Source: an uncultured Rubripirellula sp. (lineage in GTDB: Bacteria > Planctomycetota > Planctomycetia > Pirellulales > Pirellulaceae). Taken from it: a stretch of DNA of 64,000 nucleotides. Below are positions 1 through 64,000 of the stretch, in pieces (positions within the stretch are counted from its first letter, which is position 1; every line of letters starts with the position of its first letter). The position numbers and the translations under genes were made by a program. The notes under the pieces were generated by a model, which saw only the letters and a list, made by a program, of their open reading frames with translations, did not search any database and was not told the origin of the DNA. The stretch lies in assembly GCA_938075415.1 (NCBI GenBank), contig CALJHC010000026.1, forward strand, positions 180,039 through 244,038. The letters run 5' to 3'.

Positions 1-3000
1 TCTTCTAGGCTTGATTTTTCTCGTTGCACTACATCCTCGGGGGCGCGAGCAACAAAGTTTTCGTTGCTGAGTTTTTGCTCTTTGCCACCAATCTGTTTCG
101 CGATCTGACCCAGTAACTTCTCAAGACGCGCAAGTTCCGCTTTCACGTCAATGAATTTCTCGAGATCAACGTGAACTTCGATTTCCATTGCAGGGATTCC
201 CAGCGGGGCATCCGTCTCGAAGGCCTCGGCTTGGGGTCCCAAGGTGGTGACTTCCGCTTGCGCGAGTCCCAAGAAGTAGGCTTTCATGGGTTCGAGCAAT
301 TTCTTGGATGATTCCGTGCAACGAATCGCTACGGGTACAGTTTCTCGGGGTGCGATATTTTGGCTGGCGCGAATACGACGTATTGCACCGACCACTTCCT
401 GAAACTCGGCAAACTGGCGTTCGATACCTTCATCGAAGTGTGACTGATCAGCTGTTGGCCAAGGAGCTCGCATCGCAAATGTGGACGCCTCTTGGGGTGC
501 GGGAAGTCCGCGTTGGGGGGCCACCAAGTTCAAGTGTTCCCAAATCACTTCGGTCACAAATGGCATGGTCGGGTGCAGAAGTTTCAAGAGGGTGTCGAGA
601 CCATGAGCCATGACTGATTGTGTCGTCGCTCGTTGGGCTGGGTCCGCCAAACGGGGTTTGGCAATCTCTAAGTAGAAGCTGCAAAACTCATCCCAGGCAA
701 AGTCGTATAGCAGGCGTGAGGATTCCGCAAAACGGTATTGCTGCAATCCCTCACTCACTTGGCGCGTGATCGTTGCAAGTCGGCTCAAGAGCCAGCGGTC
801 CTCAACGGGCAGAGATTCGAGGTTGATCGCTTGTGGTTCGTATCCGTCCATGTTCATCATGGCGAAGCGTGCAGCGTTCCAAAGCTTGTTGACAAAATTC
901 CGCGCCGTTTCAAATCGTTCGCTGACGACGGCGCCCTTGGGCAACGCCTTGTCCACATCGCTCTCAGCCCATTGTGTGGAGAATGCTTGCTTGCATCCTG
1001 GACAGTCAATGGTGGGTTGCGAACGATTTTTCTTCGTCTGATCGATCAATTTTTCGCAGTGCGGGCACTCGTATTGAACGGGCATGCGAACATCCTGCGT
1101 GTCGGTTGAGAGACGCGCAAGGCCGAAACGTAATGCATCAGGCCCAAATTTATCGATCACATCAATCGGATCAACACCGTTGCCCTTGCTCTTGCTCATC
1201 GTCTCACCCTGACCGTCCAAGATCTTTGGATGGATGAAGACTTCGCGAAATGGAATTTTGCCAACGTTGTTTAGGCCCATCAGCACCATTCTCGCGACCC
1301 ATAAGGTGATGATATCCCGAGAGGTGATCAGTGTGCTGGTGGGGTAAAAGTAATCAAGTTCTTGTGTCTTTTCTGGCCAGCCCAGTGTGCTGTGCGGCCA
1401 AAGTGCTGAGGAAAACCATGTGTCCAAGACATCCGGGTCTCGCGTCAATCCAAGTGACTCGAGGCTGGATTCTCGTTCATCACCCTCCTGCCTAAGGCAG
1501 ACGAAGATTCCTTGGGATCCATCGTCAAACTGATCGATTCGATAGCTGATCGCTTCCGGTGATTGAGCAATCATTGAATCAAGTTGGCTGGCAATTTCGG
1601 TGACGTTTGTTTGATTTAAGCCTGTGAGTGACCAAACAGGAATTCGATGTCCCCACCAGAGTTGCCGACTCACTGGCCAGTCACGTTTTTCACTCAACCA
1701 GTCCAAGTAGCCTTTTCGATAACGTTCTGGATAGATTTGTACGCTTTGATCGGTAACGGCATCCATGGCGGATTGGGCGAGTTCGTCCATGGCAACGAAC
1801 CATTGATCTGCAAGGTAGGGTTCGATGGGTGTTTTACTGCGATCACTTAGTGGCAATTCAATTTCGCGATCTTCAACATCACCCAAAAGGTCAATCGCTT
1901 TGAGATCTGCGACCACACGTTTGCGAGCCTGCGGGATGGTGCAACCTTCATAGGGGCCACCCTCTTGATTGACGGTTCCATCAGGATTCAAGATGTTAAT
2001 CATCGGTAACCCGGCACGTTGCCCAACTTCATAATCGTTTGGATCGTGGGCAGGCGTGATTTTTACGCATCCACTACCCAGTTCGGGTTTCGCCCATTGG
2101 TCCGCAATTAATGGGATTTCACGATCGGTCAGTGGAAGTCGCAATCTACGCCCATCGAGTGCCATCTCCCGTAACTGAATCAACGAATCGAGCATGGTCT
2201 GGCGCCGTTGAATTAATTTTTCAAGTTGCTCCTCAATTTCTTTCCGTTCATTCTCACCGGATTCTTTCAGTCGATCCTTGAGTCCGTCCTCGATCGCATC
2301 GAGTGCACCCTTGGGGTCCGGGTGAACGGCGACTGCGGTGTCACCAAGCATGGTTTCGGGACGAGTGGTTGCAATCTCGACTCGCTCGGGTTCTCCGGGT
2401 TTCGGGTCAACAACCGGATAATAAAGGTGCCAGAAATGACCTTTCTTGGAGGTGTTTTTGACTTCATCATTGCTGACAGCGGTCTGCAGGAACGTGTCCC
2501 AATTGACCAGTCGCTTACCGCGATAGATTTGCTTTTTGGCAAACAAGTCAAAGAAGGTGGCGCGGACTGCCGCAGCACATTGGTCATCGAGTGTGAATCG
2601 GGTGCGTTCCCAGTCGCAACTGCAACCCATGCGTTTCAACTGGCCAAGAATGCGGGTTTCGTACTGCGCCTTCCATTTCCAGATGCGGTCGACCAGTCCC
2701 TCACGACCGATGTCATGTCGAGAGAGATTTTCTTGCTCCTTCAGGCGTCGCTCAACCACAGCTTGGGTGGCGATTCCGGCGTGATCAGTTCCCGGCATCC
2801 AAAGGGTTTCACGTCCCATCATTCGGTTCATGCGAACCATGATGTCTTGCAACGTATTATTCAGCCCGTGTCCAAGGTGAAGTGCCCCGGTAACGTTTGG
2901 GGGAGGGATCACCACGCAGTAGGGGTCACGATCCCGGTTGACCTCAGCGTGACCACACTGATTGTCATCCCATGCTTGAGAAATTCGAGTGGCTTCGGCG

Positions 3001-3033
3001 GCATGATCAAATCGATCCGGCAATTGATTCATC
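1..3033 (-). CDS. valS: valyl-tRNA synthetase, partial (C-terminal end runs off the window start)
   Basis: Minus-strand translation starting at the ATG whose complement is at 3031-3033 gives a class-I aaRS. It has the PPNVTGALHLGH (HIGH-type) motif, the ETMSKSKGN (KMSKS) motif, and the ValRS-type C-terminal coiled-coil tail (KLSNENFVARAPEDVV). The + strand ORFs in the track between 308 and 3050 are antisense artefacts. Confidence 0.9.
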
Positions 3034-3100
3034 GGTATCAGATTATGTAGAAGAGGGTGTTGAGGGGGAAGGTGGACGGCGGAGATGATTTGGAGAAGAA

Positions 3101-4693
3101 TCATCCACCGAGTGGCATTTCCTCTTTGTGAAGCTTGTACTCGACGGCATCAACTAATGCTCGCCAGCTCGCGCTGATGATGTTTTCGCTGACTCCGATG
3201 GTGCCCCAAGATTCTTCTTGGTCACCGCTTTCAATATTGACTCGAATTGAGGCGGCGGTGCCGGCACCTGAATCCACGACACGAACCTTGTAGTCCAGTA
3301 AACGCATCTCGGCTAGGCATGGGTAGGTGTCGGCTAGTGCTTTTCGAAGTGCGGCATCGAGGGCATTGACCGGTCCCTGGCCTTCGGCCGCATCAAACCA
3401 CAGTGTCTCACCCACTTTTAATTTGATGATTGCCTCAGCGAATTCATTTTGTTTGGCGGGGTCACGATCACCAGAAACAATTCGGTACTTGATTGTTTCG
3501 AAGTGGGGCTGGAAGGTTCCAGCGATTCGTTTGACCAGCAAATCGAACGAAGCTCCGGCATTTTCGAACTGGTATCCTTGGTTTTCCAGCGTCACCACCT
3601 CCGCCAAGATCTTGTCCATTAACTCGCGGTCATCCTGCAGATTGTGTTTGGTGGCCAACGCGACGATGTTGCTACGGCCAGACAATTCGCTAACCAGAAT
3701 TCGGCGTTCGTTACCCACCAGAGACGGGTCAATATGTTCGTAGGTCTTCGCCGCCTTGTTAATAGCGTGAACGTGCATGCCACCTTTGTGAGCGAATGCG
3801 CTTTGACCCACAAACGGTTGGCCATTTTGCCACTGCAGATTGGCTGTTTCGTAGACGTACCGGCTGAGTTCCGTGAGCGGTGTCAGGGCTCTGCCTTGCA
3901 GGACATCAAACCCTTTCTTTTTCAGGCCAAGGTTTGCGATGACTGAAATCAAATCAGCATTGCCGCATCGTTCACCAATCCCATTGATTGTGCCTTGTAC
4001 TTGCAAGACACCGGCATCGACTGCCGCAAGTGAGTTTGCTACTGCCATCGAGCCGTCGTTGTGTGTGTGGATTCCAAATTCAACCTTGCAATCCTTGAGT
4101 GCTTCCTTCGCCGCGGTAGTGACCTCCGCTACTCGCTCGGGAAGAGCCCCGCCATTGGTGTCACACAACACCAGCCATTTGGCACCACCGCTTGCGGCAG
4201 CCTTCAGCGTATCGATGGCATATTGTGGATTGGCGGTGTACCCGTCAAAAAAATGTTCCGCATCATAAATCAGTTCGGAGTGGCCGCTCAGGAACTCCGC
4301 ACTTTCCCCAATCATTTGGAGATTTTCTTCGAGGGAAACTCTCAGGACTTCGGTCGCATGATAATCCCACGTCTTGCCCACAAGCGTTATGCATGGTGTT
4401 CGTGCTGCAACCAATGCCTGCATTCCTGGATCGTCTTTGGCGTCCATTGATTTACGCCGAGTCATTCCAAAGGCGCAGACCTTTGTGTGACCAAGATCTC
4501 GTTCTCGAATTTGTTCAAAGAATGAGACATCTTTTTCGTTCGACAACGGATAGCCGCCCTCGATGAAATCGATTCCTGTTTCCGCGAGTCGCGATGCAAT
4601 GTTGAGTTTGTCTTGCAGGGAAAAACTGACCCCCTCGCCCTGCGAGCCGTCACGGAGCGTGGTGTCGTAGATGAGGATGGGTTGATTGGTCAT
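3101..4693 (-). CDS. cimA: (R)-citramalate synthase / 2-isopropylmalate synthase family protein (CimA-like short form with LeuA-type C-terminal regulatory domain)
   Basis: 530-aa ORF. The N-terminus IYDTTLRDGSQGEGVSF...IEGGYPLSNEKD matches the DRE-TIM HMGL-like fold of LeuA/CimA. It is closer to the CimA signature (YDTTLRDG-SQ-E, EGGWPGSNPKD) than to LeuA (DTTLRDGEQ). HxH metal site HTHNDGSMAVANS is present. Family call confident; cimA vs leuA is less certain. Confidence 0.75.
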   Translation of the reverse strand: MTNQPILIYDTTLRDGSQGEGVSFSLQDKLNIASRLAETGIDFIEGGYPLSNEKDVSFFEQIRERDLGHTKVCAFGMTRRKSMDAKDDPGMQALVAARTPCITLVGKTWDYHATEVLRVSLEENLQMIGESAEFLSGHSELIYDAEHFFDGYTANPQYAIDTLKAAASGGAKWLVLCDTNGGALPERVAEVTTAAKEALKDCKVEFGIHTHNDGSMAVANSLAAVDAGVLQVQGTINGIGERCGNADLISVIANLGLKKKGFDVLQGRALTPLTELSRYVYETANLQWQNGQPFVGQSAFAHKGGMHVHAINKAAKTYEHIDPSLVGNERRILVSELSGRSNIVALATKHNLQDDRELMDKILAEVVTLENQGYQFENAGASFDLLVKRIAGTFQPHFETIKYRIVSGDRDPAKQNEFAEAIIKLKVGETLWFDAAEGQGPVNALDAALRKALADTYPCLAEMRLLDYKVRVVDSGAGTAASIRVNIESGDQEESWGTIGVSENIISASWRALVDAVEYKLHKEEMPLGG

Positions 4694-4831
4694 CTTTTCG
4701 AACTAGTTCGAGTGAAGCATCATGATCCTGTCATTGAGGTCGCCATCATTCGGAGAGCCTTCAATGTCACAACGAAGTCAACGTAATTTTGGCCAGGATC
4801 GTAAAGGTGGAAACGGATTAGGTATGGAAAC

Positions 4832-4865
4832 AAAAAAACCCCCGAACCATGTTAGGCCTCGGGGG
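4832..4865 (-). terminator. Intrinsic-terminator-like hairpin plus U7 on the minus strand, lying inside the 5' leader of the cimA-like gene (possible attenuator)
   Basis: The + strand reads aaaaaaa-CCCCCGA-accatgttaggcc-TCGGGGG. On the minus strand this is a 7-bp GC-rich stem followed directly by UUUUUUU. It lies about 140 nt upstream of the cimA-like start codon. No minus-strand gene lies upstream that it could terminate. Confidence 0.5.
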
Positions 4866-5568
4866 TGAATGGAAGCTTTAAGTCCCGAAATGATTTCAAC
4901 GGGATGGTCATTCCCGCGAATTGCTCTCACCCGTCTCAGCCATTGTTAATCGGGCGGATGCTGGTGTGAATGATCATTTTAATCATCGGGTCGGCCATGT
5001 GAATTTTTTCTCACTTTTCGTATCGCATTAGGATGACTGCATCGTCTCATGCTGTCAATCGCGAGTTGAGTTCTCCTGACATGTCGGTTACGGGCCGATT
5101 CTGAATCATTCGGCTCACTCGGGATGGTTGTCTCATGAGGAACCGTGTTTCAGTACTTGGCGTGGATCGGTCCGGTTTTTCACCGATGGGGTCATCCGAG
5201 CGAGGAGTGGTTCTTGCGAGTCCTTCTCAGTCAATCCCTCTGTCCGCTCGGTGATTCTTGAGCTTTGATGCGGGATCTCTTGTTCAGGGAATCGATGGCC
5301 TCTTGTTCAGATCGACTTGATTCAGCCCACTCGCCAGTGCGTCAAACTTGAATTTATCAGTGCGGCAAAATTAAATTCATCGCGACAATCGTTACAGACT
5401 GGTCAGGTAAAGGGTGGGCGTTGATTTTTCGCAACGAATCACGTTGCCTTTTTACAACAGATAAGGCAGCGGCGTGGTAGTGTTGCCAGGTCAAAGTCTC
5501 TTTAATCGGAAACCTTTCGCTAGCCGCATGTCTTTGTCTCGCGGTGCGGAAAGCAATCAGCGTGTCTT

Positions 5569-8403
5569 ATGTCTGCAATATCCCCATCGCACCAAAGATC
5601 CCGGTCAGTCAACCGCTTGCGGGCGCTGAGTAGCATCGTTGTTGTTTTGATCGCGTGTATATGTGGAGTAGGTTGTAATCAACTGCGATTGCCCGCAATT
5701 GATTCCACCGGCGCCGGGCTCTTTGCTCCGAAGCCCTACACAACAACTCTTGCCGTTCCTGGTTTCGGTAGCGATTCATGCGGTATCAAGAGTCATTTTA
5801 AGAATCATTTTGCAGGTCTTGGGTTTGGTGATGGTGATTGCAAATTTCCATCGCCGGTATTTAAGGAACCTGATGCACCCCTGCCATGTCCGCCAGAGGA
5901 GAACGCTCTCGCTGCTGCGCCGACCACTCTCGTTGCGACTGATTTGGCTGACGCGTCTTGTCAGGATGGACCACCCGCGGTGCTTTATGGAGATCAGTGC
6001 ATTCATCAAGGCTGCCGATTGCCCAGTCGGGGCAATCGCGGTTGCATCCTACTTACCCCGAGCAAGATCGTCGCTCCGGTGGGCGGTGAGGTTGTCTTGT
6101 TGTCCGGAATCTGCGGCACTGACGGCTATCTGCAAATGAACGAGAAGCTGGAGTGGATGCTGACACCAGACAGTGTGGGAACTTTTATCGAAGTAGGAGA
6201 TGATTCTCCCGGGATGCTCACTAAGCTTGTCGGATCAAAAGACCGGCCGGGTAAGGAAGATCCTTCCTATGCCATCGGAATGACCAGTACAAAACGAATG
6301 TTGATCACGCGAGGGAATCATGACACGCGCGATGATGTCCAGCTTGAAAAAGGGCAAACCTGGATCACGTTGAGCAGCCCGAGTGAGGGAACGAGCCACG
6401 TGACGGTTCTTGCTCCGGAAAGTGAGTGCTGGGATCAGAGAAAAGCGACGGCTACGATCTATTGGGTTGATGCAAGGTGGCAATTCCCCAATGCTCAGCT
6501 TGTCAAAGAGGGACAGGCTGTTGTTCTCTCCACGCGTGTCACGCGTTCGGAGGGCGGTTTGCCAGCTAGAGGATGGACGGTGCGATACGAGGTCTTGCAG
6601 CCTGAGTTAGCCTCATTTGCGGGAACTGATGACGCAACCGTTACGGAGGTAGAGGTTGATTCATCCGGGAATGCGGCAGTGCAATTGGTTCCAAAGTCGG
6701 GAACCAGCGGCGTTGCGCCCGTTTCCATTCAAATCATCCGTCCGGGTGGAATGAGTGACAATATTCCGAGTGTCACTCTGGGGCGAGGTCAGACTTTTGT
6801 CACATGGAGCGCGCCGCAATTAAAGTTGAGGGCAGGTGCACCACCGATTGCAACCTTTGATTCGCCATTTCAAGCCATTGCCAACTTGGCCAATCCTGGT
6901 GACCAGCCAGCTCGAAACGTCAGGGTCGATGTTCAATTACCACCCGGGACAAGGGTTGTTGGGAGTGATGCCTTCGCAAGGGTTCTTCCCAATGCGGTGA
7001 CCTGGGATATCGGTACTTTGCCCGCGCAGCAGCAGTTGGATTTATTTGTGGATGTCGTGGCTCAATCACCAGTTGATCTGGTTTTCCAGGCGCGTGGTGA
7101 CGGACTGGTGACCGAGGAAAAGCTTCGCATCGATGTCTTTCGACCAGCACTCTCGGTGCGTGTGCAACCGGTTCAGCAGCGAGTGGAGTCGGGTCAGCCG
7201 GTGAAGTTTGACATCGACGTGATCAACACGGGTGATCGTCCACTCCGGAATGTTCAGTTACTAGCTTCGGGAGATTCGGGGGTAATCCATCGAAGTGGGA
7301 ATGCTGCGGTGACCAATACGAAAGCCAATGGACCACTTCAGCCCGGTGAAACATGGGCTGCGCAAGTGGAGTTTATTCCGGTTCAGGCCGGGCAACGCTG
7401 TTTAAACGTTCAAGCATCCGCTGATGGCGGGCAGAGGGTAGCACAGGAAAGCTGCGTGACGGTGATCAATCCGGTTCCGCGAGCGCCTGATTTATCCATC
7501 AAGTTAGAGGGGCCGAGAGAAAGGGTCATGGGTCAGGATGCTCTGATTCGGGCAACCTTGGTCAACCAAGGGAATGTGGTGGCTAGTCAGGTTCGCGTGG
7601 TGATGTCATTTCCTGATCAATTGCAATTGAAGCAAGCGACGCAGGGTGCCGACCAATCCTTGTTGCAGCAGCGGCAGGTCGCTTGGAATCTTTTGCGAGT
7701 TGATCCCGGGAAAGAGGTGGTTTTCGAAGGGCAGTTTGAAGCTGCGTTTCCAGTTAATCAAGCTGAGGTGACGTTGCAAGTGCTTACGGATACCGGAGCA
7801 GTGTCTGAGGATTCGTTAGCTGTAACGATCTTGCCGCAGTCCGGTGGCGGAACTCGTCCGAGTGGTGGAAATCTGAACGGTTCTGGAACTGAGGCGAGCG
7901 GGTCATCGGCGGATCTAGCTGTCCCACTGCAAGGCGATCCTACCGCGTCTGTCAATGATCCTGCCGCGTCTGTCAATGATCCTGCCGAGCCAAATGATCC
8001 TGTCCTTCCCGTCGAGCAAGCTTCCAGATCAGGGGACTTGAAGGTCTCTCTGTTGGGACGGGATAATCCGGCAAGTGTCGAAAGTCTGATTCGTTATCAG
8101 TTGCGGATTGTCAACGATTCCAACGAACGCGATGGGGATCTTGCTATTGAATTCAAGCTTCCTTCCGGCGTCAGATTGGAGAGGGTGAGCCGTTCGACCA
8201 ATCCGGATGTGGGTGAGTTTCAGATTGGTCCCGGTGCGGTGGCGATTGCCCGTGTTCCGTCAATCGAACCAGGAGAAAAAATTGACTACGAGTTGGTGAT
8301 GGTTAGCAACCAACCGCAAACTTTTGAACTCAAAGTCGAGGTGAGAAGTGTTCGCGTGAGACAGGGTGTTGTCAAAACAGTCGAAACCACTGTTGTGCCT
8401 TAG
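5569..8403 (+). CDS. Large secreted/lipoprotein-like repeat protein with multiple DUF11-type (conserved repeat domain) beta-sandwich repeats
   Basis: 944-aa ORF. N-terminal hydrophobic segment with LIACICGVGC (lipobox-like). Repeated about 100-aa modules with recurring V-x-N-x-G motifs (TLVNQGNV, IVNDSNERDG, DVINTGDRPL) typical of DUF11 repeats. An in-frame 21-bp tandem repeat lies at 7928-7990. Confidence 0.7.
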   Translation: MSAISPSHQRSRSVNRLRALSSIVVVLIACICGVGCNQLRLPAIDSTGAGLFAPKPYTTTLAVPGFGSDSCGIKSHFKNHFAGLGFGDGDCKFPSPVFKEPDAPLPCPPEENALAAAPTTLVATDLADASCQDGPPAVLYGDQCIHQGCRLPSRGNRGCILLTPSKIVAPVGGEVVLLSGICGTDGYLQMNEKLEWMLTPDSVGTFIEVGDDSPGMLTKLVGSKDRPGKEDPSYAIGMTSTKRMLITRGNHDTRDDVQLEKGQTWITLSSPSEGTSHVTVLAPESECWDQRKATATIYWVDARWQFPNAQLVKEGQAVVLSTRVTRSEGGLPARGWTVRYEVLQPELASFAGTDDATVTEVEVDSSGNAAVQLVPKSGTSGVAPVSIQIIRPGGMSDNIPSVTLGRGQTFVTWSAPQLKLRAGAPPIATFDSPFQAIANLANPGDQPARNVRVDVQLPPGTRVVGSDAFARVLPNAVTWDIGTLPAQQQLDLFVDVVAQSPVDLVFQARGDGLVTEEKLRIDVFRPALSVRVQPVQQRVESGQPVKFDIDVINTGDRPLRNVQLLASGDSGVIHRSGNAAVTNTKANGPLQPGETWAAQVEFIPVQAGQRCLNVQASADGGQRVAQESCVTVINPVPRAPDLSIKLEGPRERVMGQDALIRATLVNQGNVVASQVRVVMSFPDQLQLKQATQGADQSLLQQRQVAWNLLRVDPGKEVVFEGQFEAAFPVNQAEVTLQVLTDTGAVSEDSLAVTILPQSGGGTRPSGGNLNGSGTEASGSSADLAVPLQGDPTASVNDPAASVNDPAEPNDPVLPVEQASRSGDLKVSLLGRDNPASVESLIRYQLRIVNDSNERDGDLAIEFKLPSGVRLERVSRSTNPDVGEFQIGPGAVAIARVPSIEPGEKIDYELVMVSNQPQTFELKVEVRSVRVRQGVVKTVETTVVP

Positions 8404-8472
8404 TGTCGAAAATTCTGTTTTCTCCTGCCCGCAGTTGCATGCTCTGGAAATTCTTTCCCACGCCAGCGAGTT

Positions 8473-9204
8473 CTATTTGAGGCGTTCGGCGATTGCTGCG
8501 TGACCAGCGTTTCTCGCATGGTCCATCGCTGTTTCCTGATCCTGATCCTTGACAGATGGGTCAGCATTATTCTCGAGCAGTACCTCCACCACCTCAGGTT
8601 CACCTAGTCCCGCGGCCATCATGAGTGGTGTGAAGCCTTCAGTGGTATCAATTGCATTCACATCCGCGCCCGCTTTGATCAGCGCCTTCACTGCCTCGGC
8701 AAACGGGCCAGTGCAAGCGTGAATTAACGGTGTCTTGCCTTGAGAGTCACGGCAGTCAACCACCGCTCCTTGGCTGATTAGGTAGGTAACGGTTTCAGTG
8801 TGCCCGTTGTAGGCTGCCATGTGAAGCGCTGTCAGTTTTTGTCCTGGGTCAATTCCGTTGATGTCCATACCTGATTCGACTGCGGATTTTACTTTGTCCA
8901 AAGATCCCTCGTACGCAGCAAGTCGAAACGCCTCGCCACTAATCTGAGGCTTGGATACTGTTGGTTCGGATTCGGGAGATTCACTATTTGGTTGATTGTT
9001 GGGCGATTGATTTTCCTCCGAATCTTGCGACTCTGATTTTTCTGGTTGATCGTTTGTATTCTCAGTGGTTTCTGATTCATTTCCCTGTGTGTTTGTGACT
9101 GCAGAAGAATCAGGTTCGTTCCCCAGATCCGTTGACGGCTCGGTGCAGCCTTGGACGAGCAGAGGGACCAACAGCGCGAGTGTTAAAAGAGTGCGGTGAA
9201 GCAT
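8473..9204 (-). CDS. Ankyrin-repeat lipoprotein with acidic low-complexity linker
   Basis: Start chosen at MLHRTLLTLALLVPLLVQGC (signal peptide plus lipobox VQGC; ATG complement at 9202-9204). An S/E/N/Q/P-rich linker follows. The C-terminus carries at least 3 ankyrin repeats (TALHMAAYNGHTETVTYLISQGAVVD..., TPLMMAAGLGEPEVVEVLLENNADP...). Confidence 0.7.
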   Translation of the reverse strand: MLHRTLLTLALLVPLLVQGCTEPSTDLGNEPDSSAVTNTQGNESETTENTNDQPEKSESQDSEENQSPNNQPNSESPESEPTVSKPQISGEAFRLAAYEGSLDKVKSAVESGMDINGIDPGQKLTALHMAAYNGHTETVTYLISQGAVVDCRDSQGKTPLIHACTGPFAEAVKALIKAGADVNAIDTTEGFTPLMMAAGLGEPEVVEVLLENNADPSVKDQDQETAMDHARNAGHAAIAERLK

Positions 9205-9574
9205 GTTTATCTGTTCACGTGAGATGGAGTGGGGGGGGATTCTGTATCGCTTGGTGCGGAAACCTGACAGATCAATCTTGAGCAGCTTGGAAGTGAGAAG
9301 TCCGAAAAGGGGAACGGTAAAAATGAGCACGCCCCTCTTTTTAATCACTGGTTTTTGCTCACTGGTAACGCGACCTTCAGGAGATCAGGATCAACTTTCA
9401 TCACTGTGAAGGTCTTGATCCACACGAACTCTTGAGATGTCATGAGGCGGGTTTGCTGAAATTCCCTGTCCAATGTAGGCGTTGGACGATCTTCTGCACA
9501 TGTTCGAGCGAGCCAATCACAAACTTAAGCAGGATTTTTTCTGACACTCACTCTCTGAACCACACTTTTCGAGG

Positions 9575-10681
9575 TTATGGAGCAATCGAGACGATGATGG
9601 TTTTCTCCTGCCAGATCACACGAACGCCGACTTGTCGAGCAATGGAGTCAACGAAGCTTTTCAGGGTCCTGTTTTCGCCTTGCAGCGTGACCATTTGTTT
9701 GCAGGCCGCAGCAGCGTCTTGACGTATCAGACATTCTCGTCCAGCGGTTTGTGCAAATTGCCTGAACGCGTTTTCAGCAGATGTCGTCATCTTTTTCAGG
9801 GTGAACGTGTCGCGGTTGGGGTCTGCTCCGCTCTTGCCCACGCCCGTTGAGAGAAGTAGGTCAATCAGCTTCCGGTGCTCGCCAGTCGTTGCCTCAACGA
9901 TGATACCACGAGTCGAAGATGAGACTCGGCTTTTGGGTGAGGCTGTTTGAAATTTTCGGACAACGTCCGTGGTAGTCTTTGTCTTGAGTTCGTAGGGTCG
10001 CGAAATCATCGCTGCAGGCGATTCTTGACCTGAGGATTCTTGACCCAGGGGGGCATGGTTTGTCGCCGCTAACTCCGCGTCGATGAATTGGGAGCGAATC
10101 AGTTTCTCGGCGATGTTGCGATGGATTTTCGTCAATTTGACCTCGGGCCAGTGGTCATGAGGCATTTTTGTAACACTGCTGTTGGATGCAACTGAAACCA
10201 TCTTCAATGCTTCGGTTGGTGTGGTGAGTTGATCCCAGTCGATGTTAATCACGGGTCCCTTTTTGCTGGATGGCGTGGACATGATTCTCAGCGTGACTTC
10301 GTCAACCCAATTGGCTCGGCCGACCAGCACAACGTTTGCGATCGGCATCACCACGCAGTTCTGAGTGGCGGCTACTTGCTTCAGGGCCATGTAAAGCGTC
10401 GGACCCAGTGTGCCCGCTTGGATAACTTGCGAAGGATCCGTATTACGGTCCAGCCAAAGATTTAGTTGGCCGATGGATGTTAGACGCTCAAGTGCCGTTC
10501 GAAAATCTTGCCCATCGAGCACGGAAGTGTTGGATAGGCTGAGTCGTTGAATCATGGGATCGCTCTCGCTAAAACGATCTGCGGCGAGGGATCTTGTTTG
10601 CAAGATTCCGAGGGTCAGCAACACAAGAAACGTGGTTGCGGATGGAATCAATCGCTGGCGGGCGACCACTTGATCAGTCAT
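9575..10681 (-). CDS. Hypothetical secreted protein
   Basis: Long minus-strand ORF. Internal start MTDQVVARQRLIPSATTFLVLLTLGILQTRSLAA gives a plausible signal peptide (ATG complement at 10679-10681). No recognisable domain. The ORF track extends it to 10729. Confidence 0.5.
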   Translation of the reverse strand: MTDQVVARQRLIPSATTFLVLLTLGILQTRSLAADRFSESDPMIQRLSLSNTSVLDGQDFRTALERLTSIGQLNLWLDRNTDPSQVIQAGTLGPTLYMALKQVAATQNCVVMPIANVVLVGRANWVDEVTLRIMSTPSSKKGPVINIDWDQLTTPTEALKMVSVASNSSVTKMPHDHWPEVKLTKIHRNIAEKLIRSQFIDAELAATNHAPLGQESSGQESPAAMISRPYELKTKTTTDVVRKFQTASPKSRVSSSTRGIIVEATTGEHRKLIDLLLSTGVGKSGADPNRDTFTLKKMTTSAENAFRQFAQTAGRECLIRQDAAAACKQMVTLQGENRTLKSFVDSIARQVGVRVIWQEKTIIVSIAP

Positions 10682-11138
10682 GATTTTTCGAGCGGTGCTT
10701 GGTTTGCTGTGCTGGGGAAACGAATACATTGGGATTAGCGTGATAGCGGCGTTGTCAACGGATTTTCATTCGTTGCCAGATCGGGATTCAGTATCAACCT
10801 CTTCTGTGTTGCGGTCACAGTGTCGGGTGTTGCGAGATCGTCTGAAAACGATTTGGGGTGAGTCATGGTTATGTTTCTTTGGATCTTGTCCATGACGCTT
10901 TGATGGAAGGTAAGCAGAGATTCACTTGGAGGAAGGTTAATGAACTCAGGTTGGAATCAACTTTAGGGGATAGGTGTCACAAGACGATGTCCAACTCGTT
11001 AAACGTCGTTTTTCGATTCGTGCACTCTGCAATCTATGCATGCTGTCCGCCATCATTGTTTGGCGTCCATTATACCCGCCAATCTTCAGTGACGCGGTGG
11101 GAGGGGCTTGGCCGACCAGCGATGTGACGAAGGAAAAG

Positions 11139-11176
11139 GGAGTCATTTCAGTGAATCGGAGTCATTTCGGTGAATC
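11139..11176. repeat. 19-bp tandem direct repeat, 2 copies (ggagtcatttcRgtgaatc)
   Basis: Read directly from the sequence: ggagtcatttcagtgaatc at 11139-11157 and ggagtcatttcggtgaatc at 11158-11176. Confidence 0.8.
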
Positions 11177-11407
11177 GCTGGGGGTGGTGAGAGGCTTGGT
11201 AGGATGGTCGGGGAAAAGCCCGGATCTTGTGATTCCATGAATCCTTCAGCGATCGCCCGGGGCGTTGATAGAGAACGTCAATCATTTGCTTCCAGAACAA
11301 AAAGACTGCCGCGGTTGTGTGTAGGATTTATTTTACGCTGTCCGTAACCGGCGCGAATCATTGATGCCTTGGCCGCTGGCTGGAAGAAAGCGTCGCACTG
11401 GGCATCG

Positions 11408-11446
11408 TCTGGCTTCAGATGTCCTGAGATCTGGCTTCAGATGTCC
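11408..11446. repeat. 17-bp direct repeat, 2 copies (tctggcttcagatgtcc) separated by 5 bp (22-bp period)
   Basis: Read directly: tctggcttcagatgtcc tgaga tctggcttcagatgtcc. About 180 bp upstream of the small membrane ORF at 11626. Confidence 0.8.
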
Positions 11447-11625
11447 CAGGATGAAGGGAGCTGGTTTTTTAAGCAGGCATCAGAAAGGATTTCTCTGCTC
11501 ATTATCGGTCAGGCAACGCTTGGAAATCGTTGCTGCATGTTGGTACAACCTCTCTTCGCTGATTTTTTTGGGTCTCAGTTGTAGTGATTTGGCAACCACG
11601 ATCGGTTAATTTCTTTCACGAGTGA

Positions 11626-11916
11626 ATGTTTTATCTGGTTTTCAACTTGATGGGATTCGAGCAAATGAACGACGAGTTGTTGGTGGGCGCGGTTGCGATG
11701 GGGATCGCCGCGTTGTTCACGTTGTTCTCCCTCGGCCCTTGGCAATTTCCCTATCGGATGCTCAGTGTCGCAGCGATTGAAAGCCGGTTTGGCAAAAAAG
11801 CCGCAAGAAGCTTTTGGCTATTGATTGCGTTGCTAATCGGTGTCGTTGGGCTGTCGATTCTTTCAGGTGCCCGACCAGGTTATGCGAAACCTGATTTAAC
11901 GACCGAAATACGATAG
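11626..11916 (+). CDS. Small hypothetical membrane protein (96 aa)
   Basis: ORF with two hydrophobic helices (LLVGAVAMGIAALFTLFSL; FWLLIALLIGVVGLSIL). No homology recognised. It is the only plausible ORF in a 1.8-kb low-coding interval. Confidence 0.35.
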   Translation: MFYLVFNLMGFEQMNDELLVGAVAMGIAALFTLFSLGPWQFPYRMLSVAAIESRFGKKAARSFWLLIALLIGVVGLSILSGARPGYAKPDLTTEIR

Positions 11917-12552
11917 GCCGCTGACGGTAAAGATCGCATTTGACACCGAATGCCAAAAGTCACCATTGGTCGGTCCATCAGGTTCGTCCTCGAGGCTTGC
12001 TTCTGTTTGGTGCTGATTGAGATAGTATTTTATTGCGGGTTGATCAGAGTGCGCCTGTCGACAATTGCCTTGGTTGCTGCTGTTTTTATCGTTTGCGATT
12101 CTCTCAACAGACGGCTGAATTCGAAGTGGAATCGAGATGCGCGATGAGTTCCACGCTCGCGTCCTTTTGACCCGTCAACGATTCATTTGGACCTTACGTT
12201 GTCCGGTCGTTGATTTTTGATCGGTACATTGGTCAAAGAGTGATTGCTGTTTCCACCCGCCAGCGCTTGGCGATGACGTTAATGTCAGAAGGCGGTGATG
12301 AGAGGATTTCACCAATGTCTCTGATCGAAAACGACTCGTCGAACTGCAGTCACTGACGCTTGCAGATTGTATCCAAGGGTGGTTTTCGGTTCTTGTCTCA
12401 CGCCGATGATGGAAGCGATCGAATGCGAAAGGCCGGTCCGAGGTGATCTATCTAATTGCAGAAGATAATAGGTTGATCGGATTCCCGAATCGATCCCGGC
12501 TAGCCTGGGATCGCCATGAGAAAGCAGTCGAGTCGCAACGGCTTCGGGGACA

Positions 12553-13890
12553 CTAGCTTCCCGAATGCGTTTCTTGGATGGCTTCATCCATCAGGTCGAT
12601 GGCCGATTGAGCGTATCTCTCATACTGCTGATAGAAGTGATTCATGGATGCTTCATCCGAGAAGAAGAACATCCGTTGATGAATCGGATCTTTCATACCC
12701 CATTCTCTTTTTCCAGGAACGATTCGACGTTCCTCAAAAAATACCACCGCGTCAATTTCATTCAAAACGGGGGTGAATGGATTTGGGTCAGCTAGAAACA
12801 ACTTCATCTTCTCTTCACTTGCGAAGAGGTAAAGTCGGCCGAGATGAACAGCACTGATCTCTGGTTGTCCCTCTACCCACTGATCTTCGTCGATCACGCT
12901 TACGGGGCAAAAGCCATCCAGTGCGAGTTCTGGTGGTGTCGCGTTATCGGCTGCAGGGGCTTGTGCAGTCCCGTTACTTGAGGTGCTTTCCGTGTCAGGG
13001 GGCATCGCGATACCCTCCGCATTGGCAAGTTGAGAATCGGTATCCTGTGCCTTGGTGGAAAGGGTTGGCGATGATGCTTGATGGGTGACGGGGTCCTTAT
13101 GAAGCAGCAAAGTCATCTCGGTATCCGGTTTGGCCGAGCTGTCTGACGAAGCGGTTGCGGATGGCAATGCATCGTTGGGCAGTGTCAGGTGGTTTCCTTC
13201 GCTTGAGGGTGATGCGGTGGTCACCGAATCAGTCAGGGCAGATTCTTCGTCGGTGTTAGCTGGGTTGATCGTTTGGGACGGTGAAACAGGGATTTCTGAT
13301 GTTGCATACCCGGGTGGCGTAATTTCTTCAGTGGCCTGTTTTGAAGGCATCGCATTTTTGGTTGGTTGCCCGAGTGTGGCGTAGTTTTTCTGCAGAGGAG
13401 CCTTCGGTTCAGGATCCGGTTCTGAAGGGCTGTTCTCTGTCGCGATCTGACTCTCACTCGGAGACGCCTCGATGAGGGTTTCCATCGCATTATCCAACAT
13501 CTCGACAAAACGGGATGCGTCTTGTGGGCTTACTGAGTGTGAAATTGTCTTACCGGTGGAGGTCACGATGACATCGGACGGGAATTTGCTGACCTTGAAC
13601 ATCTCAGCGAGTTTTGGGCTGGTGTTGAGATCAACTTTGACGGGGATGAAATTTTCCTTGATCGCATCGCCGACCATCGGTGACGACAGGGCCCCTTTCT
13701 CGAGTTTATCGCACCAAAAGCATTGATCGGCGTAAAAATGCAGCAGCAGCGGTTTGCCTTGCTGTTGCGCCATGGAGTGGGCAGCGCGTAAATCCGTCTG
13801 CCATCCAATTTCCGCTTGGCTATGGGATGCCACTAAAAGCAGGATTACGATTGAAGCTGTGTTGCGTGCTGATGTACTCATTAGAGTCAT
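12553..13890 (-). CDS. Secreted thioredoxin-fold protein (CxxC) with a P/S/T-rich linker and a C-terminal domain of unknown function
   Basis: Start chosen at MTLMSTSARNTASIVILLLVASHSQA (signal peptide; ATG complement at 13888-13890). Thioredoxin-like motif HFYADQCFWCDKLEKG. About 150 aa of P/S/T/E low-complexity linker. C-terminal domain carries a DGFCPVSV motif. Confidence 0.65.
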   Translation of the reverse strand: MTLMSTSARNTASIVILLLVASHSQAEIGWQTDLRAAHSMAQQQGKPLLLHFYADQCFWCDKLEKGALSSPMVGDAIKENFIPVKVDLNTSPKLAEMFKVSKFPSDVIVTSTGKTISHSVSPQDASRFVEMLDNAMETLIEASPSESQIATENSPSEPDPEPKAPLQKNYATLGQPTKNAMPSKQATEEITPPGYATSEIPVSPSQTINPANTDEESALTDSVTTASPSSEGNHLTLPNDALPSATASSDSSAKPDTEMTLLLHKDPVTHQASSPTLSTKAQDTDSQLANAEGIAMPPDTESTSSNGTAQAPAADNATPPELALDGFCPVSVIDEDQWVEGQPEISAVHLGRLYLFASEEKMKLFLADPNPFTPVLNEIDAVVFFEERRIVPGKREWGMKDPIHQRMFFFSDEASMNHFYQQYERYAQSAIDLMDEAIQETHSGS

Positions 13891-14738
13891 TTTCCGGTGG
13901 GGGGCATCAAGAGGACCAAGTTGTTTGAGGCCGATAGAAGCCAAATGGAATCGAGAAATGTAGACTCGCTCATTCTCGGATTTCGGCAGTTGGTATTGTG
14001 CCGCTTGAGCCAAAACTACAGATTACGTCGACTTTAACGCTAGCGGTATCTGCGAAGTTTGCGTGCCAGGGCTGTTCGATGCGGCAGACTCGCACTTGAC
14101 ATCGCTTCGGAACCGCTTATATTTCAGACAGTTGCTTGAAGGTTGCTTGCGGATTTCGCTAGCAAATCCTCTCCAAGGACGTCTCGATCTCGTCCCTCTT
14201 CGGCGATGAACCCGCATCAAAAAACGCGTGTGAGTGCATCGTTACTTGGTTCTCCAGAACATTTTCGTTTTGATACTAGGTAGTCGGCTTGATTGATCGA
14301 GGCCGTGAATTGTCTGCGTGCTGCAGCAATTACAAAAGCAAGGAGCACAGTTTTTCCCTCAATATCTTGGCGAAAACGCCAAGCTGAAGGGTTTTGAGAG
14401 CACCAACCCTTTGATTTGGGTGGTCTCGTTAACACGAAGTCAAATTCATAGAAAAGTCACATTGGGTGGCCGTTACAGGTCACGGTTACGAGCAGAAATT
14501 CTCGTGACGAACCGTGTGTGGTCGTTCTTCCACACATTTTGAATAAACCCTGGTGGTTCGATTACCGCCGATCCGCTGGTCAGGGTTTCCATTCCATCAG
14601 TTACGGCGGTAGTTCTTCAATCTTGCTGAATCGAGGTAGAGAGTTTCTGGCAATTGAGATCAAGTGATCGAGGGTGATTTGCCCTGATTTGTTCGGTTTC
14701 AGCCTAATTCTCTTTCGATTTGGTCCTCTGGATGACCC

Positions 14739-16073
14739 ATGGCAAAAAAGAAACGGACGAATCGAGGTCGACATTCCTCTAATTCCAACGGACCGGGCTC
14801 AGGTTACGGCGGTGGAAATGGAAAACCGAGAGTGCGAAGGCGTCGCCGCGGCGGCGGCGGTGGAAATGGTGGAGGTCCCGCTGGCGGTAATGGTGGTTCA
14901 CACCAGGATCGCGAGGGAGCGGATCTGCCGAGCGATGCACCACTGGAGGAAGGCTTCGGAATCCTTGAGTTGCATCCCAATGGATACGGATTCTTACGTG
15001 GAATCGAGAATAATTACGCCAGAGAACGCACCGATCCGTTTGTCCCAGGAACGATGATCGAGCGGTTCGGACTTCGGCAGGGCGTGTACATCAAAGCGAT
15101 GGTCCAAGAAGCTCGGCGTCAGCAAGGGCCACGAGTTCGGGAGATCCTCGATGTTGATGGCATTAAGCCCGAGGAATATCCGGACGTGAAAAGTTTTGAT
15201 TCTCTCACCGCAGAGAATCCAGAGAATTGGTTGCCTTTGGAGGTTGGTCAAAAGCCATTGACCAATCGTGTGATTGACTTGTTGGCTCCGATGGGGAAGG
15301 GGCAAAGAGCATTGATTGTGGCGCCCCCGCGAAGCGGTAAAACGGTGATGTTACAAAACATTGCCCAGGGGATTCACCGCAATCACCCCGAGGTCAAGCT
15401 GATGGTCCTTCTGATCGATGAGCGACCGGAGGAGGTGACAGACATGAAGCGAAACGTCGAAGGCGGCGAAGTCATCGCCAGCAGTTTGGATATGGACGTT
15501 GAAAGTCATGTTCGCCTCAGCCAGCTCGTCATTGATCGAGCCCGCCGTTTGGCAGAAAGCGGCCAAGATGTCTTCTTGATGTTGGACTCAATCACTCGTT
15601 TGGCCAGAGCTTTCAACAAATGGGTTGGTAGATCGGGACGCGGTGGAGCCACCATGTCTGGCGGTCTGGACATCAAAGCGATGGATATCCCGAAGAAGCT
15701 CTTCGCGACCGCCCGCGCTTTCGCAGAGGGTGGGTCGTTGACGGTTGTGGGTACGGCCTTGGTCGACACAAACAGCCGGATGGATGAAGCGATTTTCCAA
15801 GAGTTCAAGGGAACTGGCAACATGGAGTTGGTTCTGGATCGAAAGCTAGCAGATCGACGTGTTTGGCCTTCTATCGACATCTCTCAGAGCGGTACGCGTC
15901 GTGAGGAATTGCTTCACGACGAAGAAACTTACGAGGCGATGACGATGCTGCGAAGAACACTCAGCAGCATGCATCCCTGTGATGCCATGGAGCAGTTAAC
16001 CAAGCAACTGAGTCGTTTTGAATCCAATGGCGAGTTCATTAAATTGATTAGCGGTGCCAAAGATTCTTTTTAA
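14739..16073 (+). CDS. rho: Transcription termination factor Rho with an N-terminal Arg/Gly-rich low-complexity region
   Basis: 444 aa. OB-fold RNA-binding region GFGILELHPNGYGFLRG. Walker A APPRSGKT. Q/R-loop region and C-terminal ATPase domain all align to Rho. Residues about 1-70 are K/R/G-rich (RRRRRGGGGGNGGGPAGGNGG). Confidence 0.95.
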   Translation: MAKKKRTNRGRHSSNSNGPGSGYGGGNGKPRVRRRRRGGGGGNGGGPAGGNGGSHQDREGADLPSDAPLEEGFGILELHPNGYGFLRGIENNYARERTDPFVPGTMIERFGLRQGVYIKAMVQEARRQQGPRVREILDVDGIKPEEYPDVKSFDSLTAENPENWLPLEVGQKPLTNRVIDLLAPMGKGQRALIVAPPRSGKTVMLQNIAQGIHRNHPEVKLMVLLIDERPEEVTDMKRNVEGGEVIASSLDMDVESHVRLSQLVIDRARRLAESGQDVFLMLDSITRLARAFNKWVGRSGRGGATMSGGLDIKAMDIPKKLFATARAFAEGGSLTVVGTALVDTNSRMDEAIFQEFKGTGNMELVLDRKLADRRVWPSIDISQSGTRREELLHDEETYEAMTMLRRTLSSMHPCDAMEQLTKQLSRFESNGEFIKLISGAKDSF

Positions 16074-16181
16074 ACGTTACAGTGTCGGCCCCGAATAGGC
16101 GATGATGTTTTTATGGCTAAAACTGCCAAGAAAGTATCCATTGCAACAGACGCCCCGGGTCGCAAGAATAGGGCGAGCTTT

Positions 16182-16264
16182 GGAGGGTAAGCGAATTGGT
16201 GAGCGGCCTCACTGGAACTGAGGTACCCCGCAAGGGGCTGCGGGTTCGAGTCCCGTGCCCTCCG
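16182..16264 (+). tRNA. tRNA-Ser (anticodon GGA), type II with long variable arm
   Basis: Acceptor GGAGGGT/GCCCTCC with discriminator G. Anticodon arm CCTCA-CTGGAAC-TGAGG, with U33, G34G35A36 and A37. Variable arm CCCC-GCAA-GGGG. T arm GCGGG-TTCGAGT-CCCGT. The D arm does not fold canonically in my hand fold. CCA is not encoded. Confidence 0.8.
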
Positions 16265-16914
16265 CTTTTTTCAACTCGGGTCGGGCAATTGCTTGATTCG
16301 GGTTTTTTTATGCCATGATTTTTTATGGGTCGTATCCAATCTCTTTGGATTCAACGCGTGCAATCCGCCCTTTGCCACTCTGGTTTGCTTTGTTCATGCT
16401 GACAGTGAACTCATTTTGACACGGTGAGATGCTCTGACCCATCTGGCTAACGTCATTGTCCGATGGCATCCTCCGGATCCGATGGCGTGAGTGCATCGAT
16501 CTAGCCAGTATGGAATATCCCGAGGTTCACCGTATGGTGGCCGGCAACGACGAGCAGGTTTCATTGATGAATTTATTTCATGCGTGAGGTCAACTGATCA
16601 TCGTTGGCTGCTGCCGATTCAAATGCGATGAAGGTTCGGGCAAGGGGGATTGGTCGGCTAATTTGCCGAGCCTTTGGTTGCGGCAGCGAGCTTTTTTGGG
16701 GCTTTTGTGAAGTTGAAATTGAGTTGCGTTGATCGGGCTTGCCATCCTCAAGGGTCCAAAAGGCTTGGCTGGTTATTTTGTGAAAAGTGAATCCCTCACC
16801 GCTTTTTCAGGCGATCAAGATTCGGCCAGTGGGAGGTCGCATCTCGAAGGTGTTTTCCGGGTCGGAGATTGATTGTGGTTTCCTAGAGCTTGGTCTGGAC
16901 CTCTAGGTTTTTTC

Positions 16915-16965
16915 CATAAAAAAACCGGTCATCAGGCTCAATGAGTCTGATGGCCGGTCATGTTT
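16915..16965 (-). terminator. Strong hairpin (11-bp stem) followed by U8 on the minus strand; also a T4 run on the plus side (possibly bidirectional)
   Basis: The + strand reads aaaaaaaa-CCGGTCATCAG-gctcaatgagt-CTGATGGCCGG-tcatgtttt. The stem has a single G-U. It lies about 520 nt downstream of the DUF1080 gene end (17485) on the minus strand. Confidence 0.6.
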
Positions 16966-17484
16966 TAGCTTTGATCCGTCGGCGGCAAAATGGAGCCGCT
17001 GGGAGAAACGCGAACGTCTCAGCGTGCTACTGCACAAGCCTTTCGGTGACGCAGGCGAACCCTAAAAATGATCCCTCTGCCGAAAATAAGAGGATCAAAG
17101 CTTGCGTGGGCATATTCAATCCCACGCATGAATTTTAGACTCGGTATGGCGGTCAGCAAAGTGCATCGGCATGCAAAACCATGCACATTCACTCGTTTTC
17201 AAAAGATGTTTTGACTGCTCGCAAAAGGTCTCAGTCACGCCCCATCATTTTTGGTCGATTTCTGCTCGTCGATTTCCATTCGTTGTTGAACCAGGATCCG
17301 CTTTTTTCTTTTGGAGATATTTCGTTTTTCTGTCTTGCTCCGAGTGGATGATGATTGAATTGCGGATCGAAAGTGACAGGGTGATGAATTGCACGGTGAT
17401 GCAGCAAGACTAGCTATGCTGATGGCAGCATGCCGACTGGGCACGGTCCAGGATTGGGTTCGCAAAGTTTTGATGCATCGCAAT

Positions 17485-18948
17485 TCAATAAGGGAGTTGC
17501 CGAATGAACAGGTTTTTGAAAAAAAGTTCACTGCCATGGTGTTGCAGTTCAATTTGATCAGCACGTGGTAGCGGATTGATGCCAGACTTGTCCCAGTAAT
17601 TTTCTAGTTCCACTCGATTAACGATGAGTTTATCGTTGAGCCAAATTGTGACTTTGTCGCCGACCATTCTGATCAAGAATTGGTTCCATTCACCGGGTTG
17701 TTTATCGGCTCGAGTGAGTGGACTATTTCGCCAGCGACGATTATTCCACAAGCCACCGGAGCCGAGGTTTCGGCCGTTGTTGTAGGCGGCGACCCATTTG
17801 TCAGCTGTGTCAGGAACCGATCCCGCTGGTTTGCTTCTGGTGTCCCAGGGATCCCATATTTGCACCTGCGGCGTACCTCGGAGGTAAATCCCGGAGTCGG
17901 CCCCGGGCGGAATTTTCCATTCCAAGTAGAGATCAAAATCACCGTAGTCTGTCGCTGTGCAAAGGCTTTGCCCTTTGCCGTCGTAGGTAAGGATTCCGTC
18001 GATGACACTCCAATGGTCGTGCATTGATTGATCGGCGTCGGATTGTGCTTGTGTCAGTGCTTTCCCCGTCAATGCTCGACGACTGACTGCGTTTTTGTGA
18101 GCCAGTCCCTTCCAGCCCGAGAGATCAGTTCCGTTGAAAAGAGCTGAGAATCCGACCGGCGGTTGGTTATCCTCGGTCACCTGAGGGGTCGTTGGCGGTT
18201 TGGTGAAGTCGGCAATCTGAAGCTTTCGAAATTCGACCCGATCGCTGTGTCCGGCAAGCATTAAGTGACCGCTGGTGTTTTTCATTCCCGGGTGAGCCTT
18301 GCCATCGACTGGTGTCGTTTTATTGAGGTAGGTATCCACAATCAAGGAGCCATTGAGGATGACCATGATGTGGTCTTCAATCGCAATAATTGTTTCTTGG
18401 TTCCACTGACCGACGGGCTTTAAGCTGCCAGTTTTTGCGGCAGTGATTCCGTAAATGGATCCGTGATACTGCCAAGGCTTTAGCCAGGATAATTTTCGAG
18501 TTGATCCATCAGCAAGTTTGGTATCGGATGCATAACGCGCGCCATTGTGATCAAGGATTTGAATCTCCAAGCCGTCCGTTGCCGCGTGCCCACTTTTTGG
18601 GACTCGAATTCCGATCCCATTGTTGCCACTTTCTTCCAGTTTAAATTCAAACTGAAACACAAAGTCACTGTAGGTTTTTTCAGTAACAAGATTCTTGCCA
18701 CCTTTTTTGCAGATGAGCAAACCGTCGTCGGCAGCATATCCCTGTGTGTCACCCATCCAGCCTTGCAAGTCCTTCCCATTGAAGATGGATTCCCAATTTC
18801 CAGAGTTTTCCAAGATGGCTAATGCGCGTGACGCCGCCGTTTCTTCCGCACTGGGTTGTGCAGGGGACTGTGCAGGGGACTGTGCAATGCAACTGGAAAT
18901 TACGAAAAGGGTGAAGACCGGCCAAAGACTCCATCGGAAGGTTCGCAT
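17485..18948 (-). CDS. Secreted protein with two tandem DUF1080 (3-keto-disaccharide hydrolase-like, LamG-like beta-sandwich) domains
   Basis: Signal peptide MRTFRWSLWPVFTLFVISSC. Two roughly 200-aa halves each carry DUF1080-like signatures (LEIQILDHNG, FRKLQI; and GIYLRG, QVQIWD, FKNLFIRQL). An in-frame QSPAQSPAQ repeat is encoded by gcaggggactgt x2 at about 18843-18866. Confidence 0.75.
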   Translation of the reverse strand: MRTFRWSLWPVFTLFVISSCIAQSPAQSPAQPSAEETAASRALAILENSGNWESIFNGKDLQGWMGDTQGYAADDGLLICKKGGKNLVTEKTYSDFVFQFEFKLEESGNNGIGIRVPKSGHAATDGLEIQILDHNGARYASDTKLADGSTRKLSWLKPWQYHGSIYGITAAKTGSLKPVGQWNQETIIAIEDHIMVILNGSLIVDTYLNKTTPVDGKAHPGMKNTSGHLMLAGHSDRVEFRKLQIADFTKPPTTPQVTEDNQPPVGFSALFNGTDLSGWKGLAHKNAVSRRALTGKALTQAQSDADQSMHDHWSVIDGILTYDGKGQSLCTATDYGDFDLYLEWKIPPGADSGIYLRGTPQVQIWDPWDTRSKPAGSVPDTADKWVAAYNNGRNLGSGGLWNNRRWRNSPLTRADKQPGEWNQFLIRMVGDKVTIWLNDKLIVNRVELENYWDKSGINPLPRADQIELQHHGSELFFKNLFIRQLPY

Positions 18949-19748
18949 GGGGTTACCTGAGGTTCAGTTAAGGAAGGCTCGTGGACTTTAATAACGCTTC
19001 CATAGGAAACGAGTTGAACTTGGCCAATCTTACCAAAACTCTTCCCGGCGCTCATCTTCGTAATTGGAGATCGCCCTGATGTCCGTTAGGGATCTAGATT
19101 CCCAGCCGAATCGCCCGATGTATTCTTTTTTTTAGCTTCAAGGTTGCATCCTTGGCAGTAGAACTTGCCGTGGCTGTTCACGCAGTTTTACAAAGCGGGC
19201 CGGCGCCGTCGGTAACCAGCAGTTCACAACGGTTGTCGCAGTATTTTCTGATCGCGTTGTTGATCCCAAGAGTCTACTGAACTCTTGTGCTTAGCTGAAC
19301 TCTTGTGCTTGACGGTCATCGATTGCGTGATCCCGTTAGGTTGCAATGTTCAGAGGCACCCGTGGTGACGTCCCTGAATTAAGGGTGTGACGTTCATCGG
19401 GTGGGCCTGTACCCATCGGAAAAGTCAAGGGCATGGCAGAGGAAATTCCGGCGATGACCATAGCGGGGGTTTGACTGCTGCCTGATGACCCGGCAAGTCC
19501 CAGCGGTAGAACTGGGGTGCGGATTTCGCCCTCAAAAGATGAGTAGGTTCGATGTCCGAGTTGATAAGGAAACCGAGAAGCTGATGCAGCAGCGATCAAT
19601 CGCAAGGATTTGGCATCTCTGGGTTGCCGATGTAATGCTTGAAGAAGTCTTGATAAAAAGTGCAGAGGATCCCCGTTCAACGATACAGCGACTAGTTCGT
19701 CTTTTTTCGGACTCAAGGATCATCCGAGAACAGGCGGTTTGCCTCGCG

Positions 19749-20225
19749 TTAGGCGGCACGTCGATCTTGCGAGGTGCCAGAATCCAGATCGTTGGCTTTT
19801 GGATCTTGGTTGGAGATTCGCGGTTCGTTTTCAGTCTGTGGTAAAGCAATCACCTGTGAATGCTCTGCGTTGTCAGATTGTTTGCCTTGGGCAGCTGAAC
19901 GGAGATCGATCTCGTCACGGTGCAGTGCGGTTACGACCTTGCCCTGTGCATTAAAGATCTTCAGTTCATCCTCTTCGATGAACCAAATCGCATCATAATC
20001 TTGACCGACGAAACGACGACCCAGGAAGAAGTCGTCCCGTATTACCATTCCTTCACGAATGATGGCGTCCTCAGAGGAGGCGGGGTCGTTCGAATCGGAG
20101 TTGGAGCGTTCCGCAATCCAGTGAAGAAAGCAGGAACGCGCTTTCGCGAGTCGTTGGGAATTGGTCATCAGGACTCGATGCGATAGTAAGAGTGAAAAGA
20201 CGCAGCGGGTGGTCACCGGAATCAT
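19749..20225 (-). CDS. Hypothetical protein (start uncertain; possible internal start MTNSQRLAKARS...)
   Basis: 158-codon ORF with ordinary amino-acid composition in an otherwise ORF-poor 1.5-kb stretch. No motif recognised. Confidence 0.3.
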   Translation of the reverse strand: MIPVTTRCVFSLLLSHRVLMTNSQRLAKARSCFLHWIAERSNSDSNDPASSEDAIIREGMVIRDDFFLGRRFVGQDYDAIWFIEEDELKIFNAQGKVVTALHRDEIDLRSAAQGKQSDNAEHSQVIALPQTENEPRISNQDPKANDLDSGTSQDRRAA

Positions 20226-20507
20226 GTTTGTTCAGAGCCGGTTGATGTCGAAAGACCGCAAATACCGGACACTTCACCGCAAATTGCTTCCCTGACGCGT
20301 TTTATCGAACGTCGTTTTCGATTCGCGTGCAGAGGATACCCGCTTTGGTACCTTCGGTCTTTTGCTCTCCTTACTTTCAGGACATCTGATAGGGTTCGTA
20401 TTTTGTTCCCATGTCACCTAAATTGACGGATTGTTATAAGTTATCATTCGCCGAAGTCACTTTAGACCGGTTTCATAGTTTCATGGTTAGAGGCGGGTAT
20501 TCGAGCG

Positions 20508-21050
20508 ATGCGAACCCTTTTGAGCGAGGCTGACCTGCGGGATGGCGTAGAACGTCTGGGTCGTGAGATCGACCGAGAATATGGCAGTCGTCCGCTGACA
20601 GTGATTGCGGTGATGACCGGCAGTCTTGTGCTTTTCGCCGATTTGATTCGACGACTTGGCATGCCCTTGCGTGTGGGGGTCACCCAAGCATCGAGTTATC
20701 ATGGTGGCACCACCTCGGGCGACTTAACGATCCGTACCGACATGATGATTGACGTTGTTGGTCGGGAGGTATTGTTAGTGGATGATATTTTTGACACCGG
20801 GAAAACACTTAGCAAAATGGTGCAGATTCTTCAAAAGTCGGGTGCCAAGGATGTCAAGACTGCGGTCCTGCTACATAAGAAAAGAGATCACGCGGTTGCC
20901 TTGCGACCTGATTTTGTTGCTTTTGAGATTCCGGACGAATTCGTTGTGGGATACGGTCTCGATTACATGGACTTGTATCGAAATCTTCCGTACGTAGCGG
21001 TTCTAAACGAGGAAGAAATAGAGGCCGCATCGAAACAGGCAGAATCGTGA
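20508..21050 (+). CDS. hpt: Hypoxanthine-guanine phosphoribosyltransferase
   Basis: 180 aa. PRPP-binding motif VLLVDDIFDTGKTL. Typical HPRT length and flanking conservation (GYGLDYMDLYRNLPYVAVL). Confidence 0.9.
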   Translation: MRTLLSEADLRDGVERLGREIDREYGSRPLTVIAVMTGSLVLFADLIRRLGMPLRVGVTQASSYHGGTTSGDLTIRTDMMIDVVGREVLLVDDIFDTGKTLSKMVQILQKSGAKDVKTAVLLHKKRDHAVALRPDFVAFEIPDEFVVGYGLDYMDLYRNLPYVAVLNEEEIEAASKQAES

Positions 21051-22309
21051 ATCATTCAACCAGCGTATTGATGATCGGTCGGCGTTTTTGGCCTCACGGC
21101 GCGTGGGATTCAGCTTGTGCCTTGTTGCATCAAGCGGTGGCATGGCGGCGACAAGGAATTAGAACGGAGGTGCTGACGCCAAAATATGCAGCGAGTTGGC
21201 CAGAAAAGATTATTGTTCGGGAAGTTCCGGTGCATCGCAGATGCATGGCGCCGCGTCGCGATTGGACAATGGGAAAATACATTCGTTCAATGACCGCATG
21301 GGTGACGGAAAACGGTGGGAAGTATGACCTAATTTACGTCGACTCCACTCGTGAGGAGCTTCTCTCAGTGATGGATGTGACGAAACAGTTCTCCATCCCG
21401 GTGGTGGCGAAGTTGCGCGGCGGCGATAACCGATCTGATTTTCAATGGTGGTCTTCTAGCCGAAATGGGAAGAAATGCTCGGCGGCAGCAAGTCGCGTCA
21501 ATGGCTTGGTGGTGCAGGACGCCATGACTGAGCGAGAACTTCTTATCCGTGGGATTGAGCGGCAAAAAATATTTCGAATTCCCAATGGTTTCTCTTCCAG
21601 CAATTCCTTGCGTGTTCAGGGTCGATTGGCCGCAAGGTCGGCGTTGGCAGCGGCTAACAGTGATCTGGCGACCGAACCGGATTCGCCTGTTCTTTTGTGC
21701 CAAACAAGCATGAATCAGGACAGCGGTGTCGATTTGTTGGTTCAAACGGCAAGGTTTCTTCTTCTGAAGTATCCCAACCTTCGGATTTGGCTCGTGGGTG
21801 ACGGACCTAACCGAGATTCGATCTACAAGTATTTAAGAGCAGATGGTTTACGTGCTTCGGTTGCGATGCCGGGGTCTTTCTGTGACCCATCCGACCTTTT
21901 TTTGGCTGCGGATCTTTACTTGCAAACGGATGACAACGGCTTGGATTACTTCCTTCCGACGGCGATTTCATCAAAGATTCCCGTCATCTGCGTTGATTTA
22001 CCTTCCATTCGTCGCCTACTTGATGGTTGCCTTGAAGGCCAGCAAGGAGCTAGTTCGCAGGCCCCTTCCTCGGCTAGCCCGGCGTTCAAAGACACGTTGA
22101 ATCGAGTTGGTGATGACATTGTTTGGTGCCAGGACGCGACTCCGAAAGCGGTCAAAGAAGCGATTGTAAGTGTCCTGCAAAACATGGACCAAGCGAGCGA
22201 AAGAGCCGAAAGATTAAGGGACGCACTGGTTCGAGTTCGATCAGAGGGACGGTGCACCGAGGCTTATGTCGAGATGATTAAGCGTCTGACGCGGGCACGC
22301 CAACGGTGA
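21047..22309 (+). CDS. Glycosyltransferase (GT4-like N-terminal domain; divergent)
   Basis: 420 aa. Start codon overlaps the hpt stop (ATGA at 21047-21050). N-terminal region resembles a Glyco_trans_4-type Rossmann domain. The C-terminal region is weakly GT-B-like. Family assignment tentative. Confidence 0.55.
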   Translation: MNHSTSVLMIGRRFWPHGAWDSACALLHQAVAWRRQGIRTEVLTPKYAASWPEKIIVREVPVHRRCMAPRRDWTMGKYIRSMTAWVTENGGKYDLIYVDSTREELLSVMDVTKQFSIPVVAKLRGGDNRSDFQWWSSSRNGKKCSAAASRVNGLVVQDAMTERELLIRGIERQKIFRIPNGFSSSNSLRVQGRLAARSALAAANSDLATEPDSPVLLCQTSMNQDSGVDLLVQTARFLLLKYPNLRIWLVGDGPNRDSIYKYLRADGLRASVAMPGSFCDPSDLFLAADLYLQTDDNGLDYFLPTAISSKIPVICVDLPSIRRLLDGCLEGQQGASSQAPSSASPAFKDTLNRVGDDIVWCQDATPKAVKEAIVSVLQNMDQASERAERLRDALVRVRSEGRCTEAYVEMIKRLTRARQR

Positions 22310-22353
22310 CTTGCATGATTCAAAAACAGTCCTAACGAGCAAAAGGCTGACTG

Positions 22354-23463
22354 ATGCAAACAAAGTTGGTTTACATCATTCCCACGATGGATTTAGGCGG
22401 CGCAGAAAAACAACTGTGTTTGCTCGCTGAAAATCTGCCACGTGATCGTTTTGATGTGCATGTGCTTTTGCTGACTCGAGATGGTCCTCGAAGCGAGGGA
22501 TTACGTCGTTCGGGCATTCCTGTCACGGTGATTGGCAAGCGTTTCAAAGCTGATGTTACCGCATTGAATCGTTTGCGTCGTGAACTGGTACGGATTCGAC
22601 CAGACATCGTCCACACGTGGTTATTCGCGGCCAATAGTTTTGGGCGTGTCGCCGCAAGACTGGCCAAGGTACCTCGGATTTTCGCCAGTGAACGTTGCGT
22701 GGATTTATGGAAAAGCCCCGCACATTTCTGGCTGGACCGGCGACTTGCCAGGTATTCCGAAGCGATCACCACCAACAGTGCGGGGGTCAAAAACTTCTAT
22801 GCGGATCATGGTTTACCAGCATCAAAGTTTTCAGTGATTCCGAATGCAATTGAGCCGCGACGAGCAACTGAGTCGTCTGGTGGCGCCTCGATTTCTCGCA
22901 ACGAAGCCTTTGATCGCTTGAAGGTTTCGCCCAGTCAAAAGTTGGTTCTCGCGGTGGGACGATTGTGGCCGCAAAAGCGCTACCGTGATCTGATTTGGGC
23001 TGCTGAGTTGTTGGCAACTTTGCGAGAGGATCTGACATTGGTGATTGTTGGGGATGGCCCTCAGCGTGCTGAACTCATGCGATTTCGCGATTCAGTGACC
23101 TCCATCGACCGAGTTAGGTTCGCTGGAAACCGCCAAGATGTTCAAAGCCTTCTGCCACATGCCAGCCAATTCTGGATTGGCAGTGAATACGAGGGACAAA
23201 GTAATTCGTTGATCGAAGCGATGCAGGTAGGGCTCCCGATTGTTGCCAGTGACATACCTGGCAATCGAGATTTGATTCGTGATCAGGAGACCGGACGGCT
23301 TTACCCAGTAGGCGACATGGCTGCCTTATCACGAGCATCGCAATGGATTTTCGAGAACAGAGACCAAGCGGAGAGACTTGGTTTGGCTGCCAAAGAAAAA
23401 ATAGACACTGATTTCACCATCGAATCGATGGTTCGCGATTACGTTGAGCTTTACGAAGGGTAG
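22354..23463 (+). CDS. Glycosyltransferase family 4 (GT-B, Glycos_transf_1)
   Basis: 369 aa. N-terminal IIPTMDLGGAEK. C-terminal EYEGQSNSLIEAMQVGLPIVASDIPGNRDLI (E-x7-E-type motif) typical of retaining GT4 enzymes. Confidence 0.8.
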   Translation: MQTKLVYIIPTMDLGGAEKQLCLLAENLPRDRFDVHVLLLTRDGPRSEGLRRSGIPVTVIGKRFKADVTALNRLRRELVRIRPDIVHTWLFAANSFGRVAARLAKVPRIFASERCVDLWKSPAHFWLDRRLARYSEAITTNSAGVKNFYADHGLPASKFSVIPNAIEPRRATESSGGASISRNEAFDRLKVSPSQKLVLAVGRLWPQKRYRDLIWAAELLATLREDLTLVIVGDGPQRAELMRFRDSVTSIDRVRFAGNRQDVQSLLPHASQFWIGSEYEGQSNSLIEAMQVGLPIVASDIPGNRDLIRDQETGRLYPVGDMAALSRASQWIFENRDQAERLGLAAKEKIDTDFTIESMVRDYVELYEG

Positions 23464-23475
23464 CTCAGCGTCAAC

Positions 23476-23502
23476 GGCCGCAGAGCGGCCTTATTTCTTC
23501 TT
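23476..23502 (+). terminator. Rho-independent terminator after the GT4 gene
   Basis: GGCCGC-aga-GCGGCC hairpin immediately followed by ttatttcttctt, 13 bp after the stop codon. Confidence 0.7.
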
Positions 23503-24122
23503 GCCTGATGGCTCTGACTCCACTGGCAATTTCAGAAAAATCGCCGGTTGTTTGCTCGGGCAGATTGGCATCGTTCCGGTTGTTCTTTGCAGGAAATGCC
23601 CGCAAATTGCGACATGAATGTGGTTTACCCGACAGAGAAACCTTGGCTGTGAACGCGGCATGAGTTGACCGAACCGCCAAGTCAGAGAAAAGAAGGCCAT
23701 GGCGAAAGTTAAATTCGCTAATTTGAGGAAAGCTGCGGATCGGTAAGCAAAAGCGATTCCCTCGAAAAACGGCGTTCTAGCCGTGATTTCCACGTCAAAC
23801 GCTTATCTTGGTCTCCCAAAAACCTCTGGTTTTCTCGCAGGTTTGGCTAAAGACCATCGACAAGTCAACAGATAGGTCATTTTCGGCCGCAAAGCGGGCC
23901 GTGTGAGGAATGATTTTAGGCAATTCTTGGTAAGCCGTTCCGTTTGTAACGATCAGGGCAGGATGGGTCAGAGGATTCTAAGCAGTTTCCCTCAATTTCA
24001 CTCAAAAGAAAGTTGAGAGCGTAATTCCGATAGATAACATCGAGCCTGCGTTGGTGATCCGAGCATTATTTAATTTATGGATCACCCATTATTTGCCTTA
24101 TTTGATCTGAGAACAAGCGAAC

Positions 24123-24680
24123 ATGGACACGAGCGAAAAACGCCGGTATTCAGCAGACGAAGTTGACTTGCTTCTTACCAACGCACAACTTCGAGATGAG
24201 CTGGAGCCATATCGCGACGAATCAATTGAGAGTGATTCGGTTTCCCAGATGCCATTGCGAATGGAGAACGAGTATTTGGAATCCATGCTCGCTTGGGAAC
24301 GCGCTCCAGCGCTTCCGATTTCAAATTGGTTTAGCCCCAGTTTGAAGTTGCCTGCTCCTGAGACACTGACGGATTCAGAGGTCTCCGATCTGTTGACGAA
24401 AACCATCGTGCAGCTGCATTCGCAGCGTGTCGTGCTTCGCTACACCGATCATCTATCTGATCGAGATCTCTACAAAGTTGTCTACCGTGACATTCTTCCT
24501 TGCTGTGAGAAGAAGGTTGAGATTGAAGGTAAGAATTTGGAGTGGCGTTGTATCGAGGACAGTGACACTTGGCTTCGTTATTATGCGACGGCAGTTGACC
24601 GAAGGCGTTTCCAAGAGGAACACGGTGTGGAACTTCCTCCCGCTGAGACACCCGCCCACACCAGAAACTTGCCTGCCTAG
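24123..24680 (+). CDS. Hypothetical protein (185 aa, acidic N-terminus)
   Basis: ORF with protein-like composition and no overlap with other genes. No motif recognised. Confidence 0.45.
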   Translation: MDTSEKRRYSADEVDLLLTNAQLRDELEPYRDESIESDSVSQMPLRMENEYLESMLAWERAPALPISNWFSPSLKLPAPETLTDSEVSDLLTKTIVQLHSQRVVLRYTDHLSDRDLYKVVYRDILPCCEKKVEIEGKNLEWRCIEDSDTWLRYYATAVDRRRFQEEHGVELPPAETPAHTRNLPA

Positions 24681-24931
24681 TTCAGGATGCTTTCATTCAG
24701 GCGACCGCGGGATAATCAACTCCCTGCGTTCGGATTCTTGGTGAAGATCGACTGACTGAATCCGGCAACGCTAGTCCACTGGACTCAGGCCGTGATCGAA
24801 GCCGTTTTGAGGAGAGCCATTTCAACCAGTCCGTTGGGTCACCGGTCTCGTTAAGGGGTTGCCAAGAATAAAAAACGCCAGTGATTGTTAATCACCAGCG
24901 TGCTGATTTTATCTTTTACCGCTGCGAATGC

Positions 24932-26641
24932 TTACCAGCGAAGCCCAAATTGGGACCCACCAGCATCACGGTTGTTACCGCCACGAAGTGGACCATCGTG
25001 TTGTGCTTTGACAGCTACCTCCCGAGGCGGTTCCTCGACTTCCTCTTCCTTGGCTTTGGCTTCCAAAGCAGCGCTCGCATTCTGCTGTGCTGCTTTGATC
25101 GACAAGGCAATCTTCTGGCTGTCACGATCGAAGCTGAGTATTTTTACTTCAACTTCGTTGCCCTCTTGCACGAATGCATCAACCTTGGAGACACGATGAT
25201 GGGCCAATTCGCTGACGTGCACCAAGCCTTCCACTCCTGCGGTCAATCTGACGAAGCAGCCAAAGGTAGCTGTGCGGGTTACGGTTCCACGATGAAGACT
25301 GCCAACCGAGAATTCCGCCTCTGCCGTATTCCATGGATTTTCAAGCAGGTCACGATAAGACAGTGAGATTTTTCCGGTGGCGTCATCGATCTTATCAATC
25401 TTGACGCTGACCTTCTGACCTTCCTCCAGGACATCGCTTGGATGCTTGACCCGATCCCAGCTCAGCTTGCTGATGTGGATCAGTCCGTCGAGTCCGCCGA
25501 GATCGACGAAGGCACCAAAGTCCTTGATGGTGCGAACGGTGCCTTCCATCTCATCGCCGATCTGCATTTTAGCGAGTTGCTCTTGCTTCTTCTCTTCTCG
25601 ATCTCGCTCGAGCACCGCTCGATGACTAAGAACGAGGTTGCCACGCCTGGCGTTGGCCTCGGTGACAACGCAAAGAAGTTTTTTGTCAACAAATTCACTC
25701 GTGTCCTCGACACGATATTCGCTGATTTGGCTAATTGGAATGAATCCTTTGACCCCGGCGACTTTGCATTCCAGCCCGCCGTTGTTGGTGCCGGTAACGG
25801 TTGCCTCGATCACGGTGCCTTCATCGAGGTCTTCCCAGTCATTTGCCTCAATGGTTCCGCCCGGCAGGCTAAGAGAGAAAAGACCGTCTTCACGGTTCAA
25901 ACCTCGGATCACCACCTCGACTGAGGCGCCAACAGTGGGCTCCTCTTTGAATTGGTCAAAAGGAACCACGCCCTCATCTGGGCCACCAAGTGAGACGAAT
26001 ACATCATCAGCGTGAATCTTCAGCACGATGCCTTGCGTTCTTGATCCATCTTCGTACGGGTTTTTTCTAACCCCTTCCGCTGCGGGACCGGAAAGGATCC
26101 CGTCCACATCGTCATCACTCAGCAAAGCTTCAAACTCAGCTTGAATATCATCTGGCAATCCATGACGGAGGTTAGGCACCGCAATTTTGGAACGTCGAGG
26201 TTGTTTTTGGCCAACAGATCCACCGTCGCTGTTACCCCTGGAGTCGTTGGACTTTGATTCACCAGCCAAACGGGGACGTGGGGGTTTCTTCTTCTTGCCT
26301 TTTGCTCCTGCTTCACCCGAGACTGCACGCAACTTACTCATGTCGACGGCGGGTGAGGCGGGCTTGGTAATGCCTCGGGAGGCAAGGGGACCTGAACCTC
26401 TGGCAATCACCGTTGGTGTTGCTGGTGTGTCCGGTTTGTCAACGGAATCGTTTTCCGGGCTCGTTACCCGGTCCGTTGCGGTTGATTCCGCCGAATCAGC
26501 GGGATCGCTGACAGGTTTTTCACTTACGGCATCAAGTTTTACAGAGCCGGTATCTGGCTCCGTAATCTCTGATTTCGAGTTTTGGGAATCGGAAGAAGCG
26601 TTGTCTGCTGCCGGAGTGTCCGGCGTTTCGCCAATAGTCAT
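24932..26641 (-). CDS. rpsA: 30S ribosomal protein S1-like protein: about 200-aa disordered N-terminal extension followed by four S1 RNA-binding domains
   Basis: The C-terminal 400 aa contain repeated S1 (OB-fold) domains (GxV...G.FV.L...GL.H.S motifs: GTVRTIKDFGAFVDLGGLDGLIHIS, GTVTRTATFGCFVRLTAGVEGLVHVSEL, ATVTGTNNGGLECKVAGVKGFIPISQI). Start set at MTIGETPDTP (ATG complement at 26639-26641). The ORF track extends to 26815, which would overlap the divergent gene at 26794. Confidence 0.7.
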   Translation of the reverse strand: MTIGETPDTPAADNASSDSQNSKSEITEPDTGSVKLDAVSEKPVSDPADSAESTATDRVTSPENDSVDKPDTPATPTVIARGSGPLASRGITKPASPAVDMSKLRAVSGEAGAKGKKKKPPRPRLAGESKSNDSRGNSDGGSVGQKQPRRSKIAVPNLRHGLPDDIQAEFEALLSDDDVDGILSGPAAEGVRKNPYEDGSRTQGIVLKIHADDVFVSLGGPDEGVVPFDQFKEEPTVGASVEVVIRGLNREDGLFSLSLPGGTIEANDWEDLDEGTVIEATVTGTNNGGLECKVAGVKGFIPISQISEYRVEDTSEFVDKKLLCVVTEANARRGNLVLSHRAVLERDREEKKQEQLAKMQIGDEMEGTVRTIKDFGAFVDLGGLDGLIHISKLSWDRVKHPSDVLEEGQKVSVKIDKIDDATGKISLSYRDLLENPWNTAEAEFSVGSLHRGTVTRTATFGCFVRLTAGVEGLVHVSELAHHRVSKVDAFVQEGNEVEVKILSFDRDSQKIALSIKAAQQNASAALEAKAKEEEVEEPPREVAVKAQHDGPLRGGNNRDAGGSQFGLRW

Positions 26642-26793
26642 CGAGGTATATCGCGAGAACGGGATCGGATGGATGCTCGGTAATCCAGGAAAGCTAAGTC
26701 GGATACCGGCCAAATCGGTGTAGTAGTCTAGCAATCCCACTGCACGCTCGGTAGCCTTCAACCGCCGTATTCTCCGCAGCTCTTGGATCGGGA

Positions 26794-27315
26794 ATGATGC
26801 CACAATTTGAACCATTTGCAGACAATCTCGTCAATTTGCTTCCCCCAACGCTCTCCGAGGCGGTTCTTGCTGCCTCTTTGCCGGGGCTGAGAGAGGGGCC
26901 GCAAGACGACCGACTGATCCAATTATTGAATAAATCCAGTGATTTGAGCTGGGGTGGGCTTTCCGACGCCTCTGAGCGGTTACTGAGGAGTGCGCTTTGG
27001 CTTTTGGCGGGTGATTTGGATCGTAGCCACTCGATCAGCCAAGAAATTGAGACGTCCAACGGCAGTTTTTGGCACGGTATCATGCACCGACGCGAGGCAG
27101 ATTTCAGCAATGCCAAATATTGGTTCAGACGCGTTGGGCACCACCCCGTTTTTCAAATCATTTCGGATCAAAGTGGACGTGATTACGTCGATCCATTTGC
27201 ATTTGTTGATGCTTGTCAGCACGCCATTGAGAAAGAATGTGACGAATCCTTGGCCATTTGTGGGCGAATTCAATGGATTGAATGGCAAGCATTGACTCTG
27301 CATTGCGTTGAGTAA
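26794..27315 (+). CDS. Hypothetical protein (173 aa)
   Basis: ORF with protein-like composition (WHGIMHRREADFSNAKYWFRRVGHHP). Divergent from the S1-like gene. No motif recognised. Confidence 0.45.
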   Translation: MMPQFEPFADNLVNLLPPTLSEAVLAASLPGLREGPQDDRLIQLLNKSSDLSWGGLSDASERLLRSALWLLAGDLDRSHSISQEIETSNGSFWHGIMHRREADFSNAKYWFRRVGHHPVFQIISDQSGRDYVDPFAFVDACQHAIEKECDESLAICGRIQWIEWQALTLHCVE

Positions 27316-27571
27316 ATCAGATGCAATTCAGCAGTAATTCGTTCAAGCCTGCTGAAACCCCGGCTGGGAAATAGCGGGGCTTTCAGAAACCCCTCCGAAG
27401 GTGATTACTCTTTGATGCCCAGGTGCTTGGTAGTTGAAGACTTTGATCGGCGAACGTCTCTCGACTTTTGATGCTCGAACTTTCAAGTACTTGCAGGGTT
27501 GTCAATTGATCGCAAGCGACTCGTTTCGAATCACTGCCCTCGCTTCTGTGTTGATAGAGCGTTGACTCTGA

Positions 27572-29215
27572 TCATCCAAAAACTGAAAGATTTGGCGTTT
27601 GATTCTTTCCTGCTTGCGGCGCTGCCTTGCGAGCTTTCCAGTTTTGCTCGACGCATTGCCGAAGTCGCTTCAAGTCACTTCGTTGTTGTCGTGCTGTTTG
27701 AAGTTGCTCGTTTGTGAACACGACGATCGTATCCTGATCACTCGCTTCTTGAAGAATCCAGTCCAATGCCCGGTTTCGGTCGGCAACAAGTCGAAATGCG
27801 GCGCACTTCTTGACTCCATCGAGTACTTCGTGTGACCTTGAGAGAAAGCTTGGCTTGCTCGCGGGTGTTGCCGAAACAATCGCCCTGTCGGCAAAACGTT
27901 CCATCACACTGCCGCACTCTGAAAGATCGTTTTCCGTGAGATGAGGTGCGATGGCGAAGAGACACCAGATTTTACCTTGGCTTTTCATTGAACGATGCGT
28001 CCTTAACGCTTGAGTCAATCGATCAATTGATCCACCCGTTTCTAGAACCACTGTGGGTTGTTCCATGGAGGTCAGACGCTGACCACGTCCCGGAACGACG
28101 GGAAGTTGCCCAAGTCGCTCAACAATATCAGGCAATGATTGGTCAAGCAGAAGTCCAACAACCGTTGCGGCGGCATGGTTCGCCGCCATTGCACCGCCGC
28201 ATAGTGGTGTTTCCATTGCTGCGGTGGAGTCGCGATGGGAAACGATTAGCGTACTTAATCCATCTGATTGTTCGATGATTTTTGCGGTGACATCAGCGGC
28301 TTTCCGGACCCCATACGTTACGATCCGTGAGCCGGTTTCCCGAATCGCACGAATCGCATGGCGATCGTCGATTGGTGCGACGACAACACCAGCAGGTGCG
28401 AGCCTTTCAAGAACGCATTGGATTCCCGAAGGACCAAAATCCTCAGGCTTGGTCGAAGATCCTGTGACGACCACCATGTCAAATTCCACGGCATCATACC
28501 GTCCATGGCGAGAGAGCTCTTCAGAGACCTCGATCACACTTGCTTTGCACTGGTTGTCGACCGCCTCGCCGAGCCAATCGATTAGCAAGGCGCCAGTGGG
28601 AATGCCTTGGTCGGGTGTTGATTGAACGATTCCATCGCTGTCTCCCAAGTCGCTCCAGTATGCTGTGCGAATCCCTGAGGACCTCAGTAGGGATGCAATC
28701 AGAAGCGTTGAAGTGGTTTTGCCCGCAGAACCAATCACGGCGATGTTGAGAAGTTGACGATCAGGGCGATCCTGCATATGTGACGCAACGGACGCCATTG
28801 CAATTTCAACGTCACCCACGATGCATTGCGGTAACGGAGACGGTAACACCTGTTCCGTAAGAATCCCGGACGCACCGCGCGCCGCAGCATCGGAAACAAG
28901 ACGTGATGGACAATCTTGACCGATCCGGTAAACAACCAGTTGTCCGGGTTCAGCTGATTCAGCTGACTTTGCGATTGACCGAAACCGTATGTCGACTTCA
29001 GCAGGGAAGCGACTTGCAGGAAGGAGTTCTCGAAGTGAGTAGTCCTCGCCGCTACTGCTGTCCGATTCCGCTTGTGAGCCTTGGAATGTGCTGAAATTCG
29101 GTTCGGATTGGGATAGCAGTTGGTTTTTCTTAGCCTGATACTTGGCATCATCTTGCTCGGCCATGAGTGCCTCCCTGCACATCGCGTTCGCGTCAATTCC
29201 GTTGAGCGGTTCCAC
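27572..29215 (-). CDS. Mur ligase family protein, MurE-like (UDP-N-acetylmuramoyl-tripeptide ligase-like) with about 75-aa low-complexity N-terminal extension
   Basis: P-loop of Mur ligases NIAVIGSAGKTTSTLLIASLL. N-terminal domain topology (VVYRIGQD...ARGASGILTE). C-terminal DRNRALDWIL resembles the MurE/MurF DR..AI region. + strand ORFs inside are antisense artefacts. Confidence 0.6.
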   Translation of the reverse strand: MEPLNGIDANAMCREALMAEQDDAKYQAKKNQLLSQSEPNFSTFQGSQAESDSSSGEDYSLRELLPASRFPAEVDIRFRSIAKSAESAEPGQLVVYRIGQDCPSRLVSDAAARGASGILTEQVLPSPLPQCIVGDVEIAMASVASHMQDRPDRQLLNIAVIGSAGKTTSTLLIASLLRSSGIRTAYWSDLGDSDGIVQSTPDQGIPTGALLIDWLGEAVDNQCKASVIEVSEELSRHGRYDAVEFDMVVVTGSSTKPEDFGPSGIQCVLERLAPAGVVVAPIDDRHAIRAIRETGSRIVTYGVRKAADVTAKIIEQSDGLSTLIVSHRDSTAAMETPLCGGAMAANHAAATVVGLLLDQSLPDIVERLGQLPVVPGRGQRLTSMEQPTVVLETGGSIDRLTQALRTHRSMKSQGKIWCLFAIAPHLTENDLSECGSVMERFADRAIVSATPASKPSFLSRSHEVLDGVKKCAAFRLVADRNRALDWILQEASDQDTIVVFTNEQLQTARQQRSDLKRLRQCVEQNWKARKAAPQAGKNQTPNLSVFG

Positions 29216-29845
29216 CGCTCATTCCAGGGCAATCATTGCCTCGGATGATCAAGATTGTTCCTATCCTCAAAAAACGGTCAATAGGAATCGGTGCACGTCA
29301 GAGGCTACCCTTCTGGATCGATAGGGTGCCAATGAATCGTTTTGCATGCGGGTTTTGCCTGCCGGTTGTTCATGTACTTGGTCGTGTACTTGTCGGGGAA
29401 AAAATGTTTTTTTTCAGAGTTGTTTGTCAGACGTTTGGTCCGTGGGCCAGCACTCGGCACGACAGCACTCGGCACGACAGCAATGAGCTGATTGCATTGT
29501 GTCATCTGAAAACGCAACCACTCGATTCCTCTGGCGGTCGCTTATGCCAGCATTCTTTTCTTCGCTTCAACATTTTGGCCTTATAGCCGATGAATTGTTG
29601 ATCGCGACAGGGTTTGCCCAATGCATGAGAGTTTCTATCTCAAAGCAGGAAACGCCTGATGAATCGCCGGTCAGGACTCTCGCTAATCAGGCGAGTCAGA
29701 GGGTCTGCAACCGAAGGTCGGATCGTGGGCGACGAGGAAAGCGTGTCAATTCTTGATTGAAATCGCAAGGAGGCGATGGATGTTCAAGTGGGGTAGTCGC
29801 TGGATCGGCTCTGCTTTCACGCATCACCACCATCCCGCATCAATG

Positions 29846-31105
29846 TTAGATTTGAATTTTGGCATCACGAAGCATGATTTGAAGATCTTGCCATGCCGCT
29901 TTCTTGACATTGGGCTCACGAAGCAGGTAGGCGGGATGATAGGTCACCAAGACTTTGCTCTGATGGAACTTGTGAAGTTTTCCACGCAGTCGTCCCACCG
30001 AAAGTTTTGTTTGCAGAAGTTCATGAGCGCTGACGGCCCCAAGACAGACGATGTAATCAGGTCTGAGAATCGAAAACTGCGACTGATAAAAGCTCCTGCA
30101 ATTTTGGCGTTCGTCCAACTCGGGGTTGCGATTGTTGGGTGGTCGACATTTGACGGTATTAAGAATGTAGACGTCTTCCCGGCTAAATTTGCAGGCTTCG
30201 ATCATCTTGGTGAGCAGTTGGCCTGCTTTGCCCATGAACGGTCGGCCCAAACGATCCTCCTCCGCGCCTGGAGCTTCGCCAAAGAAAACAACTCTTGGTC
30301 GCACGTGGCCTTCTCCAAAAACGGTTGTGTTTCGGCAGCCCGATAGGACGGAGCACTTGGTGCATCCGGCCACACTTGCAGCAAGTCCGTCAAGTTGGAT
30401 TTTTCGTTGCTCGTCAGGCAAATCCGGACCCGGGTAAGGACCGGTGTCAGTCTGAACCGCGTCGACCGTTCTTAATCGACTTGGCGTTGGTGCTTGCCTG
30501 CTTGAGGGTGGAGGAACTGGCAATGGGTTCAGTTTGGAGGAGTCTGTTCTGGAGTCTTTATGGTTTGATGCGTTACTTGATCTCGCGGTGTCGAGCTGGC
30601 TTTTCTGTGCATGGTGTTGGTGGTCATCGGTGGCGGCGATTCCTTCGACTAAGGGTGAGTGGGTGGTCTCGAGCCAATTCTTGATTTTGGCAACCGATTG
30701 CTCGTTAGGTTGCGGCAGCGTGTGAATGCCGGATCGTTGGAAATGTTCTGCCAAGGCAGTCACTTGTGAGCGAATCATGGCTGCATCGGGAGGATCCGGT
30801 TCCATCTCTGTTGCTCGTTGTTCTTGCTGGGGTGGGGGGAGGTTCACGATTGGATGATTTTGAATTGCTTGGCGGCGCTGGATTGAACCGAAAGTACAAC
30901 TTACCGATTGGTGAGCTCGGCAGATACGTGTTGGTGAGAAAATGTCGGTTGCTGATGCTAACTTTGGTAATTTGCACGATGGTGCAGCGGCAGGGGGTCT
31001 TGAAGAATTGCAAAGGTCGCGACACAAGTTCTGGGCGACACTGGTCTCAATACGGGTAACCGGATGCCGCCTGCGAAGGAACCTGTGAAAAAATAGGCGG
31101 TCCAC
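29846..31105 (-). CDS. Uracil-DNA glycosylase family 4 (4Fe-4S type) with a long P/Q/S-rich N-terminal extension (start uncertain)
   Basis: C-terminal about 190 aa carry family-4 UDG motifs: CTKCSVLSGCRNTTVFGEG, GEAPGAEEDRLGRPFMGKAGQLL, NTVKCRPPNNRNP, YHPAYLLREP. The upstream 230 aa are low-complexity. Candidate internal starts are MEPDPPDAAM and MIRSQVTAL. Confidence 0.8.
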   Translation of the reverse strand: MDRLFFHRFLRRRHPVTRIETSVAQNLCRDLCNSSRPPAAAPSCKLPKLASATDIFSPTRICRAHQSVSCTFGSIQRRQAIQNHPIVNLPPPQQEQRATEMEPDPPDAAMIRSQVTALAEHFQRSGIHTLPQPNEQSVAKIKNWLETTHSPLVEGIAATDDHQHHAQKSQLDTARSSNASNHKDSRTDSSKLNPLPVPPPSSRQAPTPSRLRTVDAVQTDTGPYPGPDLPDEQRKIQLDGLAASVAGCTKCSVLSGCRNTTVFGEGHVRPRVVFFGEAPGAEEDRLGRPFMGKAGQLLTKMIEACKFSREDVYILNTVKCRPPNNRNPELDERQNCRSFYQSQFSILRPDYIVCLGAVSAHELLQTKLSVGRLRGKLHKFHQSKVLVTYHPAYLLREPNVKKAAWQDLQIMLRDAKIQI

Positions 31106-31404
31106 CTTCTTGGGGGCAAACTGGTCGAAACCACGTCATGGAAGCGATTTTGGCGGGTATTTGAATCAATGGTGAGGGGTTTGCCGTCGAGATGGAGTGG
31201 ATGCAGGTCTTGGGATGCGAGTTTTGAAGTGCTTTCGCTCAACGGGCCTATGACTTCAAGCTGGCAACGCATAGGATCTGGGTAACATCCCTCTGATTCC
31301 ATCTTTGCGGTCGGAAAACACAGCAGTTTGAGCTTTCTTCGCGAACCGGCATCTCACCGGAGCGATTTCTCCTGCTGGTCGATACGCCCCTTTGAGTTTG
31401 TCCC

Positions 31405-32748
31405 ATGCCCGTTCCTCAAGTAGCCATCGTCGGTCGACCTAACGTCGGCAAGAGCAGTGTTTTTAATTGGTTGGCGCGAAGGCGCTTGGCGATCGTTGAT
31501 GATTATGCCGGGGTGACTCGCGATCGAATGACGACCCTGATCGAAACAGAGGATCGTTGTTTTGAACTCATTGACACCGGAGGGGTCGGAATCGTCGACG
31601 AGGATAACCTCACTGACGACGTCCAGCGTCAGATCGAATTTGCGATTCACTCTGCTGACGTGATTCTGTTTGTAGTCGATGTGCAAACCGGGCAGATGCC
31701 CTTGGATGATGAAGTTGCCGAGCGACTTCGTGGTCTTGAACGACCGATCTTATTGGTTGCCAATAAAGCAGACCAACCCCATCAGGAAGCGCTTTCGCAA
31801 GAGTTTCATCGACTTGGATACGGGGATTTTATTTGCGTTAGCACGACTCAAAATCGTCAGCGGCAGCAGTTGATCGAGAAGATTGAAGAGGTCTTGCCAT
31901 CGCCGGACGAGGAGACAGTGGCTTCCCCTCGCATGCAAGTCGCTATTGTGGGACGCCGAAATGTCGGGAAGAGCACGTTTGTTAATTCGCTCGCTGAGTC
32001 AGAACGAATGATTGTCAGCGAAGTTCCCGGTACCACACGTGATAGTGTGGACGTTATCTTTGAACTTGATGGTCAAAGTATCGTTGCTATTGATACGCCG
32101 GGATTGCGAAAGCGAAAAAGCCAGCGAACTGATTTGGAATTCTACGGACTGCATCGCGCTCAACGCAGCATTCGGCGTGCTGATGTCGTTCTGATGTTTT
32201 TTGATGCGATGGAACCTGTCAGCAAAGTTGACAAACAGTTGATGGGATATGTGATGGAGCATCACAAGCCCTGCCTTCTTGTTGTTAATAAGTGGGACCT
32301 TCTGCATGGTGATGTTACGACAGACCAATGGGTTGATTATCTTCGAGCCCAATTCCCTACCCTCAGTTACGCACCAATCGCGTTTATCACCGGGCAGCAG
32401 GGACGCAATATCAAGGCTTTGCTCAATCATGCGACAATGCTGTTCAAGCAAGCACGAGAGCGTGTTTCAACAGGAGTCTTGAATCGATTGGTTCAATTTG
32501 CCACCGATTCTCATCAACCCCCTCTCTATCAGAACCGTCGGCCGAAAATATACTACGCCACTCAGGTTTCCACGGAACCTCCCACAATCGTTTTGATGTG
32601 TAGTGAACCCAAGGCGTTTGGGAATGATTATCAGCGTTATTTAATCGGTGTGATGAGAGATCATTTGCCGTTTGCAGAAGTCCCCATCAAACTTTACTTC
32701 GAGAAGCGAAAAAGCTCCGGTCCGGGTGGGGCCAATTCGGGTAAGTGA
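31405..32748 (+). CDS. der: Ribosome-biogenesis GTPase Der (EngA), tandem GTPase domains plus KH-like domain
   Basis: Two G domains (VAIVGRPNVGKSSVFN...DTGG; VAIVGRRNVGKSTFVN...DTPG...NKWD) and a C-terminal KH-like region. 447 aa. Confidence 0.9.
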   Translation: MPVPQVAIVGRPNVGKSSVFNWLARRRLAIVDDYAGVTRDRMTTLIETEDRCFELIDTGGVGIVDEDNLTDDVQRQIEFAIHSADVILFVVDVQTGQMPLDDEVAERLRGLERPILLVANKADQPHQEALSQEFHRLGYGDFICVSTTQNRQRQQLIEKIEEVLPSPDEETVASPRMQVAIVGRRNVGKSTFVNSLAESERMIVSEVPGTTRDSVDVIFELDGQSIVAIDTPGLRKRKSQRTDLEFYGLHRAQRSIRRADVVLMFFDAMEPVSKVDKQLMGYVMEHHKPCLLVVNKWDLLHGDVTTDQWVDYLRAQFPTLSYAPIAFITGQQGRNIKALLNHATMLFKQARERVSTGVLNRLVQFATDSHQPPLYQNRRPKIYYATQVSTEPPTIVLMCSEPKAFGNDYQRYLIGVMRDHLPFAEVPIKLYFEKRKSSGPGGANSGK

Positions 32749-32810
32749 ATGTCCGGACCAGTGGGCACACTCGCGAGTCTTCCAGAGTTGCCTGTCCACG
32801 AGAGAGGTTG

Positions 32811-32883
32811 CCAAATGCCGATTGATCCAAATGCCGATTGCTCCAAATGCCGATTGCTCCAGATGTCGATTGATCCAAATGGA
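32811..32883. repeat. 16-bp tandem repeat array, 4.5 copies (ccaaatgccgattgMt)
   Basis: Read directly: ccaaatgccgattgat / ccaaatgccgattgct / ccaaatgccgattgct / ccagatgtcgattgat / ccaaatgga. It lies between the convergent der and KaiC-like genes. No spacers, so not CRISPR. Confidence 0.85.
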
Positions 32884-33041
32884 CCGCATGATGGCGAGTG
32901 GTTAGTCCTTCTCAGGGAAGGCTCGGGTGTGTTTTCAGGTAGAGGAGCTTTGTTAAAGCTTTGCATCGGTCGTGGGAGGCCCAGTGCCGTAGAGACTTTC
33001 TAATGCAGTTTTATTGATCTGACATGGATGTTTCGGATCGG

Positions 33042-33926
33042 TTATGCATCATCCATGACGATACCTTTGTCGGTGATGGTGTACGGCACGATGGATTCAT
33101 CACAGACGCTTCCACGATGTTTAGCAACATGCAGTGCTCTTCCCATCTTGTTTCCCTCGCGAGTCTTTCCCATCAGGATGATCGTGTTTGCATTTGATAA
33201 TAAATCTCCACTTTCAATAGGCCGGGAGATTAGGTCATCAAGCATGACCTCGTGGCTTGTGTAGAGCAGCAAGCATGCGATTTTTCGATGGTCATACTGG
33301 TGTTGGTCAATGGTGTCCGCGTTGGAACGAAAGTCAGCGCGAAAGAGATCTCTCGCCACCCAGTCGTGCTCTTTGTGGAGGATCTGATGGTAGACATATT
33401 CGAATACCTCAAGTTGAATCGAATCGGCCGCCCGCTCCGTTGGCTCAATTCCATCAATGACGCATCGTCTGACCCCGTGAGCAAAGTTTCCGTAAAAGAA
33501 GTAAATAGTCTGATCAAGTTTCTTGGCCTGCTCATATTTCCATTCTCGCCACTGATCTGAGTTCATATCGTTGGCGGTAACTCGACGACCCCGATGTTGG
33601 AACAGATGCAGCGAATCTTTACGCGCATCACTGCGATCCCAGACTGATGGAGCGTGTATTTTTTGTTCCGATGGTTGTTGTTGGATTTTCCAGTCGAACA
33701 TGCGCTGCGCATAATCCGAATGATTCTGGGAATCACCCCGTGCAGTGAGGTCGAAAAAGATTCCCGTTTCGTTTTCTTGCCGGAGTCCATGATGTGCGAA
33801 CATCAGACCGAGTTGTGTCTTGCCAATTCCGGTGGCCCCCATCACAACCGTCAGTGTGCCAGGCAAAAGTCCACCCCCAAGTCGCGTGTCAAGTTCGGGT
33901 ATGCCTGTTTCAATTCGATCTTTCAC
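33042..33926 (-). CDS. Stand-alone RecA-superfamily ATPase, KaiC/RadA-like single domain
   Basis: 294 aa. [38 protein letters not shown] is the KaiC/RAD55-type opening with Walker A. Walker B-like hydrophobic-strand plus D/E region present. Single domain, not the double-domain clock KaiC. Confidence 0.7.
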
Positions 33927-34154
33927 GAGCTTGCCGTTGTTTTGGGTGGGGATCTAATCGGATCCGATTTTTAACTTAATGCAGCACGGATTCTATGGCG
34001 AATCTCGACCGGATAACTTGCGAGTGATCGCGGTGGCGTGCGTTATTGCAACGACAACGCTGGAAGGGAGAGGTCCATCGTTCAACAGTTTTGCCGTTGC
34101 TTTTTTGGAGTTGTTTACACTTCTGTCATCACCGATGCGAGATTATTCCGATGC

Positions 34155-34195
34155 CAGATTTTTCTGAGGACAGGTTTTTCTGAGGACAGATTTTT
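34155..34195. repeat. 17-bp tandem direct repeat, about 2.5 copies (agRtttttctgaggac)
   Basis: Read directly: cagatttttctgaggac aggtttttctgaggac agatttttaatg. A related inverted segment gtcctgaggcagg follows at about 34213. It lies in the gap between the oxidoreductase and KaiC-like genes. Confidence 0.8.
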
Positions 34196-34331
34196 AATGT
34201 TGAGTTTGTCACGTTGTCCTGAGGCAGGATCCAGATATCTTTCGCATTGCTTCTCTGGCTGGTTTTGGCTGATGCTCGGCGAACTTTTTGAGGAGTCAAG
34301 TTCTCTGCAGGACGCCTCTGTTGCATGTCCA

Positions 34332-35735
34332 TTAAACGACCAAGCAATGGCGATTGGCCATGCTGATTCCGCTGACAATGGCACCAATGATACCGACAAA
34401 TCCTTGGTCGGTACCGCACAAGAAAAGATTAGGAAGGTGTGTGGTGCCGTCAAGTTGTTTGTCTGGTGCACCATAGACGGCGCCGTTATCGTGCCACGTG
34501 AATCTTCGGATCGTTTTTGGGGTGAAAACATCGGTGTCGATCACGTGTCGTCTGAAATCGGGCATGAAACGGACCGATGACGCCACCGATTGGTCGTACT
34601 GTTCTGCTTTTGCAGCACGGTACTTGTGTTCAGGTAATGCACACCAGCGATCATGATTGGCCAAGGTAGTGATACGAATTACACCGTCAGGCAACTCACC
34701 TTCCTCTGGGTCATAGATGTAATTATTCGGCGAGCAGATAACACCGGTGCGAGCATCACACAGGGACTCATCAGGACGTTTCCAATGAAACTGTTCGCTA
34801 TCGTTGTAGAAGACAATGGTGCGATCGAAATCAATTTCTTTGGGTTGTCGGTCCAGCACCGAGATCGATTCAATGAATGACAGTTTGCCCGCCTTGGCGA
34901 CTTGCGGTTCGGAAACGTCGTCACAAAGACGAAGGGTTTCTATATTGCCCGCGGAAGACAGGATGCGTTTTCCTTCCAGTTCGGTCCCATCATCCAAGAC
35001 GACGCCTGTCGCGACACCATTTTCGGTGTGGATTTTGGATACACCGCTTCGCAATTTTAGCTCTCCACCCAGGCCTCGGAATCGTTTGACGAGGTTTTTC
35101 AAGATGACACGAACACCCTTGTAGGGTCTTCCGAATCCCTCGAGAAAACAAGCGCGGAACATGATGCAGAATTGTCCGAAATCCATGTCGTCTTCGCGTG
35201 CATTGCCGTACCACATTAGGGGGCAGATCAGCATTTCGATTAATAGCGGATCAGAAAGATGCAATGCAAGAACCTCGCGAGCAGATTGCATGAACCTTGG
35301 GTCGTTACCATCCATATCGCTGTAGTCGAGCAGCGAATCACATAATTGTCGAAAGCCATCGATCTGTGAGGGAAACTGCTTTTCTATTTCTGATTCCAAA
35401 AAACGAATGTCGTTGTTGAAATCCAGGTTGACCCCTGGGAAGCGAATTGAGGATCCCACTTGCTCGGCAAGTTTAAAATCATCCCAGCTAAAACGAAGTT
35501 GACGAATCAACTTTGCCAATGGACCTTTCTTGGTTCCTTTTTTGGCGTAGTTGGTCATTGCGTGCAGCCCAACATCGTAATCCCGACCACCCATTCGATA
35601 AAATGAGTTCAATCCACCGATGGTGTAATGCCGTTCGAGAATGCAGACGCGTTGGTCGAAATGAGCGAGCCGAATTCCTGCCGCGAGACCGCTCATTCCG
35701 GCGCCGATGATGATGGTGTCGTACGAGTCGCTCAT
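34332..35735 (-). CDS. FAD/NAD(P)-binding oxidoreductase, phytoene-desaturase (CrtI)-like family
   Basis: Start at MSDSYDTIIIGAGMSGLAAGIRLA (GxGxxG dinucleotide-binding motif; ATG complement at 35733-35735). About 470 aa, typical of the amine-oxidase/CrtI superfamily. The ORF track extends to 35798. Confidence 0.7.
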   Translation of the reverse strand: MSDSYDTIIIGAGMSGLAAGIRLAHFDQRVCILERHYTIGGLNSFYRMGGRDYDVGLHAMTNYAKKGTKKGPLAKLIRQLRFSWDDFKLAEQVGSSIRFPGVNLDFNNDIRFLESEIEKQFPSQIDGFRQLCDSLLDYSDMDGNDPRFMQSAREVLALHLSDPLLIEMLICPLMWYGNAREDDMDFGQFCIMFRACFLEGFGRPYKGVRVILKNLVKRFRGLGGELKLRSGVSKIHTENGVATGVVLDDGTELEGKRILSSAGNIETLRLCDDVSEPQVAKAGKLSFIESISVLDRQPKEIDFDRTIVFYNDSEQFHWKRPDESLCDARTGVICSPNNYIYDPEEGELPDGVIRITTLANHDRWCALPEHKYRAAKAEQYDQSVASSVRFMPDFRRHVIDTDVFTPKTIRRFTWHDNGAVYGAPDKQLDGTTHLPNLFLCGTDQGFVGIIGAIVSGISMANRHCLVV

Positions 35736-36359
35736 GCGCTTGGTGGTTTTGGTAAAGAGAGTGGGCGTCGGCGAGGGGTGATCTGGGTGCCTTTTCAAGG
35801 CAGGGCAGCAGCGTCAAGGTTCACGATCGATGATAATCCTTGATCGAGGGCAATCAGTCTAGGGACACAAGGATAAGCTTCACCGTTCGTGTCGACAACG
35901 AGAGGTGAGCCCCGGTATTTAACGCGTCTTGTCCCTGGAAATAACCGCTGGGTTTCTTTTCGGAGGGTATGTTATCAGGATGGCGAGTCAAACGCAGTCA
36001 TCGTTGCCCAAGAGAATCGTCACTTGCTCAGTGGAACCTCCGCATCGTCATTAAAATTAGTTTAGAGTTCAGCAGTGGTCGAGAGAAGCAATTTAACTGT
36101 GGTCCTGCAGTTAATATTGTACGTGTTTTCCGTTGTTCCGATGCCTGCATTCAAAGGAAAGGTACTCGCTGGGTCTGGAGCGAGCCTGGTTTTCGGCAGT
36201 CGCTCGAAAACGGTTTTGTGTGTGGTTGAACATTGAGTTCATAAAAATCGGATTGGAAGACAAATGTTTTAGGCGTTCGATACAATAGGTCTCGAGGATT
36301 GCAGCGATGTGTTTTTCTGCTGCGAGTACCCGTTTGGTCTGAGTGAAGTCTTTTGATGG

Positions 36360-37511
36360 TTGGTTGAAGTTGTCATGTCCGAACAGAAAAAAATTCGTTT
36401 CGTTTTGATTGGCGGTTTTCTCGGCGCTGGGAAAACGACGTTGATTGCTCAACTTGCCAAGCGATACATCGAAAGGGGACTTCGTGTCGGAATCATCACC
36501 AATGACCAAGCAAGTGATTTGGTCGATACGCAAAATTTGAGATCTCAGGGTTTTGCGGTGGGCGAGGTATCAGGGTCTTGCTTTTGCTGCAGTTTTAACG
36601 ATTTAGTTGATGCAGCAGACAATTTGACAGCGGATCAGATTCCGGATGTCTTGCTCGCTGAACCTGTCGGTAGTTGCACGGACCTCGTTGCTACCGTGAT
36701 CTTGCCGCTTCAAGAACGTTTTGGGGATCGTTTCGAGCTTGCGCCCTTTGGTGTTTTACTGAAGCCTTCCCACGCTTTGCGCCTATTGGCTGGGGGAAAT
36801 GGTTCAAGGCGAAGCGGCTTTTCTCCACAGGCTGAGTACATCTTTCACAAGCAGCTTGAGGAGGCCGATTACCTGTTGATCAGTCGAGCGGATCAATTAT
36901 CGGTGGACGAGGTTGAATTGCTTCGAACACAGCTTGGCAAGGTTGCTCCGGAGGTACCGGTCTTCGCGGTCAGTTCCGTGGATGGAACCGGTATTGAGAG
37001 CATTTTGGAATGCATCGAAACACCGTCCATCGCTGGACGAAGGTTGCTGGAGATTGATTATGACAAATACGCTGAGGGCGAGGCAGAATTAGGATGGGTT
37101 AACCTTTCTGCTCACCTTTGTGACACGAATTCAGAGCATGATCTCGATCAGCTTGCTAAAGATTTAGTGGGTGACCTCGCTGATCAAATTATTTCGAAAA
37201 GTGGTGTGATCGCTCACGTCAAAGTCTCCATTCTGGGTGGTGAATCTCAGGCTGTGGCTAACGTGGTTTCCAATGAAGGTTCCGTTGATGTTGGCCTTGC
37301 GGCGAATCGGATTGTGAACACAGACGTCCAATTAATTATTAACGCGAGAGTCGCGATGGATCCGGAAGCATTGCTGGTGATTTGCCAAGAAGCAGTGGAA
37401 AGGATCGGCCGCTCCAGGCAAGGTGAAATACGCAATCTGACATCGCACGCGTTGCGACCCGGGCGACCGGTTCCGACACATCGCGTTGAAGCGAAAGACT
37501 CGATGGAATAG
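36360..37511 (+). CDS. CobW/HypB/UreG (G3E) family GTPase, putative zinc metallochaperone
   Basis: P-loop LIGGFLGAGKTTL. The CxCC motif GSCFCCS characteristic of CobW/YjiA/ZigA-type G3E GTPases. C-terminal CobW_C-like region. Likely start at MSEQKK (36375). Confidence 0.8.
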   Translation: MVEVVMSEQKKIRFVLIGGFLGAGKTTLIAQLAKRYIERGLRVGIITNDQASDLVDTQNLRSQGFAVGEVSGSCFCCSFNDLVDAADNLTADQIPDVLLAEPVGSCTDLVATVILPLQERFGDRFELAPFGVLLKPSHALRLLAGGNGSRRSGFSPQAEYIFHKQLEEADYLLISRADQLSVDEVELLRTQLGKVAPEVPVFAVSSVDGTGIESILECIETPSIAGRRLLEIDYDKYAEGEAELGWVNLSAHLCDTNSEHDLDQLAKDLVGDLADQIISKSGVIAHVKVSILGGESQAVANVVSNEGSVDVGLAANRIVNTDVQLIINARVAMDPEALLVICQEAVERIGRSRQGEIRNLTSHALRPGRPVPTHRVEAKDSME

Positions 37512-37933
37512 AACAGGGCTGTCTTGAAATACCGACCTCTCAATGTGCCCTTACTCGTGCGGCGGTTTGGTTATTCGCCAGGATCAATGAAGCGTTCATC
37601 TCAGCCCCGAATCAGATGGTTCATTTTCATGAGCTAATCATCTTTTTCTCTCCGTCGACTTAGGGTAGAGAAAACGATCGGGGGAAAAGATGAATGGGCA
37701 CGATCTCAATCGGATTGAAAAGCAGGGGGTTTCAAAACTTTATTGATGAAGCAGGATGATGCTGCCGGTGGCGGACTCTCCGCCTGATGTTTAATTTTCG
37801 GTGATTACTGATCCTGGAAATTGACTCGAGTGTCGCTTGCTGATTCGTTGACGCCGTCTTGGGAATTCAACGGCGCGAATCGTTTCGGGTACCAATTGCG
37901 ATAAAAGCCAGCAAACCAGGTCTGCTGGTCGGC

Positions 37934-39307
37934 TCACTCAATTTTATAGACCGCGGATTCGGTACGCAGTAAGAGAGCATTTTGCGCAATGGCCGGTGTT
38001 GCCATGATTTTTCCCTCGAGCTGGTTTTCAGCGACGACTTTCGCCTCGTCGCCGGGCTGCATGACCGTAACCTTGCCGTCGTGCGAGCCAAAATAAAGAA
38101 GGCCACCAGCCATTACTGGCGAGGCCGAGTAATCACCACTGATACGGTGCTTCCAGATCTGGTCACCGGTATCACTATTTAGGCAGCTCGCAATACCATT
38201 GTCAGCGACGATATAGATTCTGTCATCATGCAGAAGAGGAGATGATTTCGCCGGAATACCTTGTTTGGCAATCCATTTCACATGGCTTTGAGTCACGTCG
38301 CCTGAACCTGACACGTCGACTGCCCATAATTGTGGTTTCCCAAATCCAGTGCAGAAGTAAACCACTTCTTTGGCATGGTCATAGACTGGTTGCGGCACCA
38401 CGGAAAAACCTTTTCCATGGTAGCAACGCCAGATCTCCTTGCCGGTTTCCGGGTGATAAGAAACCATCCACTGCGAGCCCATGCAGATGAGTTGTTCACG
38501 ACCCTGAAGGTCTTTCAAGGCGATCGGAGTGCAGAAGGATTTCTTTTGATCTCCTGTGGGTGCTTCCATTTCAGGACGGTCTGTTTCCCACTGTGTCTTA
38601 CCTGTCTTTTTGTTCAAGGCTGCGACGTACTGTCGTTCCATTCCATCTTGAATCAGGATCAGCAGGCCACCGTGAATGAATGGAGAGGAGCCCGGACCGA
38701 CTGAGTGATTGAGTGGGAGGCGGCGTTGCCAAGCTATCTTTCCTGTCAATCGATCAACGCAGAAAGTTCCATAGGTTCCAAAGTGACAATAGACCTTGTC
38801 ACCATCAATCACTGGTGTTGGCGAGGCATAGCTGTTGACCGAGTGGATCGCGTCTGGCTTGACGTCGTTCGCTAGGTCAACCGTTTGCAAGATTGATCCC
38901 GATGCCATGTCCATTGAAACCAGTTTCAGATCGATCGAGCGAGCGATCGCTAATTGTCGAAACTTGTTTTCGGCGATCCCGCCATCGCGAAGCAATGCGA
39001 GGCGTTCTTCCTCGTTAGGGATTTTCTCAACCGCAGTGGTAAGCCAGATCACTCCATCGGATATCACTGGCGAGGACCATCCCCGACCTGGAACCTTCGA
39101 TTTCCAGGTTACATGACTGGATTCATTGAAATTGATTGGGATGGATTGGTCGTTAGCGACGCCATCACCATTGATGCCGCGAAATTGCGGCCAATGGTCT
39201 GCCGCGTTGGCTATCTGTTGAGCAGACAGAGATCCAAGGGTCAGTAACAATAGCAGTTTCGTGAATGGCGAAATCATTGAACGATTCGGGGCTTGGTGGT
39301 AGCTCAT
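37934..39307 (-). CDS. Secreted PQQ-like beta-propeller repeat protein (BamB-like fold)
   Basis: Signal peptide MISPFTKLLLLLTLGSLSAQQIANA. Repeated about 40-aa blades with W/G motifs (WSSPVISDGVIWL, KIAWQR, IWRCYHGKGF, DQIWKHRISGDYSASPVMAGGLLYFGSHDG). Start chosen at MSYHQAPN (ATG complement at 39305-39307). Confidence 0.75.
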   Translation of the reverse strand: MSYHQAPNRSMISPFTKLLLLLTLGSLSAQQIANAADHWPQFRGINGDGVANDQSIPINFNESSHVTWKSKVPGRGWSSPVISDGVIWLTTAVEKIPNEEERLALLRDGGIAENKFRQLAIARSIDLKLVSMDMASGSILQTVDLANDVKPDAIHSVNSYASPTPVIDGDKVYCHFGTYGTFCVDRLTGKIAWQRRLPLNHSVGPGSSPFIHGGLLILIQDGMERQYVAALNKKTGKTQWETDRPEMEAPTGDQKKSFCTPIALKDLQGREQLICMGSQWMVSYHPETGKEIWRCYHGKGFSVVPQPVYDHAKEVVYFCTGFGKPQLWAVDVSGSGDVTQSHVKWIAKQGIPAKSSPLLHDDRIYIVADNGIASCLNSDTGDQIWKHRISGDYSASPVMAGGLLYFGSHDGKVTVMQPGDEAKVVAENQLEGKIMATPAIAQNALLLRTESAVYKIE

Positions 39308-39761
39308 GAGAGGCGTTGAGGTAGGCGTGGCAGGCAATCCCTGAGTCCGATTTGTCTTTTTTGGTCTAGGTGATGACTCGTGTTGAAGTCCACATATCCG
39401 GGAATGAGGATTTCATTTTGTTTCCCCAAGGTAATTTAACTTCGAGTCGCAGTTGAAATGTTGAGGTCTTCCTATGCTGCCGATCATATTCTAAGAGGAA
39501 TTAAGACGGACGTGTGAATCATTTATCGAGGTTCCTTTCAAGAGCTTTTCATTCAGGCAGGACGTGTGGGGGCCACACGAGCAAGCGTTGCGATGAGGGT
39601 TTACTGAAAGGCGTATTTGAGTGGTTTTTGATCAGGAAGAGGGGCCGGTCTGCGAGGACGGCCGTTCCATCGATTGGGCAATTGGTGATGAGAAATCGTG
39701 GCGTTGAGATTTCCGAGTGATCAGCTTGTGTGATCTGATGCATGAATGAAGGGTTAGTCGA

Positions 39762-40826
39762 TCATTGATCTGAGTAACGAACGGTTCCGCAGCCGCTGAC
39801 AATCTTTCCGATGGGTTGGCACGAGAATCCCGATTTTGTGATTTGGCTGGCGATGCTATCTGCGTAAAAGTCGCTGGCGATGACGGCGAGCCCGATTCCC
39901 ATGTTGAAAACTCTTCGCATTTCCGAATCGGCAACACTGCCGGTTGCCTGCAACCATTGGAAGATTGGCGGGGCGTTCCAGGCCTCAACATCGATCAATG
40001 CGTCGACATTTTTGGGAAGAATTCGATCAATGTTTTCCTCAAGGCCGCCCCCGGTGATGTGGGCAAGTCCATGGATCACTTGCTTGACTTGGTAGTGAGA
40101 CTGCACCGCGCGAATGGCTTTGGTGTAGATTGCGGTGGGTTGCAAGCATGCATCAGCGAGCGTTTTTCCCTGCAGTGCTTCTGGTGCAGATTCCCAGTTC
40201 AATCCAGCATCGCGAATGATCTTTCGAACCAATGAAAAGCCATTACTATGAAGTCCACTGGCGCCGATACCCAACACCACATCGCCTTCACCAATTAAGC
40301 TGCCGTTGATTAGTTTCTTGCGTTCAACAACACCGACAGCGAAACCGGCCAGATCGTAATCCTCATCGCCATACATGTCAGGCATGATGGCGGTTTCGCC
40401 GCCCAGCAGAGCGGTGTCAGCGAGAACGCATCCATCACTGATTCCTTGAACGATTTTTTCAAGCCGGGATGGGTCGTCTTTACCCATGGCAACGTAATCA
40501 AGAAAGAAGAGTGGTTCTGCGCCAGTGCAAAGCAGGTCATTGACACACATTGCCACCAGATCAATCCCGACCGTCTGATGCTGGCCAGTCTGCTGAGCGA
40601 TTTTCAGTTTGGTACCGACGCCGTCAGTTCCGCTGACCAAGACGGGGTCGATGTAATTTCGAGCGAAGAGTTTTCCGTCGAAATCAAGTCGGAATAATCC
40701 CGCGAATCCACCGTCGCTTGGAATCACGCGTGGGCTGAATGTCCGATGCATCAGGCGAGGCAGTCGGCTCATCGATTCGGCATAGACATCGAGGTCGACG
40801 CCTGCATCTTTGTACGTGGCGGCCAT
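39762..40826 (-). CDS. purM: Phosphoribosylformylglycinamidine cyclo-ligase (AIR synthetase)
   Basis: 354 aa with PurM signatures [40 protein letters not shown]. Typical length. Confidence 0.9.
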
Positions 40827-41091
40827 CTTCTGGGTGATTTCGTCTGTCCTGGAGATTCGTCAATTGGGGCACCGGGCGATTCCGGTAACGTTTCGCACTT
40901 TGCCTTTTGGGGGTGGTTGACCCCATTTGTTCGAAACGAGTTCTACATCATGACGTGATGTGGCCCGCTGTCATAGCCGACCAAGGGTGGATGAGCCGCC
41001 ATGAGGGCGGATTTTGGCTAAACTTTGATGGCTCCAGCGATTTTACGAACCTTCATTTCCTTCACGCATCCCCCGCAGCAGGCCCTTCTTC

Positions 41092-41991
41092 ATGTTACCG
41101 AACAAGATCCTTGGTAAAACCGGTCTGCGAGTCACACAGCTTGGATACGGAAGCATGGGGCTGCGAGGACCGAAAACGTGGGGAGTCAGGGTGGTTGATG
41201 AGTCGCAGGCTGATCGGATGCTGAATCTTGTTTTGGATTCGGGTATCAATTTCATCGACACGTCACCAGATTACGGAATTTGCGAGCAGAGAATCGGGCG
41301 TTACCTTTCACATCGTCGCGATGAATTCATTTTGGCCACGAAATGCGGCTGCGTGTACACTCAGCATGAGAACCACTTGGAGATCGAGCATCATTGGGAC
41401 CCAGATGTGATTGAGGGCAACTTGAAGGCCAGTCTTGGGCGAATGAAGACGGATCACCTGGACCTGCTTCAATTTCACGGTGGTGATGCCGAGACACTGG
41501 TTAATGCTGGACTCATTGACCTGCTGAAAAGGTTTCAGGAAAAAGGGCTGATCCGTTTTCTGGGGGTGTCGAGTAAGCTTCCCAATCTTCGCGGGCTTAT
41601 TCAGTTGGGAGTATTTGACACGTTTCAGATTCCTTATTCTTGCTTGCAACCTGAGCATCATGAAATGATTGAATTAGCTGGACAGGGCGGTTCGGGGGTG
41701 ATCGTGCGAGGGGGCATCGCTCATGGAGGTCCCGAGGCCGTGATTCAAAGGCCGGTGCTGAACGACGTTTGGCAGGAAGCAAAACTTGATGAATTGCTTG
41801 ATGAGGGGATGACACGAGCTGCGTTGATCTTGCGTTACACCCTTTCCCATCCTCACTGCCACACCAGCATCGTGGGAACCTGCGACGAAAAGCATCTCGC
41901 GGAAAATCTAGAAGCGGCAACGGCAGGTCCACTGCCTGAATTGCTTTACCAGGAGGTCACCAAACGAATTCATCGGACCATTCATCACTGA
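41092..41991 (+). CDS. Aldo/keto reductase family oxidoreductase
   Basis: 299 aa. N-terminal LGKTGLRVTQLGYGSMGL, IDTSPDYG and the (alpha/beta)8 AKR pattern. Confidence 0.8.
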   Translation: MLPNKILGKTGLRVTQLGYGSMGLRGPKTWGVRVVDESQADRMLNLVLDSGINFIDTSPDYGICEQRIGRYLSHRRDEFILATKCGCVYTQHENHLEIEHHWDPDVIEGNLKASLGRMKTDHLDLLQFHGGDAETLVNAGLIDLLKRFQEKGLIRFLGVSSKLPNLRGLIQLGVFDTFQIPYSCLQPEHHEMIELAGQGGSGVIVRGGIAHGGPEAVIQRPVLNDVWQEAKLDELLDEGMTRAALILRYTLSHPHCHTSIVGTCDEKHLAENLEAATAGPLPELLYQEVTKRIHRTIHH

Positions 41992-42051
41992 GGTTTCGCT
42001 TAAGAGAGCTGACCTCGACATCTTGGAGGTTAGTTTGATCTTGGAGGTTGT

Positions 42052-45000
42052 TTATTTGACTGGTGGAGGGTCCACGTCGTTTGCATCAACAGGTGGCGAG
42101 TCAAAGAGGTCAGGTGAGTTCGTCCGTCCTTTTTTGAAGGCCTGCTCGACTTGCGTGTAGTTTTGCATCATTGCTTCGAGCTGCGTTTGCAGCTTATCGA
42201 GGTCCCGACCGTTATCAAGTGATTCGGAAAGGATCGGACGCAGCCACTCTTGCATCAGGTGGAATTGTCCCTTCACCAAATCAGCCAGAACGCGAGGTAC
42301 TTTGTGTTGAACAAGCACCCGTTGTTGTGGAGGATCGGTGACTTGTTGCATCGCAATCTTTTCAAGTTCTTTTGATGTCTGGTGAAGCGATTCGGTCAGT
42401 TGCTCTGCGGATTGACTGACGCTCTGGCGGAGTTGTTCGACGCGATCATCCATTCGTTGTTCGGTGTCATGGGTGCCCGTCGCAATCGCTCGCGAAATGA
42501 CTTGCCGAATCGACTCGAGACCGTCTCGCATCGAAGCAAGTTGCCGCATGAATTGCCCCGCCTGATCTGAGCTGTCCATGCCAGCCATTCGCACGTTTTC
42601 GACGAAGGCGTACTTGATGGCATCCCAACGCTCTTTTTCGTCAGCTGTGATGATGCCCAGTAATTCTTTGAACTTGAGGACGTTTGCTTCGTTGTCAGTC
42701 GTCAGTGTTTGTGCATCTTGTTCGTAGGTGCTGATAATCAGCAATTGCAACTCGGACTCGTTCATCACGGACGCGACACGCTCCGCGATGCGATTCATAT
42801 TTCGATAACTTCCCTGCAGCTTGAAGGGAGGTTCGGTTCGATAGTGATCTGCTTGAGCAGCACTTTGGATGTAAGCTCGATTCACCTTGAGGACAACATC
42901 ACGAACCCGAAGCAATTTTCGCATCACTTCAAACATTTCGCGCACTTGGTCCATCGAAAAGCGTGATTGAAGTTCGAGGCCGTCCATCGAATCTCGTTCC
43001 GCCGCTTGGATCACGCTTCGAGCATCTGCGGGCGACGCTGTTGCAAGCGGCGCGAGACTAGCGTTGCTGGACAGGCAGTTTTCCAGATAGCTCATTTCGA
43101 ACGCTTCGGCAGAATCACCGATGATCTCACCCAAATTATAGACATCCGCTCGATTGGAGAGCATGTCAGGGACTTGGAATCGATCACCACTTTCCGTGTA
43201 GGGGTTTCCGGCCATCACCACCGCAACGCGGCGGCCTCGTAAGTCAAAGGTCCGGGTGCGTCCATTTCGCACGCCTTCGATCTTGCGGGTGGCATCACAT
43301 AGTGAAATGAACTTTTGAAGGAATTCAGGATTGGTGTGCTGAATGTCATCAACATAAAGCATCACGTTGTCACCCATTTCGAGTGCCAGGTTAAGGCGTT
43401 CCACCTCTTCCCTGGCTGCCGCGTTTGGAGCTTCATCCGGGTCAAGTGATGTGACCGAGTGCCCGAGTGCAGGGCCGTTGATTTTCATAAACACGATGCC
43501 AAGCCGGTTGGCCACGTATTCCATCAGGGTCGTTTTTCCGTAGCCGGGCGGTGAAATCAGTAGTAGTAGGCCCATGCGGTCCGTTCGCTTGTTATCACCC
43601 GATGCGCCCATCTGCTTCGCTAGGTTGTCTCCGATCAGCGGTAGGTAGACTTCATCCAAAAGCCGGTTTCGAACAAAGCTGGTCAGTACCCGAGGTTTGA
43701 ATTCATCAAGTCGCATGGAATGCCTTGCAGAATCCACGAGCTCAGATTTTGTTTGGTGAAGTTGTCTGAATCTAGGAACGTCCTGAGATCGATAAGAGCC
43801 GACTCGTTTCAGGATTTCGTGATAGTGCAGCGCCAGATCACCACGATTAATCACCGAGTGATTGCCCGCAAGGGAGGTTAGGGTTCTGGCAATTTCAACG
43901 TCAATCGGCTTGGAGTTGTTGGCACCACCACGGCAAACAAGCCAAGCCAGTTCGTCCCGGTAACCAGCAGCAAGATCAATTGATGGGCCGGAATGGTGAT
44001 TGTTGAGGAAAGCATCGATCCAGTTTCTGGCGAGGATAAATGCACGTTTGGGGTCCGCTTCCGCCTTCAGTACTTTTGTGAGCAGTTTCTCTCGTTCCGT
44101 TTCAGGCACTGAGCCAATGAATTCATTGTAAAGGTTGGCTGCCCGCTTGCTGACAACGAGTCGTTTGGTTGTCTGAGTCAGGTAGTCGAAAAGGTAATCC
44201 GCAATTGCGTTCTGGTTAATCTCCTTTTCAAACAGGGGTCGCCATTGATCGCCGTCATTGGCAGCGAGTTCCGTCAGCCGGCTGCGAAATTCAACTGCGG
44301 GTTTGGCGTTGGGATAAGCTTTGGCGAGTTTGGCGAAACCGCCGATCCAGTCCGTCATGACCTTGCGATTCTTGGCGTCAAGAATCGAATTGAACCAAAG
44401 GTTTCCGGCACTTCGCACCGAGGGTGGATGCTTTAGCATTCCAATGGAATGATGAATTTCCAGCAGGGTTGTTAATATCTTGAACGCGTCTTCGTCATGG
44501 ACACCCTTGGCATAGCCTTCCTCAAAACGACCACCCATTTGCTTTTGAACCCATCCGAGCGAGATCTCAGTGGAGGGTTGTTTCACCTCGGGACTGGTCA
44601 ATTGCTGGAAAAGTTCAACCGCAAGGTACTCACCGCGATAGACCGATGTGTTTTCGCTAACAAGTTCTTGAGTCCATAGATCGCGAGCGTCTGTGAGGTG
44701 CTGATTCTCGAGGGGTTCAAAAAACTGTGTCCCGGTGAGGTGCAGGCAGATTTCGCCCTCGCGAAGGACGGTGGTGAGGTCGAGCGCTTGGGTGTTGACC
44801 GCAAAACGATGCTTGCCAAGTCGAATTAGATCTCCGCCATCCTCATAAAGTTCTTGGCGATCTTTCAGTTGTCGAGTCGCATCCTCTCGAATGGTTTTCA
44901 CCCGACTTTGCAAGTCTTCAACTCGGACTGCATCCTCGAGTTGCTCGAGTTGCGCCATGATGTCTCTGACTTTTTCAACCATCAAGTCGCTGGCGAAGTA

Positions 45001-47355
45001 GGCTGCGATCTCGTCGGTCGTCTCCATTTTTCCGACGCGAGATTCGATCCCTTTGAGAATCCGGTTGGCGGCGGCGGTCAGTGATTCAGCGCGGCGATTG
45101 CGTTTTTCAATCAGGGCGACTTTTCGCGATTCAAACGCTGCGTAGACTTCTTCTCGACGTTGGGCAAGTTGGACAACGAAATCATCGAATTCCGCAAATC
45201 GTCCCTCAAGTTCCTCAATTTGAACCATGAGTTTGGTCAGGTAGTCATCGCAGCGTTGTGGTGAGTCGGATACATCGAGGTAGCCTGAGGTTGTCTGCTC
45301 AAGCAATTTTAATTGTGATGCAAATTCTGCCTGTCCTTCAACGCTGAGCAGTTCAGTGGTGCGAGCCTTCAGGGAACTTCGAACCCGATTCAATGACGCA
45401 AAGACGTCACCAATGGAATCAATGATGCCGGTTCGTTTGTTGGTGTCCTCAATTTTCAGATTACTAACCGTCTCAGTCAGTAACTCCAGATCTTGCCCAC
45501 TCTGTTCAATTGCTTTTTCAAGCTTTTTGGCTGCTGATACTGACTCGACCTCGGCAATGCTTTCAGAAATGGACTGAACCTTCTCTGAGTAAGGCTGCAA
45601 AGCAGTTGGATTCAGGAGAAACTCAACACATCGATGACTGAGACGATCAGAATGTTCGGCGGTTGACGTTTCTAGCGTCTCAATCAACTCCTCATCTGCG
45701 TATTTAAGTTCTCTGAGACCAATTGCGTGTCCACGCTGCTCTCGAAGTTGCGCGAGCGAGGAGACAAAATCACCGATAGCCTCGAAGCGACTTCGCTCTA
45801 TGGTTTTCAGAAGTTTACCAATGGTTTTCTGAACTTCATTGGTTCGCTGTTCGGTGTCACGCCGTAGACGAACCACTTTTTCGAATTCTTCAACCGCGGC
45901 GCTGGATGCGTCCCGAATACGGCTGAGAGGTTCAGAAAGCTTTTCGATTTCCTCTTTGTCAATCCAGAAGTAACTATCCAAAAGGTCACTGGTTTTACGC
46001 ACAAGATCGAGGTAAAGATCTTCGTAACTATCGTCCTTGTCGATAAGCTGAATGACTTCATTGCATTCCGCCATTCCGCCGACGATTTCTTTGTTGCCTA
46101 TCTTGAAGAGAAACGAGTCGGTTTGGTTATCGGAGACGTAATCAGAGCCGGTGAAAGGGGTTTGCCATATTTGAATAGCGTGATGCTTCTGAGGGTCATC
46201 TTGCCCCCGAAAACAGACCATTTCACCTCCCTCGAAAAACGTCTGTCCGTGGCAGACCAAGGGTGCGTCAACGGTTTGCCGGATTAGGTTGTAGCGAAGC
46301 TGGACATAGGTTCCCGATTCGGGGTTGTAGAACAGGTAGAGATAGTCCTCGCCGTTGGGTGAAGCGATGGTGCGTTGGTATCGCATGTCGCTCAGACCGT
46401 GTTCAAACCGTTTGAATTCGCCCGTTTGAAGGTAATATCCACCGGGGAAAATCAATCCATGATCGTTTGGCAGCATGACGCAAGCGTTCTCAATATCATC
46501 AAGACGCATTGCCTGCTGGATTTTTCCATTGAAAATCAAGTAACGGAAATCTGATTCCAGATAGGGTCGGATTTTCATCAGGACGAGATTGCCAACGATC
46601 GCATAATGGATCTCGGCATCGTCGAGTTGTTGGTCTGAGTTGTCGACCGACTCGGCATAGATCCCTTCGCCCGTTTCGGTATTGTTTTCAACCTTGATGG
46701 TGAGGTCACCGCCGACAGTTTCAACAAAGACTCGATCTTCGATCGAGATGTGTGGGTGTGCACCGTAATGGTGTTGATCACGGGTGGTCTTATTCCATCT
46801 GAATTCATGCTGAGCTGGATCGCGAACTTCATGTTCACTTCGGTTGTCGATGTATTCGATGGAATCGACGCCCATCCGCCATTTGAATGATTTGATGTCT
46901 TTGCTGGTTTTTCCAACTTGGAAAACCATGTGAAGCATCGGTCCGATACGAAAGAATCTTGAAAAGCGAGTGTTTTTGTAGAAGCGGTAAAGCTCGTTGA
47001 AGTCACTGGCAAATTGCTGATCACCGATTAGATCAAGCGGTAGATGGTGGAACTGACCTTCGTCGAAGCGATAGGTGGAAAAAACATCTGAGAGGTTGAT
47101 TTCGGTTTTCAGCCCAAATTGGACGTTGTACCCAAACAGGAATTGGTCACCGACAGAAACAATGTCACGCGGTACGCAGTTATGCTCGGTGTTGACTCGC
47201 TCGGTCGCGACCAGAGACGTATCGATGTTCCCGAAAACCTCAGCCCGGGATTCATTCAGTCGGCCGAGTCGGGCGCGCAGATCTTTCGCGGCCTCTCGCA
47301 ACCGATTGCGTAAGACTTCGTAGGTTCCAGCCGCGAGCGTTTTTGATTCCGTCAT
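42052..47355 (-). CDS. Giant (1767 aa) cytoplasmic coiled-coil protein with an AAA+ (AAA_5/MoxR/dynein-like) ATPase core; function unknown
   Basis: One uninterrupted ORF. Walker A LLLLISPPGYGKTTLMEYVANRLG (encoded around 43500-43560). Walker B NVMLYVDDIQH. Sensor-1-like VAVVMAGNP. Sensor-2/arginine region SNRADVYNL. Two long heptad-rich E/L/K/R segments lie either side of the ATPase. A beta-rich N-terminal region of about 450 aa. No signal peptide or TM. Confidence 0.8.
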   Translation of the reverse strand: MTESKTLAAGTYEVLRNRLREAAKDLRARLGRLNESRAEVFGNIDTSLVATERVNTEHNCVPRDIVSVGDQFLFGYNVQFGLKTEINLSDVFSTYRFDEGQFHHLPLDLIGDQQFASDFNELYRFYKNTRFSRFFRIGPMLHMVFQVGKTSKDIKSFKWRMGVDSIEYIDNRSEHEVRDPAQHEFRWNKTTRDQHHYGAHPHISIEDRVFVETVGGDLTIKVENNTETGEGIYAESVDNSDQQLDDAEIHYAIVGNLVLMKIRPYLESDFRYLIFNGKIQQAMRLDDIENACVMLPNDHGLIFPGGYYLQTGEFKRFEHGLSDMRYQRTIASPNGEDYLYLFYNPESGTYVQLRYNLIRQTVDAPLVCHGQTFFEGGEMVCFRGQDDPQKHHAIQIWQTPFTGSDYVSDNQTDSFLFKIGNKEIVGGMAECNEVIQLIDKDDSYEDLYLDLVRKTSDLLDSYFWIDKEEIEKLSEPLSRIRDASSAAVEEFEKVVRLRRDTEQRTNEVQKTIGKLLKTIERSRFEAIGDFVSSLAQLREQRGHAIGLRELKYADEELIETLETSTAEHSDRLSHRCVEFLLNPTALQPYSEKVQSISESIAEVESVSAAKKLEKAIEQSGQDLELLTETVSNLKIEDTNKRTGIIDSIGDVFASLNRVRSSLKARTTELLSVEGQAEFASQLKLLEQTTSGYLDVSDSPQRCDDYLTKLMVQIEELEGRFAEFDDFVVQLAQRREEVYAAFESRKVALIEKRNRRAESLTAAANRILKGIESRVGKMETTDEIAAYFASDLMVEKVRDIMAQLEQLEDAVRVEDLQSRVKTIREDATRQLKDRQELYEDGGDLIRLGKHRFAVNTQALDLTTVLREGEICLHLTGTQFFEPLENQHLTDARDLWTQELVSENTSVYRGEYLAVELFQQLTSPEVKQPSTEISLGWVQKQMGGRFEEGYAKGVHDEDAFKILTTLLEIHHSIGMLKHPPSVRSAGNLWFNSILDAKNRKVMTDWIGGFAKLAKAYPNAKPAVEFRSRLTELAANDGDQWRPLFEKEINQNAIADYLFDYLTQTTKRLVVSKRAANLYNEFIGSVPETEREKLLTKVLKAEADPKRAFILARNWIDAFLNNHHSGPSIDLAAGYRDELAWLVCRGGANNSKPIDVEIARTLTSLAGNHSVINRGDLALHYHEILKRVGSYRSQDVPRFRQLHQTKSELVDSARHSMRLDEFKPRVLTSFVRNRLLDEVYLPLIGDNLAKQMGASGDNKRTDRMGLLLLISPPGYGKTTLMEYVANRLGIVFMKINGPALGHSVTSLDPDEAPNAAAREEVERLNLALEMGDNVMLYVDDIQHTNPEFLQKFISLCDATRKIEGVRNGRTRTFDLRGRRVAVVMAGNPYTESGDRFQVPDMLSNRADVYNLGEIIGDSAEAFEMSYLENCLSSNASLAPLATASPADARSVIQAAERDSMDGLELQSRFSMDQVREMFEVMRKLLRVRDVVLKVNRAYIQSAAQADHYRTEPPFKLQGSYRNMNRIAERVASVMNESELQLLIISTYEQDAQTLTTDNEANVLKFKELLGIITADEKERWDAIKYAFVENVRMAGMDSSDQAGQFMRQLASMRDGLESIRQVISRAIATGTHDTEQRMDDRVEQLRQSVSQSAEQLTESLHQTSKELEKIAMQQVTDPPQQRVLVQHKVPRVLADLVKGQFHLMQEWLRPILSESLDNGRDLDKLQTQLEAMMQNYTQVEQAFKKGRTNSPDLFDSPPVDANDVDPPPVK

Positions 47356-47500
47356 GATGTCCGTTTGTTCGGCGGCAACCGCTTGAGAGCAGTTGAAGTC
47401 ATGCCACTACCATTGCTTCACTTGCCGTGGAAGCGATGGTTGTCTGAGCACCATGGCGTCCGACGGCAGAATCGTTAGCAATATTTCGAGTCAAGTCTTC

Positions 47501-47536
47501 GAAGTTCAAGTCGAAGTTCAACTTGAAATTCAGCCT
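47501..47536. repeat. 12-bp tandem direct repeat, 3 copies (GAAGTTCAAGTC / GAAGTTCAACTT / GAAATTCAGCCT)
   Basis: Read directly. It lies immediately 3' of the flotillin stop codon and about 145 bp upstream of the start of the giant ATPase gene. Contains a TTCGAA/TTCAAG-CTTGAA local palindrome. Confidence 0.75.
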
Positions 47537-49674
47537 CACTGGGTTGGCTTTGCTTTCGCTGCGGGCAGGCTTCCGCCTTGCGTCAGCAGTTTCCCTACCC
47601 TCTGGTCGGCAACGTTGGCGGTTCCCGCAATGCTCAGCAAGCTGGCAAGTTGACTACGGATCTCGTTGGTGTCAGCGAGTCCGAGTAGCTTCGCAATCAA
47701 CGCCGCGATGGAGAGGTCTTTCACTCCATCGGTATCAAGGTTGAACTGGGTGATGAGCTCATTGAGTTGGTCTTTGAAGTACTCAGCATTACCATCGAAG
47801 AACGTTTCTTTGATATCGGTAGCGACTTTACTGTTGTAAACAAATCGGTCGATGGCTTTACCGCCTTTGACAGCGGAGGTGATCTGGTCAAAGAATTCAC
47901 CGTCACCGCCAACGATATCGATGCGAGCCGCTTTGAGTGCATCCCCAACCACGCCAGCTTGGCTTTCTGCGATCCCTCGTTGGGCGTCAATTGCAGCGAT
48001 TTCAACTTCTTTTTCCTTGTCCAGCTGCAGCTTGAACTCTTCGTGATCTTTTCCAACGCCATCGAGTTTCTTCATGGCTTCTGCTTTCTCGGTGATACCA
48101 TCCGCTTCGCTTCGGTATTTCTCTCGAGAGACATTTGCTTCGGCCAAACCCTGTTTTTGGACGGCATCGGCTTTGGCTTCGATACCTTTCGCTTCGGCAA
48201 CGGCTTTTTTCTGCAGGACAGACGCCTCGGCGGTACCTTCTTTTTCAAGGCTGGTGGCTTTGGCTTCCTGCACGGTCGCTTCGGCTAGGCCTTCAGCGGC
48301 TGACTTTGCCGCATCAGCTTCGGCGAGCATTTTTGTTGCAGCCGTATCTTTTTCTGCGGCGTCGCGTCTGGCTTCCGCTTCGATGCGAATTTTTTCGGCC
48401 AGTAATTCGCTGGCATCTTTTTCAGCCTGGGCAAGCTTTGTCTGGCGAATCAGTTCTTCTTCGGCACGCATCTGGGCCGCGGTGACCTGCACCTTCTTGA
48501 GACGATCGGCAGCAGCAATTTCTTCGGTGTCTTTGATCCGCTCCTGTTCTTCAACCACGGCGCGTTCAACAGCAACTCTCTCGCGAATCACTTCCTGAAT
48601 GTTTCGCTTTTCAACTTCGATCGCTTTTTCTTTCTCGACATCAGCGACACCGACGACACGCAGCCGTTCCGTCATCTCAAGATCCCGATCTCGCTCAACT
48701 CGTTGGACTTCGACGGCATCGGTTTTTTCCTTGTTACGCATCGCGACAAGGACTTGGCGTGATTTGTTTTCCTCAGCAACACCGAGTTCTTCCTCGGTGA
48801 CGATTCTTGCTCTTTCGGATTCCAGTCGTTGCTCTTCCTCGACCTTCTTCGCGGCAGCCCGCTCGCGGGCCGAAATCTCGGTGATTTCGCGTTGCTGCTT
48901 TTCTACCGCTTCTACCCGTTGCCGTTCCAACGCGAGGATGGTTTCCTCCGCTTCGACATCCTGTTTTTTGAGTGTCTTCTCTTTATCACGCGTGAATTGG
49001 TTCTCTTTTACCTTTTCCGTCGCGGTTAACTCAGTGATTTTCTTGATTCCTTCCGCGTCCAGGATGTTCGAGGGACTCAGCATCTCAAGTGGGGTTTGCT
49101 CGAGGTAGTCGATCGCGGCATCGTCAAGCCGATAACCATTGAGATCCGTACCGATGACTTTTAGTATTTCTACTTTGAATTTGTCTCGTTGGTCATAAAG
49201 ATCAACAAAGTCAAATTGCTTACCAACGGTTTTCAACGCTTCGCTAAATTTTGCATCAAAAAGTTCTCTGAGTGTTTCAATTTCGCTACAGCGTCTTGCT
49301 CCGATCGACTGCGCAACCTCTTTCATCTCTTCCTGCGTGTTATCAACGCGGATGAAAAAGGCCACTTTGATGTCGGCTCGAATATTGTCTCGACAGATGA
49401 GACCTTCACTTCCCTGTCGGCTGATTTCAAAGCTCTTCAGCGTCAGGTCCATGAATTCATATCGATGGAAGAGAGGTACAATGAATTTGCCCCCTGCGGT
49501 GGTCACGTCCAGACCACCTAAACCTGATTTCACAATCGCGCGATCAGGTCCAACCACGATGAAGTATTTTCGGAAGGTTAGTAAGGCTGAAAAAACGGCG
49601 AAAGCGATCAGGTAGATCACAATCATCCATCCGCTAGTCCAGTCAAATGCTGCGAGGGGAATCGAGAGGGTCAC
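47536..49674 (-). CDS. Flotillin family (SPFH/band-7 domain) membrane protein with an unusually long E/A/K/R coiled-coil region
   Basis: 712 aa. N-terminal TM helix (GWMIVIYLIAFAVFSALLTF). SPFH domain (VVGPDRAIVKSGLGG..., YqiK/FloT-like). About 330 aa of EA-repeat coiled coil. Flotillin-type C-terminal domain. + strand Ser/Ala-rich ORFs inside are antisense artefacts. Confidence 0.85.
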   Translation of the reverse strand: MTLSIPLAAFDWTSGWMIVIYLIAFAVFSALLTFRKYFIVVGPDRAIVKSGLGGLDVTTAGGKFIVPLFHRYEFMDLTLKSFEISRQGSEGLICRDNIRADIKVAFFIRVDNTQEEMKEVAQSIGARRCSEIETLRELFDAKFSEALKTVGKQFDFVDLYDQRDKFKVEILKVIGTDLNGYRLDDAAIDYLEQTPLEMLSPSNILDAEGIKKITELTATEKVKENQFTRDKEKTLKKQDVEAEETILALERQRVEAVEKQQREITEISARERAAAKKVEEEQRLESERARIVTEEELGVAEENKSRQVLVAMRNKEKTDAVEVQRVERDRDLEMTERLRVVGVADVEKEKAIEVEKRNIQEVIRERVAVERAVVEEQERIKDTEEIAAADRLKKVQVTAAQMRAEEELIRQTKLAQAEKDASELLAEKIRIEAEARRDAAEKDTAATKMLAEADAAKSAAEGLAEATVQEAKATSLEKEGTAEASVLQKKAVAEAKGIEAKADAVQKQGLAEANVSREKYRSEADGITEKAEAMKKLDGVGKDHEEFKLQLDKEKEVEIAAIDAQRGIAESQAGVVGDALKAARIDIVGGDGEFFDQITSAVKGGKAIDRFVYNSKVATDIKETFFDGNAEYFKDQLNELITQFNLDTDGVKDLSIAALIAKLLGLADTNEIRSQLASLLSIAGTANVADQRVGKLLTQGGSLPAAKAKPTQ

Positions 49675-50351
49675 GCCGAAGGCTCCGTTGAATGTTGAGT
49701 GACTTTGTAGATGCGTTGTTCGGGATCAAATCCGATGATGATGGCCTGTTCACCTTTGGTGATGATAGAACCATCGGTTTGGACGTTCAGCAGTAAGGGT
49801 GCTGCGTTGGTGCGGTATTTGGCTTGTCCGAATTTATCAGTTGCCTCGGAGGTCGAAATCTCACATTTCTCGCCGATCAAAGTTTCATGGTTGTAAATGG
49901 GGGGTGGGACAAAGTATCGCAGTAAGGGTTGGGTGGTGATCTTGGTCAATCCCACAGCCAATACCACGTTCCGGACCATCAAAATTAGGCTCGGTGCCCA
50001 ATCTGGGGCGTACCTTTGACTATCGAATTGATGCCAGAGTCCGTATGAAATTGCCCAAAACATGACCGTAAAAATACCACCCCACAGGATAATCGGGAGT
50101 CGGCTGAAGTTCGTCCAGCGAACTGTCATTCCACCAATTCCCTGAAGAAAATCCATATCGAATGGGATTATTTGGGTTAGGTCTGGCCCGAAGGAGGGGT
50201 CTGCATCCATTTCAGGTAGATCCAAGCCGAGATCCAGTAGGCCCAGCATGCCCAAAAGGGTGTAGACGACCAGAAGTGCTGCGAGGATGGATGCTGGCCA
50301 AACGGGACCAACCAGCATTCGTTCAGCAATTTCCAAGAAAGGTTCTGGCAT
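49671..50351 (-). CDS. NfeD/YqiJ-like membrane protein (flotillin partner; C-terminal OB-fold)
   Basis: Multi-TM N-terminal half (VWPASILAALLVVYTLLGMLGLLDLGL; ILWGGIFTVMFWAISYGLW; LILMVRNVVLAVGL). C-terminal beta-rich soluble region (GSIITKGEQAIIIGFD). Its stop overlaps the flotillin start by 4 bp. Start set at MPEPFLEIAE (ATG complement 50349-50351). The track extends to 50444. Confidence 0.65.
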   Translation of the reverse strand: MPEPFLEIAERMLVGPVWPASILAALLVVYTLLGMLGLLDLGLDLPEMDADPSFGPDLTQIIPFDMDFLQGIGGMTVRWTNFSRLPIILWGGIFTVMFWAISYGLWHQFDSQRYAPDWAPSLILMVRNVVLAVGLTKITTQPLLRYFVPPPIYNHETLIGEKCEISTSEATDKFGQAKYRTNAAPLLLNVQTDGSIITKGEQAIIIGFDPEQRIYKVTQHSTEPSA

Positions 50352-50536
50352 CTCGGTAACTCCTAATTGATCAAACAGGGGACCGCCTATGTTGTGTTCG
50401 TCTGCGATTCTGAGAAACGATTTGCAGAATGCTGCCCGCTGCAAAGTGGGCGACCCGGTTCGATGAATCCGGATCAGTCGTTGTTCTGTTCAACCTTACG
50501 TGAAAAGATTGTTCCATTAACTTGCTGAACGGCCTA

Positions 50537-52321
50537 TTAGGGCTGCTTGGCATCGGATTCTGAGTTCCACCACCATCGCTGTTGAAGTAAGGGTCTTGCC
50601 GATTGGTGGTCCACTTGCGTTTGAATCAGAGGATACTGAACTAATTGCTCTGGCAGCGTTTGCCCGGAGTCTACTGAGACTCCGCCACTTGCGAGCAGAA
50701 CGTGGTGTCTTTTGGATCCGTGTCGAACCGAATGCATGGTTCCAATCGAAGCCACTTGCCGAGGTGTCTTGAGAAGAGCCGGTGATTCCGTAGCACCATT
50801 GGTTAATATTTCGACGATTCTGGCGTGCGCAGGAGAGTCTCCGAAACGTTTGATCACTTCGGCGAGGGATGCCGCTTCATAGATCGACTCAAGGGCTCCA
50901 TAAATTGGGTAGTCTTGTCGAATAGAAACCCAATTCTGGTTAAACGATTGAACGAATGCTTTTGTTCTGGGGTCCTGCGTTATCGCACCCCGTTTGCCGC
51001 TGAGAAGAGCCCGTTCGTTCTCACTGCTAAGGCGAATCGGGGTCCCGGAGAGTTGGAAATATGTCTTCTCCTGATTGGCCCTCAGTTGTCGAGCTTCGGC
51101 GGTGAACCAGAGTCGCAGCAGTAGCTCTTGAGGTGGTCCTTGCGCAATCGCCTGATCGATTGCGTCGAGATAGTTCATCGCCGAGAGAGGCATTGGGTGT
51201 TGGCCAAGGGCAAGCTTTTTCATGTGTCGGTCCGCCTCGACCATCACATAACCAATTGGAAGATCACCTGGGATACCAAAGACCTCCACTCGCTGCATTC
51301 CTAATGCCTCCGTAAGAGCACCTGAAGCCTCTTGGATTGGGATCTGTTGCTGTTGTATCCGCTGTCCCACTTCGGCCGCCCGCTGCAAACCTTCCCTGGT
51401 TGGATCGATTGTGCATCCGTAAGGTTGTTGGAAGAATGCCGACCAAAGATTAGCTCGCAGGAAGTCCAAGCTTAGTGTGCTCTTGCCTGATTCTCGGTCT
51501 TGATACCAACCGTCCGTCTGGTCAATGCCTCCGACGGTGCCAGCGATCACAATGTCATTGGGTTCAAGAAAGATGTGTTGAATCGAAGATAATCCGGCGA
51601 GATTTCGCATCGCTTCGGAGGGAGTTAAACCTTGTTGCTGCCATCGATTCCATCTTGAGGAGAGCCTGCCGAGCGAAACAAATCGTAATCTGCTCGGGTC
51701 TTTCCATGCATTGGAACCTGACTTGCCGCGAGCCGAATTCCGCTTAGGTTCTGCTTCTTTTCGTATTGAAACATGTGTTGCTGATAGGGGCTGGCAATCA
51801 ATGATTGTGCCGGAGGCATCCACGTAAACTCCTTGCGGATAGGACGCCATGGTGCTGGGGCCGCCAAGCGATTCCCATGTATCCGGGACAACGGTCGTTT
51901 GGATCAGGTCAATCAGCATTTGGAAGTCTGCAAAGGAGCCGCCGCCGCTGGCTTGATCCATTAAATCGGCGTCGAATTGCCCAGAAGGTGCCGAGGGAAG
52001 ATAGGCATCATTTGAACCAAGGGAAGAACCTGTTGAAAAAGTTTCCAACGACAACCGTTGGTGCTGATTCATACGTCTTGTTGAAGCATCAGATGGATTT
52101 TCGGCTCTCTCAGCTGCTTGCCTTGCCATTGCAAATTCGCCGGCGTCACGGTGCGAGGTTTCTCTGCTGCCATCGTTTCCCGAGTCGCCACCGTCCTGAC
52201 CGTAAAGAATTACCGGTTCGGGAAAGCAAACCACCGGTAGCACGTTCAGGAAAGAACAAAAGAACAACACCCTTACGACCACATCGATCAGTGCTGGCGG
52301 TTGAATTACCGATTGCATCAT
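50537..52321 (-). CDS. Secreted DUF1598-like protein (paralog 1)
   Basis: 594 aa. N-terminal hydrophobic segment. Shares blocks with the ORF at 53350-54747: IQHIFLEPNDIVIAGTVGG vs IQYVFFYPDTKDIVIAGPAEG, DRHMKKLALG vs DYRMKLVGIG, and the C-terminal WWW motif (QQRWWWN vs GQWWWD). I recall a Planctomycete-restricted family (DUF1598) with this pattern, but the family name is from memory. Confidence 0.65.
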   Translation of the reverse strand: MMQSVIQPPALIDVVVRVLFFCSFLNVLPVVCFPEPVILYGQDGGDSGNDGSRETSHRDAGEFAMARQAAERAENPSDASTRRMNQHQRLSLETFSTGSSLGSNDAYLPSAPSGQFDADLMDQASGGGSFADFQMLIDLIQTTVVPDTWESLGGPSTMASYPQGVYVDASGTIIDCQPLSATHVSIRKEAEPKRNSARGKSGSNAWKDPSRLRFVSLGRLSSRWNRWQQQGLTPSEAMRNLAGLSSIQHIFLEPNDIVIAGTVGGIDQTDGWYQDRESGKSTLSLDFLRANLWSAFFQQPYGCTIDPTREGLQRAAEVGQRIQQQQIPIQEASGALTEALGMQRVEVFGIPGDLPIGYVMVEADRHMKKLALGQHPMPLSAMNYLDAIDQAIAQGPPQELLLRLWFTAEARQLRANQEKTYFQLSGTPIRLSSENERALLSGKRGAITQDPRTKAFVQSFNQNWVSIRQDYPIYGALESIYEAASLAEVIKRFGDSPAHARIVEILTNGATESPALLKTPRQVASIGTMHSVRHGSKRHHVLLASGGVSVDSGQTLPEQLVQYPLIQTQVDHQSARPLLQQRWWWNSESDAKQP

Positions 52322-53217
52322 GGATTGATTAGTTGGTTATGAGTTGATTGGGCTGAGAGGTTGTGCCTTCCCCATCCACGCCATTTTGCTCGGGGACTTC
52401 AAATCACTGCAGTGGAATAAACTGGACGGAAAAAAGGGATGGGAATGATCTGTACCGCCGACTGACGGGGTCGCACCTTATTTCTTCAGCGTCATCTCTT
52501 CAGCGTCCAGCTAATGATCCGACAAGCAGGCACATGACTCATCAGAAGGATCTTCACCCAGTGACTCTTGTTTGTGTCCTCTGGCCCTCGTTATTGAAGT
52601 GGTTTGCTCTGGGTTAACGAGTGGGTTGCGGAGTGGGCTTGCGGCCTTCATCCCTTCCCTCCGTCATTGGAATTTATCCCAAATCCACCTCAGAAGAGAA
52701 CCTTTTCACTGGTTTTTGGACATTTTAACACTTCGTCCCTGATTCCATTGGAAATTCCATGAGGGGATTTTGTCAGCCTTGACCGGAGAAAATCTGCTTA
52801 AGGCTCTCCCTCCTATTTTTTGACAAGCAGAAACGCCTGGCTATCACTTTCGATTTTTTCGTTCTCTGAGAATCTGGTCCCCGACGGTGATGATCCGAGA
52901 GATGCTCCAAAGAAACGCTTGAATGAACTTTTAGTGTTTCCCATTTTGCCATCGAAACGATGGGATGAGAGCGAATTCATGCCAGCGTTTTAAGCGGACT
53001 TAGCCGATTCAAAGTCAGGACTTGAATCGGCTAAGAGGTAACGAAGTAGGTCAGGATCGGGGGTATGACGCGGGGAAAAGTGGCCAAATGAGGTTGGTTG
53101 ATTTTCCGACCTGGTCAAAGCCCAGCGACACGTAAGGCTCAGTGATTTCAAACGTCTGGATGGGGAATCAAGGCAAACCATTTTGGAGCCCATGCGAAAG
53201 CGTATTCGGTTGCGCAC

Positions 53218-53247
53218 AAAAAAAGCGGGCCGCTTTCAGGCGGCCCG
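53218..53247 (-). terminator. Perfect 9-bp GC-rich hairpin plus U6 on the minus strand, 100 bp downstream of DUF1598 paralog 2
   Basis: The + strand reads aaaaaa-GCGGGCCGC-tttcag-GCGGCCCGC. On the minus strand it is followed by UUUUUU. Confidence 0.7.
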
Positions 53248-53349
53248 CTATCAATCTTCACTGTATTCCTCACCATCCGAACTTCATTGGGAAGCAATCC
53301 GGTGCCAAGAATCGCTGAATTTGCGGAAGCTATCCATTCGATCCGACGC

Positions 53350-54747
53350 TCAATCCCACCACCATTGTCCGGGTTCGAGACTTGATGGACCGGCAAGTTC
53401 CTTGGCCGCTTTGTTGGCTCCATCGGTATCAACTTCAACTCGACCCGATTCAAGTGCGATACGTGGTTCGACACGCACGCCGCCGCCGAGTGGTGTCATC
53501 AAAGTGTTACCCCTCCAGATTGCATTGACCGCAGTCTCGACTTGTTCAGGGGCTGTGTAGGTTTCAACGGAAACCTTTGACTCGTCCAGCAGGACCGGCA
53601 TGTTCCATTCGAGTTGACCATAAAAGTCTTGCTGCTGAATGTAGGCTGCTGCGATCGAGACGTCGATAAGTTGCCGAAGTTCGGCATAGATTCGAACGCG
53701 TTTCTGAATTGCGGTGAACTTCTTGGTGAAATCGGCACAAAACGCTTGGCTGGCTCGATTGGCTCGCCCGCTTGCGGCACGACGTCCTTCAACGACTCGC
53801 TCGTTGGCGCCAACGAGTTGAACACCACGCTCTTTGATTCGCATGGCTGTTCCATCATCGTTCACGGCGATACCGTCGTAATTGGGTTGGAAATACCAGC
53901 GTTCCATGGCGTTGGCAGCGACCGCACTTGGATTGGCTCGCTCAACATAACTTTTCACAGGAACAGGCAGTCGTTCCAATCCAATGCCGACTAACTTCAT
54001 GCGATAGTCCGCTTCAACGAGCACTCGAGCAAAGTGGGTGGAGTTGGGGATTCCCTTGAAGGTGACCGTTTGCAAACCAAGATTTTCCTTCATTCCTCGA
54101 GCAATTCGAGCCGCGTCGCTTGGGCGAGCAACCCGGCGAGCTTGCTGCATGTACCGATTCATCTGCTGCAAGCCTTCGGCCGTTGGATCAATGGAGACAC
54201 TGATCACCGAGGTTGGTTTCGTATTTGGAGCGAAGGCCCGAAGTGATGTCACCAAATCCTCGAGGAGCAGCGTGGGCTGACCCGATTCCATTCCGATCAA
54301 ACGCTCTGTTTGGTCGGCAAAGAACCCTTCGGCGGGACCAGCGATCACGATGTCTTTGGTGTCTGGATAGAAGAAGACGTACTGAATCGAGGTCAGGCCA
54401 GCAACTGCCAGGAGGTCATCACTGAGCTCCACACCGGCCTCTCTCTGAGAAACGATTGCTGCCTCAAGACGATTCAGGGAAACCTTACGTAGCTTCGAGG
54501 CTTGCATCACATTTCGATCGCCCTGAGCGCGGGCGGCTGCGAAACGCTGCTGAGCCAGCCTTGGATCGAATTGTTTGACACGCAGAACGCCCGCAGCATC
54601 GACATCAATACCGGCGATCGGGCTTCCGAGAAAGTTGGTGTCACCACCACCACCACCACCGCCGCCCTGTGCGAAACTTTCGGACAGCGGGGCGAATGCG
54701 ACGACGACGAGAGTCGAAAATGCGATGAAGCGTTGCAACGTGTTCAT
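53350..54747 (-). CDS. Secreted DUF1598-like protein (paralog 2)
   Basis: Start at MNTLQRFIAFSTLVVVAFAPLSESFAQGGGGGGGG (signal peptide followed by Gly8). Paralogous blocks with 50537-52321 (see above). The track extends to 54774. Confidence 0.65.
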   Translation of the reverse strand: MNTLQRFIAFSTLVVVAFAPLSESFAQGGGGGGGGDTNFLGSPIAGIDVDAAGVLRVKQFDPRLAQQRFAAARAQGDRNVMQASKLRKVSLNRLEAAIVSQREAGVELSDDLLAVAGLTSIQYVFFYPDTKDIVIAGPAEGFFADQTERLIGMESGQPTLLLEDLVTSLRAFAPNTKPTSVISVSIDPTAEGLQQMNRYMQQARRVARPSDAARIARGMKENLGLQTVTFKGIPNSTHFARVLVEADYRMKLVGIGLERLPVPVKSYVERANPSAVAANAMERWYFQPNYDGIAVNDDGTAMRIKERGVQLVGANERVVEGRRAASGRANRASQAFCADFTKKFTAIQKRVRIYAELRQLIDVSIAAAYIQQQDFYGQLEWNMPVLLDESKVSVETYTAPEQVETAVNAIWRGNTLMTPLGGGVRVEPRIALESGRVEVDTDGANKAAKELAGPSSLEPGQWWWD

Positions 54748-55731
54748 ATAATTGCCGCGGGTGGCTTGATTCAACTGGAAGCCGTCGCTGAGTCAATCTG
54801 CAACGTCGGCCTGACATCTAATGAAAATAATTCGACCTGTTGGTCACTACAACAAATTAGTTTCCCCCAACACGTGGCGAAACTCAAATTTGTCACATTG
54901 AGCAAATCTTTCCGATTAGGCAGTTTTAATCCTAGCATCTGGCTAATCAATCAGCTGCCCAACTAAGCCAATTTGTCTCTGAATCGGACGAGATGTTAAC
55001 GATTATCGGCAATTTTGGCTGGAAGATCAGAGGTAATTGCCGGTTTTGCTTGGTGAGCGAGTCCTAGGGACGGGAAAGGACAGCTGTGTGGTTTAGGCGA
55101 CTTGGGGCACTGCCCCGTGTGCAATGTCGCTGCCCCGTGTTATTCATCGGCACTGCCCAGTGTTGTTCATTGGCAGGGTTCTGCATTACGAATGTCAGAA
55201 GGCTTGCAATCAGCCTCGGTCCGTCTGCGAGTCATGGGCCGCCCGAGGGAGGGGGTGGGCAGCTGATCTTTTCTCGGTGAAGGCATCGGTAATGTTATTC
55301 AAGTGGAGTGATTTCCAACGATGACATTGCATGAACTTTTCGATAGTGGATCATCGACGTCACTGCCCTTTTTCCGCCTTTTGCGTCCTGAACCTTAACA
55401 GGTCTCTGCAGTTGACGGTCGCTTGAGCCACCTCGGATTTTACCGATGATGACGAGAAGATCTTCGGGTGCAATGGTTTGGGTTGGGGCTAAATCTTCGC
55501 CGGACCTTGCTTGGTTTTTGGTCGGTCGGATTTGGCTTAGCAAAGCTGGTCAGACCCGGAATTCGGCGGTTTAGTCGGGTTTTTCCTGATAATAGCTGTA
55601 TGCGGCACCTTGTATCGGGCAATCAGGCTGGTGCTTGAGATTCGCCCCCTGCCTCGTATCTGGTTATCAGCCTAGAATCCAAGATGTTGTTACTCGCGAA
55701 TGAAACCCTGATTGGATAGGAAGACAAATCG

Positions 55732-57210
55732 ATGAGCGGAGACTGTGATTTTGGTCTGATTGGCTTGGCGGTGATGGGCGAAAACCTGGCCCTCAATGTG
55801 GAAAGCCGTGGCTACAAAGTAGCCGTTTACAACCGAACCACGGACAAAGTGGATCAGCTCATTGCAGGACGTGCGTCCGGCAAGAACTTTGTCGGGACCC
55901 ACTCGATCGAGGAGTTTGTTAAATCTGTCAAGCGGCCTCGCAAGCTGATGCTGCTTGTCAAGGCTGGCCCTGCAGTGGATGCGCTGATTGAGTCATTGAT
56001 TCCCCTGTGTGAACCGGGTGACATCATCATCGATGGTGGAAATACTCATTATGCGGACACCGAACGACGCACCAAGCGAGTGGAAGAGGCAGGCTTGCTG
56101 TTTTGTGGATGTGGCGTATCCGGTGGCGAGGAGGGCGCTTTGAAGGGGCCTAGTCTGATGCCGGGCGGTAGCGAGGAAGCTTGGCCCCATGTCAAGGAAA
56201 TGTTTCAGGCGATTGCTGCGAAGGTGGGTCCCAATGATGACATCCCTTGCTGCGAGTGGGTCGGGCCCCGTGGTGCCGGCCACTATGTCAAAATGGTTCA
56301 CAATGGCATCGAATACGGTGACATGCAGCTGATCTGTGAAGCCTATCAGTTACTTCGCGAGATCGGTGGACTCTCGAACGAAGAACTCTACGACGTTTTC
56401 ACTTCATGGAATCAAGGCGATTTGCAGAGTTACCTGATCGAGATTTCTCGCGATATTTTCAGCGTCAAGGATCCAGAGGGAGACGGTTTTCTCGTCGATA
56501 AAATTTTGGACGTCGCGGGTGCGAAAGGGACTGGTAAGTGGATGAGTCAGCTTGCATTGGACCTCGGTGTGCCCAGCACGCTGGTGACCACCGCTGTTTT
56601 CGCACGCGGTTTATCGGCACAAAAGGATGCTCGAGTTCGTGCGAGCGGGTCATTGAAGGGGCCCGGCGAGCAGATGAACCCGCAGATGACTGCTGCGGCA
56701 AAAGCTCTTGTTGGAGACCGAGAAACCTTCGTTGATGCCGTCAAAAATGCGCTCTATGCGTCGAAAATTGTCAGTTACGCGCAAGGCTTTGTCCAATTGC
56801 AAGCCGCTTCAGCTGAGCATGATTGGGGACTGAATTACGGAAACTCTGCTTTGCTATGGCGAGGTGGTTGCATTATTCGAGCTCAGTTCTTGGATCGAAT
56901 CAAAGAGGCATTCGATAGCGACGCCAATTTGGAAAACCTGTTGCTGGATCCTTTCTTTGAGCAAGCCGTTGAGAACGCTCAGGAAGCTTGGCGATCCGTG
57001 GTTGCCGCCGCCTCAGTTCTGGGTGTACCCGTTCCTGCGTTTAGTGCGGCGTTATGCTACTACGACGGTTATCGTTTAGGACGTCTTCCTGCCAACCTGC
57101 TTCAGGCACAGCGAGATTACTTTGGTGCCCACACCTATCAACGGGTTGATCGGGAAGGGACTTTCCACACCGAATGGCTTCAACTGAGGCGAGAACCGTC
57201 CGAGGGATAG
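55732..57210 (+). CDS. gnd: 6-phosphogluconate dehydrogenase (decarboxylating)
   Basis: 492 aa. N-terminal Rossmann motif GLIGLAVMGENLALN. Conserved GxGVSGGEEGA and catalytic region IDGGNTHY. C-terminal dimerisation helices. Full length. Confidence 0.9.
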   Translation: MSGDCDFGLIGLAVMGENLALNVESRGYKVAVYNRTTDKVDQLIAGRASGKNFVGTHSIEEFVKSVKRPRKLMLLVKAGPAVDALIESLIPLCEPGDIIIDGGNTHYADTERRTKRVEEAGLLFCGCGVSGGEEGALKGPSLMPGGSEEAWPHVKEMFQAIAAKVGPNDDIPCCEWVGPRGAGHYVKMVHNGIEYGDMQLICEAYQLLREIGGLSNEELYDVFTSWNQGDLQSYLIEISRDIFSVKDPEGDGFLVDKILDVAGAKGTGKWMSQLALDLGVPSTLVTTAVFARGLSAQKDARVRASGSLKGPGEQMNPQMTAAAKALVGDRETFVDAVKNALYASKIVSYAQGFVQLQAASAEHDWGLNYGNSALLWRGGCIIRAQFLDRIKEAFDSDANLENLLLDPFFEQAVENAQEAWRSVVAAASVLGVPVPAFSAALCYYDGYRLGRLPANLLQAQRDYFGAHTYQRVDREGTFHTEWLQLRREPSEG

Positions 57211-57272
57211 GAGCGAGGATGGGGCATGGCCATGATTTCTCTTGAGCGGGTTCAGCTCTGAACGCCCGCTCA

Positions 57273-57344
57273 GGGCCTTATGAAGCGGGCCTTATGAAGC
57301 GGGCCTGTCGAAGCGGGCCGAGTCGAAGCGGGCCGAGTCGGAAC
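57273..57344. repeat. 14-15-bp tandem repeat, 5 copies (gggccNNNNNgaagc)
   Basis: Read directly: gggccttatgaagc x2, gggcctgtcgaagc, gggccgagtcgaagc, gggccgagtcggaac. Begins 62 bp after the gnd stop. Confidence 0.85.
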
Positions 57345-57480
57345 CTGTCCGGACTTAGAGATCGAGTCGGTGCGACCGCCCAGTCTTGAGCAGCCCCTCA
57401 CAAGCGGGCCTCTCGCGCCTCGCTGCCAGGTTGCCGTCGCCTTTGGGGGGAGCTGATTGCGCCCCTCTCAGACGATCTAT

Positions 57481-57558
57481 TCCAGTTCGGTGTCTCCCAT
57501 TCCAGTTCCGTGTCTCCCATTCCAGTTCCGTGACTCCCATTCCAGTTCCGTGTTTCGG
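57481..57558. repeat. 20-bp tandem repeat, about 3.9 copies (tccagttcSgtgWctcccat)
   Basis: Read directly: tccagttcggtgtctcccat / tccagttccgtgtctcccat / tccagttccgtgactcccat / tccagttccgtgtttcgg. Confidence 0.85.
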
Positions 57559-57838
57559 AGGTTCGTTGAATCTGCGGTGTCGTGGCCTGCTTTCTTTGCT
57601 CGCTGAGCCTTGTAAGGGACAGCAAATCGGACAAGGCAGTGACCCCACGACTTGCTCAATTGCGCCCAGGCGTTTTGAGGTCTCAGCTGAAGGGATCTTA
57701 CAAATCACTAGGCTCGATTTCTCGCTGGGGATTCGGGCGGCCACACAGGCGAGCCGGGATTCCCCCACAAAGTGTTGTGGTCCGGTAACGCTGCAGTTCA
57801 AGATTCCACCGAGGTTTCACACAGTACTTCAATCTGGC

Positions 57839-58276
57839 TCAACGCGACAAAATTGTCAGGTACTGCAAGAAGGCGTCCGCTGTTTGTGTTTTTTCAAGCT
57901 GTCGAGACATGCTTAGCACGCTCTCCACTCCCTCTCGGTAGCGGCGTTCAGGGATATCATCTCGATCGGCTATGATTTGCAGGTTTCCTGCAAGATGAGC
58001 CGCCTCAGGGGTCGCAGGTGCCGACCCTCTCATAATACCGCTCAGGGTGGAAAGGACGAAAGCATCGGTCCCCGAATGATGGCGATGGTCGACGTGTTTC
58101 AGAATTACCTCAGTGATCAGGCCAACGACGTCAACCTTGCAAGTTGTGCCGGACGCTTCGCCCAGCGATTGGCTTGCTGGCAATCCGCGGGCAGGGCGAT
58201 TTGAGGCTGAGGAACGTTTTTTACGTCGCCGGTCAGCGGCTTTCAGCTTTGGCTTGAGGGAGTTTTTTTTGACCAT
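57839..58276 (-). CDS. Hypothetical small basic protein (start MVKKNSLKPKLKAADRRRKKRS)
   Basis: ORF with protein-like composition. Start chosen at ATG (complement 58274-58276) preceded by an A-rich stretch. No motif recognised. Confidence 0.3.
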   Translation of the reverse strand: MVKKNSLKPKLKAADRRRKKRSSASNRPARGLPASQSLGEASGTTCKVDVVGLITEVILKHVDHRHHSGTDAFVLSTLSGIMRGSAPATPEAAHLAGNLQIIADRDDIPERRYREGVESVLSMSRQLEKTQTADAFLQYLTILSR

Positions 58277-58554
58277 GAGCAACCTCCGTTCGAAACCCAA
58301 CCGCTTGGCATGTAATAGCAAATCGTTTCTGTTTCGCGGACACGTGAATCACGATAGATAGGCGTCCTCATCAGTTTGACCGAGTGTCAAGTGGTTCCGA
58401 TTGCAGTTGTGGAGCGGTTTTTCACGGCGTTGAATCCTTCGGGGGAGTTGTTTGCCAGCTAGCTAGGTTCCAACCCCGAGCATTGTTTTCGGGATTTTTG
58501 GGCAACGCTGGGAATTATTTCGGTGTGTGGTTGGATTTTTGGTCTTCGTTTAGG

Positions 58555-60534
58555 TCAGTTTTTTCTCTTGAACAAACGAGAAAGCTCTAACTCAAGTTCC
58601 GAAAATCTCAGGTCATTCCGTAGGACTCTGCCTGACGGATCGATGAGCAGCATGGCTGGGAGAGTTTGGATCCCTAAAGCTTGCGATAGGTTGCTTCCCT
58701 CCAAGCCACCTTCTTCGAATAATTGAGGCCAGTTCGTGGCCATTTGACGGACCTTTTCCCGAGGTTTCTGGATATCGATGTCAACGTTGATCCCGACGAA
58801 TTCCAGGTTTGCCCCGCGATAAGTTTTCTTCAGCTGAGCGAGTCCTTTCATGTCTTGAAGGCAGGGGTTACACCAGGTCGCCCAGTAATGAAGGATAACA
58901 ACTTTGCCACGAAGATTGGAGAGTTGAAAAGACTCTCCAGCGAGAGTCGTCCCCTGAAGATCCAGCATTTTTCCTTCGGATTCAAGTCTGCGGACCGCCC
59001 CGTTCGCTGTCTGCACACTCGAACTTTTTGGGAATTGTGCTCCCACACGTTGATACAAGGTGATTGCGTTTTGGGCTTCTCCCTCAAACTCTTGGTTAAG
59101 TGCGAGTTGCATCAGCGCCGCAGCCGATTCTGGAGCATCGGGGAAGTCCTGCACGAAGCGATCAAGTGATTCGATGTATTGTTTTTGAACCGTCCCAAAA
59201 TCGGCACCGGCTACTTGAGCGACCAGATAATTGGTGGTGATGGATTGATACTTGGCTTGGGCCATGAGGGGGGATTTCTCGTCCTCCAGTTGATTTGTCA
59301 GGGCATCCAGTCGGCTCATTGCTTCGGGGTAATCACCTGTTTGCGCCGCGATGCTGAGCATATCGATCAGTTGAAGTGTCCATGAATTTCGTTCATTAGG
59401 TTGGTTTGCTGACGCGATGAATTTCTCTAGCAGATCAGCCCTCCTTGCATTCAGTTGCGGCAACTCGTCCCGAGATGCGTTGCCGGCAAGTTGTTGGTCA
59501 ATGTTTTCGAGTTCTTGAATCAACTGCTGCGTTACATCCGACATTGCGATCGCTGAATCGGAGATCATGTTTGGAGTTGCAGGTTCAAAGAAGACACCAC
59601 TGCTGATTGGATTGGTCTGTTCGTCGGGGAAGGTGGGTAGTCCGATAAGACGCCAGGACTGATCGATGCGAATCAGTGTTCCGACGGAAATCTGCGATGT
59701 TTGCCCGGCTGATTGGAACATCGCGACGGCGTTTTCGTAAACGACCAAATCTCTCAAGGAGCCATCGGTGCCCGAGGGCACGAGTCCGGGCCGATTTGCC
59801 GCAAATTGCAGCCATTCCGAACCTGAATCGACTTGGGTTTGGCTCTCTGAAAACAGCACAAAGCCTTCCCTTGCCGCCGCCGTTTTTGCGATGATTTTTG
59901 AGTAATTCTCAGGTCCAATTCCTGATTGGCGAAGCTCCTCTTCTGAAGCCAACAAGCAGTCAAATGCTTTGAAGTTTTGATCACGTATTGCTCGGATCAG
60001 TTCAGCTGTTACCTCCTCGGCGGAGATTCGTTTCCAGTTGTCAATGACACCATCCTCATTGTCATCCAGCCCCCATCGCATCCCGTTCGTTCCCAACCAG
60101 CGGTACTGATCGGCTTTTCCGTTGAAGTCTTGGTCGATGTCTCGATAGACTTCAATACCCATTCTGAAATAGGACCAAATGTCAACTTTTTGGTCGTCGT
60201 TTGTGTCAGCGAAACGACGCAAGACGGTTCCATCAGGAGCGTTGACTTCCCATCCCGACCAACCCTCTGTTTTTATCTCCCCAACGGAGCATTGGTTTTG
60301 TTCGGACAAGGCTATTTGGTCGTGAATCACGTCTTTTTGAACGGGAGACAAAGAGAGAGCCTCGGTCGCCGTGGGCGGTGCGCCATGGGAAGGGGTAGGG
60401 GTGATGAGTAGCGCGAGAAAAATGGTGAGGCTGGTCCGAATGCACCTTGCATGATCACGACTGATCCGAGGGATGGTTCGCCCGCCGTGGGAAACGACGC
60501 AACGCTGGAAGCGGTGATGTATTTGAAGCAGCAT
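58555..60534 (-). CDS. TlpA/ResA-like thiol-disulfide oxidoreductase domain (WATWCNPC) fused to a large N-terminal domain of unknown function; secreted
   Basis: C-terminal about 160 aa have the thioredoxin-like motif VVILHYWATWCNPCLQDMKGL. The N-terminal 480 aa carry a hydrophobic signal/anchor (SLTIFLALLITPTPSHGA) and TPR-like helical content. Confidence 0.7.
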   Translation of the reverse strand: MLLQIHHRFQRCVVSHGGRTIPRISRDHARCIRTSLTIFLALLITPTPSHGAPPTATEALSLSPVQKDVIHDQIALSEQNQCSVGEIKTEGWSGWEVNAPDGTVLRRFADTNDDQKVDIWSYFRMGIEVYRDIDQDFNGKADQYRWLGTNGMRWGLDDNEDGVIDNWKRISAEEVTAELIRAIRDQNFKAFDCLLASEEELRQSGIGPENYSKIIAKTAAAREGFVLFSESQTQVDSGSEWLQFAANRPGLVPSGTDGSLRDLVVYENAVAMFQSAGQTSQISVGTLIRIDQSWRLIGLPTFPDEQTNPISSGVFFEPATPNMISDSAIAMSDVTQQLIQELENIDQQLAGNASRDELPQLNARRADLLEKFIASANQPNERNSWTLQLIDMLSIAAQTGDYPEAMSRLDALTNQLEDEKSPLMAQAKYQSITTNYLVAQVAGADFGTVQKQYIESLDRFVQDFPDAPESAAALMQLALNQEFEGEAQNAITLYQRVGAQFPKSSSVQTANGAVRRLESEGKMLDLQGTTLAGESFQLSNLRGKVVILHYWATWCNPCLQDMKGLAQLKKTYRGANLEFVGINVDIDIQKPREKVRQMATNWPQLFEEGGLEGSNLSQALGIQTLPAMLLIDPSGRVLRNDLRFSELELELSRLFKRKN

Positions 60535-61081
60535 GATTGCGAATTCTTCTAGCGGGTTAGACTTCCGAGCCGTTTCTTTCGAGGATTCGCATCATTTTTA
60601 ACAACCTGACACACTCCGAGAGAATATTGGTTTATCGAACGGGCAGCGATGCAATGAAGCAGGCGGGAACGTTTGTCGTGTGGAAATCAGTACCGCGGAT
60701 GGGGTTTTGTTCGCTTTTACCGAGATTTAGGGCGTTATTGACTTGATCCAAAAAATTTGTGCAGGTCGTGTTGATGCCACTGATTCCTGCCATTCTGGTT
60801 GTTTCAGGATTCTAGGATGCTGCTGACGGAGAGGGTTTAGGTGTCGTGTGCGGAAGATGGTCACTCAAAACCGGCGGCCGAATTGGAGCACGCCTCTTCC
60901 GGGTTAGAGTCGCCGTTGCAGTCATTTGGTTCCCGTGATTCCAATCGGGGGTAACCGGCTTGTCCAATCATTCCAGATGATGTTCAGATGGTTTTCAGAG
61001 AGAGCGGCGGGTGCGTGCGATTAAGCTGGGAAGCACAATTTTTCGTTAGTTGCGGTAGTCCGCACCATGCTTGGCTTGGCC

Positions 61082-61165
61082 AATGCCTCCCCCGGGTTTC
61101 CCAGTGAATGCCTCCCCCCCCGGGCTCCCAGTGAATGCCTCCCCCCGGGGCTCCCGGTGAATGCA
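61082..61165. repeat. 25-28-bp tandem repeat, 3 copies (aatgcctcccc[c]ngggNtcccRgtg), C/G-rich
   Basis: Read directly: aatgcctcccccgggtttcccagtg / aatgcctcccccccccgggctcccagtg / aatgcctccccccggggctcccggtg / aatgcaacc. About 550-630 bp upstream of tRNA-Ile. Confidence 0.8.
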
Positions 61166-61217
61166 ACCTGAGTGGTTACAGGGGACCAGCACCATTTCTG
61201 GGGTTGCGCAATTCCCA

Positions 61218-61256
61218 AGATTCACTACCCAGGATTCACTAACAAGGATTCATCCA
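61218..61256. repeat. Three direct copies of GATTCAYYM with 14-bp spacing
   Basis: aaGATTCACTAc ccagGATTCACTAac aagGATTCATCC. Upstream of the tRNA-Ile/tRNA-Ala/23S transcription unit. Confidence 0.6.
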
Positions 61257-61715
61257 TGACATTGTGGACGACTGATTCGACGGATGCCTTGTGTCGGCGG
61301 GGCAACTTCCCGCCGGCCCAAAGCAGAACTCCTTGGGGTTGGGAAGAAATTTGCTGGTGCGGGCATCGATGAACCGGGCTTCGATGGCGATTAAGATCGA
61401 TCTTGAGGGCTTGGAAAACACAGCGAAAGCCGATGAGATTCTGGGAAGCCTCAGCGAGAATTGGTTTTTGGGATCCTCCGGTCTTTCGCTTTAAGTAACT
61501 AAAAGCAGTGTTTTGTACGTTTTTCCTGTGGGAGAGTTTCGTTTCTGCCGTTTAAGAAACACATGCTGCGGGAGAGATTTTGGTAACCGTTGAGAATCCT
61601 AGGGTTCTTCCCTTTGACACCGTAACGAGTTTCCTTACACTTTCCCGCTCGCAAGCAACCTTGTAACAAGCAAGTGCGGTTGATTTTCAACGGTTCCGAG
61701 CAGTTACGGTTGTAC

Positions 61716-61789
61716 GGGCGTGTAGCTCAGTTGGTTAGAGCGCGTCGCTGATAACGACGAGGTCCCAGATTCGAGTTCTGGCACGCCCA
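61716..61789 (+). tRNA. tRNA-Ile (anticodon GAT)
   Basis: GGGCGTG acceptor pairing with CACGCCC, discriminator A. Anticodon arm CGTCG-CTGATAA-CGACG. T loop AGATTCGAGTTCT. 74 nt, CCA not encoded. The position is the standard rRNA spacer-type tRNA-Ile. Confidence 0.9.
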
Positions 61790-61862
61790 CTTAAGTTTGG
61801 TTAGTGAAAATTGAATTTGGACATTGCCAAGTCGGCTTTCACATGCCAAGTTTAAGGCTTCT

Positions 61863-61935
61863 GGGGGTGTAGCTCAGTTGGGAGAGCATCTGCTTTGCAA
61901 GCAGAGGGTCGTCGGTTCAAGTCCGTCCACCTCCA
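61863..61935 (+). tRNA. tRNA-Ala (anticodon TGC)
   Basis: Acceptor GGGGGTG/CACCTCC containing the G3-U70 wobble pair that is the tRNA-Ala identity element. Anticodon arm TCTGC-TTTGCAA-GCAGA. T loop GGTTCAAGTCC. One U-U mismatch in the T stem in my fold. Confidence 0.9.
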
Positions 61936-62679
61936 CTTGATTGATGAAAAGGTTACCTAAAGCGTTGGATCGCTATTGTCTGGCGGCCTTCCTAGTTTTT
62001 CAAGCAAGCTAATTGGTCTCTGATGGATTTCGAGCGTTGCTCGGCTTGATCGAGGCGTTAGATGCTTTCCGATCGCTTCGGAAAGAAGTGTTGAGTTTTT
62101 TCGTCGAATAACGTTTTGCCTCCTTGCAAGGATGTGATTCAGATGCGAAAACCTCCGCACAGTTGGGGCAAGAAGCCGCTTCTCAAGTTTCTGAGAAAAA
62201 AGCTTCTAACTCCGCTTGACGAGAGAAAACCTCACGGTTATCTTTCGCCCCTCACTCGGGAGTAACCGAGTTGGCCCTCAAGGAGGGTCTGCTCGGCTGC
62301 TCTCCAGCAGCGTCCCTTGAGTCATGTCCACAGTGGCATTTCAAGGCTTTGATCTTTGACAATTTGGTTGTTTGGTAGTTGGCATCTGAAAAGAAAGCAG
62401 TTGCTTGTCAACAGGCGTAAGCTTGTTGGTAGGTCTGCTAACAATTTCAAAGAGCGTTGCTGTAGGGTTGCCTTTCGAGGTTGCCTGAACAGCAATTGAA
62501 TTCTGAATAGGATTCTGTGCAAGTTAATGTCGACAGGGTGGTTCACTCGTGTTCCACCGAGAAGACATTAGCTACCATGTGATATCGTTAGATAGTAGAA
62601 AATCGACGAAATAACGTTCGGATCTGATTCCGGCAAAGGTTCTCCTTTGTTGAATGAAAGACTCCGAGTTCGGGATTTC

Positions 62680-64000
<1,321 letters not shown>

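Follow-up and report, generated by a model that had tools for sequence, protein, structure and literature searches.

The leader of the citramalate synthase gene cimA in this uncultured Rubripirellula sp. reads as a ribosome-mediated attenuator that senses isoleucyl-tRNA and controls cimA, probably together with valS, and we put the probability of this reading at about 0.78. Citramalate synthase is the first enzyme of the route that commits pyruvate to isoleucine, and isoleucine codons are for this reason the expected sensor; were the reading correct, cimA regulation would be tied directly to the charging of Ile-tRNA. Throughout, the window is the whole 64,000-nucleotide stretch of DNA that was analysed.

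A sequence-only reading of the window had proposed that a premature terminator attenuates a branched-chain amino-acid gene of the CimA/LeuA family, from within a divergent intergenic region of 875 bp. The region has that extent (4694-5568), and the gene downstream could be assigned more closely, as citramalate synthase. The genes downstream of the leader are:

3101 to 4693, minus strand: cimA, encoding citramalate synthase (TIGR00977 score 660 bits, cut-off 450), the putative regulated gene.
1 to 3032, minus strand: valS, valyl-tRNA synthetase, an open frame of 1032 codons that runs off the window.

The CimA protein of the window is 100% identical to a protein from a Rhodopirellula sp. MAG. 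The ATG of valS, at 3032, lies 68 nt past the cimA stop codon, and our own scan of the window found no strong hairpin followed by T6 between the two genes. The order cimA then valS is kept in loci L161-L166, L170, L171, L173 and L174, where the valS products carry the Pfam domains tRNA-synt_1 and Val_tRNA-synt_C. Thus, cimA and valS are probably co-transcribed. On the other side of the intergenic region, the divergent ORF (5569-8403, plus strand) barely reaches the cut-off for DUF11 repeats.

The terminator was examined at the level of single base pairs. On the minus strand, CCCCCGA (4865-4859) and UCGGGGG (4845-4839) form a stem that runs straight into U7 (4838-4832), so that the 7-bp G/C stem claimed from the letters is confirmed. 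Folding lengthens this stem to 11 pairs closed by a 6-nt loop, the additional pairs being A4866-U4838 at the bottom, G4858·U4846, and C4856-G4847 with C4855-G4848 at the top:

4832 to 4866, minus strand: intrinsic terminator (segments 3:4), an 11-bp hairpin at 4866-4838 with U7 at 4838-4832.

The minimum free energy (MFE) of the hairpin is -19.6 kcal/mol, relative to a mean of -9.8±2.3 kcal/mol for dinucleotide shuffles (z = -4.3), and none of 200 shuffles was as stable. From the end of the U-tract to the cimA ATG (4693) there are 139 nt, close to the 140 or so that had been estimated. A standard terminator scan missed the hairpin because loops were limited to 3-8 nt. Our own scan for hairpins of -15 kcal/mol or lower followed by at least six T, run over the whole window on both strands (128 kb), returned five sites. 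Of these, only the site before cimA lies in a 5' leader; the other four comprise tRNA-Ser itself and 3'-end sites of a tRNA or of genes. The rough chance of such a site in an 875-nt intergenic stretch on the minus strand is ~0.03. Assignment to an upstream minus-strand gene was rejected, there being no ordinary minus-strand gene upstream; a bidirectional terminator serving the divergent gene was likewise rejected, as the plus-strand gene begins at 5569 and heads away from the hairpin.

That no minus-strand gene lies upstream, as the sequence-only reading had it, holds for ordinary genes but not for short ones: a 20-codon ORF (4998-4936) lies upstream, its end 69 nt from the hairpin.

4936 to 4998, minus strand: leader ORF of 20 codons plus stop, encoding MADPMIKMIIHTSIRPINNG (ATG 4998-4996, TGA 4938-4936).
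4969 to 4983, minus strand: putative regulatory Ile codons 6, 9 and 10 (AUU 4983-4981, AUC 4974-4972, AUU 4971-4969).
4948 to 4959, minus strand: putative regulatory Ile codons 14 and 17 (AUC 4959-4957, AUU 4950-4948), within or adjoining segment 1.

Five of the 20 codons of MADPMIKMIIHTSIRPINNG specify isoleucine, i.e., 25% compared to 5.6% in CimA. An earlier statement that no obvious Ile/Leu-rich leader peptide was present is contradicted by this ORF, and also by homologous or analogous ORFs with isoleucine runs, which stand before the terminators of dozens of cimA loci in planctomycetes. Additional in-frame ATG codons occur at 4986 and 4977. No clear Shine-Dalgarno sequence was found before the leader ORF, the stretch upstream being merely A-rich. 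When the leader was shuffled with its dinucleotide content kept, 3.3% of the shuffles held an ORF that starts with ATG, runs for 8-40 codons and has five or more isoleucines (p = 0.033). The enrichment in the window ORF alone is suggestive, not decisive, and the leader was therefore compared with other loci.

Upstream of the leader ORF is a candidate promoter, with TTGACA-N17-CATCCT 60 nt upstream of the leader ATG in the window:

5053 to 5058, minus strand: TTGACA, the -35-like hexamer of a candidate leader promoter, conserved with a 17-nt spacing in relatives.
5030 to 5035, minus strand: -10-like element CATCCT, conserved across the same clade, with a predicted transcription start site near 5023.

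TTGACA-N17 followed by CATCCT, TATCCT or CATTCT is present in L001, L161/162, L163/164, L166-L170 and L172/173, and a looser version, TTGACA-N17-TATCTT, in L171. The distance from TTGACA to the end of the U-tract is 227-259 nt in the ten loci measured. Judged from this conservation, the motif would act as the leader promoter with transcription starting near 5023. A sigma-70 scan missed CATCCT because it matches TATAAT at only 3/6 positions. The sites which that scan did return, 5003-4976 and 4970-4942, were rejected: they are inside the leader ORF, they are not conserved, and their number (two) is that expected (2.1).

An antiterminator had been suspected somewhere in 4866-5000, and one was found there. 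The elements that pair in the leader RNA are:

4951 to 4961, minus strand: segment 1, the predicted anti-antiterminator strand GCAUCCGCCCG, covering the codons Ser13-Ile14-Arg15-Pro16.
4923 to 4941, minus strand: segment 2, the predicted switch strand GGCUGAGACGGGUGAGAGC, which holds the leader stop codon UGA (4938-4936).
4897 to 4920, minus strand: hairpin P (UUCGCGGGA...UCCCGUUGAA), in the spacer that separates segment 2 from segment 3.
4855 to 4876, minus strand: segment 3, the predicted antiterminator 3' strand, comprising GCUU, UCACCC and the terminator 5' arm ACCCCCGAGGCC.

When the free leader is folded, the MFE structure has segment 1 paired with 4933-4923 in a 10-bp helix. The alternative partner of segment 2 is the 5' arm of the terminator: the 2:3 duplex, 4941-4923 with 4876-4855, has a predicted energy of -17.9 kcal/mol. 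Segment 2 is the best complement to the terminator arm within 160 nt upstream, and its centre lies 1.5 nt from the stop codon. The three predicted pairings are mutually exclusive, and this is the classical 1:2 / 2:3 / 3:4 layout of an attenuator. Hairpin P may serve as a pause site or as a spacer.

We further modelled the leader with ribosomes at defined positions. When ribosomes were represented as masks in equilibrium folds, the terminator won in every state; the switch must therefore be kinetic, as in classical systems. Since thermodynamics alone does not show the switch, co-transcriptional states were represented by folds ending before the 3' arm of the terminator, with the positions under the ribosome masked. 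With the modelled ribosome at Ile10 or Ile14, the full antiterminator is the MFE structure and 4866-4863 are paired (P = 0.86-1.0). At Ile17, where GGCU is masked, a shorter antiterminator is predicted and the bottom nucleotides are still paired (0.99). Conversely, with the ribosome at Gly20 or at the stop codon, 4866-4864 are predicted to be free (P <= 0.06). In the latter position, an assumed footprint of 12 nt downstream covers 4941-4924; in this state, part of the 5' arm is predicted to be taken up by a weak additional hairpin between UUUCGGG (4890-4884) and CCCGAGG (4863-4857).

From this layout we infer a start site, translation of the leader ORF, stalling, kinetic competition between the pairings and a physiological response, which together would operate as follows. 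Transcription would begin near 5023 at the conserved TTGACA-N17-CATCCT promoter, and a ribosome would translate the 20-codon leader ORF (4998-4936) with its five isoleucine codons. Were Ile-tRNA plentiful, the ribosome would reach the UGA at 4938-4936 and cover segment 2 (4941-4923), leaving segment 3 free to form the 3:4 hairpin (4866-4838) before U7, and transcription would terminate near 4832. Were Ile-tRNA scarce, the ribosome would stall at Ile 9/10, 14 or 17, covering segment 1 (4961-4951) and leaving segment 2 free; segment 2 would then pair with 4876-4855 and sequester the terminator 5' arm, including its bottom pairs, with readthrough into cimA. In the absence of a ribosome, 1:2 and 3:4 would both form, and transcription would terminate.

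The wider comparison used protein-seeded scans covering at least 80 genome loci and at least 80 metagenome loci; N. rosea (82%) was the sole close relative among the matches listed. A strong terminator is found upstream of cimA in ~60 loci among the matches listed, nearly all of them from Planctomycetota, and among those matches nearly all the Planctomycetota loci sampled have terminators, 17-260 nt upstream of cimA. The groups that bear them are Pirellulales, Gimesia and other Planctomycetales, some Gemmatales, and Phycisphaerae/Tepidisphaerales; among the matches listed, terminators are mostly absent from the cimA loci of Geobacter, Nitrospira and Acidobacteria. Most loci with a terminator also carry an ORF with an isoleucine run, though the leaders are unrelated in sequence. 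Examples are VIIIP (L004), SSIIIIC (L009/L010), SSIVAIIAIIT (L023), ALIIIA (L035), NAIIAIAMRIT (L044), SAIMIIEIT (L049), EIIIP (L081/L082) and TITIIIG (L104). When a run was defined as at least three isoleucines in seven codons, in an open frame within 160 nt upstream of the terminator, 18 of the 30 terminator-bearing genome loci among the matches listed had one, compared to 4.8±1.8 in shuffled leaders (maximum 10 in 200), and the independent metagenome set shows the same pattern among its matches listed. No other amino acid stands out in the way isoleucine does across the 30 loci (matches listed), leucine and valine being mildly enriched. An apparent enrichment of tyrosine (5 vs 0.25) was rejected as the shifted reading frame of ATTATT runs.

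The position of the leader stop codon was assessed separately. In each locus the most isoleucine-rich ORF was chosen by codon content alone and the complement of the terminator arm by pairing energy alone, within 160 nt upstream. Among the matches listed, the best complement and the stop codon of the isoleucine-rich ORF lay no more than 10 nt apart in 46 of 60 loci, relative to ~15% expected by chance (binomial p ≈ 2e-26), and in 35 of the 42 loci with at least three isoleucines. In L049, GGCAGGG-UAG-GCG faces GCCCUGCC, and in L023, CCGGCCG-UAA-GGGUU faces AACCCUGAGGCCG. When a ribosome is modelled at the last isoleucine codon of these other loci, the MFE fold keeps the terminator arm sequestered; a ribosome modelled at the stop codon covers the complementary strand and leaves most of the arm free. 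Most loci share this geometry. Similarity in leader sequence does not extend past close relatives, and no aptamer-like conserved core was seen across the phylum. The proposal of a premature terminator acting as an attenuator is thus supported by the ORF, by the exclusive pairings and by their recurrence through the phylum.

Pairwise alignment of the leader with that of N. rosea showed only CAUUCACCCCCGAGGCC, the terminator 5' arm, to be conserved, and closer relatives were therefore needed to establish leader homology. The clade assembled comprises N. rosea (L001), N. galeiformis (L170), Crateriforma conspicua (L171) and the marine MAGs L166-L169 and L172-L174. The presumed start codon of the leader ORF lies 54-64 nt after TTGACA in seven of the nine distinct clade loci, being ATG in the window and in L172 and GTG in the others, and later in L168 (87 nt) and L171 (74 nt); most relatives would thus begin at GTG. 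The peptides share the core II-(R)V-x-G-I-x-S-R, with the common pattern II-x3/4-I-x-(S)R; no clade member lacks the II pair, whose codons vary synonymously between ATT and ATC. Eight relatives have the 1:2 helix CCGCGUC/GACGCGG, which encloses a small CGGC/GCCG hairpin and whose CCGCGUC strand is directly 3' of the AUU AUC pair; in the window this strand is shifted by ~9 nt relative to the relatives. RNAalifold recovers the 1:2 helix and the terminator independently. The 2:3 duplex ranges from -14.5 to -22 kcal/mol across the clade, and the CACCCCCGAGGCC terminator is common to it. A stretch CUGACUGACAUUUCACCCCC is conserved in close relatives. At the position of hairpin P, most relatives have a hairpin of differing sequence, which clearly beats shuffles in five of nine loci (L166, L167, L169, L171 and L172; z -2.2 to -4.0) and is no better than shuffles in four, including the window (z -0.6 to +0.2).

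On the orthologous leaders to which the sequence-only reading had pointed, the outcome is divided: the structure is kept in the clade, and it is partly lost in the three nearest lineages, with covariation weak. For covariation in the clade, 82 to 165 of 500 shuffles do as well; with so little variation in the helices the statistic is weak and underpowered, and it is not counted among the main evidence. CimA identity to the three nearest lineages is 87-89%. In L161/162 the isoleucine cluster is lost, in L163/164 there is just a weak hairpin with U7, and in L165 there is no terminator. The partial loss in these lineages indicates that the element is dispensable and turns over rapidly.

Searches for a known RNA family gave a consistent answer. 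A scan of the whole window at the Rfam gathering threshold had no T-box or riboswitch match, and a scan of 4500-5700 at E <= 10 returned no fitting family, T-box included, which bears out the remark that no T-box consensus could be seen. Hits to rdlD, a betaproteobacterial toxic sRNA and anti-hemB (E 2.6-5.4) were set aside as generic look-alikes of a terminator hairpin, and one snoRNA hit in the leader was rejected as unrelated. The search of the leader against Rfam that had been proposed thus yielded nothing beyond these, and no family fits the suggested riboswitch platform or the suggested metabolite- or protein-mediated mechanism.

The turnover among the nearest lineages is the basis of the main rival explanation, in which the leader is a decaying relic: an inherited attenuator that, in this lineage, has no response to isoleucine and acts as a constitutive partial terminator that merely lowers cimA expression. 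The decay seen from L161/162 to L165 speaks for this, and the window itself departs from the clade consensus in the register of the 1:2 helix and has the extra hairpin at 4890-4857. Against this, the window keeps the ATG, all five isoleucine codons, the in-frame stop inside segment 2 and the conserved promoter, as well as the 10-bp 1:2 helix and the 2:3 duplex of -17.9 kcal/mol, and we consider a relic improbable. A function of the transcript itself is compatible with attenuation: the ~190-nt RNA (~5023 to 4832), its peptide or both could act in trans, making the leader a small-RNA gene or a dual-function element. The leader has its own conserved promoter, a strong terminator and a constant promoter-to-terminator length (227-259 nt), and the attenuator products rnTrpL and peTrpL of Sinorhizobium are precedents for action in trans (PMC6614838, PMC7298713). 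There is, on the other hand, no evidence for a target, and outside the clade only the logic of the attenuator is conserved, with no single-stranded seed sequence, so that we hold this to be distinctly improbable.

A metabolite riboswitch, a T-box or protein-mediated antitermination would suit a leader that is long and structured, with a hairpin P that varies in sequence and a stretch, CUGACUGACAUUUCACCCCC, that close relatives conserve. Yet the Rfam search to E <= 10 gave only generic hairpin and snoRNA hits, no aptamer-like core runs through the phylum, and neither a ligand nor a protein sensor needs recurring isoleucine codons or a stop codon placed as these are; a sensor of this kind is very unlikely. 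For a hairpin and T-run that came together by chance and have no function, nothing speaks beyond the general possibility. The stability of the hairpin (z = -4.3), its rarity (five such sites in 128 kb), and its conservation in position and sequence in relatives, which contradicts this explanation, leave it scarcely credible.

A more far-reaching version can be stated, which we regard as unlikely in its entirety: that the isoleucine-leader attenuator is ancient across Planctomycetota, that in the Pirellulaceae it also sets valS, and that the ~190-nt leader RNA or peptide perhaps acts in trans like rnTrpL/peTrpL. The groups named for an ancient device are Pirellulales, Planctomycetales, some Gemmatales and Phycisphaerae.

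Several consequences would follow from an isoleucine-sensing attenuator upstream of cimA. Descriptions of cis-regulatory elements in Planctomycetota are very few, and the phylum would gain a concrete and testable regulatory mechanism. If valS is co-regulated, an isoleucine sensor would link isoleucine supply to the charging of Val-tRNA, a connection as yet unexplored. The likely Pirellulaceae promoter consensus (TTGACA-N17-CATCCT), together with the set of intrinsic terminators, would be useful for annotation and for genetic tools. Leader-peptide attenuation needs a ribosome directly behind RNA polymerase. Because the ribosome must trail the polymerase, the recurrence of the element, including in Gemmataceae-type loci (L017, L026), argues for coupled transcription and translation there, and these loci, if the reading is true, would be genomic evidence for coupling where spatial separation was claimed; a 2014 PNAS paper on Gemmata obscuriglobus, cited in PMC6212462, is said to belong to the older debate on compartmentalised Gemmata cells.

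The classical cases of attenuation are the ilvGMEDA (ilvL) and ilvBN (ivbL) operons of E. coli and the trp, leu, his, thr and phe leaders of Proteobacteria. The mechanism proposed here is a textbook one, and specialists should be only mildly surprised by it; the phylum and the regulated gene appear to be new for leader-peptide attenuation, as we found no prior report. In the literature searched there was no earlier description for cimA or for planctomycetes, and a 2010 survey (Lopatovskaya et al., Mol Biol 44:128) may mention the element.

Compared with ilvL and ivbL of E. coli, the planctomycete leader has the same components, i.e., a short leader ORF, a cluster of codons for the end product, overlapping 1:2/2:3/3:4 pairings and a terminator before the first gene, and by the same proposed logic a ribosome at the stop codon would mask segment 2 and a stalled ribosome would mask segment 1. 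It differs from them in having no sequence or Rfam-model similarity, in having cimA (and possibly valS) as its presumed target instead of ilv or leu genes, and in a predicted sensor that is mainly isoleucine, not mixed Ile/Val/Leu. Relative to the classical layout, most planctomycete versions have the stop codon inside the antiterminator strand, ~20-35 nt from the terminator, whereas in the clade of the window the spacer is longer (69-73 nt) and a hairpin is inserted in it. The ilvB uORF of Corynebacterium, the ilvB-II motif (PMC10272879; also uORFC-75-1 in PMC11109978), is likewise a conserved branched-chain-rich uORF, with P2 as terminator and the antiterminator within P1, and it was likewise found by comparative genomics outside Proteobacteria (PMC10272879); unlike the planctomycete cimA leader, it belongs to Actinobacteria, precedes ilvB, uses mixed Ile/Leu/Val codons and is unrelated in sequence. 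The leucine-rich attenuator peptide of Staphylococcus aureus ilv-leu is another non-proteobacterial leader-peptide attenuator of branched-chain genes (PMC5794164), but it senses leucine, works with CodY and is unrelated in sequence (PMC5794164). The T-box of Firmicutes, found at ilv, leu and aminoacyl-tRNA synthetase genes, also reads tRNA charging through a switch between terminator and antiterminator. The T-box binds the tRNA itself via its specifier loop and T-box sequence, and the window instead has a translatable, isoleucine-rich ORF.

The putative isoleucine leader-peptide attenuator is partly or wholly gone from the cimA loci of the nearest relatives (L161/L162, L163/L164 and L165), where the CimA protein is 87-89% identical to that of the window. 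In L161 the length is preserved, as are the promoter and a terminator, and the 43-codon ORF lacks an Ile cluster. In L163 there is nothing more than a weak, AU-rich hairpin followed by U7, some 40 nt past the promoter, and at the L165 cimA locus there is no terminator. Turnover of the attenuator element is rapid. A promoter-like motif is conserved, with constant spacing to the terminator:

5030-5058 (-), promoter-like motif GATTGACA-N17-CATCCT

It is present in the window, in L001 (N. rosea), in L161-L164 and in L166-L173, with TATCCT and CATTCT as variants of the -10 element and a looser TATCTT in L171 (Crateriforma conspicua). Because this -10 element is dissimilar to TATAAT, the motif may be a useful lead toward the sigma-A consensus of Pirellulaceae.

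[quoted passage not shown]

4857-4890 (-), extra hairpin, predicted pairing of UUUCGGG (4890-4884) with CCCGAGG (4863-4857)

Its 3' partner sits inside the 5' arm of the terminator. The same hairpin was not found in relatives.

Outside the close clade, extremely Ile-rich leaders (…SITIIIIMEATG…; MKSSIGIIIPIIIDIIGIRPGGVGG) occur at some non-planctomycete cimA loci, namely L080 (a Desulfobacteraceae MAG) and L156, with a strong terminator (AAATCCGTTATCAGG…) downstream; this same solution is either an independent invention or shared. The leader ORFs of seven Gemmatales/Isosphaerales-type loci (L016, L017, L026, L027, L091, L099 and L102) have in common the peptide motif A-Q-G/E-V-R after the Ile/Val run, a motif that is probably due to conservation of an RNA segment (GCGCAGGGAGUGCG) and not to selection on the peptide. 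L003, from a Pirellulaceae MAG, has no Ile-rich leader ORF at its cimA locus; upstream of cimA, in the stretch from about 200 to 90 nt before the terminator, it carries two direct-repeat copies of an approximately 27-nt element, CGTAACCGCAGCGCAGCGGAGGTTAGG.

The gene behind cimA is valS:

region 1-3100 (-), valS (valyl-tRNA synthetase), start at 3032, running off the window start

Since valS starts 68 nt after the cimA stop codon, with no strong hairpin+T6 site found between them, and since the order cimA-valS is kept among Pirellulaceae relatives, the Ile attenuator may also govern expression of ValRS. The listed ORF at 2226-3050 (+), antisense to valS, is probably spurious. Canonical strong intrinsic terminators (a hairpin of -15 kcal/mol or better followed by at least six T) are rare, with 5 sites on both strands of the 64-kb window, among them:

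16266-16310, strong hairpin+T site, tRNA-Ser region
16924 (-), strong hairpin+T site
53224 (-), strong hairpin+T site

The window ends in rRNA-operon genes:

61716-64000, tRNA-Ile(GAU), tRNA-Ala(UGC) and the 5' 1.3 kb of 23S rRNA

No 16S rRNA was found in any part of the 61.7 kb that precedes these genes. The operon seems to be split, an arrangement that has been reported for Planctomycetes.

Follow-up and report, generated by a model that had tools for sequence, protein, structure and literature searches.

The 64,000-nucleotide stretch of DNA analysed here (the window) comes from a Pirellulaceae planctomycete close to Rubripirellula and carries a rho gene whose product, a Rho protein of 444 residues, has a disordered, Arg/Gly-rich N-terminal tail in place of the helix bundle. 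Rho selects transcripts for termination, and RNA is first caught at its N-terminal region. The replacement, originally predicted from the DNA sequence, was confirmed to be real. Loss of the bundle is a trait of a clade and is not peculiar to this gene, and the tail, residues 1-71, is translated, kept by selection, intrinsically disordered and of fixed polarity.

The rho open reading frame starts with ATG and cannot be extended, since an in-frame stop lies two codons 5' of the start. The protein passed the NCBIfam equivalog model for Rho, NF006886, with 454.9 bits (cut-off 315). Its score against TIGR00767 was 438.6, under the cut-off of 509.45, which is consistent with the missing N terminus, and it fell short of the cut-off of the Rho short-form model NF041509 (362.7 against 628 bits). 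A longer reading frame or a frameshifted helix bundle 5' of rho was considered and rejected, owing to the in-frame stop and to upstream frames with nothing Rho-like in them. The element directly preceding the start codon retained invariant TGGAT and AC across 7 loci of different genera, while the remaining leader diverged. For a candidate conserved hairpin in the rho leader, covariation analysis gave only one compensatory pair in 5 sequences and a z-score of -1.7. The features of the locus are listed in Table 1.

Table 1. Features of the rho locus, with positions in the window.
Feature	Position	Strand	Basis
Conserved element TCTGGATGACCC directly 5' of the start codon; possible ribosome-binding/initiation signal	14727..14738	+	7 loci
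rho coding sequence, 444 aa + stop	14739..16073	+	ORF list, NF006886, E. coli Rho match, AF2 model
Tail motif 1, residues 1-11 MAKKKRTNRGR, N-terminal Lys/Arg cluster	14739..14771	+	Orthologue comparison
Variable linker 1, residues 12-27, Ser/Asn/Gly-rich	14772..14819	+	Orthologue spacing
Tail motif 2, residues 28-42 GKPRVRRRRRGGGGG, Arg5 block then Gly run	14820..14864	+	Alignment A1, orthologues, codons
Variable linker 2, residues 43-55, Gly/Asn-rich	14865..14903	+	Orthologue spacing
Acidic patch, residues 56-71 QDREGADLPSDAPLEE, connects tail to OB fold	14904..14951	+	Orthologue comparison
OB-fold primary RNA-binding domain, residues 74-143	14958..15167	+	Pfam PF07497 (Rho_RNA_bind), E = 2e-12
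Altered RNA-pocket segment, residues 128-133 QQGPRV (E. coli EGERYF)	15120..15137	+	HMMER and pairwise alignments
RecA-type ATPase domain, residues 177-384	15267..15890	+	Pfam PF00006 (ATP-synt_ab), E = 4e-24
Q-loop 3-residue insertion G302-G303-A304, secondary RNA-binding site	15642..15650	+	E. coli alignment
tRNA-Ser(GGA), directly 3' of rho	16182..16265	+	ARAGORN

The HMMER alignment matched residues 51-416 of E. coli Rho to residues 72-437 (E = 2e-98), and the Rho body thus begins at about residue 72, in agreement with the start near residue 70 that had been proposed. The AF2 model used here was built from the more diverse alignment (mean pLDDT 82.4, against 56.7 from a shallow alignment). 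It superposed on solved Rho structures with an rmsd of 1.4 Å over about 374 columns, and its core had pLDDT values mostly of about 90. The cytosine-pocket residues F64, R66 and D78 of E. coli Rho are retained as F85, R87 and D99, and the ATPase residues are present (Walker A K201/T202, E228, R229, D283, T344 and Arg finger R387), with R347 in place of K326 in the R-loop. With its OB fold and ATPase motor intact, the protein should assemble and translocate like canonical Rho. The RNA-binding sites carry several changes. In the OB fold, L58 is replaced by H79 and Y80 by F101, and E108-R109-Y110 is lost, the segment there reading QQGPRV. In E. coli Rho, Y80, E108 and Y110 make up the 5'-pyrimidine platform of the primary site, and this platform is not preserved in the 444-residue protein. 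The Q-loop reads SGRGGATMSGG where E. coli has SGK---VLTGG; the residues neighbouring the insert are invariant in alignment A1, and pLDDT is below 50 at residues 301-304.

We looked for the helix bundle by several approaches. Rho_N (PF07498) gave no Pfam match in the 444-residue Rho at E <= 1, and an iterated Rho_N HMM, which found the bundle in 74 of 150 representatives, did not find it in this protein. Profile-profile comparison (hhalign) of the tail with Rho_N returned a probability of 0.06%, by which a degenerate Rho_N remnant was rejected as far as sequence can tell, and AF2 predicted no helix before residue 104. All four results bear out the proposal that the bundle had been substituted and not supplemented. 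Rho_N was likewise absent from all 24 nearest 50%-identity clusters, and a neighbour-joining tree placed the Rho_N-less proteins in a single clade. E108 and Y110 were missing in all tabulated Rho_N-less sequences and kept in Rho_N-bearing ones, and the Q-loop insert was present in close orthologues as well as in long-tailed forms. When P0145, the Rho_N-bearing representative with the best score, was used as query, the few named matches were Gemmataceae and one 'Acidobacteria bacterium' MAG, with no Pirellulaceae among them.

The region that had attracted attention, positions 14739-14960, corresponds to residues 1-74. Residues 1-71 comprise 21 Gly (30%), 10 Arg (14%), 4 Lys, 6 Asn (8%) and 1 Gln (1%), with 7% hydrophobic residues and a single Tyr as the only aromatic. 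The net charge of +8 is unevenly distributed, being +13 over the first 40 residues and -5 over the last 31. Of 13,416 windows of 71 residues, taken from every open frame in the 64 kb that reaches 200 aa, those with at least 15 Gly and at least 8 Arg occurred in the rho frame only. The original description of an RG/RGG-like low-complexity tract holds in that the tail is Arg/Gly-rich; it is not a classical RGG box, as it contains one RGG and two RG dipeptides in 71 residues and consists of a Lys/Arg cluster (KKKR.NRGR), an Arg5 block and Gly runs. Nor is it, with 6 Asn and 1 Gln, a prion-like Gln/Asn-rich segment. The phase separation and prion-like behaviour originally raised in connection with it are analogies. 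Its predicted disorder was supported by AF2 (pLDDT of 37-46 across residues 1-60 and no secondary structure in 1-68) and by its position on the disordered side of the boundary in a charge-hydropathy plot.

A shared layout, MAKKKR - Gly/Ser/Asn linker - GKPRxRRRRRGG - Gly/Asn/Gln linker - DAPLEE, was found in 119 of 120 Pirellulaceae orthologues, and the reading frame was kept through Gly runs of variable length in the same proportion (119/120). The tract is thus conserved in position and variable in length, as had been anticipated, with 24-53 residues from Met1 to the Arg block and 14-35 from the Arg block to DAPL. The N terminus was M, 0-2 residues and KK in 114 of the 120 close orthologues, and among 20 tails sampled from wider Pirellulales, MGKRKKGRPRGR or a similar start was common. 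In alignment A1, R34-R37 do not vary. At least four Arg followed by GG within three residues occurred in 118/120 orthologues, and a run of at least four Arg in none of 118 wider Pirellulales sequences; the Arg5-Gly block is therefore confined to close Pirellulaceae relatives, and any role of the exact motif would be lineage-specific. D66 and P68 of the acidic patch are invariant, and the last 15 tail residues were net acidic (at least -3) in 120/120 close and 110/118 wider Pirellulales orthologues. Neutral low-complexity filler, that is, a functionless, slippage-prone Gly/Arg-coding stretch that drifted in after the bundle was lost, would agree with Gly-run lengths that vary freely among close relatives and with a tail GC3 below that of the core. 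We nevertheless regard it as very improbable and largely refuted by the conserved order of motifs and of basic and acidic blocks, and by the basic-then-acidic polarity that extends to the wider Pirellulales. Moreover, no DNA tandem repeat was found beneath the Arg/Gly tract, and the Arg block has been maintained through synonymous codon turnover, codon pairs of motif 2 at 7 loci showing 134 synonymous differences against 29 nonsynonymous ones.

Still more improbable, in our judgement to a very high degree, is an artefact of annotation or recognition, in which translation starts downstream or a divergent bundle was missed. One orthologue (P0103) is indeed annotated from an internal Met, starting MDREPAD..., and several have a Met just ahead of the acidic patch. 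The 444-residue Rho has none there; the first Met after its start is M106, which already belongs to the OB fold, and no other in-frame ATG comes earlier. Within the tail the frame offers just one alternative start, the GTG of codon 32, and this one is not conserved. The original prediction had named M116 as the first internal Met; codon 116 is a GTG encoding Val, and since it and M106 both lie within the OB fold, the argument that the tail must be translated stands unaffected by this correction. The upstream stop, the lack of an ATG before M106, the conserved motifs and frame and the synonymous Arg codons together indicate that the tail is translated. The conserved pre-ATG element and MAKKKR start also speak against a downstream start, and the HMM, profile-profile and AF2 analyses, none of which placed helices in the tail, against a missed bundle.

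As for function, we think it probable that the tail acts as an electrostatic RNA-capture arm in place of the basic helix bundle, on a Rho with an intact core; its composition and the analogy with other disordered Rho segments suggest that it would bind RNA. The N-terminal domain of Rho is described as a basic, nonspecific RNA-binding surface by Moreira, Chyou, Wade & Brown (NAR 2024, PMC11347177). The disordered insertion of M. tuberculosis (Mtb) Rho raises RNA affinity and is required for engaging structured Rut sites, putative Rut sites numbering 1759 with the insertion and 47 without it (PMC13650167). In the tail, two basic motifs (MAKKKR..R.R and GKPRxRRRRR) have length-variable Gly-rich spacers between and after them, and the acidic DAPLEE abuts the OB fold. 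At the hexamer rim, the basic motifs would serve as a flexible arm that captures RNA without sequence specificity. Such an arm would do the backbone binding otherwise done by the basic surface of the bundle, and may also compensate for the remodelled 5'-nucleotide pocket. The net effect would be a higher RNA affinity and a wider range of loadable transcripts. Against such an arm stands the size of the tail, about 70 residues as compared to 150-300 in characterised insertions, which, moreover, sit between bundle and OB fold.

Two other readings concern the setting in which the tail works. The gene could be an accessory paralogue, the second and shorter Rho of a two-rho genome, forming heterohexamers with a longer Rho or acting parallel to it, with a tail that only modulates this partnership. 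According to PMC11347177, 30 PVC genomes have at least two rho genes, and twelve PVC species have two subtype-2d copies of different length; among the twelve is Mariniblastus fucicola, with two 'B-like' copies, the only two-copy example published from Pirellulaceae. In our tree, long-tailed Rho_N-less forms (tails of 190-500 aa) were the sister clade to the short forms. These points are offset by a housekeeping-like locus, where a thioredoxin-like gene, a long leader, rho and tRNA-Ser(GGA) follow one another across genera (the tRNA lay 3' of rho in 6/6 related loci), and by the strong constraint on the Rho core, which is 78-93% identical across the family. Furthermore, the named long forms among the matches listed come from 'Planctomycetaceae' MAGs and may thus be orthologues of another order, not paralogues. 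The long-tailed relative P0123 was considered as a paralogue and rejected: it is most closely related to ordinary Rho proteins of Pirellulales with short tails, so its tail is a lineage-specific expansion. We lean against an accessory role while allowing it some likelihood; the genome may hold a second rho, and the copy described here is then not necessarily the main terminator.

Alternatively, the main task of the tail could lie in an RNA-dependent phase separation of the protein under stress, by Arg-RNA coacervation gated by the acidic patch, and not in RNA loading for routine termination. Its block-charged nature with Gly spacers is in keeping with this, and short positive motifs of the disordered region of Bacteroides thetaiotaomicron Rho (BtRho) bind RNA and drive RNA-dependent condensation, which acidic motifs counteract (Krypotou et al.; EMBO J 2026, PMC13269538). 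Droplet formation has also been predicted for 2d regions by Moreira et al. (PMC11347177). The tail is short, however, with no aromatic stickers beyond its single Tyr and little Asn or Gln, and while multivalency of the hexamer might, speculatively, suffice, condensation as the main function appears to us possible and rather unlikely. A capture arm for RNA loading remains our preferred reading, and the tail possibly promotes condensates as well.

A bolder proposal, which we consider unlikely and advance only tentatively, is that Pirellulaceae run Rho-dependent termination without any bundle-bearing Rho, and that the lost bundle, the lost E108/Y110 and an acidic-gated bipartite Arg arm make up a distinct RNA-loading module with altered rut preference and self-inhibition. 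If true, Pirellulaceae would choose their termination sites by another route, and their Rho would be more than an E. coli-type Rho with a decoration. It appears that an entire order of bacteria abundant in the environment has discarded the bundle together with part of the pyrimidine pocket and keeps, in their place, a short, conserved, block-charged disordered arm. The tail, with its three motifs in about 70 residues, would offer a compact natural model for a disordered segment replacing a folded RNA-binding surface, and lends itself to dissection more readily than the insertions of 150-450 residues that have been studied. From the point of view of annotation it is routine, a Rho of a published subtype.

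Rho proteins of this kind were reportedly first grouped together, as 'Group B', by D'Heygere et al. in 2013. In Moreira et al. (PMC11347177), subtype 2d, or 'Group B', has an undetectable N-terminal domain and a conserved ATPase and is frequent in the PVC group; it is defined by the lack of detectable Rho_N and an RNA-binding domain that starts after residue 25. The 444-residue Rho agrees exactly, being without Rho_N and having its RNA-binding domain from residue 74 and its ATPase at 177-384. It belongs to subtype 2d as given there, and its architecture is not new; that study's dataset includes Roseimaritima ulvae (GCF_008065135), whose genome encodes an orthologue. The study does not describe the layout of the Pirellulaceae tail (MAKKKR, Arg5-Gly block, acidic patch), nor, in the sections consulted, the loss of E108/Y110 and the Q-loop insert. 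Compared to E. coli Rho (type 1), the protein is 45% identical over the OB fold and RecA ATPase, with an rmsd of 1.4 Å over about 374 columns, and apart from K181R it retains every catalytic and bicyclomycin-pocket residue, whereas it has no counterpart of residues 1-47, carries other residues at E108/Y110 and L58 and has a Q-loop longer by three residues. Type 4 Rho and the NF041509 short-form paralogue are also without the N-terminal helix bundle, but their OB fold lies within 25 residues of the N terminus and they have no tail. The low-complexity N-terminal region of Clostridium botulinum Rho, a prion-like insertion, is strongly Asn-rich and amyloid-forming, whereas the tail here is Gly/Arg-rich. 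BtRho shares short conserved positive and negative motifs inside its disordered region; that region, however, is of about 300 aa, Lys/Glu- and Asn/Gln-rich and follows an intact bundle, and condensation has been demonstrated for BtRho only. Rho of M. tuberculosis and Micrococcus luteus (2b/2c) likewise has a disordered Arg/Gly-rich segment adjoining the OB fold, and the HMMER alignment to Mtb Rho reaches into the tail (query 19-438). Both keep the helix bundle, with an insertion of 150-450 aa between bundle and OB fold. The 444-residue Rho carries no insertion domain in the 2b/2c sense of an extra region after a recognisable bundle; unlike the proteins of M. tuberculosis, M. luteus and Bacteroides, it lacks the bundle and bears its tail of about 70 residues at the extreme N terminus.

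The Rho protein encoded in the window has an intact motor and OB fold and no N-terminal helix bundle, and its tail (residues 1-71) is translated, conserved, disordered and block-charged. The rho gene begins with ATG and, since an in-frame stop lies 2 codons 5' of it, the ORF is not extendable upstream. The Rho equivalog model NF006886 (NCBIfam) matched protein residues 73-436 at model positions 52-412 with 454.9 bits (cut-off 315); the TIGR00767 score was under its cut-off, and that of the 'short-form Rho2' model far under. In a search against solved structures, residues 72-437 aligned with E. coli Rho 51-416 (E = 2e-98). Therefore, the Rho body begins at about residue 72, in agreement with the original prediction of about residue 70. 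E. coli Rho carries a helix bundle of ~47 residues, whereas the window Rho has no counterpart of it, and Pfam did not detect Rho_N in this protein even at E <= 1.

Features of the rho locus and of its product
Feature	Position	Strand	Remark
Thioredoxin-like (DsbH/Thioredoxin_7) gene	12553-14013	-	divergently transcribed
rho leader	14014-14738		725 bp, gene-free
Promoter-like site	14096-14123		TTGACA-16-TATATT, near-consensus
Leader hairpin	14560-14614		ACCGCCG/CGGCGGT, conserved GTAGTTCTTCAA box after
Pre-ATG element	14727-14738		TCTGGATGAC(C/A), directly 5' of rho ATG
rho ORF	14739-16073	+	444 aa; one long ORF
OB-fold RNA-binding domain	residues 74-143		Pfam
ATPase domain	residues 177-384		Pfam
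Altered primary-site segment	15120-15137		E108-R109-Y110 replaced by QQGPRV
Q-loop 3-residue insert	15642-15650		SGRGGATMSGG vs E. coli SGK---VLTGG
tRNA-Ser(GGA)	16182-16265	+	ARAGORN; 109 nt past rho stop
Terminator-like hairpin and T-run	16273-16311		3' of tRNA-Ser(GGA)

The tail reads MAKKKRTNRGR-HSSNSNGPGSGYGGGN-GKPRVRRRRRGGGGG-NGGGPAGGNGGSH-QDREGADLPSDAPLEE and contains 21 Gly, 10 Arg, 4 Lys and 7% hydrophobic residues, with a net charge of +13 over its first 40 residues and -5 over its last 31. No comparable stretch was found in any other long open frame of the 64 kb, nor any DNA tandem repeat beneath the tract. The segment had been described as RG/RGG-like; it is indeed rich in Arg and Gly, but with one RGG and two RG dipeptides it is block-charged and not an RGG box. 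A Rho_N HMM, seeded with residues 1-53 of E. coli Rho and iterated, recognised the bundle in 74 of the 150 Rho representatives but not in the window Rho, and a profile of 116 orthologous tails matched the Rho_N profile with a probability of 0.06%. An AF2 model built from 80 diverse sequences (alignment A4), following a shallow-alignment run that was poor overall, gave a mean pLDDT of 82.4 and a pTM of 0.77. The core was mostly at ~90, residues 1-60 averaged 37-46, and no secondary structure was predicted N-terminal to the first OB strand (residue 69). Superposition of the model with E. coli Rho gave 1.4 A over ~374 columns, covering the OB + ATPase body only. Relative to the charge-hydropathy boundary, the tail plots as disordered and the core as folded. 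Thus, Pfam, HMM and profile-profile comparison together with the unstructured AF2 tail uphold the proposal that a disordered segment substitutes for the bundle.

We compared the 120 closest database clusters (78-100% identical), the named ones being Rubripirellula, Stieleria, Roseimaritima, Roseiconus, Rhodopirellula or Pirellulaceae. PF07497 and PF00006 were present in all 120 and PF07498 in none. The N terminus was M, 0-2 residues and KK in 114, a run of four or more Arg occurred in 119 (followed by GG within 3 residues in 118), and a net-acidic patch preceded the OB fold in every one. The motifs are kept and the spacers vary (24-53 and 14-35 residues), so that the tract is conserved in position and variable in length, as had been expected. 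At the DNA level, the window and six orthologues from different genera (seven loci) gave 68 identical, 134 synonymous-different and 29 nonsynonymous codon pairs in the Arg block, and the MAKKKR and DAPLEE blocks followed the same pattern; it is therefore the amino acids that are conserved, not the DNA. The upstream in-frame stop, the conserved motifs and the mostly synonymous codon differences support translation of the tail, as originally claimed, although the first internal Met is M106 and not M116, codon 116 being GTG. A Met occurs just before the acidic patch (..MDREPAD..) in orthologues P0024, P0033, P0042-P0044, P0053, P0073 and P0103, where the window Rho has Gln-Asp, and the 389-aa database entry of P0103 begins at this Met. 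By sequence, an internal start could give a tail-less form of Rho in some lineages.

We searched 1.84 billion 50%-identity representatives exhaustively with HMMER. The 24 best-scoring clusters all lacked Rho_N by the iterated HMM, Pfam agreeing in the ten tested; beyond rank 24, Rho_N was present in about half. The nearest forms have N-terminal low-complexity regions of ~45 to ~500 residues, many with a poly-Arg block and, after it, a stretch rich in Gly and Gln. In a neighbour-joining tree of the OB + ATPase core, one Rho_N-less clade holds all of them: short-tailed Pirellulales, long-tailed forms of 'Planctomycetaceae' MAGs (among the matches listed) and Verrucomicrobia forms. This clade adjoins Rho_N-bearing Rho with an initial region (e.g. 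relatives P0147, P0160 and P0191), and the Rho_N-bearing Gemmataceae forms (P0145) split off at the next node out. Bundle loss is, judging from these sequences, a trait of the clade. In a wider Pirellulales set, the Arg5-Gly block was found in 0 of 118, but the polarity is kept, with a basic N-terminal cluster (e.g. MGKRKKGRPRGR) and, in 110 of the 118, an acidic patch ahead of the OB fold. The relative P0123 (662 aa) was rejected as a paralogue, being a lineage-specific tail expansion inside the short-tailed group. In P0123 and P0398, of one Planctomycetia lineage, the tail has grown to ~280-300 residues with tandem GYGDRQ(N/G)YGNY-type repeats, which are aromatic and Arg-rich and closer than the window tail to known phase-separating sequences.

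The ATPase catalytic residues are all conserved, as is the bicyclomycin pocket, K181R (E. coli numbering) being the only change. In the primary site, the cytosine pocket (F64, R66, D78) is retained, L58 is replaced by His and Y80 by Phe. The E108/Y110 segment, which we take to be part of the 5'-pyrimidine platform from the structural literature on E. coli Rho, is altered: both residues are lacking in every Rho_N-less sequence of the alignment and kept in nearly every Rho_N-bearing one, planctomycete forms included. The Q-loop insert is invariant among close relatives and predicted to be flexible, and the Q-loop is also lengthened in the long-tailed forms.

A divergent thioredoxin-like gene, a leader of 0.6-1.2 kb, rho and tRNA-Ser(GGA) follow in the same order in related loci, which argues for a stable, housekeeping rho locus. 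In 6 of 7 loci, the gene upstream of rho is the thioredoxin-like one, whose product is rich in Ser, Pro and Thr over a long middle stretch. A thioredoxin gene adjoins E. coli rho too, which may be a coincidence. The tRNA, not listed by Rfam at gathering threshold, follows rho in all 6 related loci examined, and in Roseimaritima (locus L086) a phage-type integrase gene lies directly 3' of it. The pre-ATG element, which contains an out-of-frame ATG, is kept in the seven loci, which span several genera, whereas the remaining leader diverges. The putative promoter would imply a 5' UTR of ~615 nt. In one relative the hairpin arms change together (ACTGC/GCAGT), with weak support (one compensatory pair in 5 sequences, z = -1.7); the hairpin might act as an attenuator in autoregulation of the kind seen at E. 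coli rho.

Elsewhere, positions 61716-64000 (+) carry tRNA-Ile(GAT), tRNA-Ala(TGC) and the initial 1332 nt of a 23S rRNA, and no 16S rRNA was found anywhere in the 64 kb. Spacer tRNAs kept with the 23S gene indicate an unlinked rRNA operon, of a kind that occurs in planctomycetes. A 712-aa SPFH/Band-7 protein (47536-49674, -) is followed immediately downstream on the same strand by a 1767-aa ORF (42052-47355, -) in which DUF3686 ('ATPase involved in DNA repair') scores 641 bits and is accompanied by DUF7902 and an AAA domain; the two may form a conserved two-gene module.

The bundle-less architecture is already published. According to the text of Moreira et al. (NAR 2024, PMC11347177), who classified Rho from 2730 genomes, 198 sequences belong to subtype 2d, in which Rho_N is undetectable, and the PVC group contributes 38 of these. 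Among the genomes in their dataset is that of Roseimaritima ulvae (GCF_008065135), the assembly whose Rho is our orthologue P0114. They also report at least two rho genes in 30 PVC genomes, two 2d copies of differing length in twelve PVC species and, in Mariniblastus fucicola (Pirellulaceae), a pair of 'B-like' copies without any 'A-like' one. In that text we found no description of the Pirellulaceae motif layout or of the co-occurring pocket and Q-loop changes. The original observation is thus real and its interpretation essentially right, and its interest is modest, since the window Rho belongs to an already catalogued class.

The basic surface of the helix bundle is described as a nonspecific RNA-backbone binder (PMC11347177). 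We infer that the basic tail motifs may act as a nonspecific RNA-capture arm in its place, which may also make up for the altered 5' pocket; this role is drawn by analogy. M. tuberculosis Rho needs a disordered Arg-rich insertion to recruit RNA productively: putative Rut sites number 1759 with the insertion vs 47 without it (PMC13650167). In the disordered region of B. thetaiotaomicron Rho, RNA is bound and condensation driven by short, positively charged motifs, with acidic motifs working against them (PMC13269538); by comparison, condensation of the window Rho and autoinhibition via its DAPLEE patch are plausible.

Follow-up and report, generated by a model that had tools for sequence, protein, structure and literature searches.

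We find that three minus-strand genes in the window (the whole 64,000-nucleotide stretch of DNA analysed here), encoding an NfeD-like protein, a flotillin-like protein and a giant ATPase, form one operon. We consider it probable that in this three-gene, PspA-less operon the ATPase serves to remodel a flotillin/NfeD scaffold in envelope or membrane stress. An initial annotation of the region had instead joined these genes with two upstream DUF1598 genes into a system of five. All five minus-strand open reading frames were recovered at the coordinates it had given, and the features of the locus are as follows:

53350-54774, minus strand: first DUF1598 gene, 474 aa
50537-52321, minus strand: second DUF1598 gene, 594 aa
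49671-50444, minus strand: NfeD-like gene, longest open reading frame, 257 aa, from TTG at 50444
49671-50351, minus strand: NfeD-like gene from its likely start, 226 aa, from an ATG with an AGGAG box
47536-49674, minus strand: flotillin-like gene, 712 aa
47356-47535, minus strand: spacer between the flotillin-like and giant genes, 180 nt
42052-47355, minus strand: giant ATPase gene, 1767 aa

The NfeD-like gene most likely starts at the ATG at 50351, where the AGGAG box stands 9 nt upstream, and would then encode 226 rather than 257 aa. Its reported 4-bp overlap with the flotillin-like gene is seen in the sequence at GCGTGACC, where the open reading frame coordinates place the flotillin GTG start over the NfeD-like TGA stop with 4 nt in common. 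The spacer of about 180 bp described as lacking a terminator does measure 180 nt, and a terminator scan of 47356-47535 detected no minus-strand hairpin-plus-T site; the spacer holds a short tandem repeat, CTTGAACTTCGA, in two copies. No Rfam family was matched in the region.

A strong terminator (10-bp stem with 9 G-C pairs, T7) lies at 53249-53224, directly after the first DUF1598 gene, and the following 1 kb or so contains no convincing open reading frame. Because of this terminator and the non-coding DNA behind it, the five genes are not one transcription unit. The true unit is the three-gene operon. The two upstream proteins both match DUF1598 (Pfam, 1e-18 and 3e-30), are paralogs of each other (27 % identity over 452 aa, E 7e-27) and each carry an N-terminal hydrophobic segment by hydropathy. 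Such segments, together with the shared orientation of all five genes and the mere 185 nt between the end of the second DUF1598 gene and the NfeD-like start, are what one would expect of a five-gene scaffold-plus-motor machine with the DUF1598 proteins as its exported components. We nevertheless hold such a machine to be extremely unlikely, since only 2 of 82 loci, each from a close Rubripirellula relative, have a DUF1598 homolog in the vicinity of the trio (about 4 kb away in L004, a partial gene at the contig edge in L006), and the trio neighbourhoods of Roseimaritima and Crateriforma have none. The conserved neighbour clusters in the 82 loci are the trio, PspA, CesT and an HTH regulator, with none beyond these.

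The five-gene reading is thus largely refuted by its lack of conservation. What stands of it is the co-directional layout and the paralogy of the DUF1598 pair, while the proposal that these proteins are exported parts of the system fails on their rarity near the trio and on the first gene having its own terminator. The DUF1598 genes are unrelated, lineage-local neighbours of the trio. Of the initial interpretation, the grouping of the flotillin/NfeD pair with the giant AAA+ protein is supported by neighbourhood conservation.

Whether the trio stays together in other genomes was the check that the initial annotation had named, and we found its members to be recurrently adjacent across phyla. 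In 59 of the 62 loci with at least 2.4 kb of sequence upstream of the giant gene, the gene immediately preceding it on that strand is a flotillin ortholog (phmmer E 6e-128 down to 0). Of the 61 loci with 3.3 kb or more, 54 have a conserved partner further upstream, a tally that also accepted the PspA cluster, and an NfeD-like ortholog precedes the flotillin gene in 55 loci. The loci span six groups, listed as phyla: Planctomycetota, Bacteroidota, Verrucomicrobiota, Desulfobacterota, Clostridia and Fibrobacterota. Three loci (L031, L032 and L056) have the giant gene without the NfeD/flotillin pair. The trio is retained even where the giant homolog shares only 26 % identity across the N-terminal 700 residues, and it is found in a gammaproteobacterium (Bacterioplanes), on a TARA marine-metagenome scaffold and on the Pseudomonas plasmid pQBR103; on a Streptomyces plasmid an annotated flotillin gene directly precedes the giant gene and has a short gene upstream of it. 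Within the Pirellulaceae it occurs in many genera at 65-81 % identity, and in Roseimaritima and Crateriforma the trio alone is syntenic and the flanks differ. The giant protein belongs to a large family: no fewer than 5878 homologs reach E<=1e-10, there are 951 representatives at the 50 % identity level, most of them 1600-1900 aa long, and the genome scan met the family in at least 584 species; homologs are also named from Acidobacteriota, Myxococcota and Deinococcus. Taken together, gene order supports the view that the giant AAA+ protein works jointly with the flotillin/NfeD pair, the three forming a single functional unit.

The distance between the flotillin and giant genes is not conserved, ranging from -11 to 2360 nt across the other loci. 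The wide spacers in Bacteroidota and Verrucomicrobiota hold unrelated small genes, so tight co-translation is not required. We considered these inserts as a possible conserved fourth gene and rejected the idea, as they are heterogeneous (PDDEXK_3, IS200-like transposase, DUF559, ParE/antitoxin, DMP19-like, lipoproteins).

The presence of small selfish genes (PD-(D/E)XK_3, DUF559, ParE/antitoxin, IS200-like transposase) within the operon at some of these loci could be taken to favour an anti-phage or other conflict module, as had been suggested, and large coiled-coil NTPases are common in defence systems. This is, in our estimation, very unlikely. The sole PADLOC match was IetA, at E 0.0011 over 29 P-loop residues of the giant protein, the other four proteins of the five-gene stretch having no match in PADLOC-DB 2.0. 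None of 50,697 phage records matched, and only 13 of 72,556 plasmid records did, several of them multi-megabase. The window flanks consist of housekeeping genes (aldo-keto reductase, AIR-synthase-related protein and 6-phosphogluconate dehydrogenase, by Pfam). The trio occurs widely in Pirellulaceae genera, and its proteins are conserved to an unusual degree between phyla; the flotillin, 40-88 % identical over 40 aligned orthologs, does not show the patchiness and rapid divergence of defence genes.

The initial annotation knew of no described partnership of flotillin and NfeD with a giant AAA+ protein. Such a partnership, abbreviated forms included, is described by Ravi et al. 2024 (PMC11237479), whose comparative genomics study of phage-shock-protein systems reports an operon of a flotillin, a YqiJ/YuaF-type protein and a β-propeller/coiled-coil/AAA+ ATPase, often extended by CesT/Tir–PspA; the PspA-less forms are widespread and may work with PspA encoded elsewhere. 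The Dokdonia context string of that study agrees, one gene after another, with our Bacteroidota loci, down to the divergent HTH regulator. The window encodes these three proteins, ordered and oriented as published, but differs from the full form in having no CesT/Tir, PspA or HTH regulator gene; its copy is from the Pirellulaceae, with housekeeping genes and the two DUF1598 genes on its flanks. HMMs built from neighbour genes matched no PspA or CesT/Tir among open reading frames of at least 50 aa in the 64 kb, so the window represents the abbreviated form, and a connection to PspA would here require that PspA be encoded outside the window. PspA neighbours the trio at 19 of the 82 loci, and at 17 of these its gene immediately precedes the NfeD-like gene in the same orientation; Pfam confirmed PspA_IM30 (2.5e-40) and CesT_Tir_1 (1e-56) in these neighbourhoods. 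PspA is also encoded in the Bacterioplanes locus and on pQBR103.

The description by Ravi et al. (PMC11237479) is computational only, and the literature searched contained no experimental study of any trio member. Searches for SPFH with anti-phage and NfeD, and for pQBR103 with SPFH, returned no paper, and neither Hinderhofer 2009 nor a 2026 P. aeruginosa SPFH paper mentions the giant ATPase. What the present analysis contributes is confirmation and quantification: the adjacency in 59 of 62 loci, its persistence at 26 % identity, the MoxR-like core and invariant motifs that include an unusual DD in Walker B.

The NfeD-like protein has several hydrophobic segments by hydropathy followed by a C-terminal β-rich domain. 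The window open reading frame has no Pfam match of its own, and the assignment comes from its orthologs: YqiJ_N (PF21001) is matched by 16 of 56 (best 3.6e-8), with the Bacterioplanes ortholog above cut-off at 6e-5. Against the PDB, the ortholog profile has the soluble domain of YuaF (2k14) as its sole match, a weak alignment at E 0.18 over profile positions 152-210, and the NfeD OB-fold domain (PF01957) is matched by a single ortholog of the 56, weakly (E 0.0083). Through these orthologs the protein is predicted to be of the YqiJ/YuaF type and to correspond to a 3TM neighbour of that type.

The locus resembles E. coli yqiJ-yqiK and B. subtilis yuaF-floT, in which a short NfeD-type gene stands directly before an SPFH/flotillin gene with stop and start overlapping. 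It differs from them by the third, giant ATPase gene and by its longer flotillin of 712 aa; to our knowledge, yqiJK and yuaF-floT lack such a giant ATPase. Trio orthologs match YqiJ_N and the NfeD-like profile touches YuaF, whereas the window NfeD-like protein is without a Pfam match and the trio flotillins match Band_7 only. The flotillin-like protein is laid out as follows:

residues 12-36: TM helix (hydropathy)
residues 40-182: SPFH/Band_7 domain (Pfam)
residues about 230-560: Ala/Glu-rich helical region (composition)
residues about 540-660: conserved C-terminal domain (ortholog alignment)

Its Band_7 match (5e-11; 43.4 bits against a Pfam gathering cut-off of 23.6) places the 712-aa protein, at the sequence level, in the SPFH family, and it shares 77 % identity with its Roseimaritima ortholog. 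Band_7 at E<=0.01 is reached by only 5 of 41 flotillin orthologs and is the sole family found, none of the 41 matching a flotillin-specific Pfam model. A phmmer search of the PDB with the protein gave no match, and the ortholog profile matched solely the QmcA chain of 8z5g (E 2e-5). As neither a flotillin-specific model nor a solved flotillin was matched, the term flotillin-like is an architectural label.

The giant ATPase matches DUF3686 (8e-193), DUF7902 (2e-26) and AAA (5e-7) in Pfam and has no TM segment by hydropathy. Its parts are encoded as follows:

45967-47283, minus strand: N-terminal helix and β-propeller (DUF3686, residues 25-463; AlphaFold model, Foldseek)
44848-46113, minus strand: helical/coiled-coil stalk, residues 415-836, including DUF7902 at 585-667 (Pfam and model)
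43930-44829, minus strand: middle region, residues 843-1142, a small β-domain then a helical domain (model)
43126-43593, minus strand: AAA+ core, about residues 1255-1410
42055-43125, minus strand: C-terminal helical region, residues 1411-1767

In the AlphaFold model the N-terminus consists of a helix (residues 5-41) and β-strands (47-398) with block-mean pLDDT mostly 80-94, and Foldseek matched this part to WD40/Kelch-type propellers. The coiled coils that had been read from the sequence appear as long helices over residues 415-836, about 400 residues. The model thus predicts a β-propeller and a coiled coil fused N-terminally to the AAA+ core. The middle region belongs to no recognised family and has residues conserved in homolog alignments, e.g. 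G947, Y948, H953, D954 and D956. The C-terminal part beyond the core is made up of lid-like helices, the conserved block QGSYRNMN (around 1514-1521), long helices and a disordered tail rich in Pro and Asp. The N-terminal propeller and helices bear some likeness to membrane-coat proteins (IFT-A, clathrin, Vps11), a lead that we discarded, given TM-scores of 0.06-0.14 on the query and a helical part that is a long coiled coil and not a solenoid.

The AAA+ core carries a Walker A motif SPPGYGKTT (1268-1276), a Walker B motif VDDIQH in which D1336 and D1337 are invariant, a candidate sensor-1 residue N1384 and an invariant R1402; the motifs are invariant across two sets of 30 and 69 diverse homologs. 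Because Walker B has DD instead of the usual DE, the ATPase kinetics may be atypical.

Databases (NCBI/UniRef) name the giant protein 'DNA repair ATPase' or 'ATPase involved in DNA repair', and if this were its function the flotillin adjacency would be incidental. There is a weak RuvB_N match (Pfam 9.8e-5; NCBIfam 22 bits), and RuvB gives the best Foldseek E-value. The match is, however, limited to about 45 P-loop residues (1254-1299), its 22 bits compare with an NCBIfam cut-off of 282, and NCBIfam returned P-loop noise only. Pfam detected no DNA-binding domain, and the conserved neighbours in 59 of 62 loci are membrane proteins. No paper on DUF3686, PF12458 or DUF7902, none of which is mentioned in the full text of the literature searched, and none on flotillin with a DNA repair ATPase was found. 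We regard this reading as extremely unlikely, and the name is misleading, resting as it does on a P-loop resemblance to RuvB only.

In structure the core is matched best by CbbQ and NorQ, chaperone-type ATPases of the MoxR class, and by its predicted fold it is MoxR-like. The corresponding Pfam family AAA_5 (PF07728) is sub-threshold on the window protein, at 17.3 bits against a cut-off of 22, and is among the precomputed domains of many homologs. Relative to the MoxR class (CbbQ, NorQ; relatives dynein and midasin), the giant protein differs by the propeller, stalk and middle domain that put some 1250 residues ahead of the core, by the DD of Walker B and by having no conserved VWA partner nearby: none was seen among the conserved clusters of the 82 loci or in the Pfam-annotated neighbourhoods.

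A MoxR-like core is also what would be expected if the trio were devoted to ATP-dependent protein quality control in a membrane microdomain. The flotillin/NfeD scaffold would confine damaged or unfolded membrane-associated proteins and the AAA+ protein would extract, refold or mature these clients, as a protease-less counterpart of HflK/C-FtsH. SPFH scaffolds are genetically and functionally coupled to a membrane AAA+ machine in HflK/C-FtsH and prohibitin-m-AAA (PMC13086221), PMC11222466 reports that S. aureus FloA-NfeD stabilises unfolded proteins in microdomains, and rhomboid protease genes lie beside the trio in Bacterioplanes and on pQBR103. We regard this alternative as rather unlikely. 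FtsH is a membrane-anchored AAA+ protease (FtsH_ext, AAA, Peptidase_M41), whereas the giant protein lacks both a protease domain and a TM anchor; the highly conserved loop that follows strand β2 in its core is without the aromatic pore-loop residue typical of unfoldases; and the neighbourhoods show no VWA-type adaptor or other conserved fourth gene. None of our results separates quality control from scaffold remodelling.

How bacterial flotillin scaffolds assemble, turn over and couple to envelope stress through PspA calls for an energy-dependent step, and the giant ATPase, being adjacent to flotillin/NfeD across many lineages (Gammaproteobacteria and Actinomycetota in addition to the six phyla of the genome scan), is an obvious candidate for it. 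SPFH proteins assemble into oligomeric cages attached to the membrane and are bound by NfeD partners. In scaffold remodelling as we picture it, the NfeD-like and flotillin-like proteins would build a scaffold shaped like a ring or cage at the cytoplasmic side of the inner membrane, like solved SPFH complexes. The giant ATPase would oligomerise through its AAA+ module, its propeller and stalk might dock it on this scaffold or on PspA polymers encoded elsewhere (a contact that is purely conjectural), and ATP would be spent on building, reshaping or taking apart the scaffold when the envelope or membrane is under stress. A paper on SPFH proteins (PMC13086221) cites the QmcA-YbbJ complex as an SPFH-NfeD case.

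More speculatively, the giant protein could be a dedicated ATP-driven assembly or disassembly factor for flotillin cages and, where present, for PspA polymers of the ESCRT-III superfamily; we see this as possible, on the unlikely side. The likeness to Vps4/ESCRT-III (PspA/Vipp1/Snf7 superfamily) lies in the genetic linkage, seen in several lineages, of an AAA+ ATPase to a gene of the PspA family, and PMC11237479 draws the ESCRT-III/Vps4 analogy for other PspA-AAA+ associations and discusses ESCRT-like complexes in general. If true, the giant protein would be a bacterial functional counterpart of Vps4, and flotillin microdomains would gain an energy-consuming turnover cycle, which has not been demonstrated in any organism. 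Experimentally more accessible carriers of the system include Proteus mirabilis, Vibrio campbellii and the Pseudomonas fluorescens SBW25 plasmid pQBR103.

Five consecutive minus-strand ORFs were called in this part of the window, with coordinates that match exactly those of the initial annotation:

53350-54774, minus strand, first DUF1598 gene (474 aa)
50537-52321, minus strand, second DUF1598 gene (594 aa)
49671-50444, minus strand, NfeD-like ORF (257 aa)
47536-49674, minus strand, flotillin-like gene (712 aa)
42052-47355, minus strand, gene of a giant ATPase (1767 aa)

The proposed overlap between the NfeD-like and flotillin genes is present, the TGA stop of the former overlapping the GTG start of the latter, and the 180 nt between the flotillin and giant genes contain no minus-strand hairpin-plus-T site on scanning. 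The NfeD-like ORF is 257 aa long and has no match in Pfam; its orthologs begin to align only at the ATG at 50351, which is preceded by an AGGAG box and is most likely the start of the gene. Pfam assigns Band_7/SPFH to residues 40-182 of the flotillin (E 5e-11), and DUF3686 (residues 25-463, E 8e-193), DUF7902 (residues 585-667) and an AAA P-loop region (residues ~1264-1390) to the giant, on which AAA_5 is merely sub-threshold. The two upstream genes are both assigned to DUF1598 and are genuine paralogs, as had been proposed (27 % identity, E 7e-27).

The family of the giant is large, with at least 5878 members at E<=1e-10. Its 951 representatives at 50 % identity are mostly 1600-1900 aa long, indicating that the architecture is conserved. 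A genome scan found homologs in at least 584 GTDB species genomes, of which the closest 80 loci were analysed; by record title these correspond to 21 Planctomycetota, 33 Bacteroidota, 16 Verrucomicrobiota, 3 Desulfobacterota, 5 Clostridia, 1 Fibrobacterota and 1 unclassified. For the neighbourhood check suggested in the initial annotation, we searched and clustered the six-frame ORFs of 82 loci, these 80 included. A flotillin ortholog (phmmer E 6e-128 down to 0) lies directly upstream of the giant on the same strand in 59 of the 62 loci whose upstream sequence extends for 2.4 kb or more, the only exceptions being L031, L032 and L056. In 55 loci the flotillin gene is in turn preceded by an NfeD-like gene; a separate tally of upstream partners (54/61) also took in a cluster later identified as PspA. 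The trio is also present in Bacterioplanes, on the Pseudomonas plasmid pQBR103 and, with an extra short Band_7 gene, on a TARA marine-metagenome scaffold, and it is kept beside a giant homolog whose N-terminal 700 residues are just 26 % identical. A Streptomyces plasmid carries an annotated flotillin gene directly before the giant, with a further short gene upstream of it. Synteny with Roseimaritima and Crateriforma is limited to the trio, with differing flanks. Giant homologs thus recurrently adjoin flotillin and NfeD genes, and the trio is a deeply conserved three-gene module and a widespread system. Given this strongly conserved gene association, the central proposal of the initial annotation, that a flotillin/NfeD pair works with a giant AAA+ protein, is correct.

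The same annotation had included the DUF1598 genes in the system. An ORF search of the 82 loci found DUF1598 homologs near the trio in only two, both from close Rubripirellula relatives: in one (L004) the gene is ~4 kb away and in the other (L006) it is seen just as a fragment at the contig edge. Since the trio is conserved across loci and DUF1598 accompanies it only in these two relatives, the unit consists of three genes, not five. A five-gene system is also poorly supported in view of the best terminator-like site of the region (53249-53224, minus strand; 10-bp stem with 9 G-C pairs, T7), which lies directly 3' of the first DUF1598 gene and is followed by ~1 kb without a convincing ORF. The interval 52322-53349 has no ORF above 110 aa, no ORF worthy of a Pfam assignment and no Rfam match, a non-coding stretch unusually long for this window. 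Both paralogs carry a tryptophan triplet C-terminally, one ending in GQWWWD and the other having QQRWWWNSESDAKQP near its end, and past the N-terminal hydrophobic segment there is a Gly run in one and a Gly/Asp-rich stretch in the other.

Beyond the trio, clustering of the 82 loci yielded just three notable families of recurrent neighbours, identified with Pfam as PspA_IM30 (2.5e-40), CesT_Tir_1 (1e-56) and a divergent HTH_3 regulator. PspA adjoins the trio in 19 of the 82 loci: just upstream of the NfeD-like gene on the same strand in 17 Bacteroidota loci, downstream on the opposite strand in L030, and immediately downstream in a Phycisphaerae locus. In Bacterioplanes, DUF2170-PspA precedes the trio, which is followed by a rhomboid gene (L083 13361-13933); on pQBR103 the trio is preceded by PspA, rhomboid (L087 424-978), DUF2491, DUF350, DUF1190 and a glutathionylspermidine-synthase-like gene. 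The trio is recurrently linked to PspA-type envelope-stress genes. The window has no PspA or CesT/Tir gene, and its trio is flanked by housekeeping genes. TelA follows the trio at the most divergent giant homolog examined (L085 13001-14221); genes of other membrane-stress proteins, rhomboid protease and TelA, recur beside the trio in distant lineages.

The partnership had been put forward as new. Ravi et al. 2024 (PMC11237479; preprint 2020) describe an operon group joining CesT/Tir-PspA with three other components, one of them a 3TM YqiJ/YuaF protein, and this context agrees gene for gene with the Bacteroidota loci found here, so the partnership was already described, computationally only. 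Experimental studies of the three proteins did not turn up in a literature search.

Hydropathy gives one N-terminal TM helix for the flotillin, several hydrophobic segments for the NfeD-like protein and none for the giant: two components are membrane-bound and the third is soluble. YqiJ_N is matched by 16 of 56 NfeD-like orthologs, and the single PDB match of the ortholog profile is YuaF. Across 40 aligned orthologs the flotillin is 40-88 % identical; Band_7, the sole Pfam family, is reached by only 5 of 41 members, and QmcA is the single PDB match of the profile. AlphaFold models of the giant, built on 69-sequence alignments (mean pLDDT 83 for residues 1-1150 and 80 for 1101-1767), show the following parts:

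residues 5-41, helix
residues 47-398, β-propeller
residues 415-836, long helices
residues 843-881, small β-domain
residues 907-1142, helical domain
residues ~1255-1410, AAA+ core
after the AAA+ core, helical C-terminus and disordered tail

Foldseek matches of the N-terminal model are generic WD40/Kelch propellers. Motif conservation was judged over 30 and 69 diverse homologs. Walker A (SPPGYGKTT), N1384 and R1402 are conserved, and Walker B reads VDDIQH, with an Asp-Asp (residues 1336-1337, window 43345-43350) that is invariant in 69/69 aligned homologs. Most AAA+ ATPases have Asp-Glu at this place; the motif resembles DDIQ of DnaA. The AAA+ site is intact. Behind the database name "DNA repair ATPase" there is a likeness to RuvB over just ~45 residues around the P-loop, and a role of the giant in DNA repair is accordingly poorly supported.

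By what is known of SPFH cages and of NfeD partners, the NfeD-like and flotillin-like proteins would form a membrane-attached scaffold. Analogous to the general action of AAA+ remodellers, we hypothesize that the giant oligomerises, docks via its propeller and stalk and, when the membrane is stressed, uses ATP to build, reshape or take apart this scaffold or polymers of PspA. Alternatively the giant may serve quality control of client proteins inside the microdomain, the main rival, which the present data do not separate from scaffold remodelling. An anti-phage defence module finds little support.

The length of the flotillin-giant spacer is not conserved among relatives. Long spacers of 0.5-2.4 kb occur in Bacteroidota and Verrucomicrobiota and are filled by heterogeneous small genes, including PD-(D/E)XK_3, an IS200-like Y1 transposase, DUF559, a ParE/antitoxin pair, DMP19-like genes and lipoproteins (Pfam scans of L024, L027, L039, L040, L045, L064 and L078; L036, L050 and L077 judged by eye). 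This heterogeneity rules out a conserved fourth component, and the in-operon spacer appears to tolerate insertions. In the window, the spacer holds a tandem direct repeat (47470-47525, minus strand; CTTGAACTTCGA twice, then the related CTTGACTCGAA) that may be a regulatory site. An additional short SPFH/Band_7 gene of ~165-185 aa lies between the NfeD-like and long flotillin genes at some loci (L084 5322-5816, L026 6957-7508). Two Verrucomicrobiota loci (L060 15442-16353, L081 15617-16495) share a ~300-aa coiled-coil-looking gene immediately 3' of the giant, recognised by eye from similar N-terminal sequences, which may be a lineage-specific extra component.

The end of the window (61716-64000) carries two tRNA genes and, after them, the 5' 1.3 kb of a 23S rRNA gene. 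No 16S rRNA gene lies upstream of it in the window, where 58555-60534 is a thioredoxin/TPR protein gene. This arrangement fits that of Pirellula-type planctomycetes, in which the 16S and 23S rRNA genes are unlinked.

Follow-up and report, generated by a model that had tools for sequence, protein, structure and literature searches.

A giant MoxR-like AAA+ ATPase encoded beside a flotillin gene in Rubripirellula, and its probable role in remodelling membrane assemblies

The role of bacterial flotillins and the turnover of their assemblies are unsettled. The HflK/C-FtsH couple and other pairs of SPFH cage and AAA+ protein link a membrane scaffold of the SPFH family genetically to an AAA+ ATPase; PspA and Vipp1 are relatives of ESCRT-III. 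An operon with a flotillin, a YqiJ-like protein and an AAA+ ATPase, has already been reported from comparative genomics (Ravi et al. 2024, PMC11237479); its authors proposed ATP-dependent membrane remodelling, drew an analogy to Vps4, an AAA+ ATPase that recycles a membrane-bound polymer, and noted that certain proteobacterial versions include genes for HKD phospholipase D. This paper was the only relevant item found in the literature on flotillin/SPFH proteins together with such an ATPase, and no experimental work was found on any member of the DUF3686 family to which the ATPase belongs. The locus described here is thus not new in kind, the family being present in Pfam and the operon having been described in 2024, but a giant ATPase beside one flotillin subtype offers a concrete handle on the problem.

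The window, a 64-kb stretch of DNA from an uncultured Rubripirellula sp., carries an abbreviated form of the published operon (flotillin, YqiJ-like protein, AAA+ ATPase), with no PspA gene within its 64 kb. The order of the cassette genes places the YqiJ-like membrane protein first, the long flotillin second and the ATPase last:

49671..50351, minus strand: YqiJ/NfeD-like small membrane protein, first cassette gene (likely start M32 of a 257-aa ORF, giving 226 aa)
47536..49674, minus strand: long flotillin/SPFH protein, 712 aa, directly upstream of the ATPase gene (Pfam Band_7; N-terminal TM segment)
42052..47355, minus strand: whole ORF of the ATPase, 1767 aa, a DUF3686-DUF7902-AAA+ protein with the database name 'DNA repair ATPase'

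The YqiJ-like and flotillin genes share 4 nt, at the stop of the former and the start of the latter; a scan of positions 41800-50800 for promoters and terminators yielded nothing over shuffle expectation, and so has no bearing either way on co-transcription. The first two genes are homologous to those of the yqiJ-yqiK operon of E. coli and the yuaF-floT operon of B. subtilis: the flotillin matches E. coli YqiK by BLASTP (E=2e-47), and the small protein, in which hydrophobic segments were found, matches E. coli YqiJ by hhalign (95% probability, E=3.6e-8), Pfam NfeD and YqiJ_N giving sub-threshold matches only among its relatives. TM segments are present in both partners, and none in the giant ATPase. 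The E. coli operon, however, has no third, ATPase gene, and alignment reveals that its YqiK is devoid of a C-terminal module (HEEF..., IDIVGGDGxFFD) carried by the ATPase-linked flotillins, which in the 712-aa protein lies at aa ~540-712. A blastn search with the Proteus DNA against E. coli complete genomes gave no match.

The pairing of ATPase and flotillin is nearly obligate. A flotillin gene lies directly upstream of the ATPase gene in 73 of 73 Planctomycetota loci, counting only those with enough upstream DNA, and in nine of ten loci from other lineages (Alteromonadaceae, Myxococcales, Pseudomonas pQBR103, Streptomyces, Hymenobacter, Vibrio, Deinococcus, Proteus and one further genome), the exception being a single Thermoanaerobaculia locus, on a short contig, where the ATPase has no upstream flotillin. 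A contig scan with the 1767-aa protein alone had returned only Planctomycetota, and the other lineages were reached by profile search, a plasmid collection and contig look-ups; the pairing is thereby seen in at least six named phyla. In Hymenobacter the cassette is preceded by Tir-chaperone and PspA genes, as in the full form of the published operon, and in pQBR103 by yjfK/L/M/C-like genes; both contexts match the operon of PMC11237479. The earlier note, which dealt with the ATPase alone, had missed this conserved YqiJ-like/flotillin/ATPase operon, and with it the decisive context. Since the ATPase gene nearly always adjoins a flotillin gene, the protein most likely remodels membrane flotillin assemblies rather than acting in DNA repair. 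The best reading is that of a MoxR/AAA_5-class remodeller for flotillin or PspA membrane assemblies, and we put at roughly 0.55 the probability that the giant protein serves as ATPase subunit in a conserved membrane module, encoded by three genes, which remodels a flotillin/PspA scaffold.

The ATPase gene is intact, with a single reading frame from 42052 to 47355 and no frameshift break. One entry in the public protein collection is identical to it, and its orthologues are full-length in 80 related loci, so it is no pseudogene. Pfam places it firmly, with 641 bits for PF12458 (DUF3686; gathering score 25, E=8e-193) and 92.6 bits for PF25472 (DUF7902; gathering score 26, E=1.7e-26). More than 5800 relatives were found in the sequence collection, about 400 representatives at E<1e-30 after clustering at 50%, and motif conservation was assessed in 73 representatives of at most 50% mutual identity. 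All 73 display an N-terminal beta domain, a helical rod and a single C-terminal AAA+ domain with SPPGYGKT, DDIQH and GNP; lengths range from 1600 to 1950 aa, the domain order is constant, and the identity of the 1767-aa protein to its relatives over the whole length is 38-81%. It is therefore a typical member of a widespread family of giant ATPases already in Pfam, with full-length orthology to the other DUF3686/DUF7902 'DNA repair ATPase' proteins and with SPPGYGKT, DDIQH, GNP and QGSYR invariant in both.

The region that precedes the ATPase domain was delineated by Pfam and by two AF2 models (mean pLDDT 79 and 82) built from 43-sequence alignments:

47233..47325, minus strand: N-terminal long helix, aa 11-41, with a heptad signal (AF2 secondary structure; periodicity z=3.0 at aa 22-63)
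45967..47283, minus strand: DUF3686 (PF12458), aa 25-463, predicted all-beta, about 28 strands in aa 47-398 (Pfam, AF2)
44851..46113, minus strand: helical rod, aa 415-835, about 12 predicted helices of 14-58 residues, spectrin-repeat-like
45355..45603, minus strand: DUF7902 (PF25472), aa 585-667, within the helical rod (Pfam)
44713..44829, minus strand: small five-stranded beta domain, aa 843-881 (AF2; conservation)
43681..44703, minus strand: globular helical domain and linker helix, aa 885-1225 (AF2, pLDDT mostly >85; conservation profile)

The beta-rich character ascribed to the N-terminus from the sequence is borne out by the predicted strands, with pLDDT of about 85-90, but the statement that no motif was recognisable there does not stand, this being the DUF3686 domain. 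The domain has been labelled a beta-propeller in the literature, and its profile found no match among PDB sequences. Of the coiled coil once proposed for aa 470-960, the helices up to aa 835 are retained, with heptad periodicity that is only patchy and structural matches to spectrin and plakin repeats, whereas the remainder is occupied by the small beta domain, where every alignment keeps G847 and F851 unchanged and G875 and T876 are invariant or nearly so, and by a confidently globular helical domain, weakly conserved at aa 990-1170.

The catalytic part of the protein lies towards the C-terminus, where structure prediction yields an AAA+ fold around aa 1260-1600:

43036..43680, minus strand: AAA+ alpha/beta core, aa 1226-1440
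43531..43554, minus strand: Walker A SPPGYGKT, aa 1268-1275, unchanged across all 73 representatives
43336..43359, minus strand: Walker B LYVDDIQH, aa 1333-1340, DD-I-Q-H invariant or nearly so
43246..43281, minus strand: predicted pre-sensor-1 beta hairpin, aa 1359-1370, then basic DLRGRR (AF2 strands 530-534 and 537-541 as numbered in the model; assigned by motif order)
43150..43212, minus strand: sensor 1 AGNP (aa 1382-1385) to invariant R1402 (PDMLxNRAD), the latter a candidate arginine finger
42556..43035, minus strand: AAA+ lid and post-lid helices, aa 1441-1600, with invariant QGSYRN and R1518 as candidate sensor 2
42055..42555, minus strand: clade-specific C-terminal tail, aa 1601-1767, gappy and unconserved in the 73 representatives (pLDDT 40-60)

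The elements that characterize the AAA+ superfamily are all present, namely an alpha-beta-alpha P-loop core with helical lid, both Walker motifs, sensor 1 with an arginine downstream of it, and a further arginine in the lid. The earlier note had located Walker B, AGNP and DLRGRRVAVV (aa 1371-1380) correctly and had given the C-terminal end, DSPPVDANDVDPPPVK, as it occurs in the 1767-aa protein; its Walker A 'GPPGYGKTT' reads SPPGYGKTT in the actual letters (aa 1268-1276). The second coiled coil it had drawn at aa 1480-1700 is largely reassigned, aa 1468-1590 being conserved AAA+ lid and post-lid helices, so that long helices persist only at aa ~1600-1745, where they are unconserved and have a pLDDT of ~60; the Pro-rich tail is real in this protein, but relatives either lack it or vary in it. 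Real, too, is the Asp-Asp Walker B, and its invariance in the 73 distant relatives marks it as a family trait and not as decay; judging from the motif, it may slow hydrolysis. The invariance of the catalytic motifs across the same relatives indicates that the ATPase is under selection.

Regarding its class, the best structural matches of the AAA+ module are MoxR-class proteins, with 224-237 of 254-267 residues aligned. Pfam AAA_5 remains below its gathering score of 22 (17.3 bits for the full-length protein, 20.8 for the isolated region) but matches 17 of 17 relatives with E-values of 0.1 or lower, down to 1.6e-8. Sequence searches of the PDB with the whole protein and with a profile of the ATPase region found Rix7, p97 and RuvB, in each case over the P-loop alone. 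With the MoxR class (CbbQ, NorQ, RavA; AAA_5/AAA_3) the protein has in common the sensor-1 'GNP', the 'P-x-x-L-x-x-R' order and the predicted pre-sensor-1 hairpin. It differs in having DD where that class has DE in Walker B, in being about six times larger, with ~1225 aa of N-terminal domains, and in its partner, which is a flotillin and not a VWA/MIDAS protein: no VWA domain was found in its neighbours, the flotillin and the YqiJ-like protein.

These features suggest how a remodelling ATPase might operate. The flotillin would be anchored in the inner membrane via its N-terminal hydrophobic segment and, with its NfeD/YqiJ-type partner, could form large ring or cage oligomers, as other SPFH proteins do. 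The soluble giant ATPase would oligomerise through its single MoxR/AAA_5-class module, probably as a hexamer, holding the all-beta DUF3686 domains out on spectrin-like helical rods so that they may bind a target; the likeliest candidates are the C-terminal module that marks these long flotillins and a client such as PspA/IM30. In envelope stress, the binding of ATP and its hydrolysis, probably slow given the DD Walker B, could in turn power the assembly, remodelling or disassembly of a membrane scaffold based on flotillin or PspA. A more specific version, in which a hexameric MoxR-class ring with six spectrin-like arms would dock DUF3686 domains, whose beta fold would be without a structurally solved counterpart, on the C-terminal module confined to ATPase-linked flotillins, as a dedicated ATP-driven machine for assembling and disassembling flotillin cages, is put forward as tentative, a possibility on the less likely side. 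If it were true, flotillin microdomains would gain an energy-dependent turnover cycle analogous to that of Vps4 with ESCRT-III. The parallel has its limits, since Vps4 is a classical-clade AAA protein with a MIT domain, whereas the present ATPase belongs to the MoxR-like clade with DUF3686 as proposed target-binding domain, and PspA is only sometimes within the operon.

The same operon evidence would fit a different substrate. The ATPase could be a quality-control unfoldase or chaperone acting on membrane-protein clients in flotillin microdomains, not on the scaffold, in the manner of FtsH within HflK/C cages; the enclosure of AAA proteases by SPFH cages is established (cited in PMC13086221), and the stretch that links beta2 to alpha2 and takes the place of the pore loop, NGPALGHxVTSLDP, is nearly invariant. 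That position nevertheless has no aromatic residue, and the cassette includes no conserved protease or adaptor partner. MoxR-class ATPases, moreover, are generally remodellers or insertases and not threading unfoldases. The likeness to HflK/C-FtsH is also offset by the lack of a protease domain and of a TM anchor in the 1767-aa protein, by its MoxR-like rather than classical AAA clade, and by a flotillin of the YqiK type. We consider this reading rather unlikely.

Defence systems often include large coiled-coil ATPases, and the cassette could be viewed as an anti-phage or conflict system, its flotillin/ATPase pair sensing or executing abortive infection at the membrane. Consistent with this view, some copies are on large plasmids, that of pQBR103 being near a PLD-family gene and MvaT, and the HKD phospholipase D genes of some proteobacterial versions point the same way. 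However, PADLOC models run against the three cassette proteins gave only a P-loop-limited IetA match (E=0.001) and no homologues were found in the phage collection, results that down-weight the defence reading. In the window, furthermore, the cassette is surrounded by housekeeping genes, among them purM, gnd, der, rpsA and one for a Mur ligase, and it recurs across Pirellulales-type genomes down to 51% identity. A defence role is accordingly held to be improbable.

The long helical rod and large size could also indicate a dynein/SMC-like mechanochemical motor or cytoskeletal element independent of flotillin, the reading towards which the earlier note leaned, but this seems very unlikely. Walker A and Walker B are 60 residues apart in one contiguous, C-terminal-side AAA+ domain, with no ABC head split by coiled coil and no hinge; there is no GTPase motif and no dynamin/GTPase Pfam match; a single P-loop and a single AAA+ module in 1767 aa contrast with the six concatenated modules of dynein and midasin; and the rod resembles spectrin repeats, unlike a two-stranded antiparallel stalk. 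The near-obligate flotillin linkage also counts against a flotillin-independent motor. Last, a DNA repair motor of RuvB-like or SMC-like type, suggested by the NCBI and Pfam labels ('DNA repair ATPase', 'ATPase involved in DNA repair'), by RuvB having the lowest Foldseek E-values (about 2e-4) and by weak RuvB_N and NCBIfam RuvB matches across the P-loop, is extremely improbable, as the likeness is confined to ~45 residues around the P-loop, the NCBIfam/TIGR RuvB equivalog scores are 22 bits against a cut-off of 282 and 20.7 against 299, no DNA-binding domain was detected in the ATPase, its conserved neighbours are membrane proteins and not repair genes, and no supporting paper was found in the literature. 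Nothing supports the SMC, dynamin, multi-AAA dynein or DNA repair readings, and the repair label, attached to thousands of proteins with no domain, neighbour or literature support, is probably misleading.

For the reading of the ATPase as a remodeller of flotillin or PspA assemblies, tractable carriers of the pairing include Proteus mirabilis, Vibrio campbellii, Streptomyces and a Pseudomonas plasmid. The closest named relatives of the 1767-aa protein are from Rubripirellula and Rhodopirellula, and in comparison with other DUF3686/DUF7902 proteins only its last ~160 aa, a helical stretch that finishes Pro-rich, are specific to the Pirellulaceae clade.

The open reading frame of the ATPase runs uninterrupted along the minus strand (42052-47355; 1767 aa), an identical protein (P0001) is already present in the public collection, and full-length orthologues with 51-81% identity are carried by 80 related loci. 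Together, these observations show that this is a genuine gene under selection rather than a pseudogene, the alternative that the earlier note had put up for checking. Literature searches revealed no mention of DUF3686 or PF12458; the operon itself has already been described by comparative genomics in mSystems (Ravi et al. 2024, PMC11237479), where abbreviated versions (flotillin, YqiJ/YuaF, and sometimes the ATPase) were reported to be widespread and ATP-dependent membrane remodelling was proposed for the operon. The window cassette is such an abbreviated form, and its ATPase is a typical representative of a family that is widespread and already catalogued.

The ATPase gene is the third and last of three co-directional genes, and this linkage to a flotillin, the key fact of the locus, had escaped the earlier note. 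The upstream features are the following:

49671-50444, minus strand: gene 1 as called, a 257-aa ORF with a TTG start
47536-49674, minus strand: gene 2, encoding an SPFH (Band_7) protein of 712 aa that has one hydrophobic segment near its N-terminus
47536-47950, minus strand: C-terminal module of the gene 2 flotillin, about aa 575-712

Alignment of gene 1 orthologues suggests that the true start is likely the ATG at 50351 (M32), yielding a 226-aa YqiJ-like protein; the product carries two to three hydrophobic segments, and a profile built from it aligns with YqiJ of E. coli at 95% hhalign probability (E=3.6e-8). The start of the flotillin gene overlaps the gene 1 stop by 4 nt, its product is a homologue of YqiK, a flotillin of E. 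coli (E=2e-47), and the ATPase gene begins 180 nt further downstream. Just upstream of the cassette lie genes for a pair of DUF1598 paralogues of 594 aa (50537-52321) and 474 aa (53350-54774), both on the minus strand, and since such genes adjoin it in only about 5 of the 80 related loci, they are probably not cassette components.

Among the Planctomycetota loci, every one with sequence available upstream of the ATPase (73/73) has a flotillin gene as the immediate upstream neighbour; in the other seven, the DNA starts within the ATPase gene or shortly ahead of it. The same gene order, with product sizes of about 200, 650-730 and 1620-1950 aa, is kept in Alteromonadaceae, Myxococcales, Streptomyces, Hymenobacter, Deinococcus grandis, Vibrio campbellii, Proteus mirabilis, the P. 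fluorescens plasmid pQBR103 and one further genome. The V. campbellii (L088, NZ_CP050465.1, 2.06 Mb) and P. mirabilis (L091, NZ_OL790811.1, 4.08 Mb) loci are PLSDB plasmid records whose sizes resemble a second chromosome and a chromosome, respectively. The sole exception is a short Thermoanaerobaculia contig (L084, 9273 bases) whose ATPase has no upstream flotillin; a YceI gene on the opposite strand occupies its place, and the gene after the ATPase encodes a ResIII/DEAD helicase. On a plasmid of Hymenobacter sp. DG25B (L087, NZ_CP010056.1, 126782-145960), genes for a 'molecular chaperone Tir' and PspA/IM30 precede those for DUF1449 (YqiJ-like), a 722-aa flotillin-like protein and the ATPase, and this locus represents the complete version of the operon as published; a divergent LexA-family regulator lies upstream. 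On pQBR103 of strain SBW25 (L085, NC_009444.1, 87115-106260), the cassette is preceded by DUF2491, DUF350, DUF1190 and glutathionylspermidine-synthase-family genes, a set resembling E. coli yjfK-L-M-C; directly after the cassette comes an MvaT/MvaU gene, and a gene of the phospholipase D family lies about 9 kb downstream.

The anatomy of the ATPase was derived from two AlphaFold2 models, each built from 43-sequence alignments, with mean pLDDT values of 81.9 (aa 1-1000) and 78.7 (aa 830-1767).

Predicted architecture of the ATPase (AlphaFold2)
aa 11-41: long N-terminal helix
aa 47-398: all-beta domain, about 28 strands
aa 415-835: about 12 helices of 14-58 residues each
aa 843-881: small five-stranded beta domain
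aa 885-1225: globular helical domain and linker helix, confident
aa 1226-1440: AAA+ alpha/beta core
aa 1441-1600: lid and post-lid helices
aa 1601-1767: helical tail, low confidence

Most of what the earlier note saw in the sequence holds, with some corrections to the structure. The beta-rich N-terminus and AAA+ core proposed from sequence are recovered. Of the proposed second coiled coil, the part up to aa 1600 falls in the predicted lid and post-lid helices; the rest, together with the Pro-rich end, belongs to the final ~160 residues, which align with many gaps and show no conservation among family members. The N-terminus, thought to be devoid of recognizable motifs, belongs to a catalogued family, as Pfam DUF3686 (PF12458) covers aa 25-463 (E=8e-193); DUF7902 covers aa 585-667. 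The modelled strand count would be compatible with the seven four-stranded blades of the literature's 'beta-propeller' label; hhalign self-comparison of DUF3686 detected no repeat, and its profile found no match in the PDB. A scan of the ATPase for hydrophobic segments found none of transmembrane strength.

Foldseek searches of the PDB returned exclusively AAA+ proteins, with RuvB giving the lowest E-values and the MoxR-class proteins NorQ and CbbQ the highest target-normalised TM-scores (0.5-0.6).

Structural comparison scores
CbbQ: 14.8 (237/267 residues aligned)
NorQ: 13.7
Dynein motor domain: 11.8
ClpB / ClpA: about 11
Midasin: 10.5
McrB: 10.3

Pfam AAA_5 matches 17 of 17 diverse ATPase regions over the full domain length (best E=1.6e-8), the window protein scoring 17-21 bits, slightly below the 22-bit gathering threshold. 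Alignments to PF00004 and RuvB_N, and likewise those to PDB sequences, are confined to the surroundings of the P-loop. The AAA_5 matches bear out the suggested AAA_5-like core. At the pre-sensor-1 position, between alpha3 and beta4, the model places a beta hairpin. Walker B (LYVDDIQH, aa 1333-1340), AGNP (aa 1382-1385), DLRGRRVAVV and the C-terminal DSPPVDANDVDPPPVK are present as described; Walker A reads SPPGYGKTT and not GPPGYGKTT. Among 73 family representatives with mutual identity of at most 50%, SPPGYGKT, DD-I-Q-H, G-N-P, R1402 (PDMLxNRAD) and R1518 (QGSYRN) are invariant or nearly so, and the Asp-Asp Walker B is therefore a fixed family trait rather than a mark of decay. The same motif (hhhDDIQ) is a signature of DnaA, a slow, switch-type AAA+ protein, and by this analogy the idea that it may slow ATP hydrolysis is reasonable.

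We favor, with a probability of roughly 55%, a role for the ATPase as a soluble MoxR/AAA_5-class remodeller of inner-membrane flotillin scaffolds (and of PspA, where present) under envelope stress. The protein would oligomerise, presumably as a hexamer, through its C-terminal AAA+ module; DUF3686 domains, borne on spectrin-like rods, would reach the target, and ATP could be spent to assemble, remodel or dismantle the scaffolds. The analysis shows the domain layout, the AAA+ class, the invariant motifs and the conserved operon; the hexamer, the flotillin contact, the direction of remodelling and the effect of the Asp-Asp pair on kinetics are inferred. ATPase-linked flotillins have a common conserved C-terminal module (HEE[FY]..., IDIVGGDGxFFD, GK..D; alignment A8), which the one ATPase-less flotillin compared, E. 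coli YqiK, lacks, E. coli also being devoid of the ATPase; the module is a candidate docking site that the ATPase may contact. The protein is of use mainly as a starting point for working out what bacterial flotillins do.

The beta2-alpha2 segment at the pore-loop position, NGPALGHxVTSLDP, is almost invariant, and an unfoldase acting on clients within flotillin domains is a possible but distinctly less probable reading. That the cassette is a conflict or defence module is doubtful: neither PADLOC models nor phage records matched it, and in the window it is surrounded by housekeeping genes, among them purM, gnd, der, rpsA and one for a Mur ligase. An autonomous motor is improbable, and the SMC/dynamin/dynein-like framing finds no support; the single P-loop of the entire protein argues against a multi-AAA dynein or midasin topology. 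Least credible is the annotated DNA repair enzyme, whose sole basis is the name and a likeness to RuvB at the level of the P-loop; rejecting it corrects a propagated misannotation.

Elsewhere in the window, a KaiC-like ATPase (33042-33926, minus strand; match limited to the first ~96 aa) and a CobW/HypB/UreG-type GTPase (36360-37511, plus strand), a few kb from the cassette, show no evident link to it. A 419-aa protein (29846-31105, minus strand) has a uracil-DNA glycosylase superfamily domain limited to aa 263-409, its N-terminal ~260 residues having no Pfam match, and a 944-aa protein (5569-8403, plus strand) with DUF11, CARDB and transglutaminase-C Ig-like repeats is probably exposed at the cell surface.
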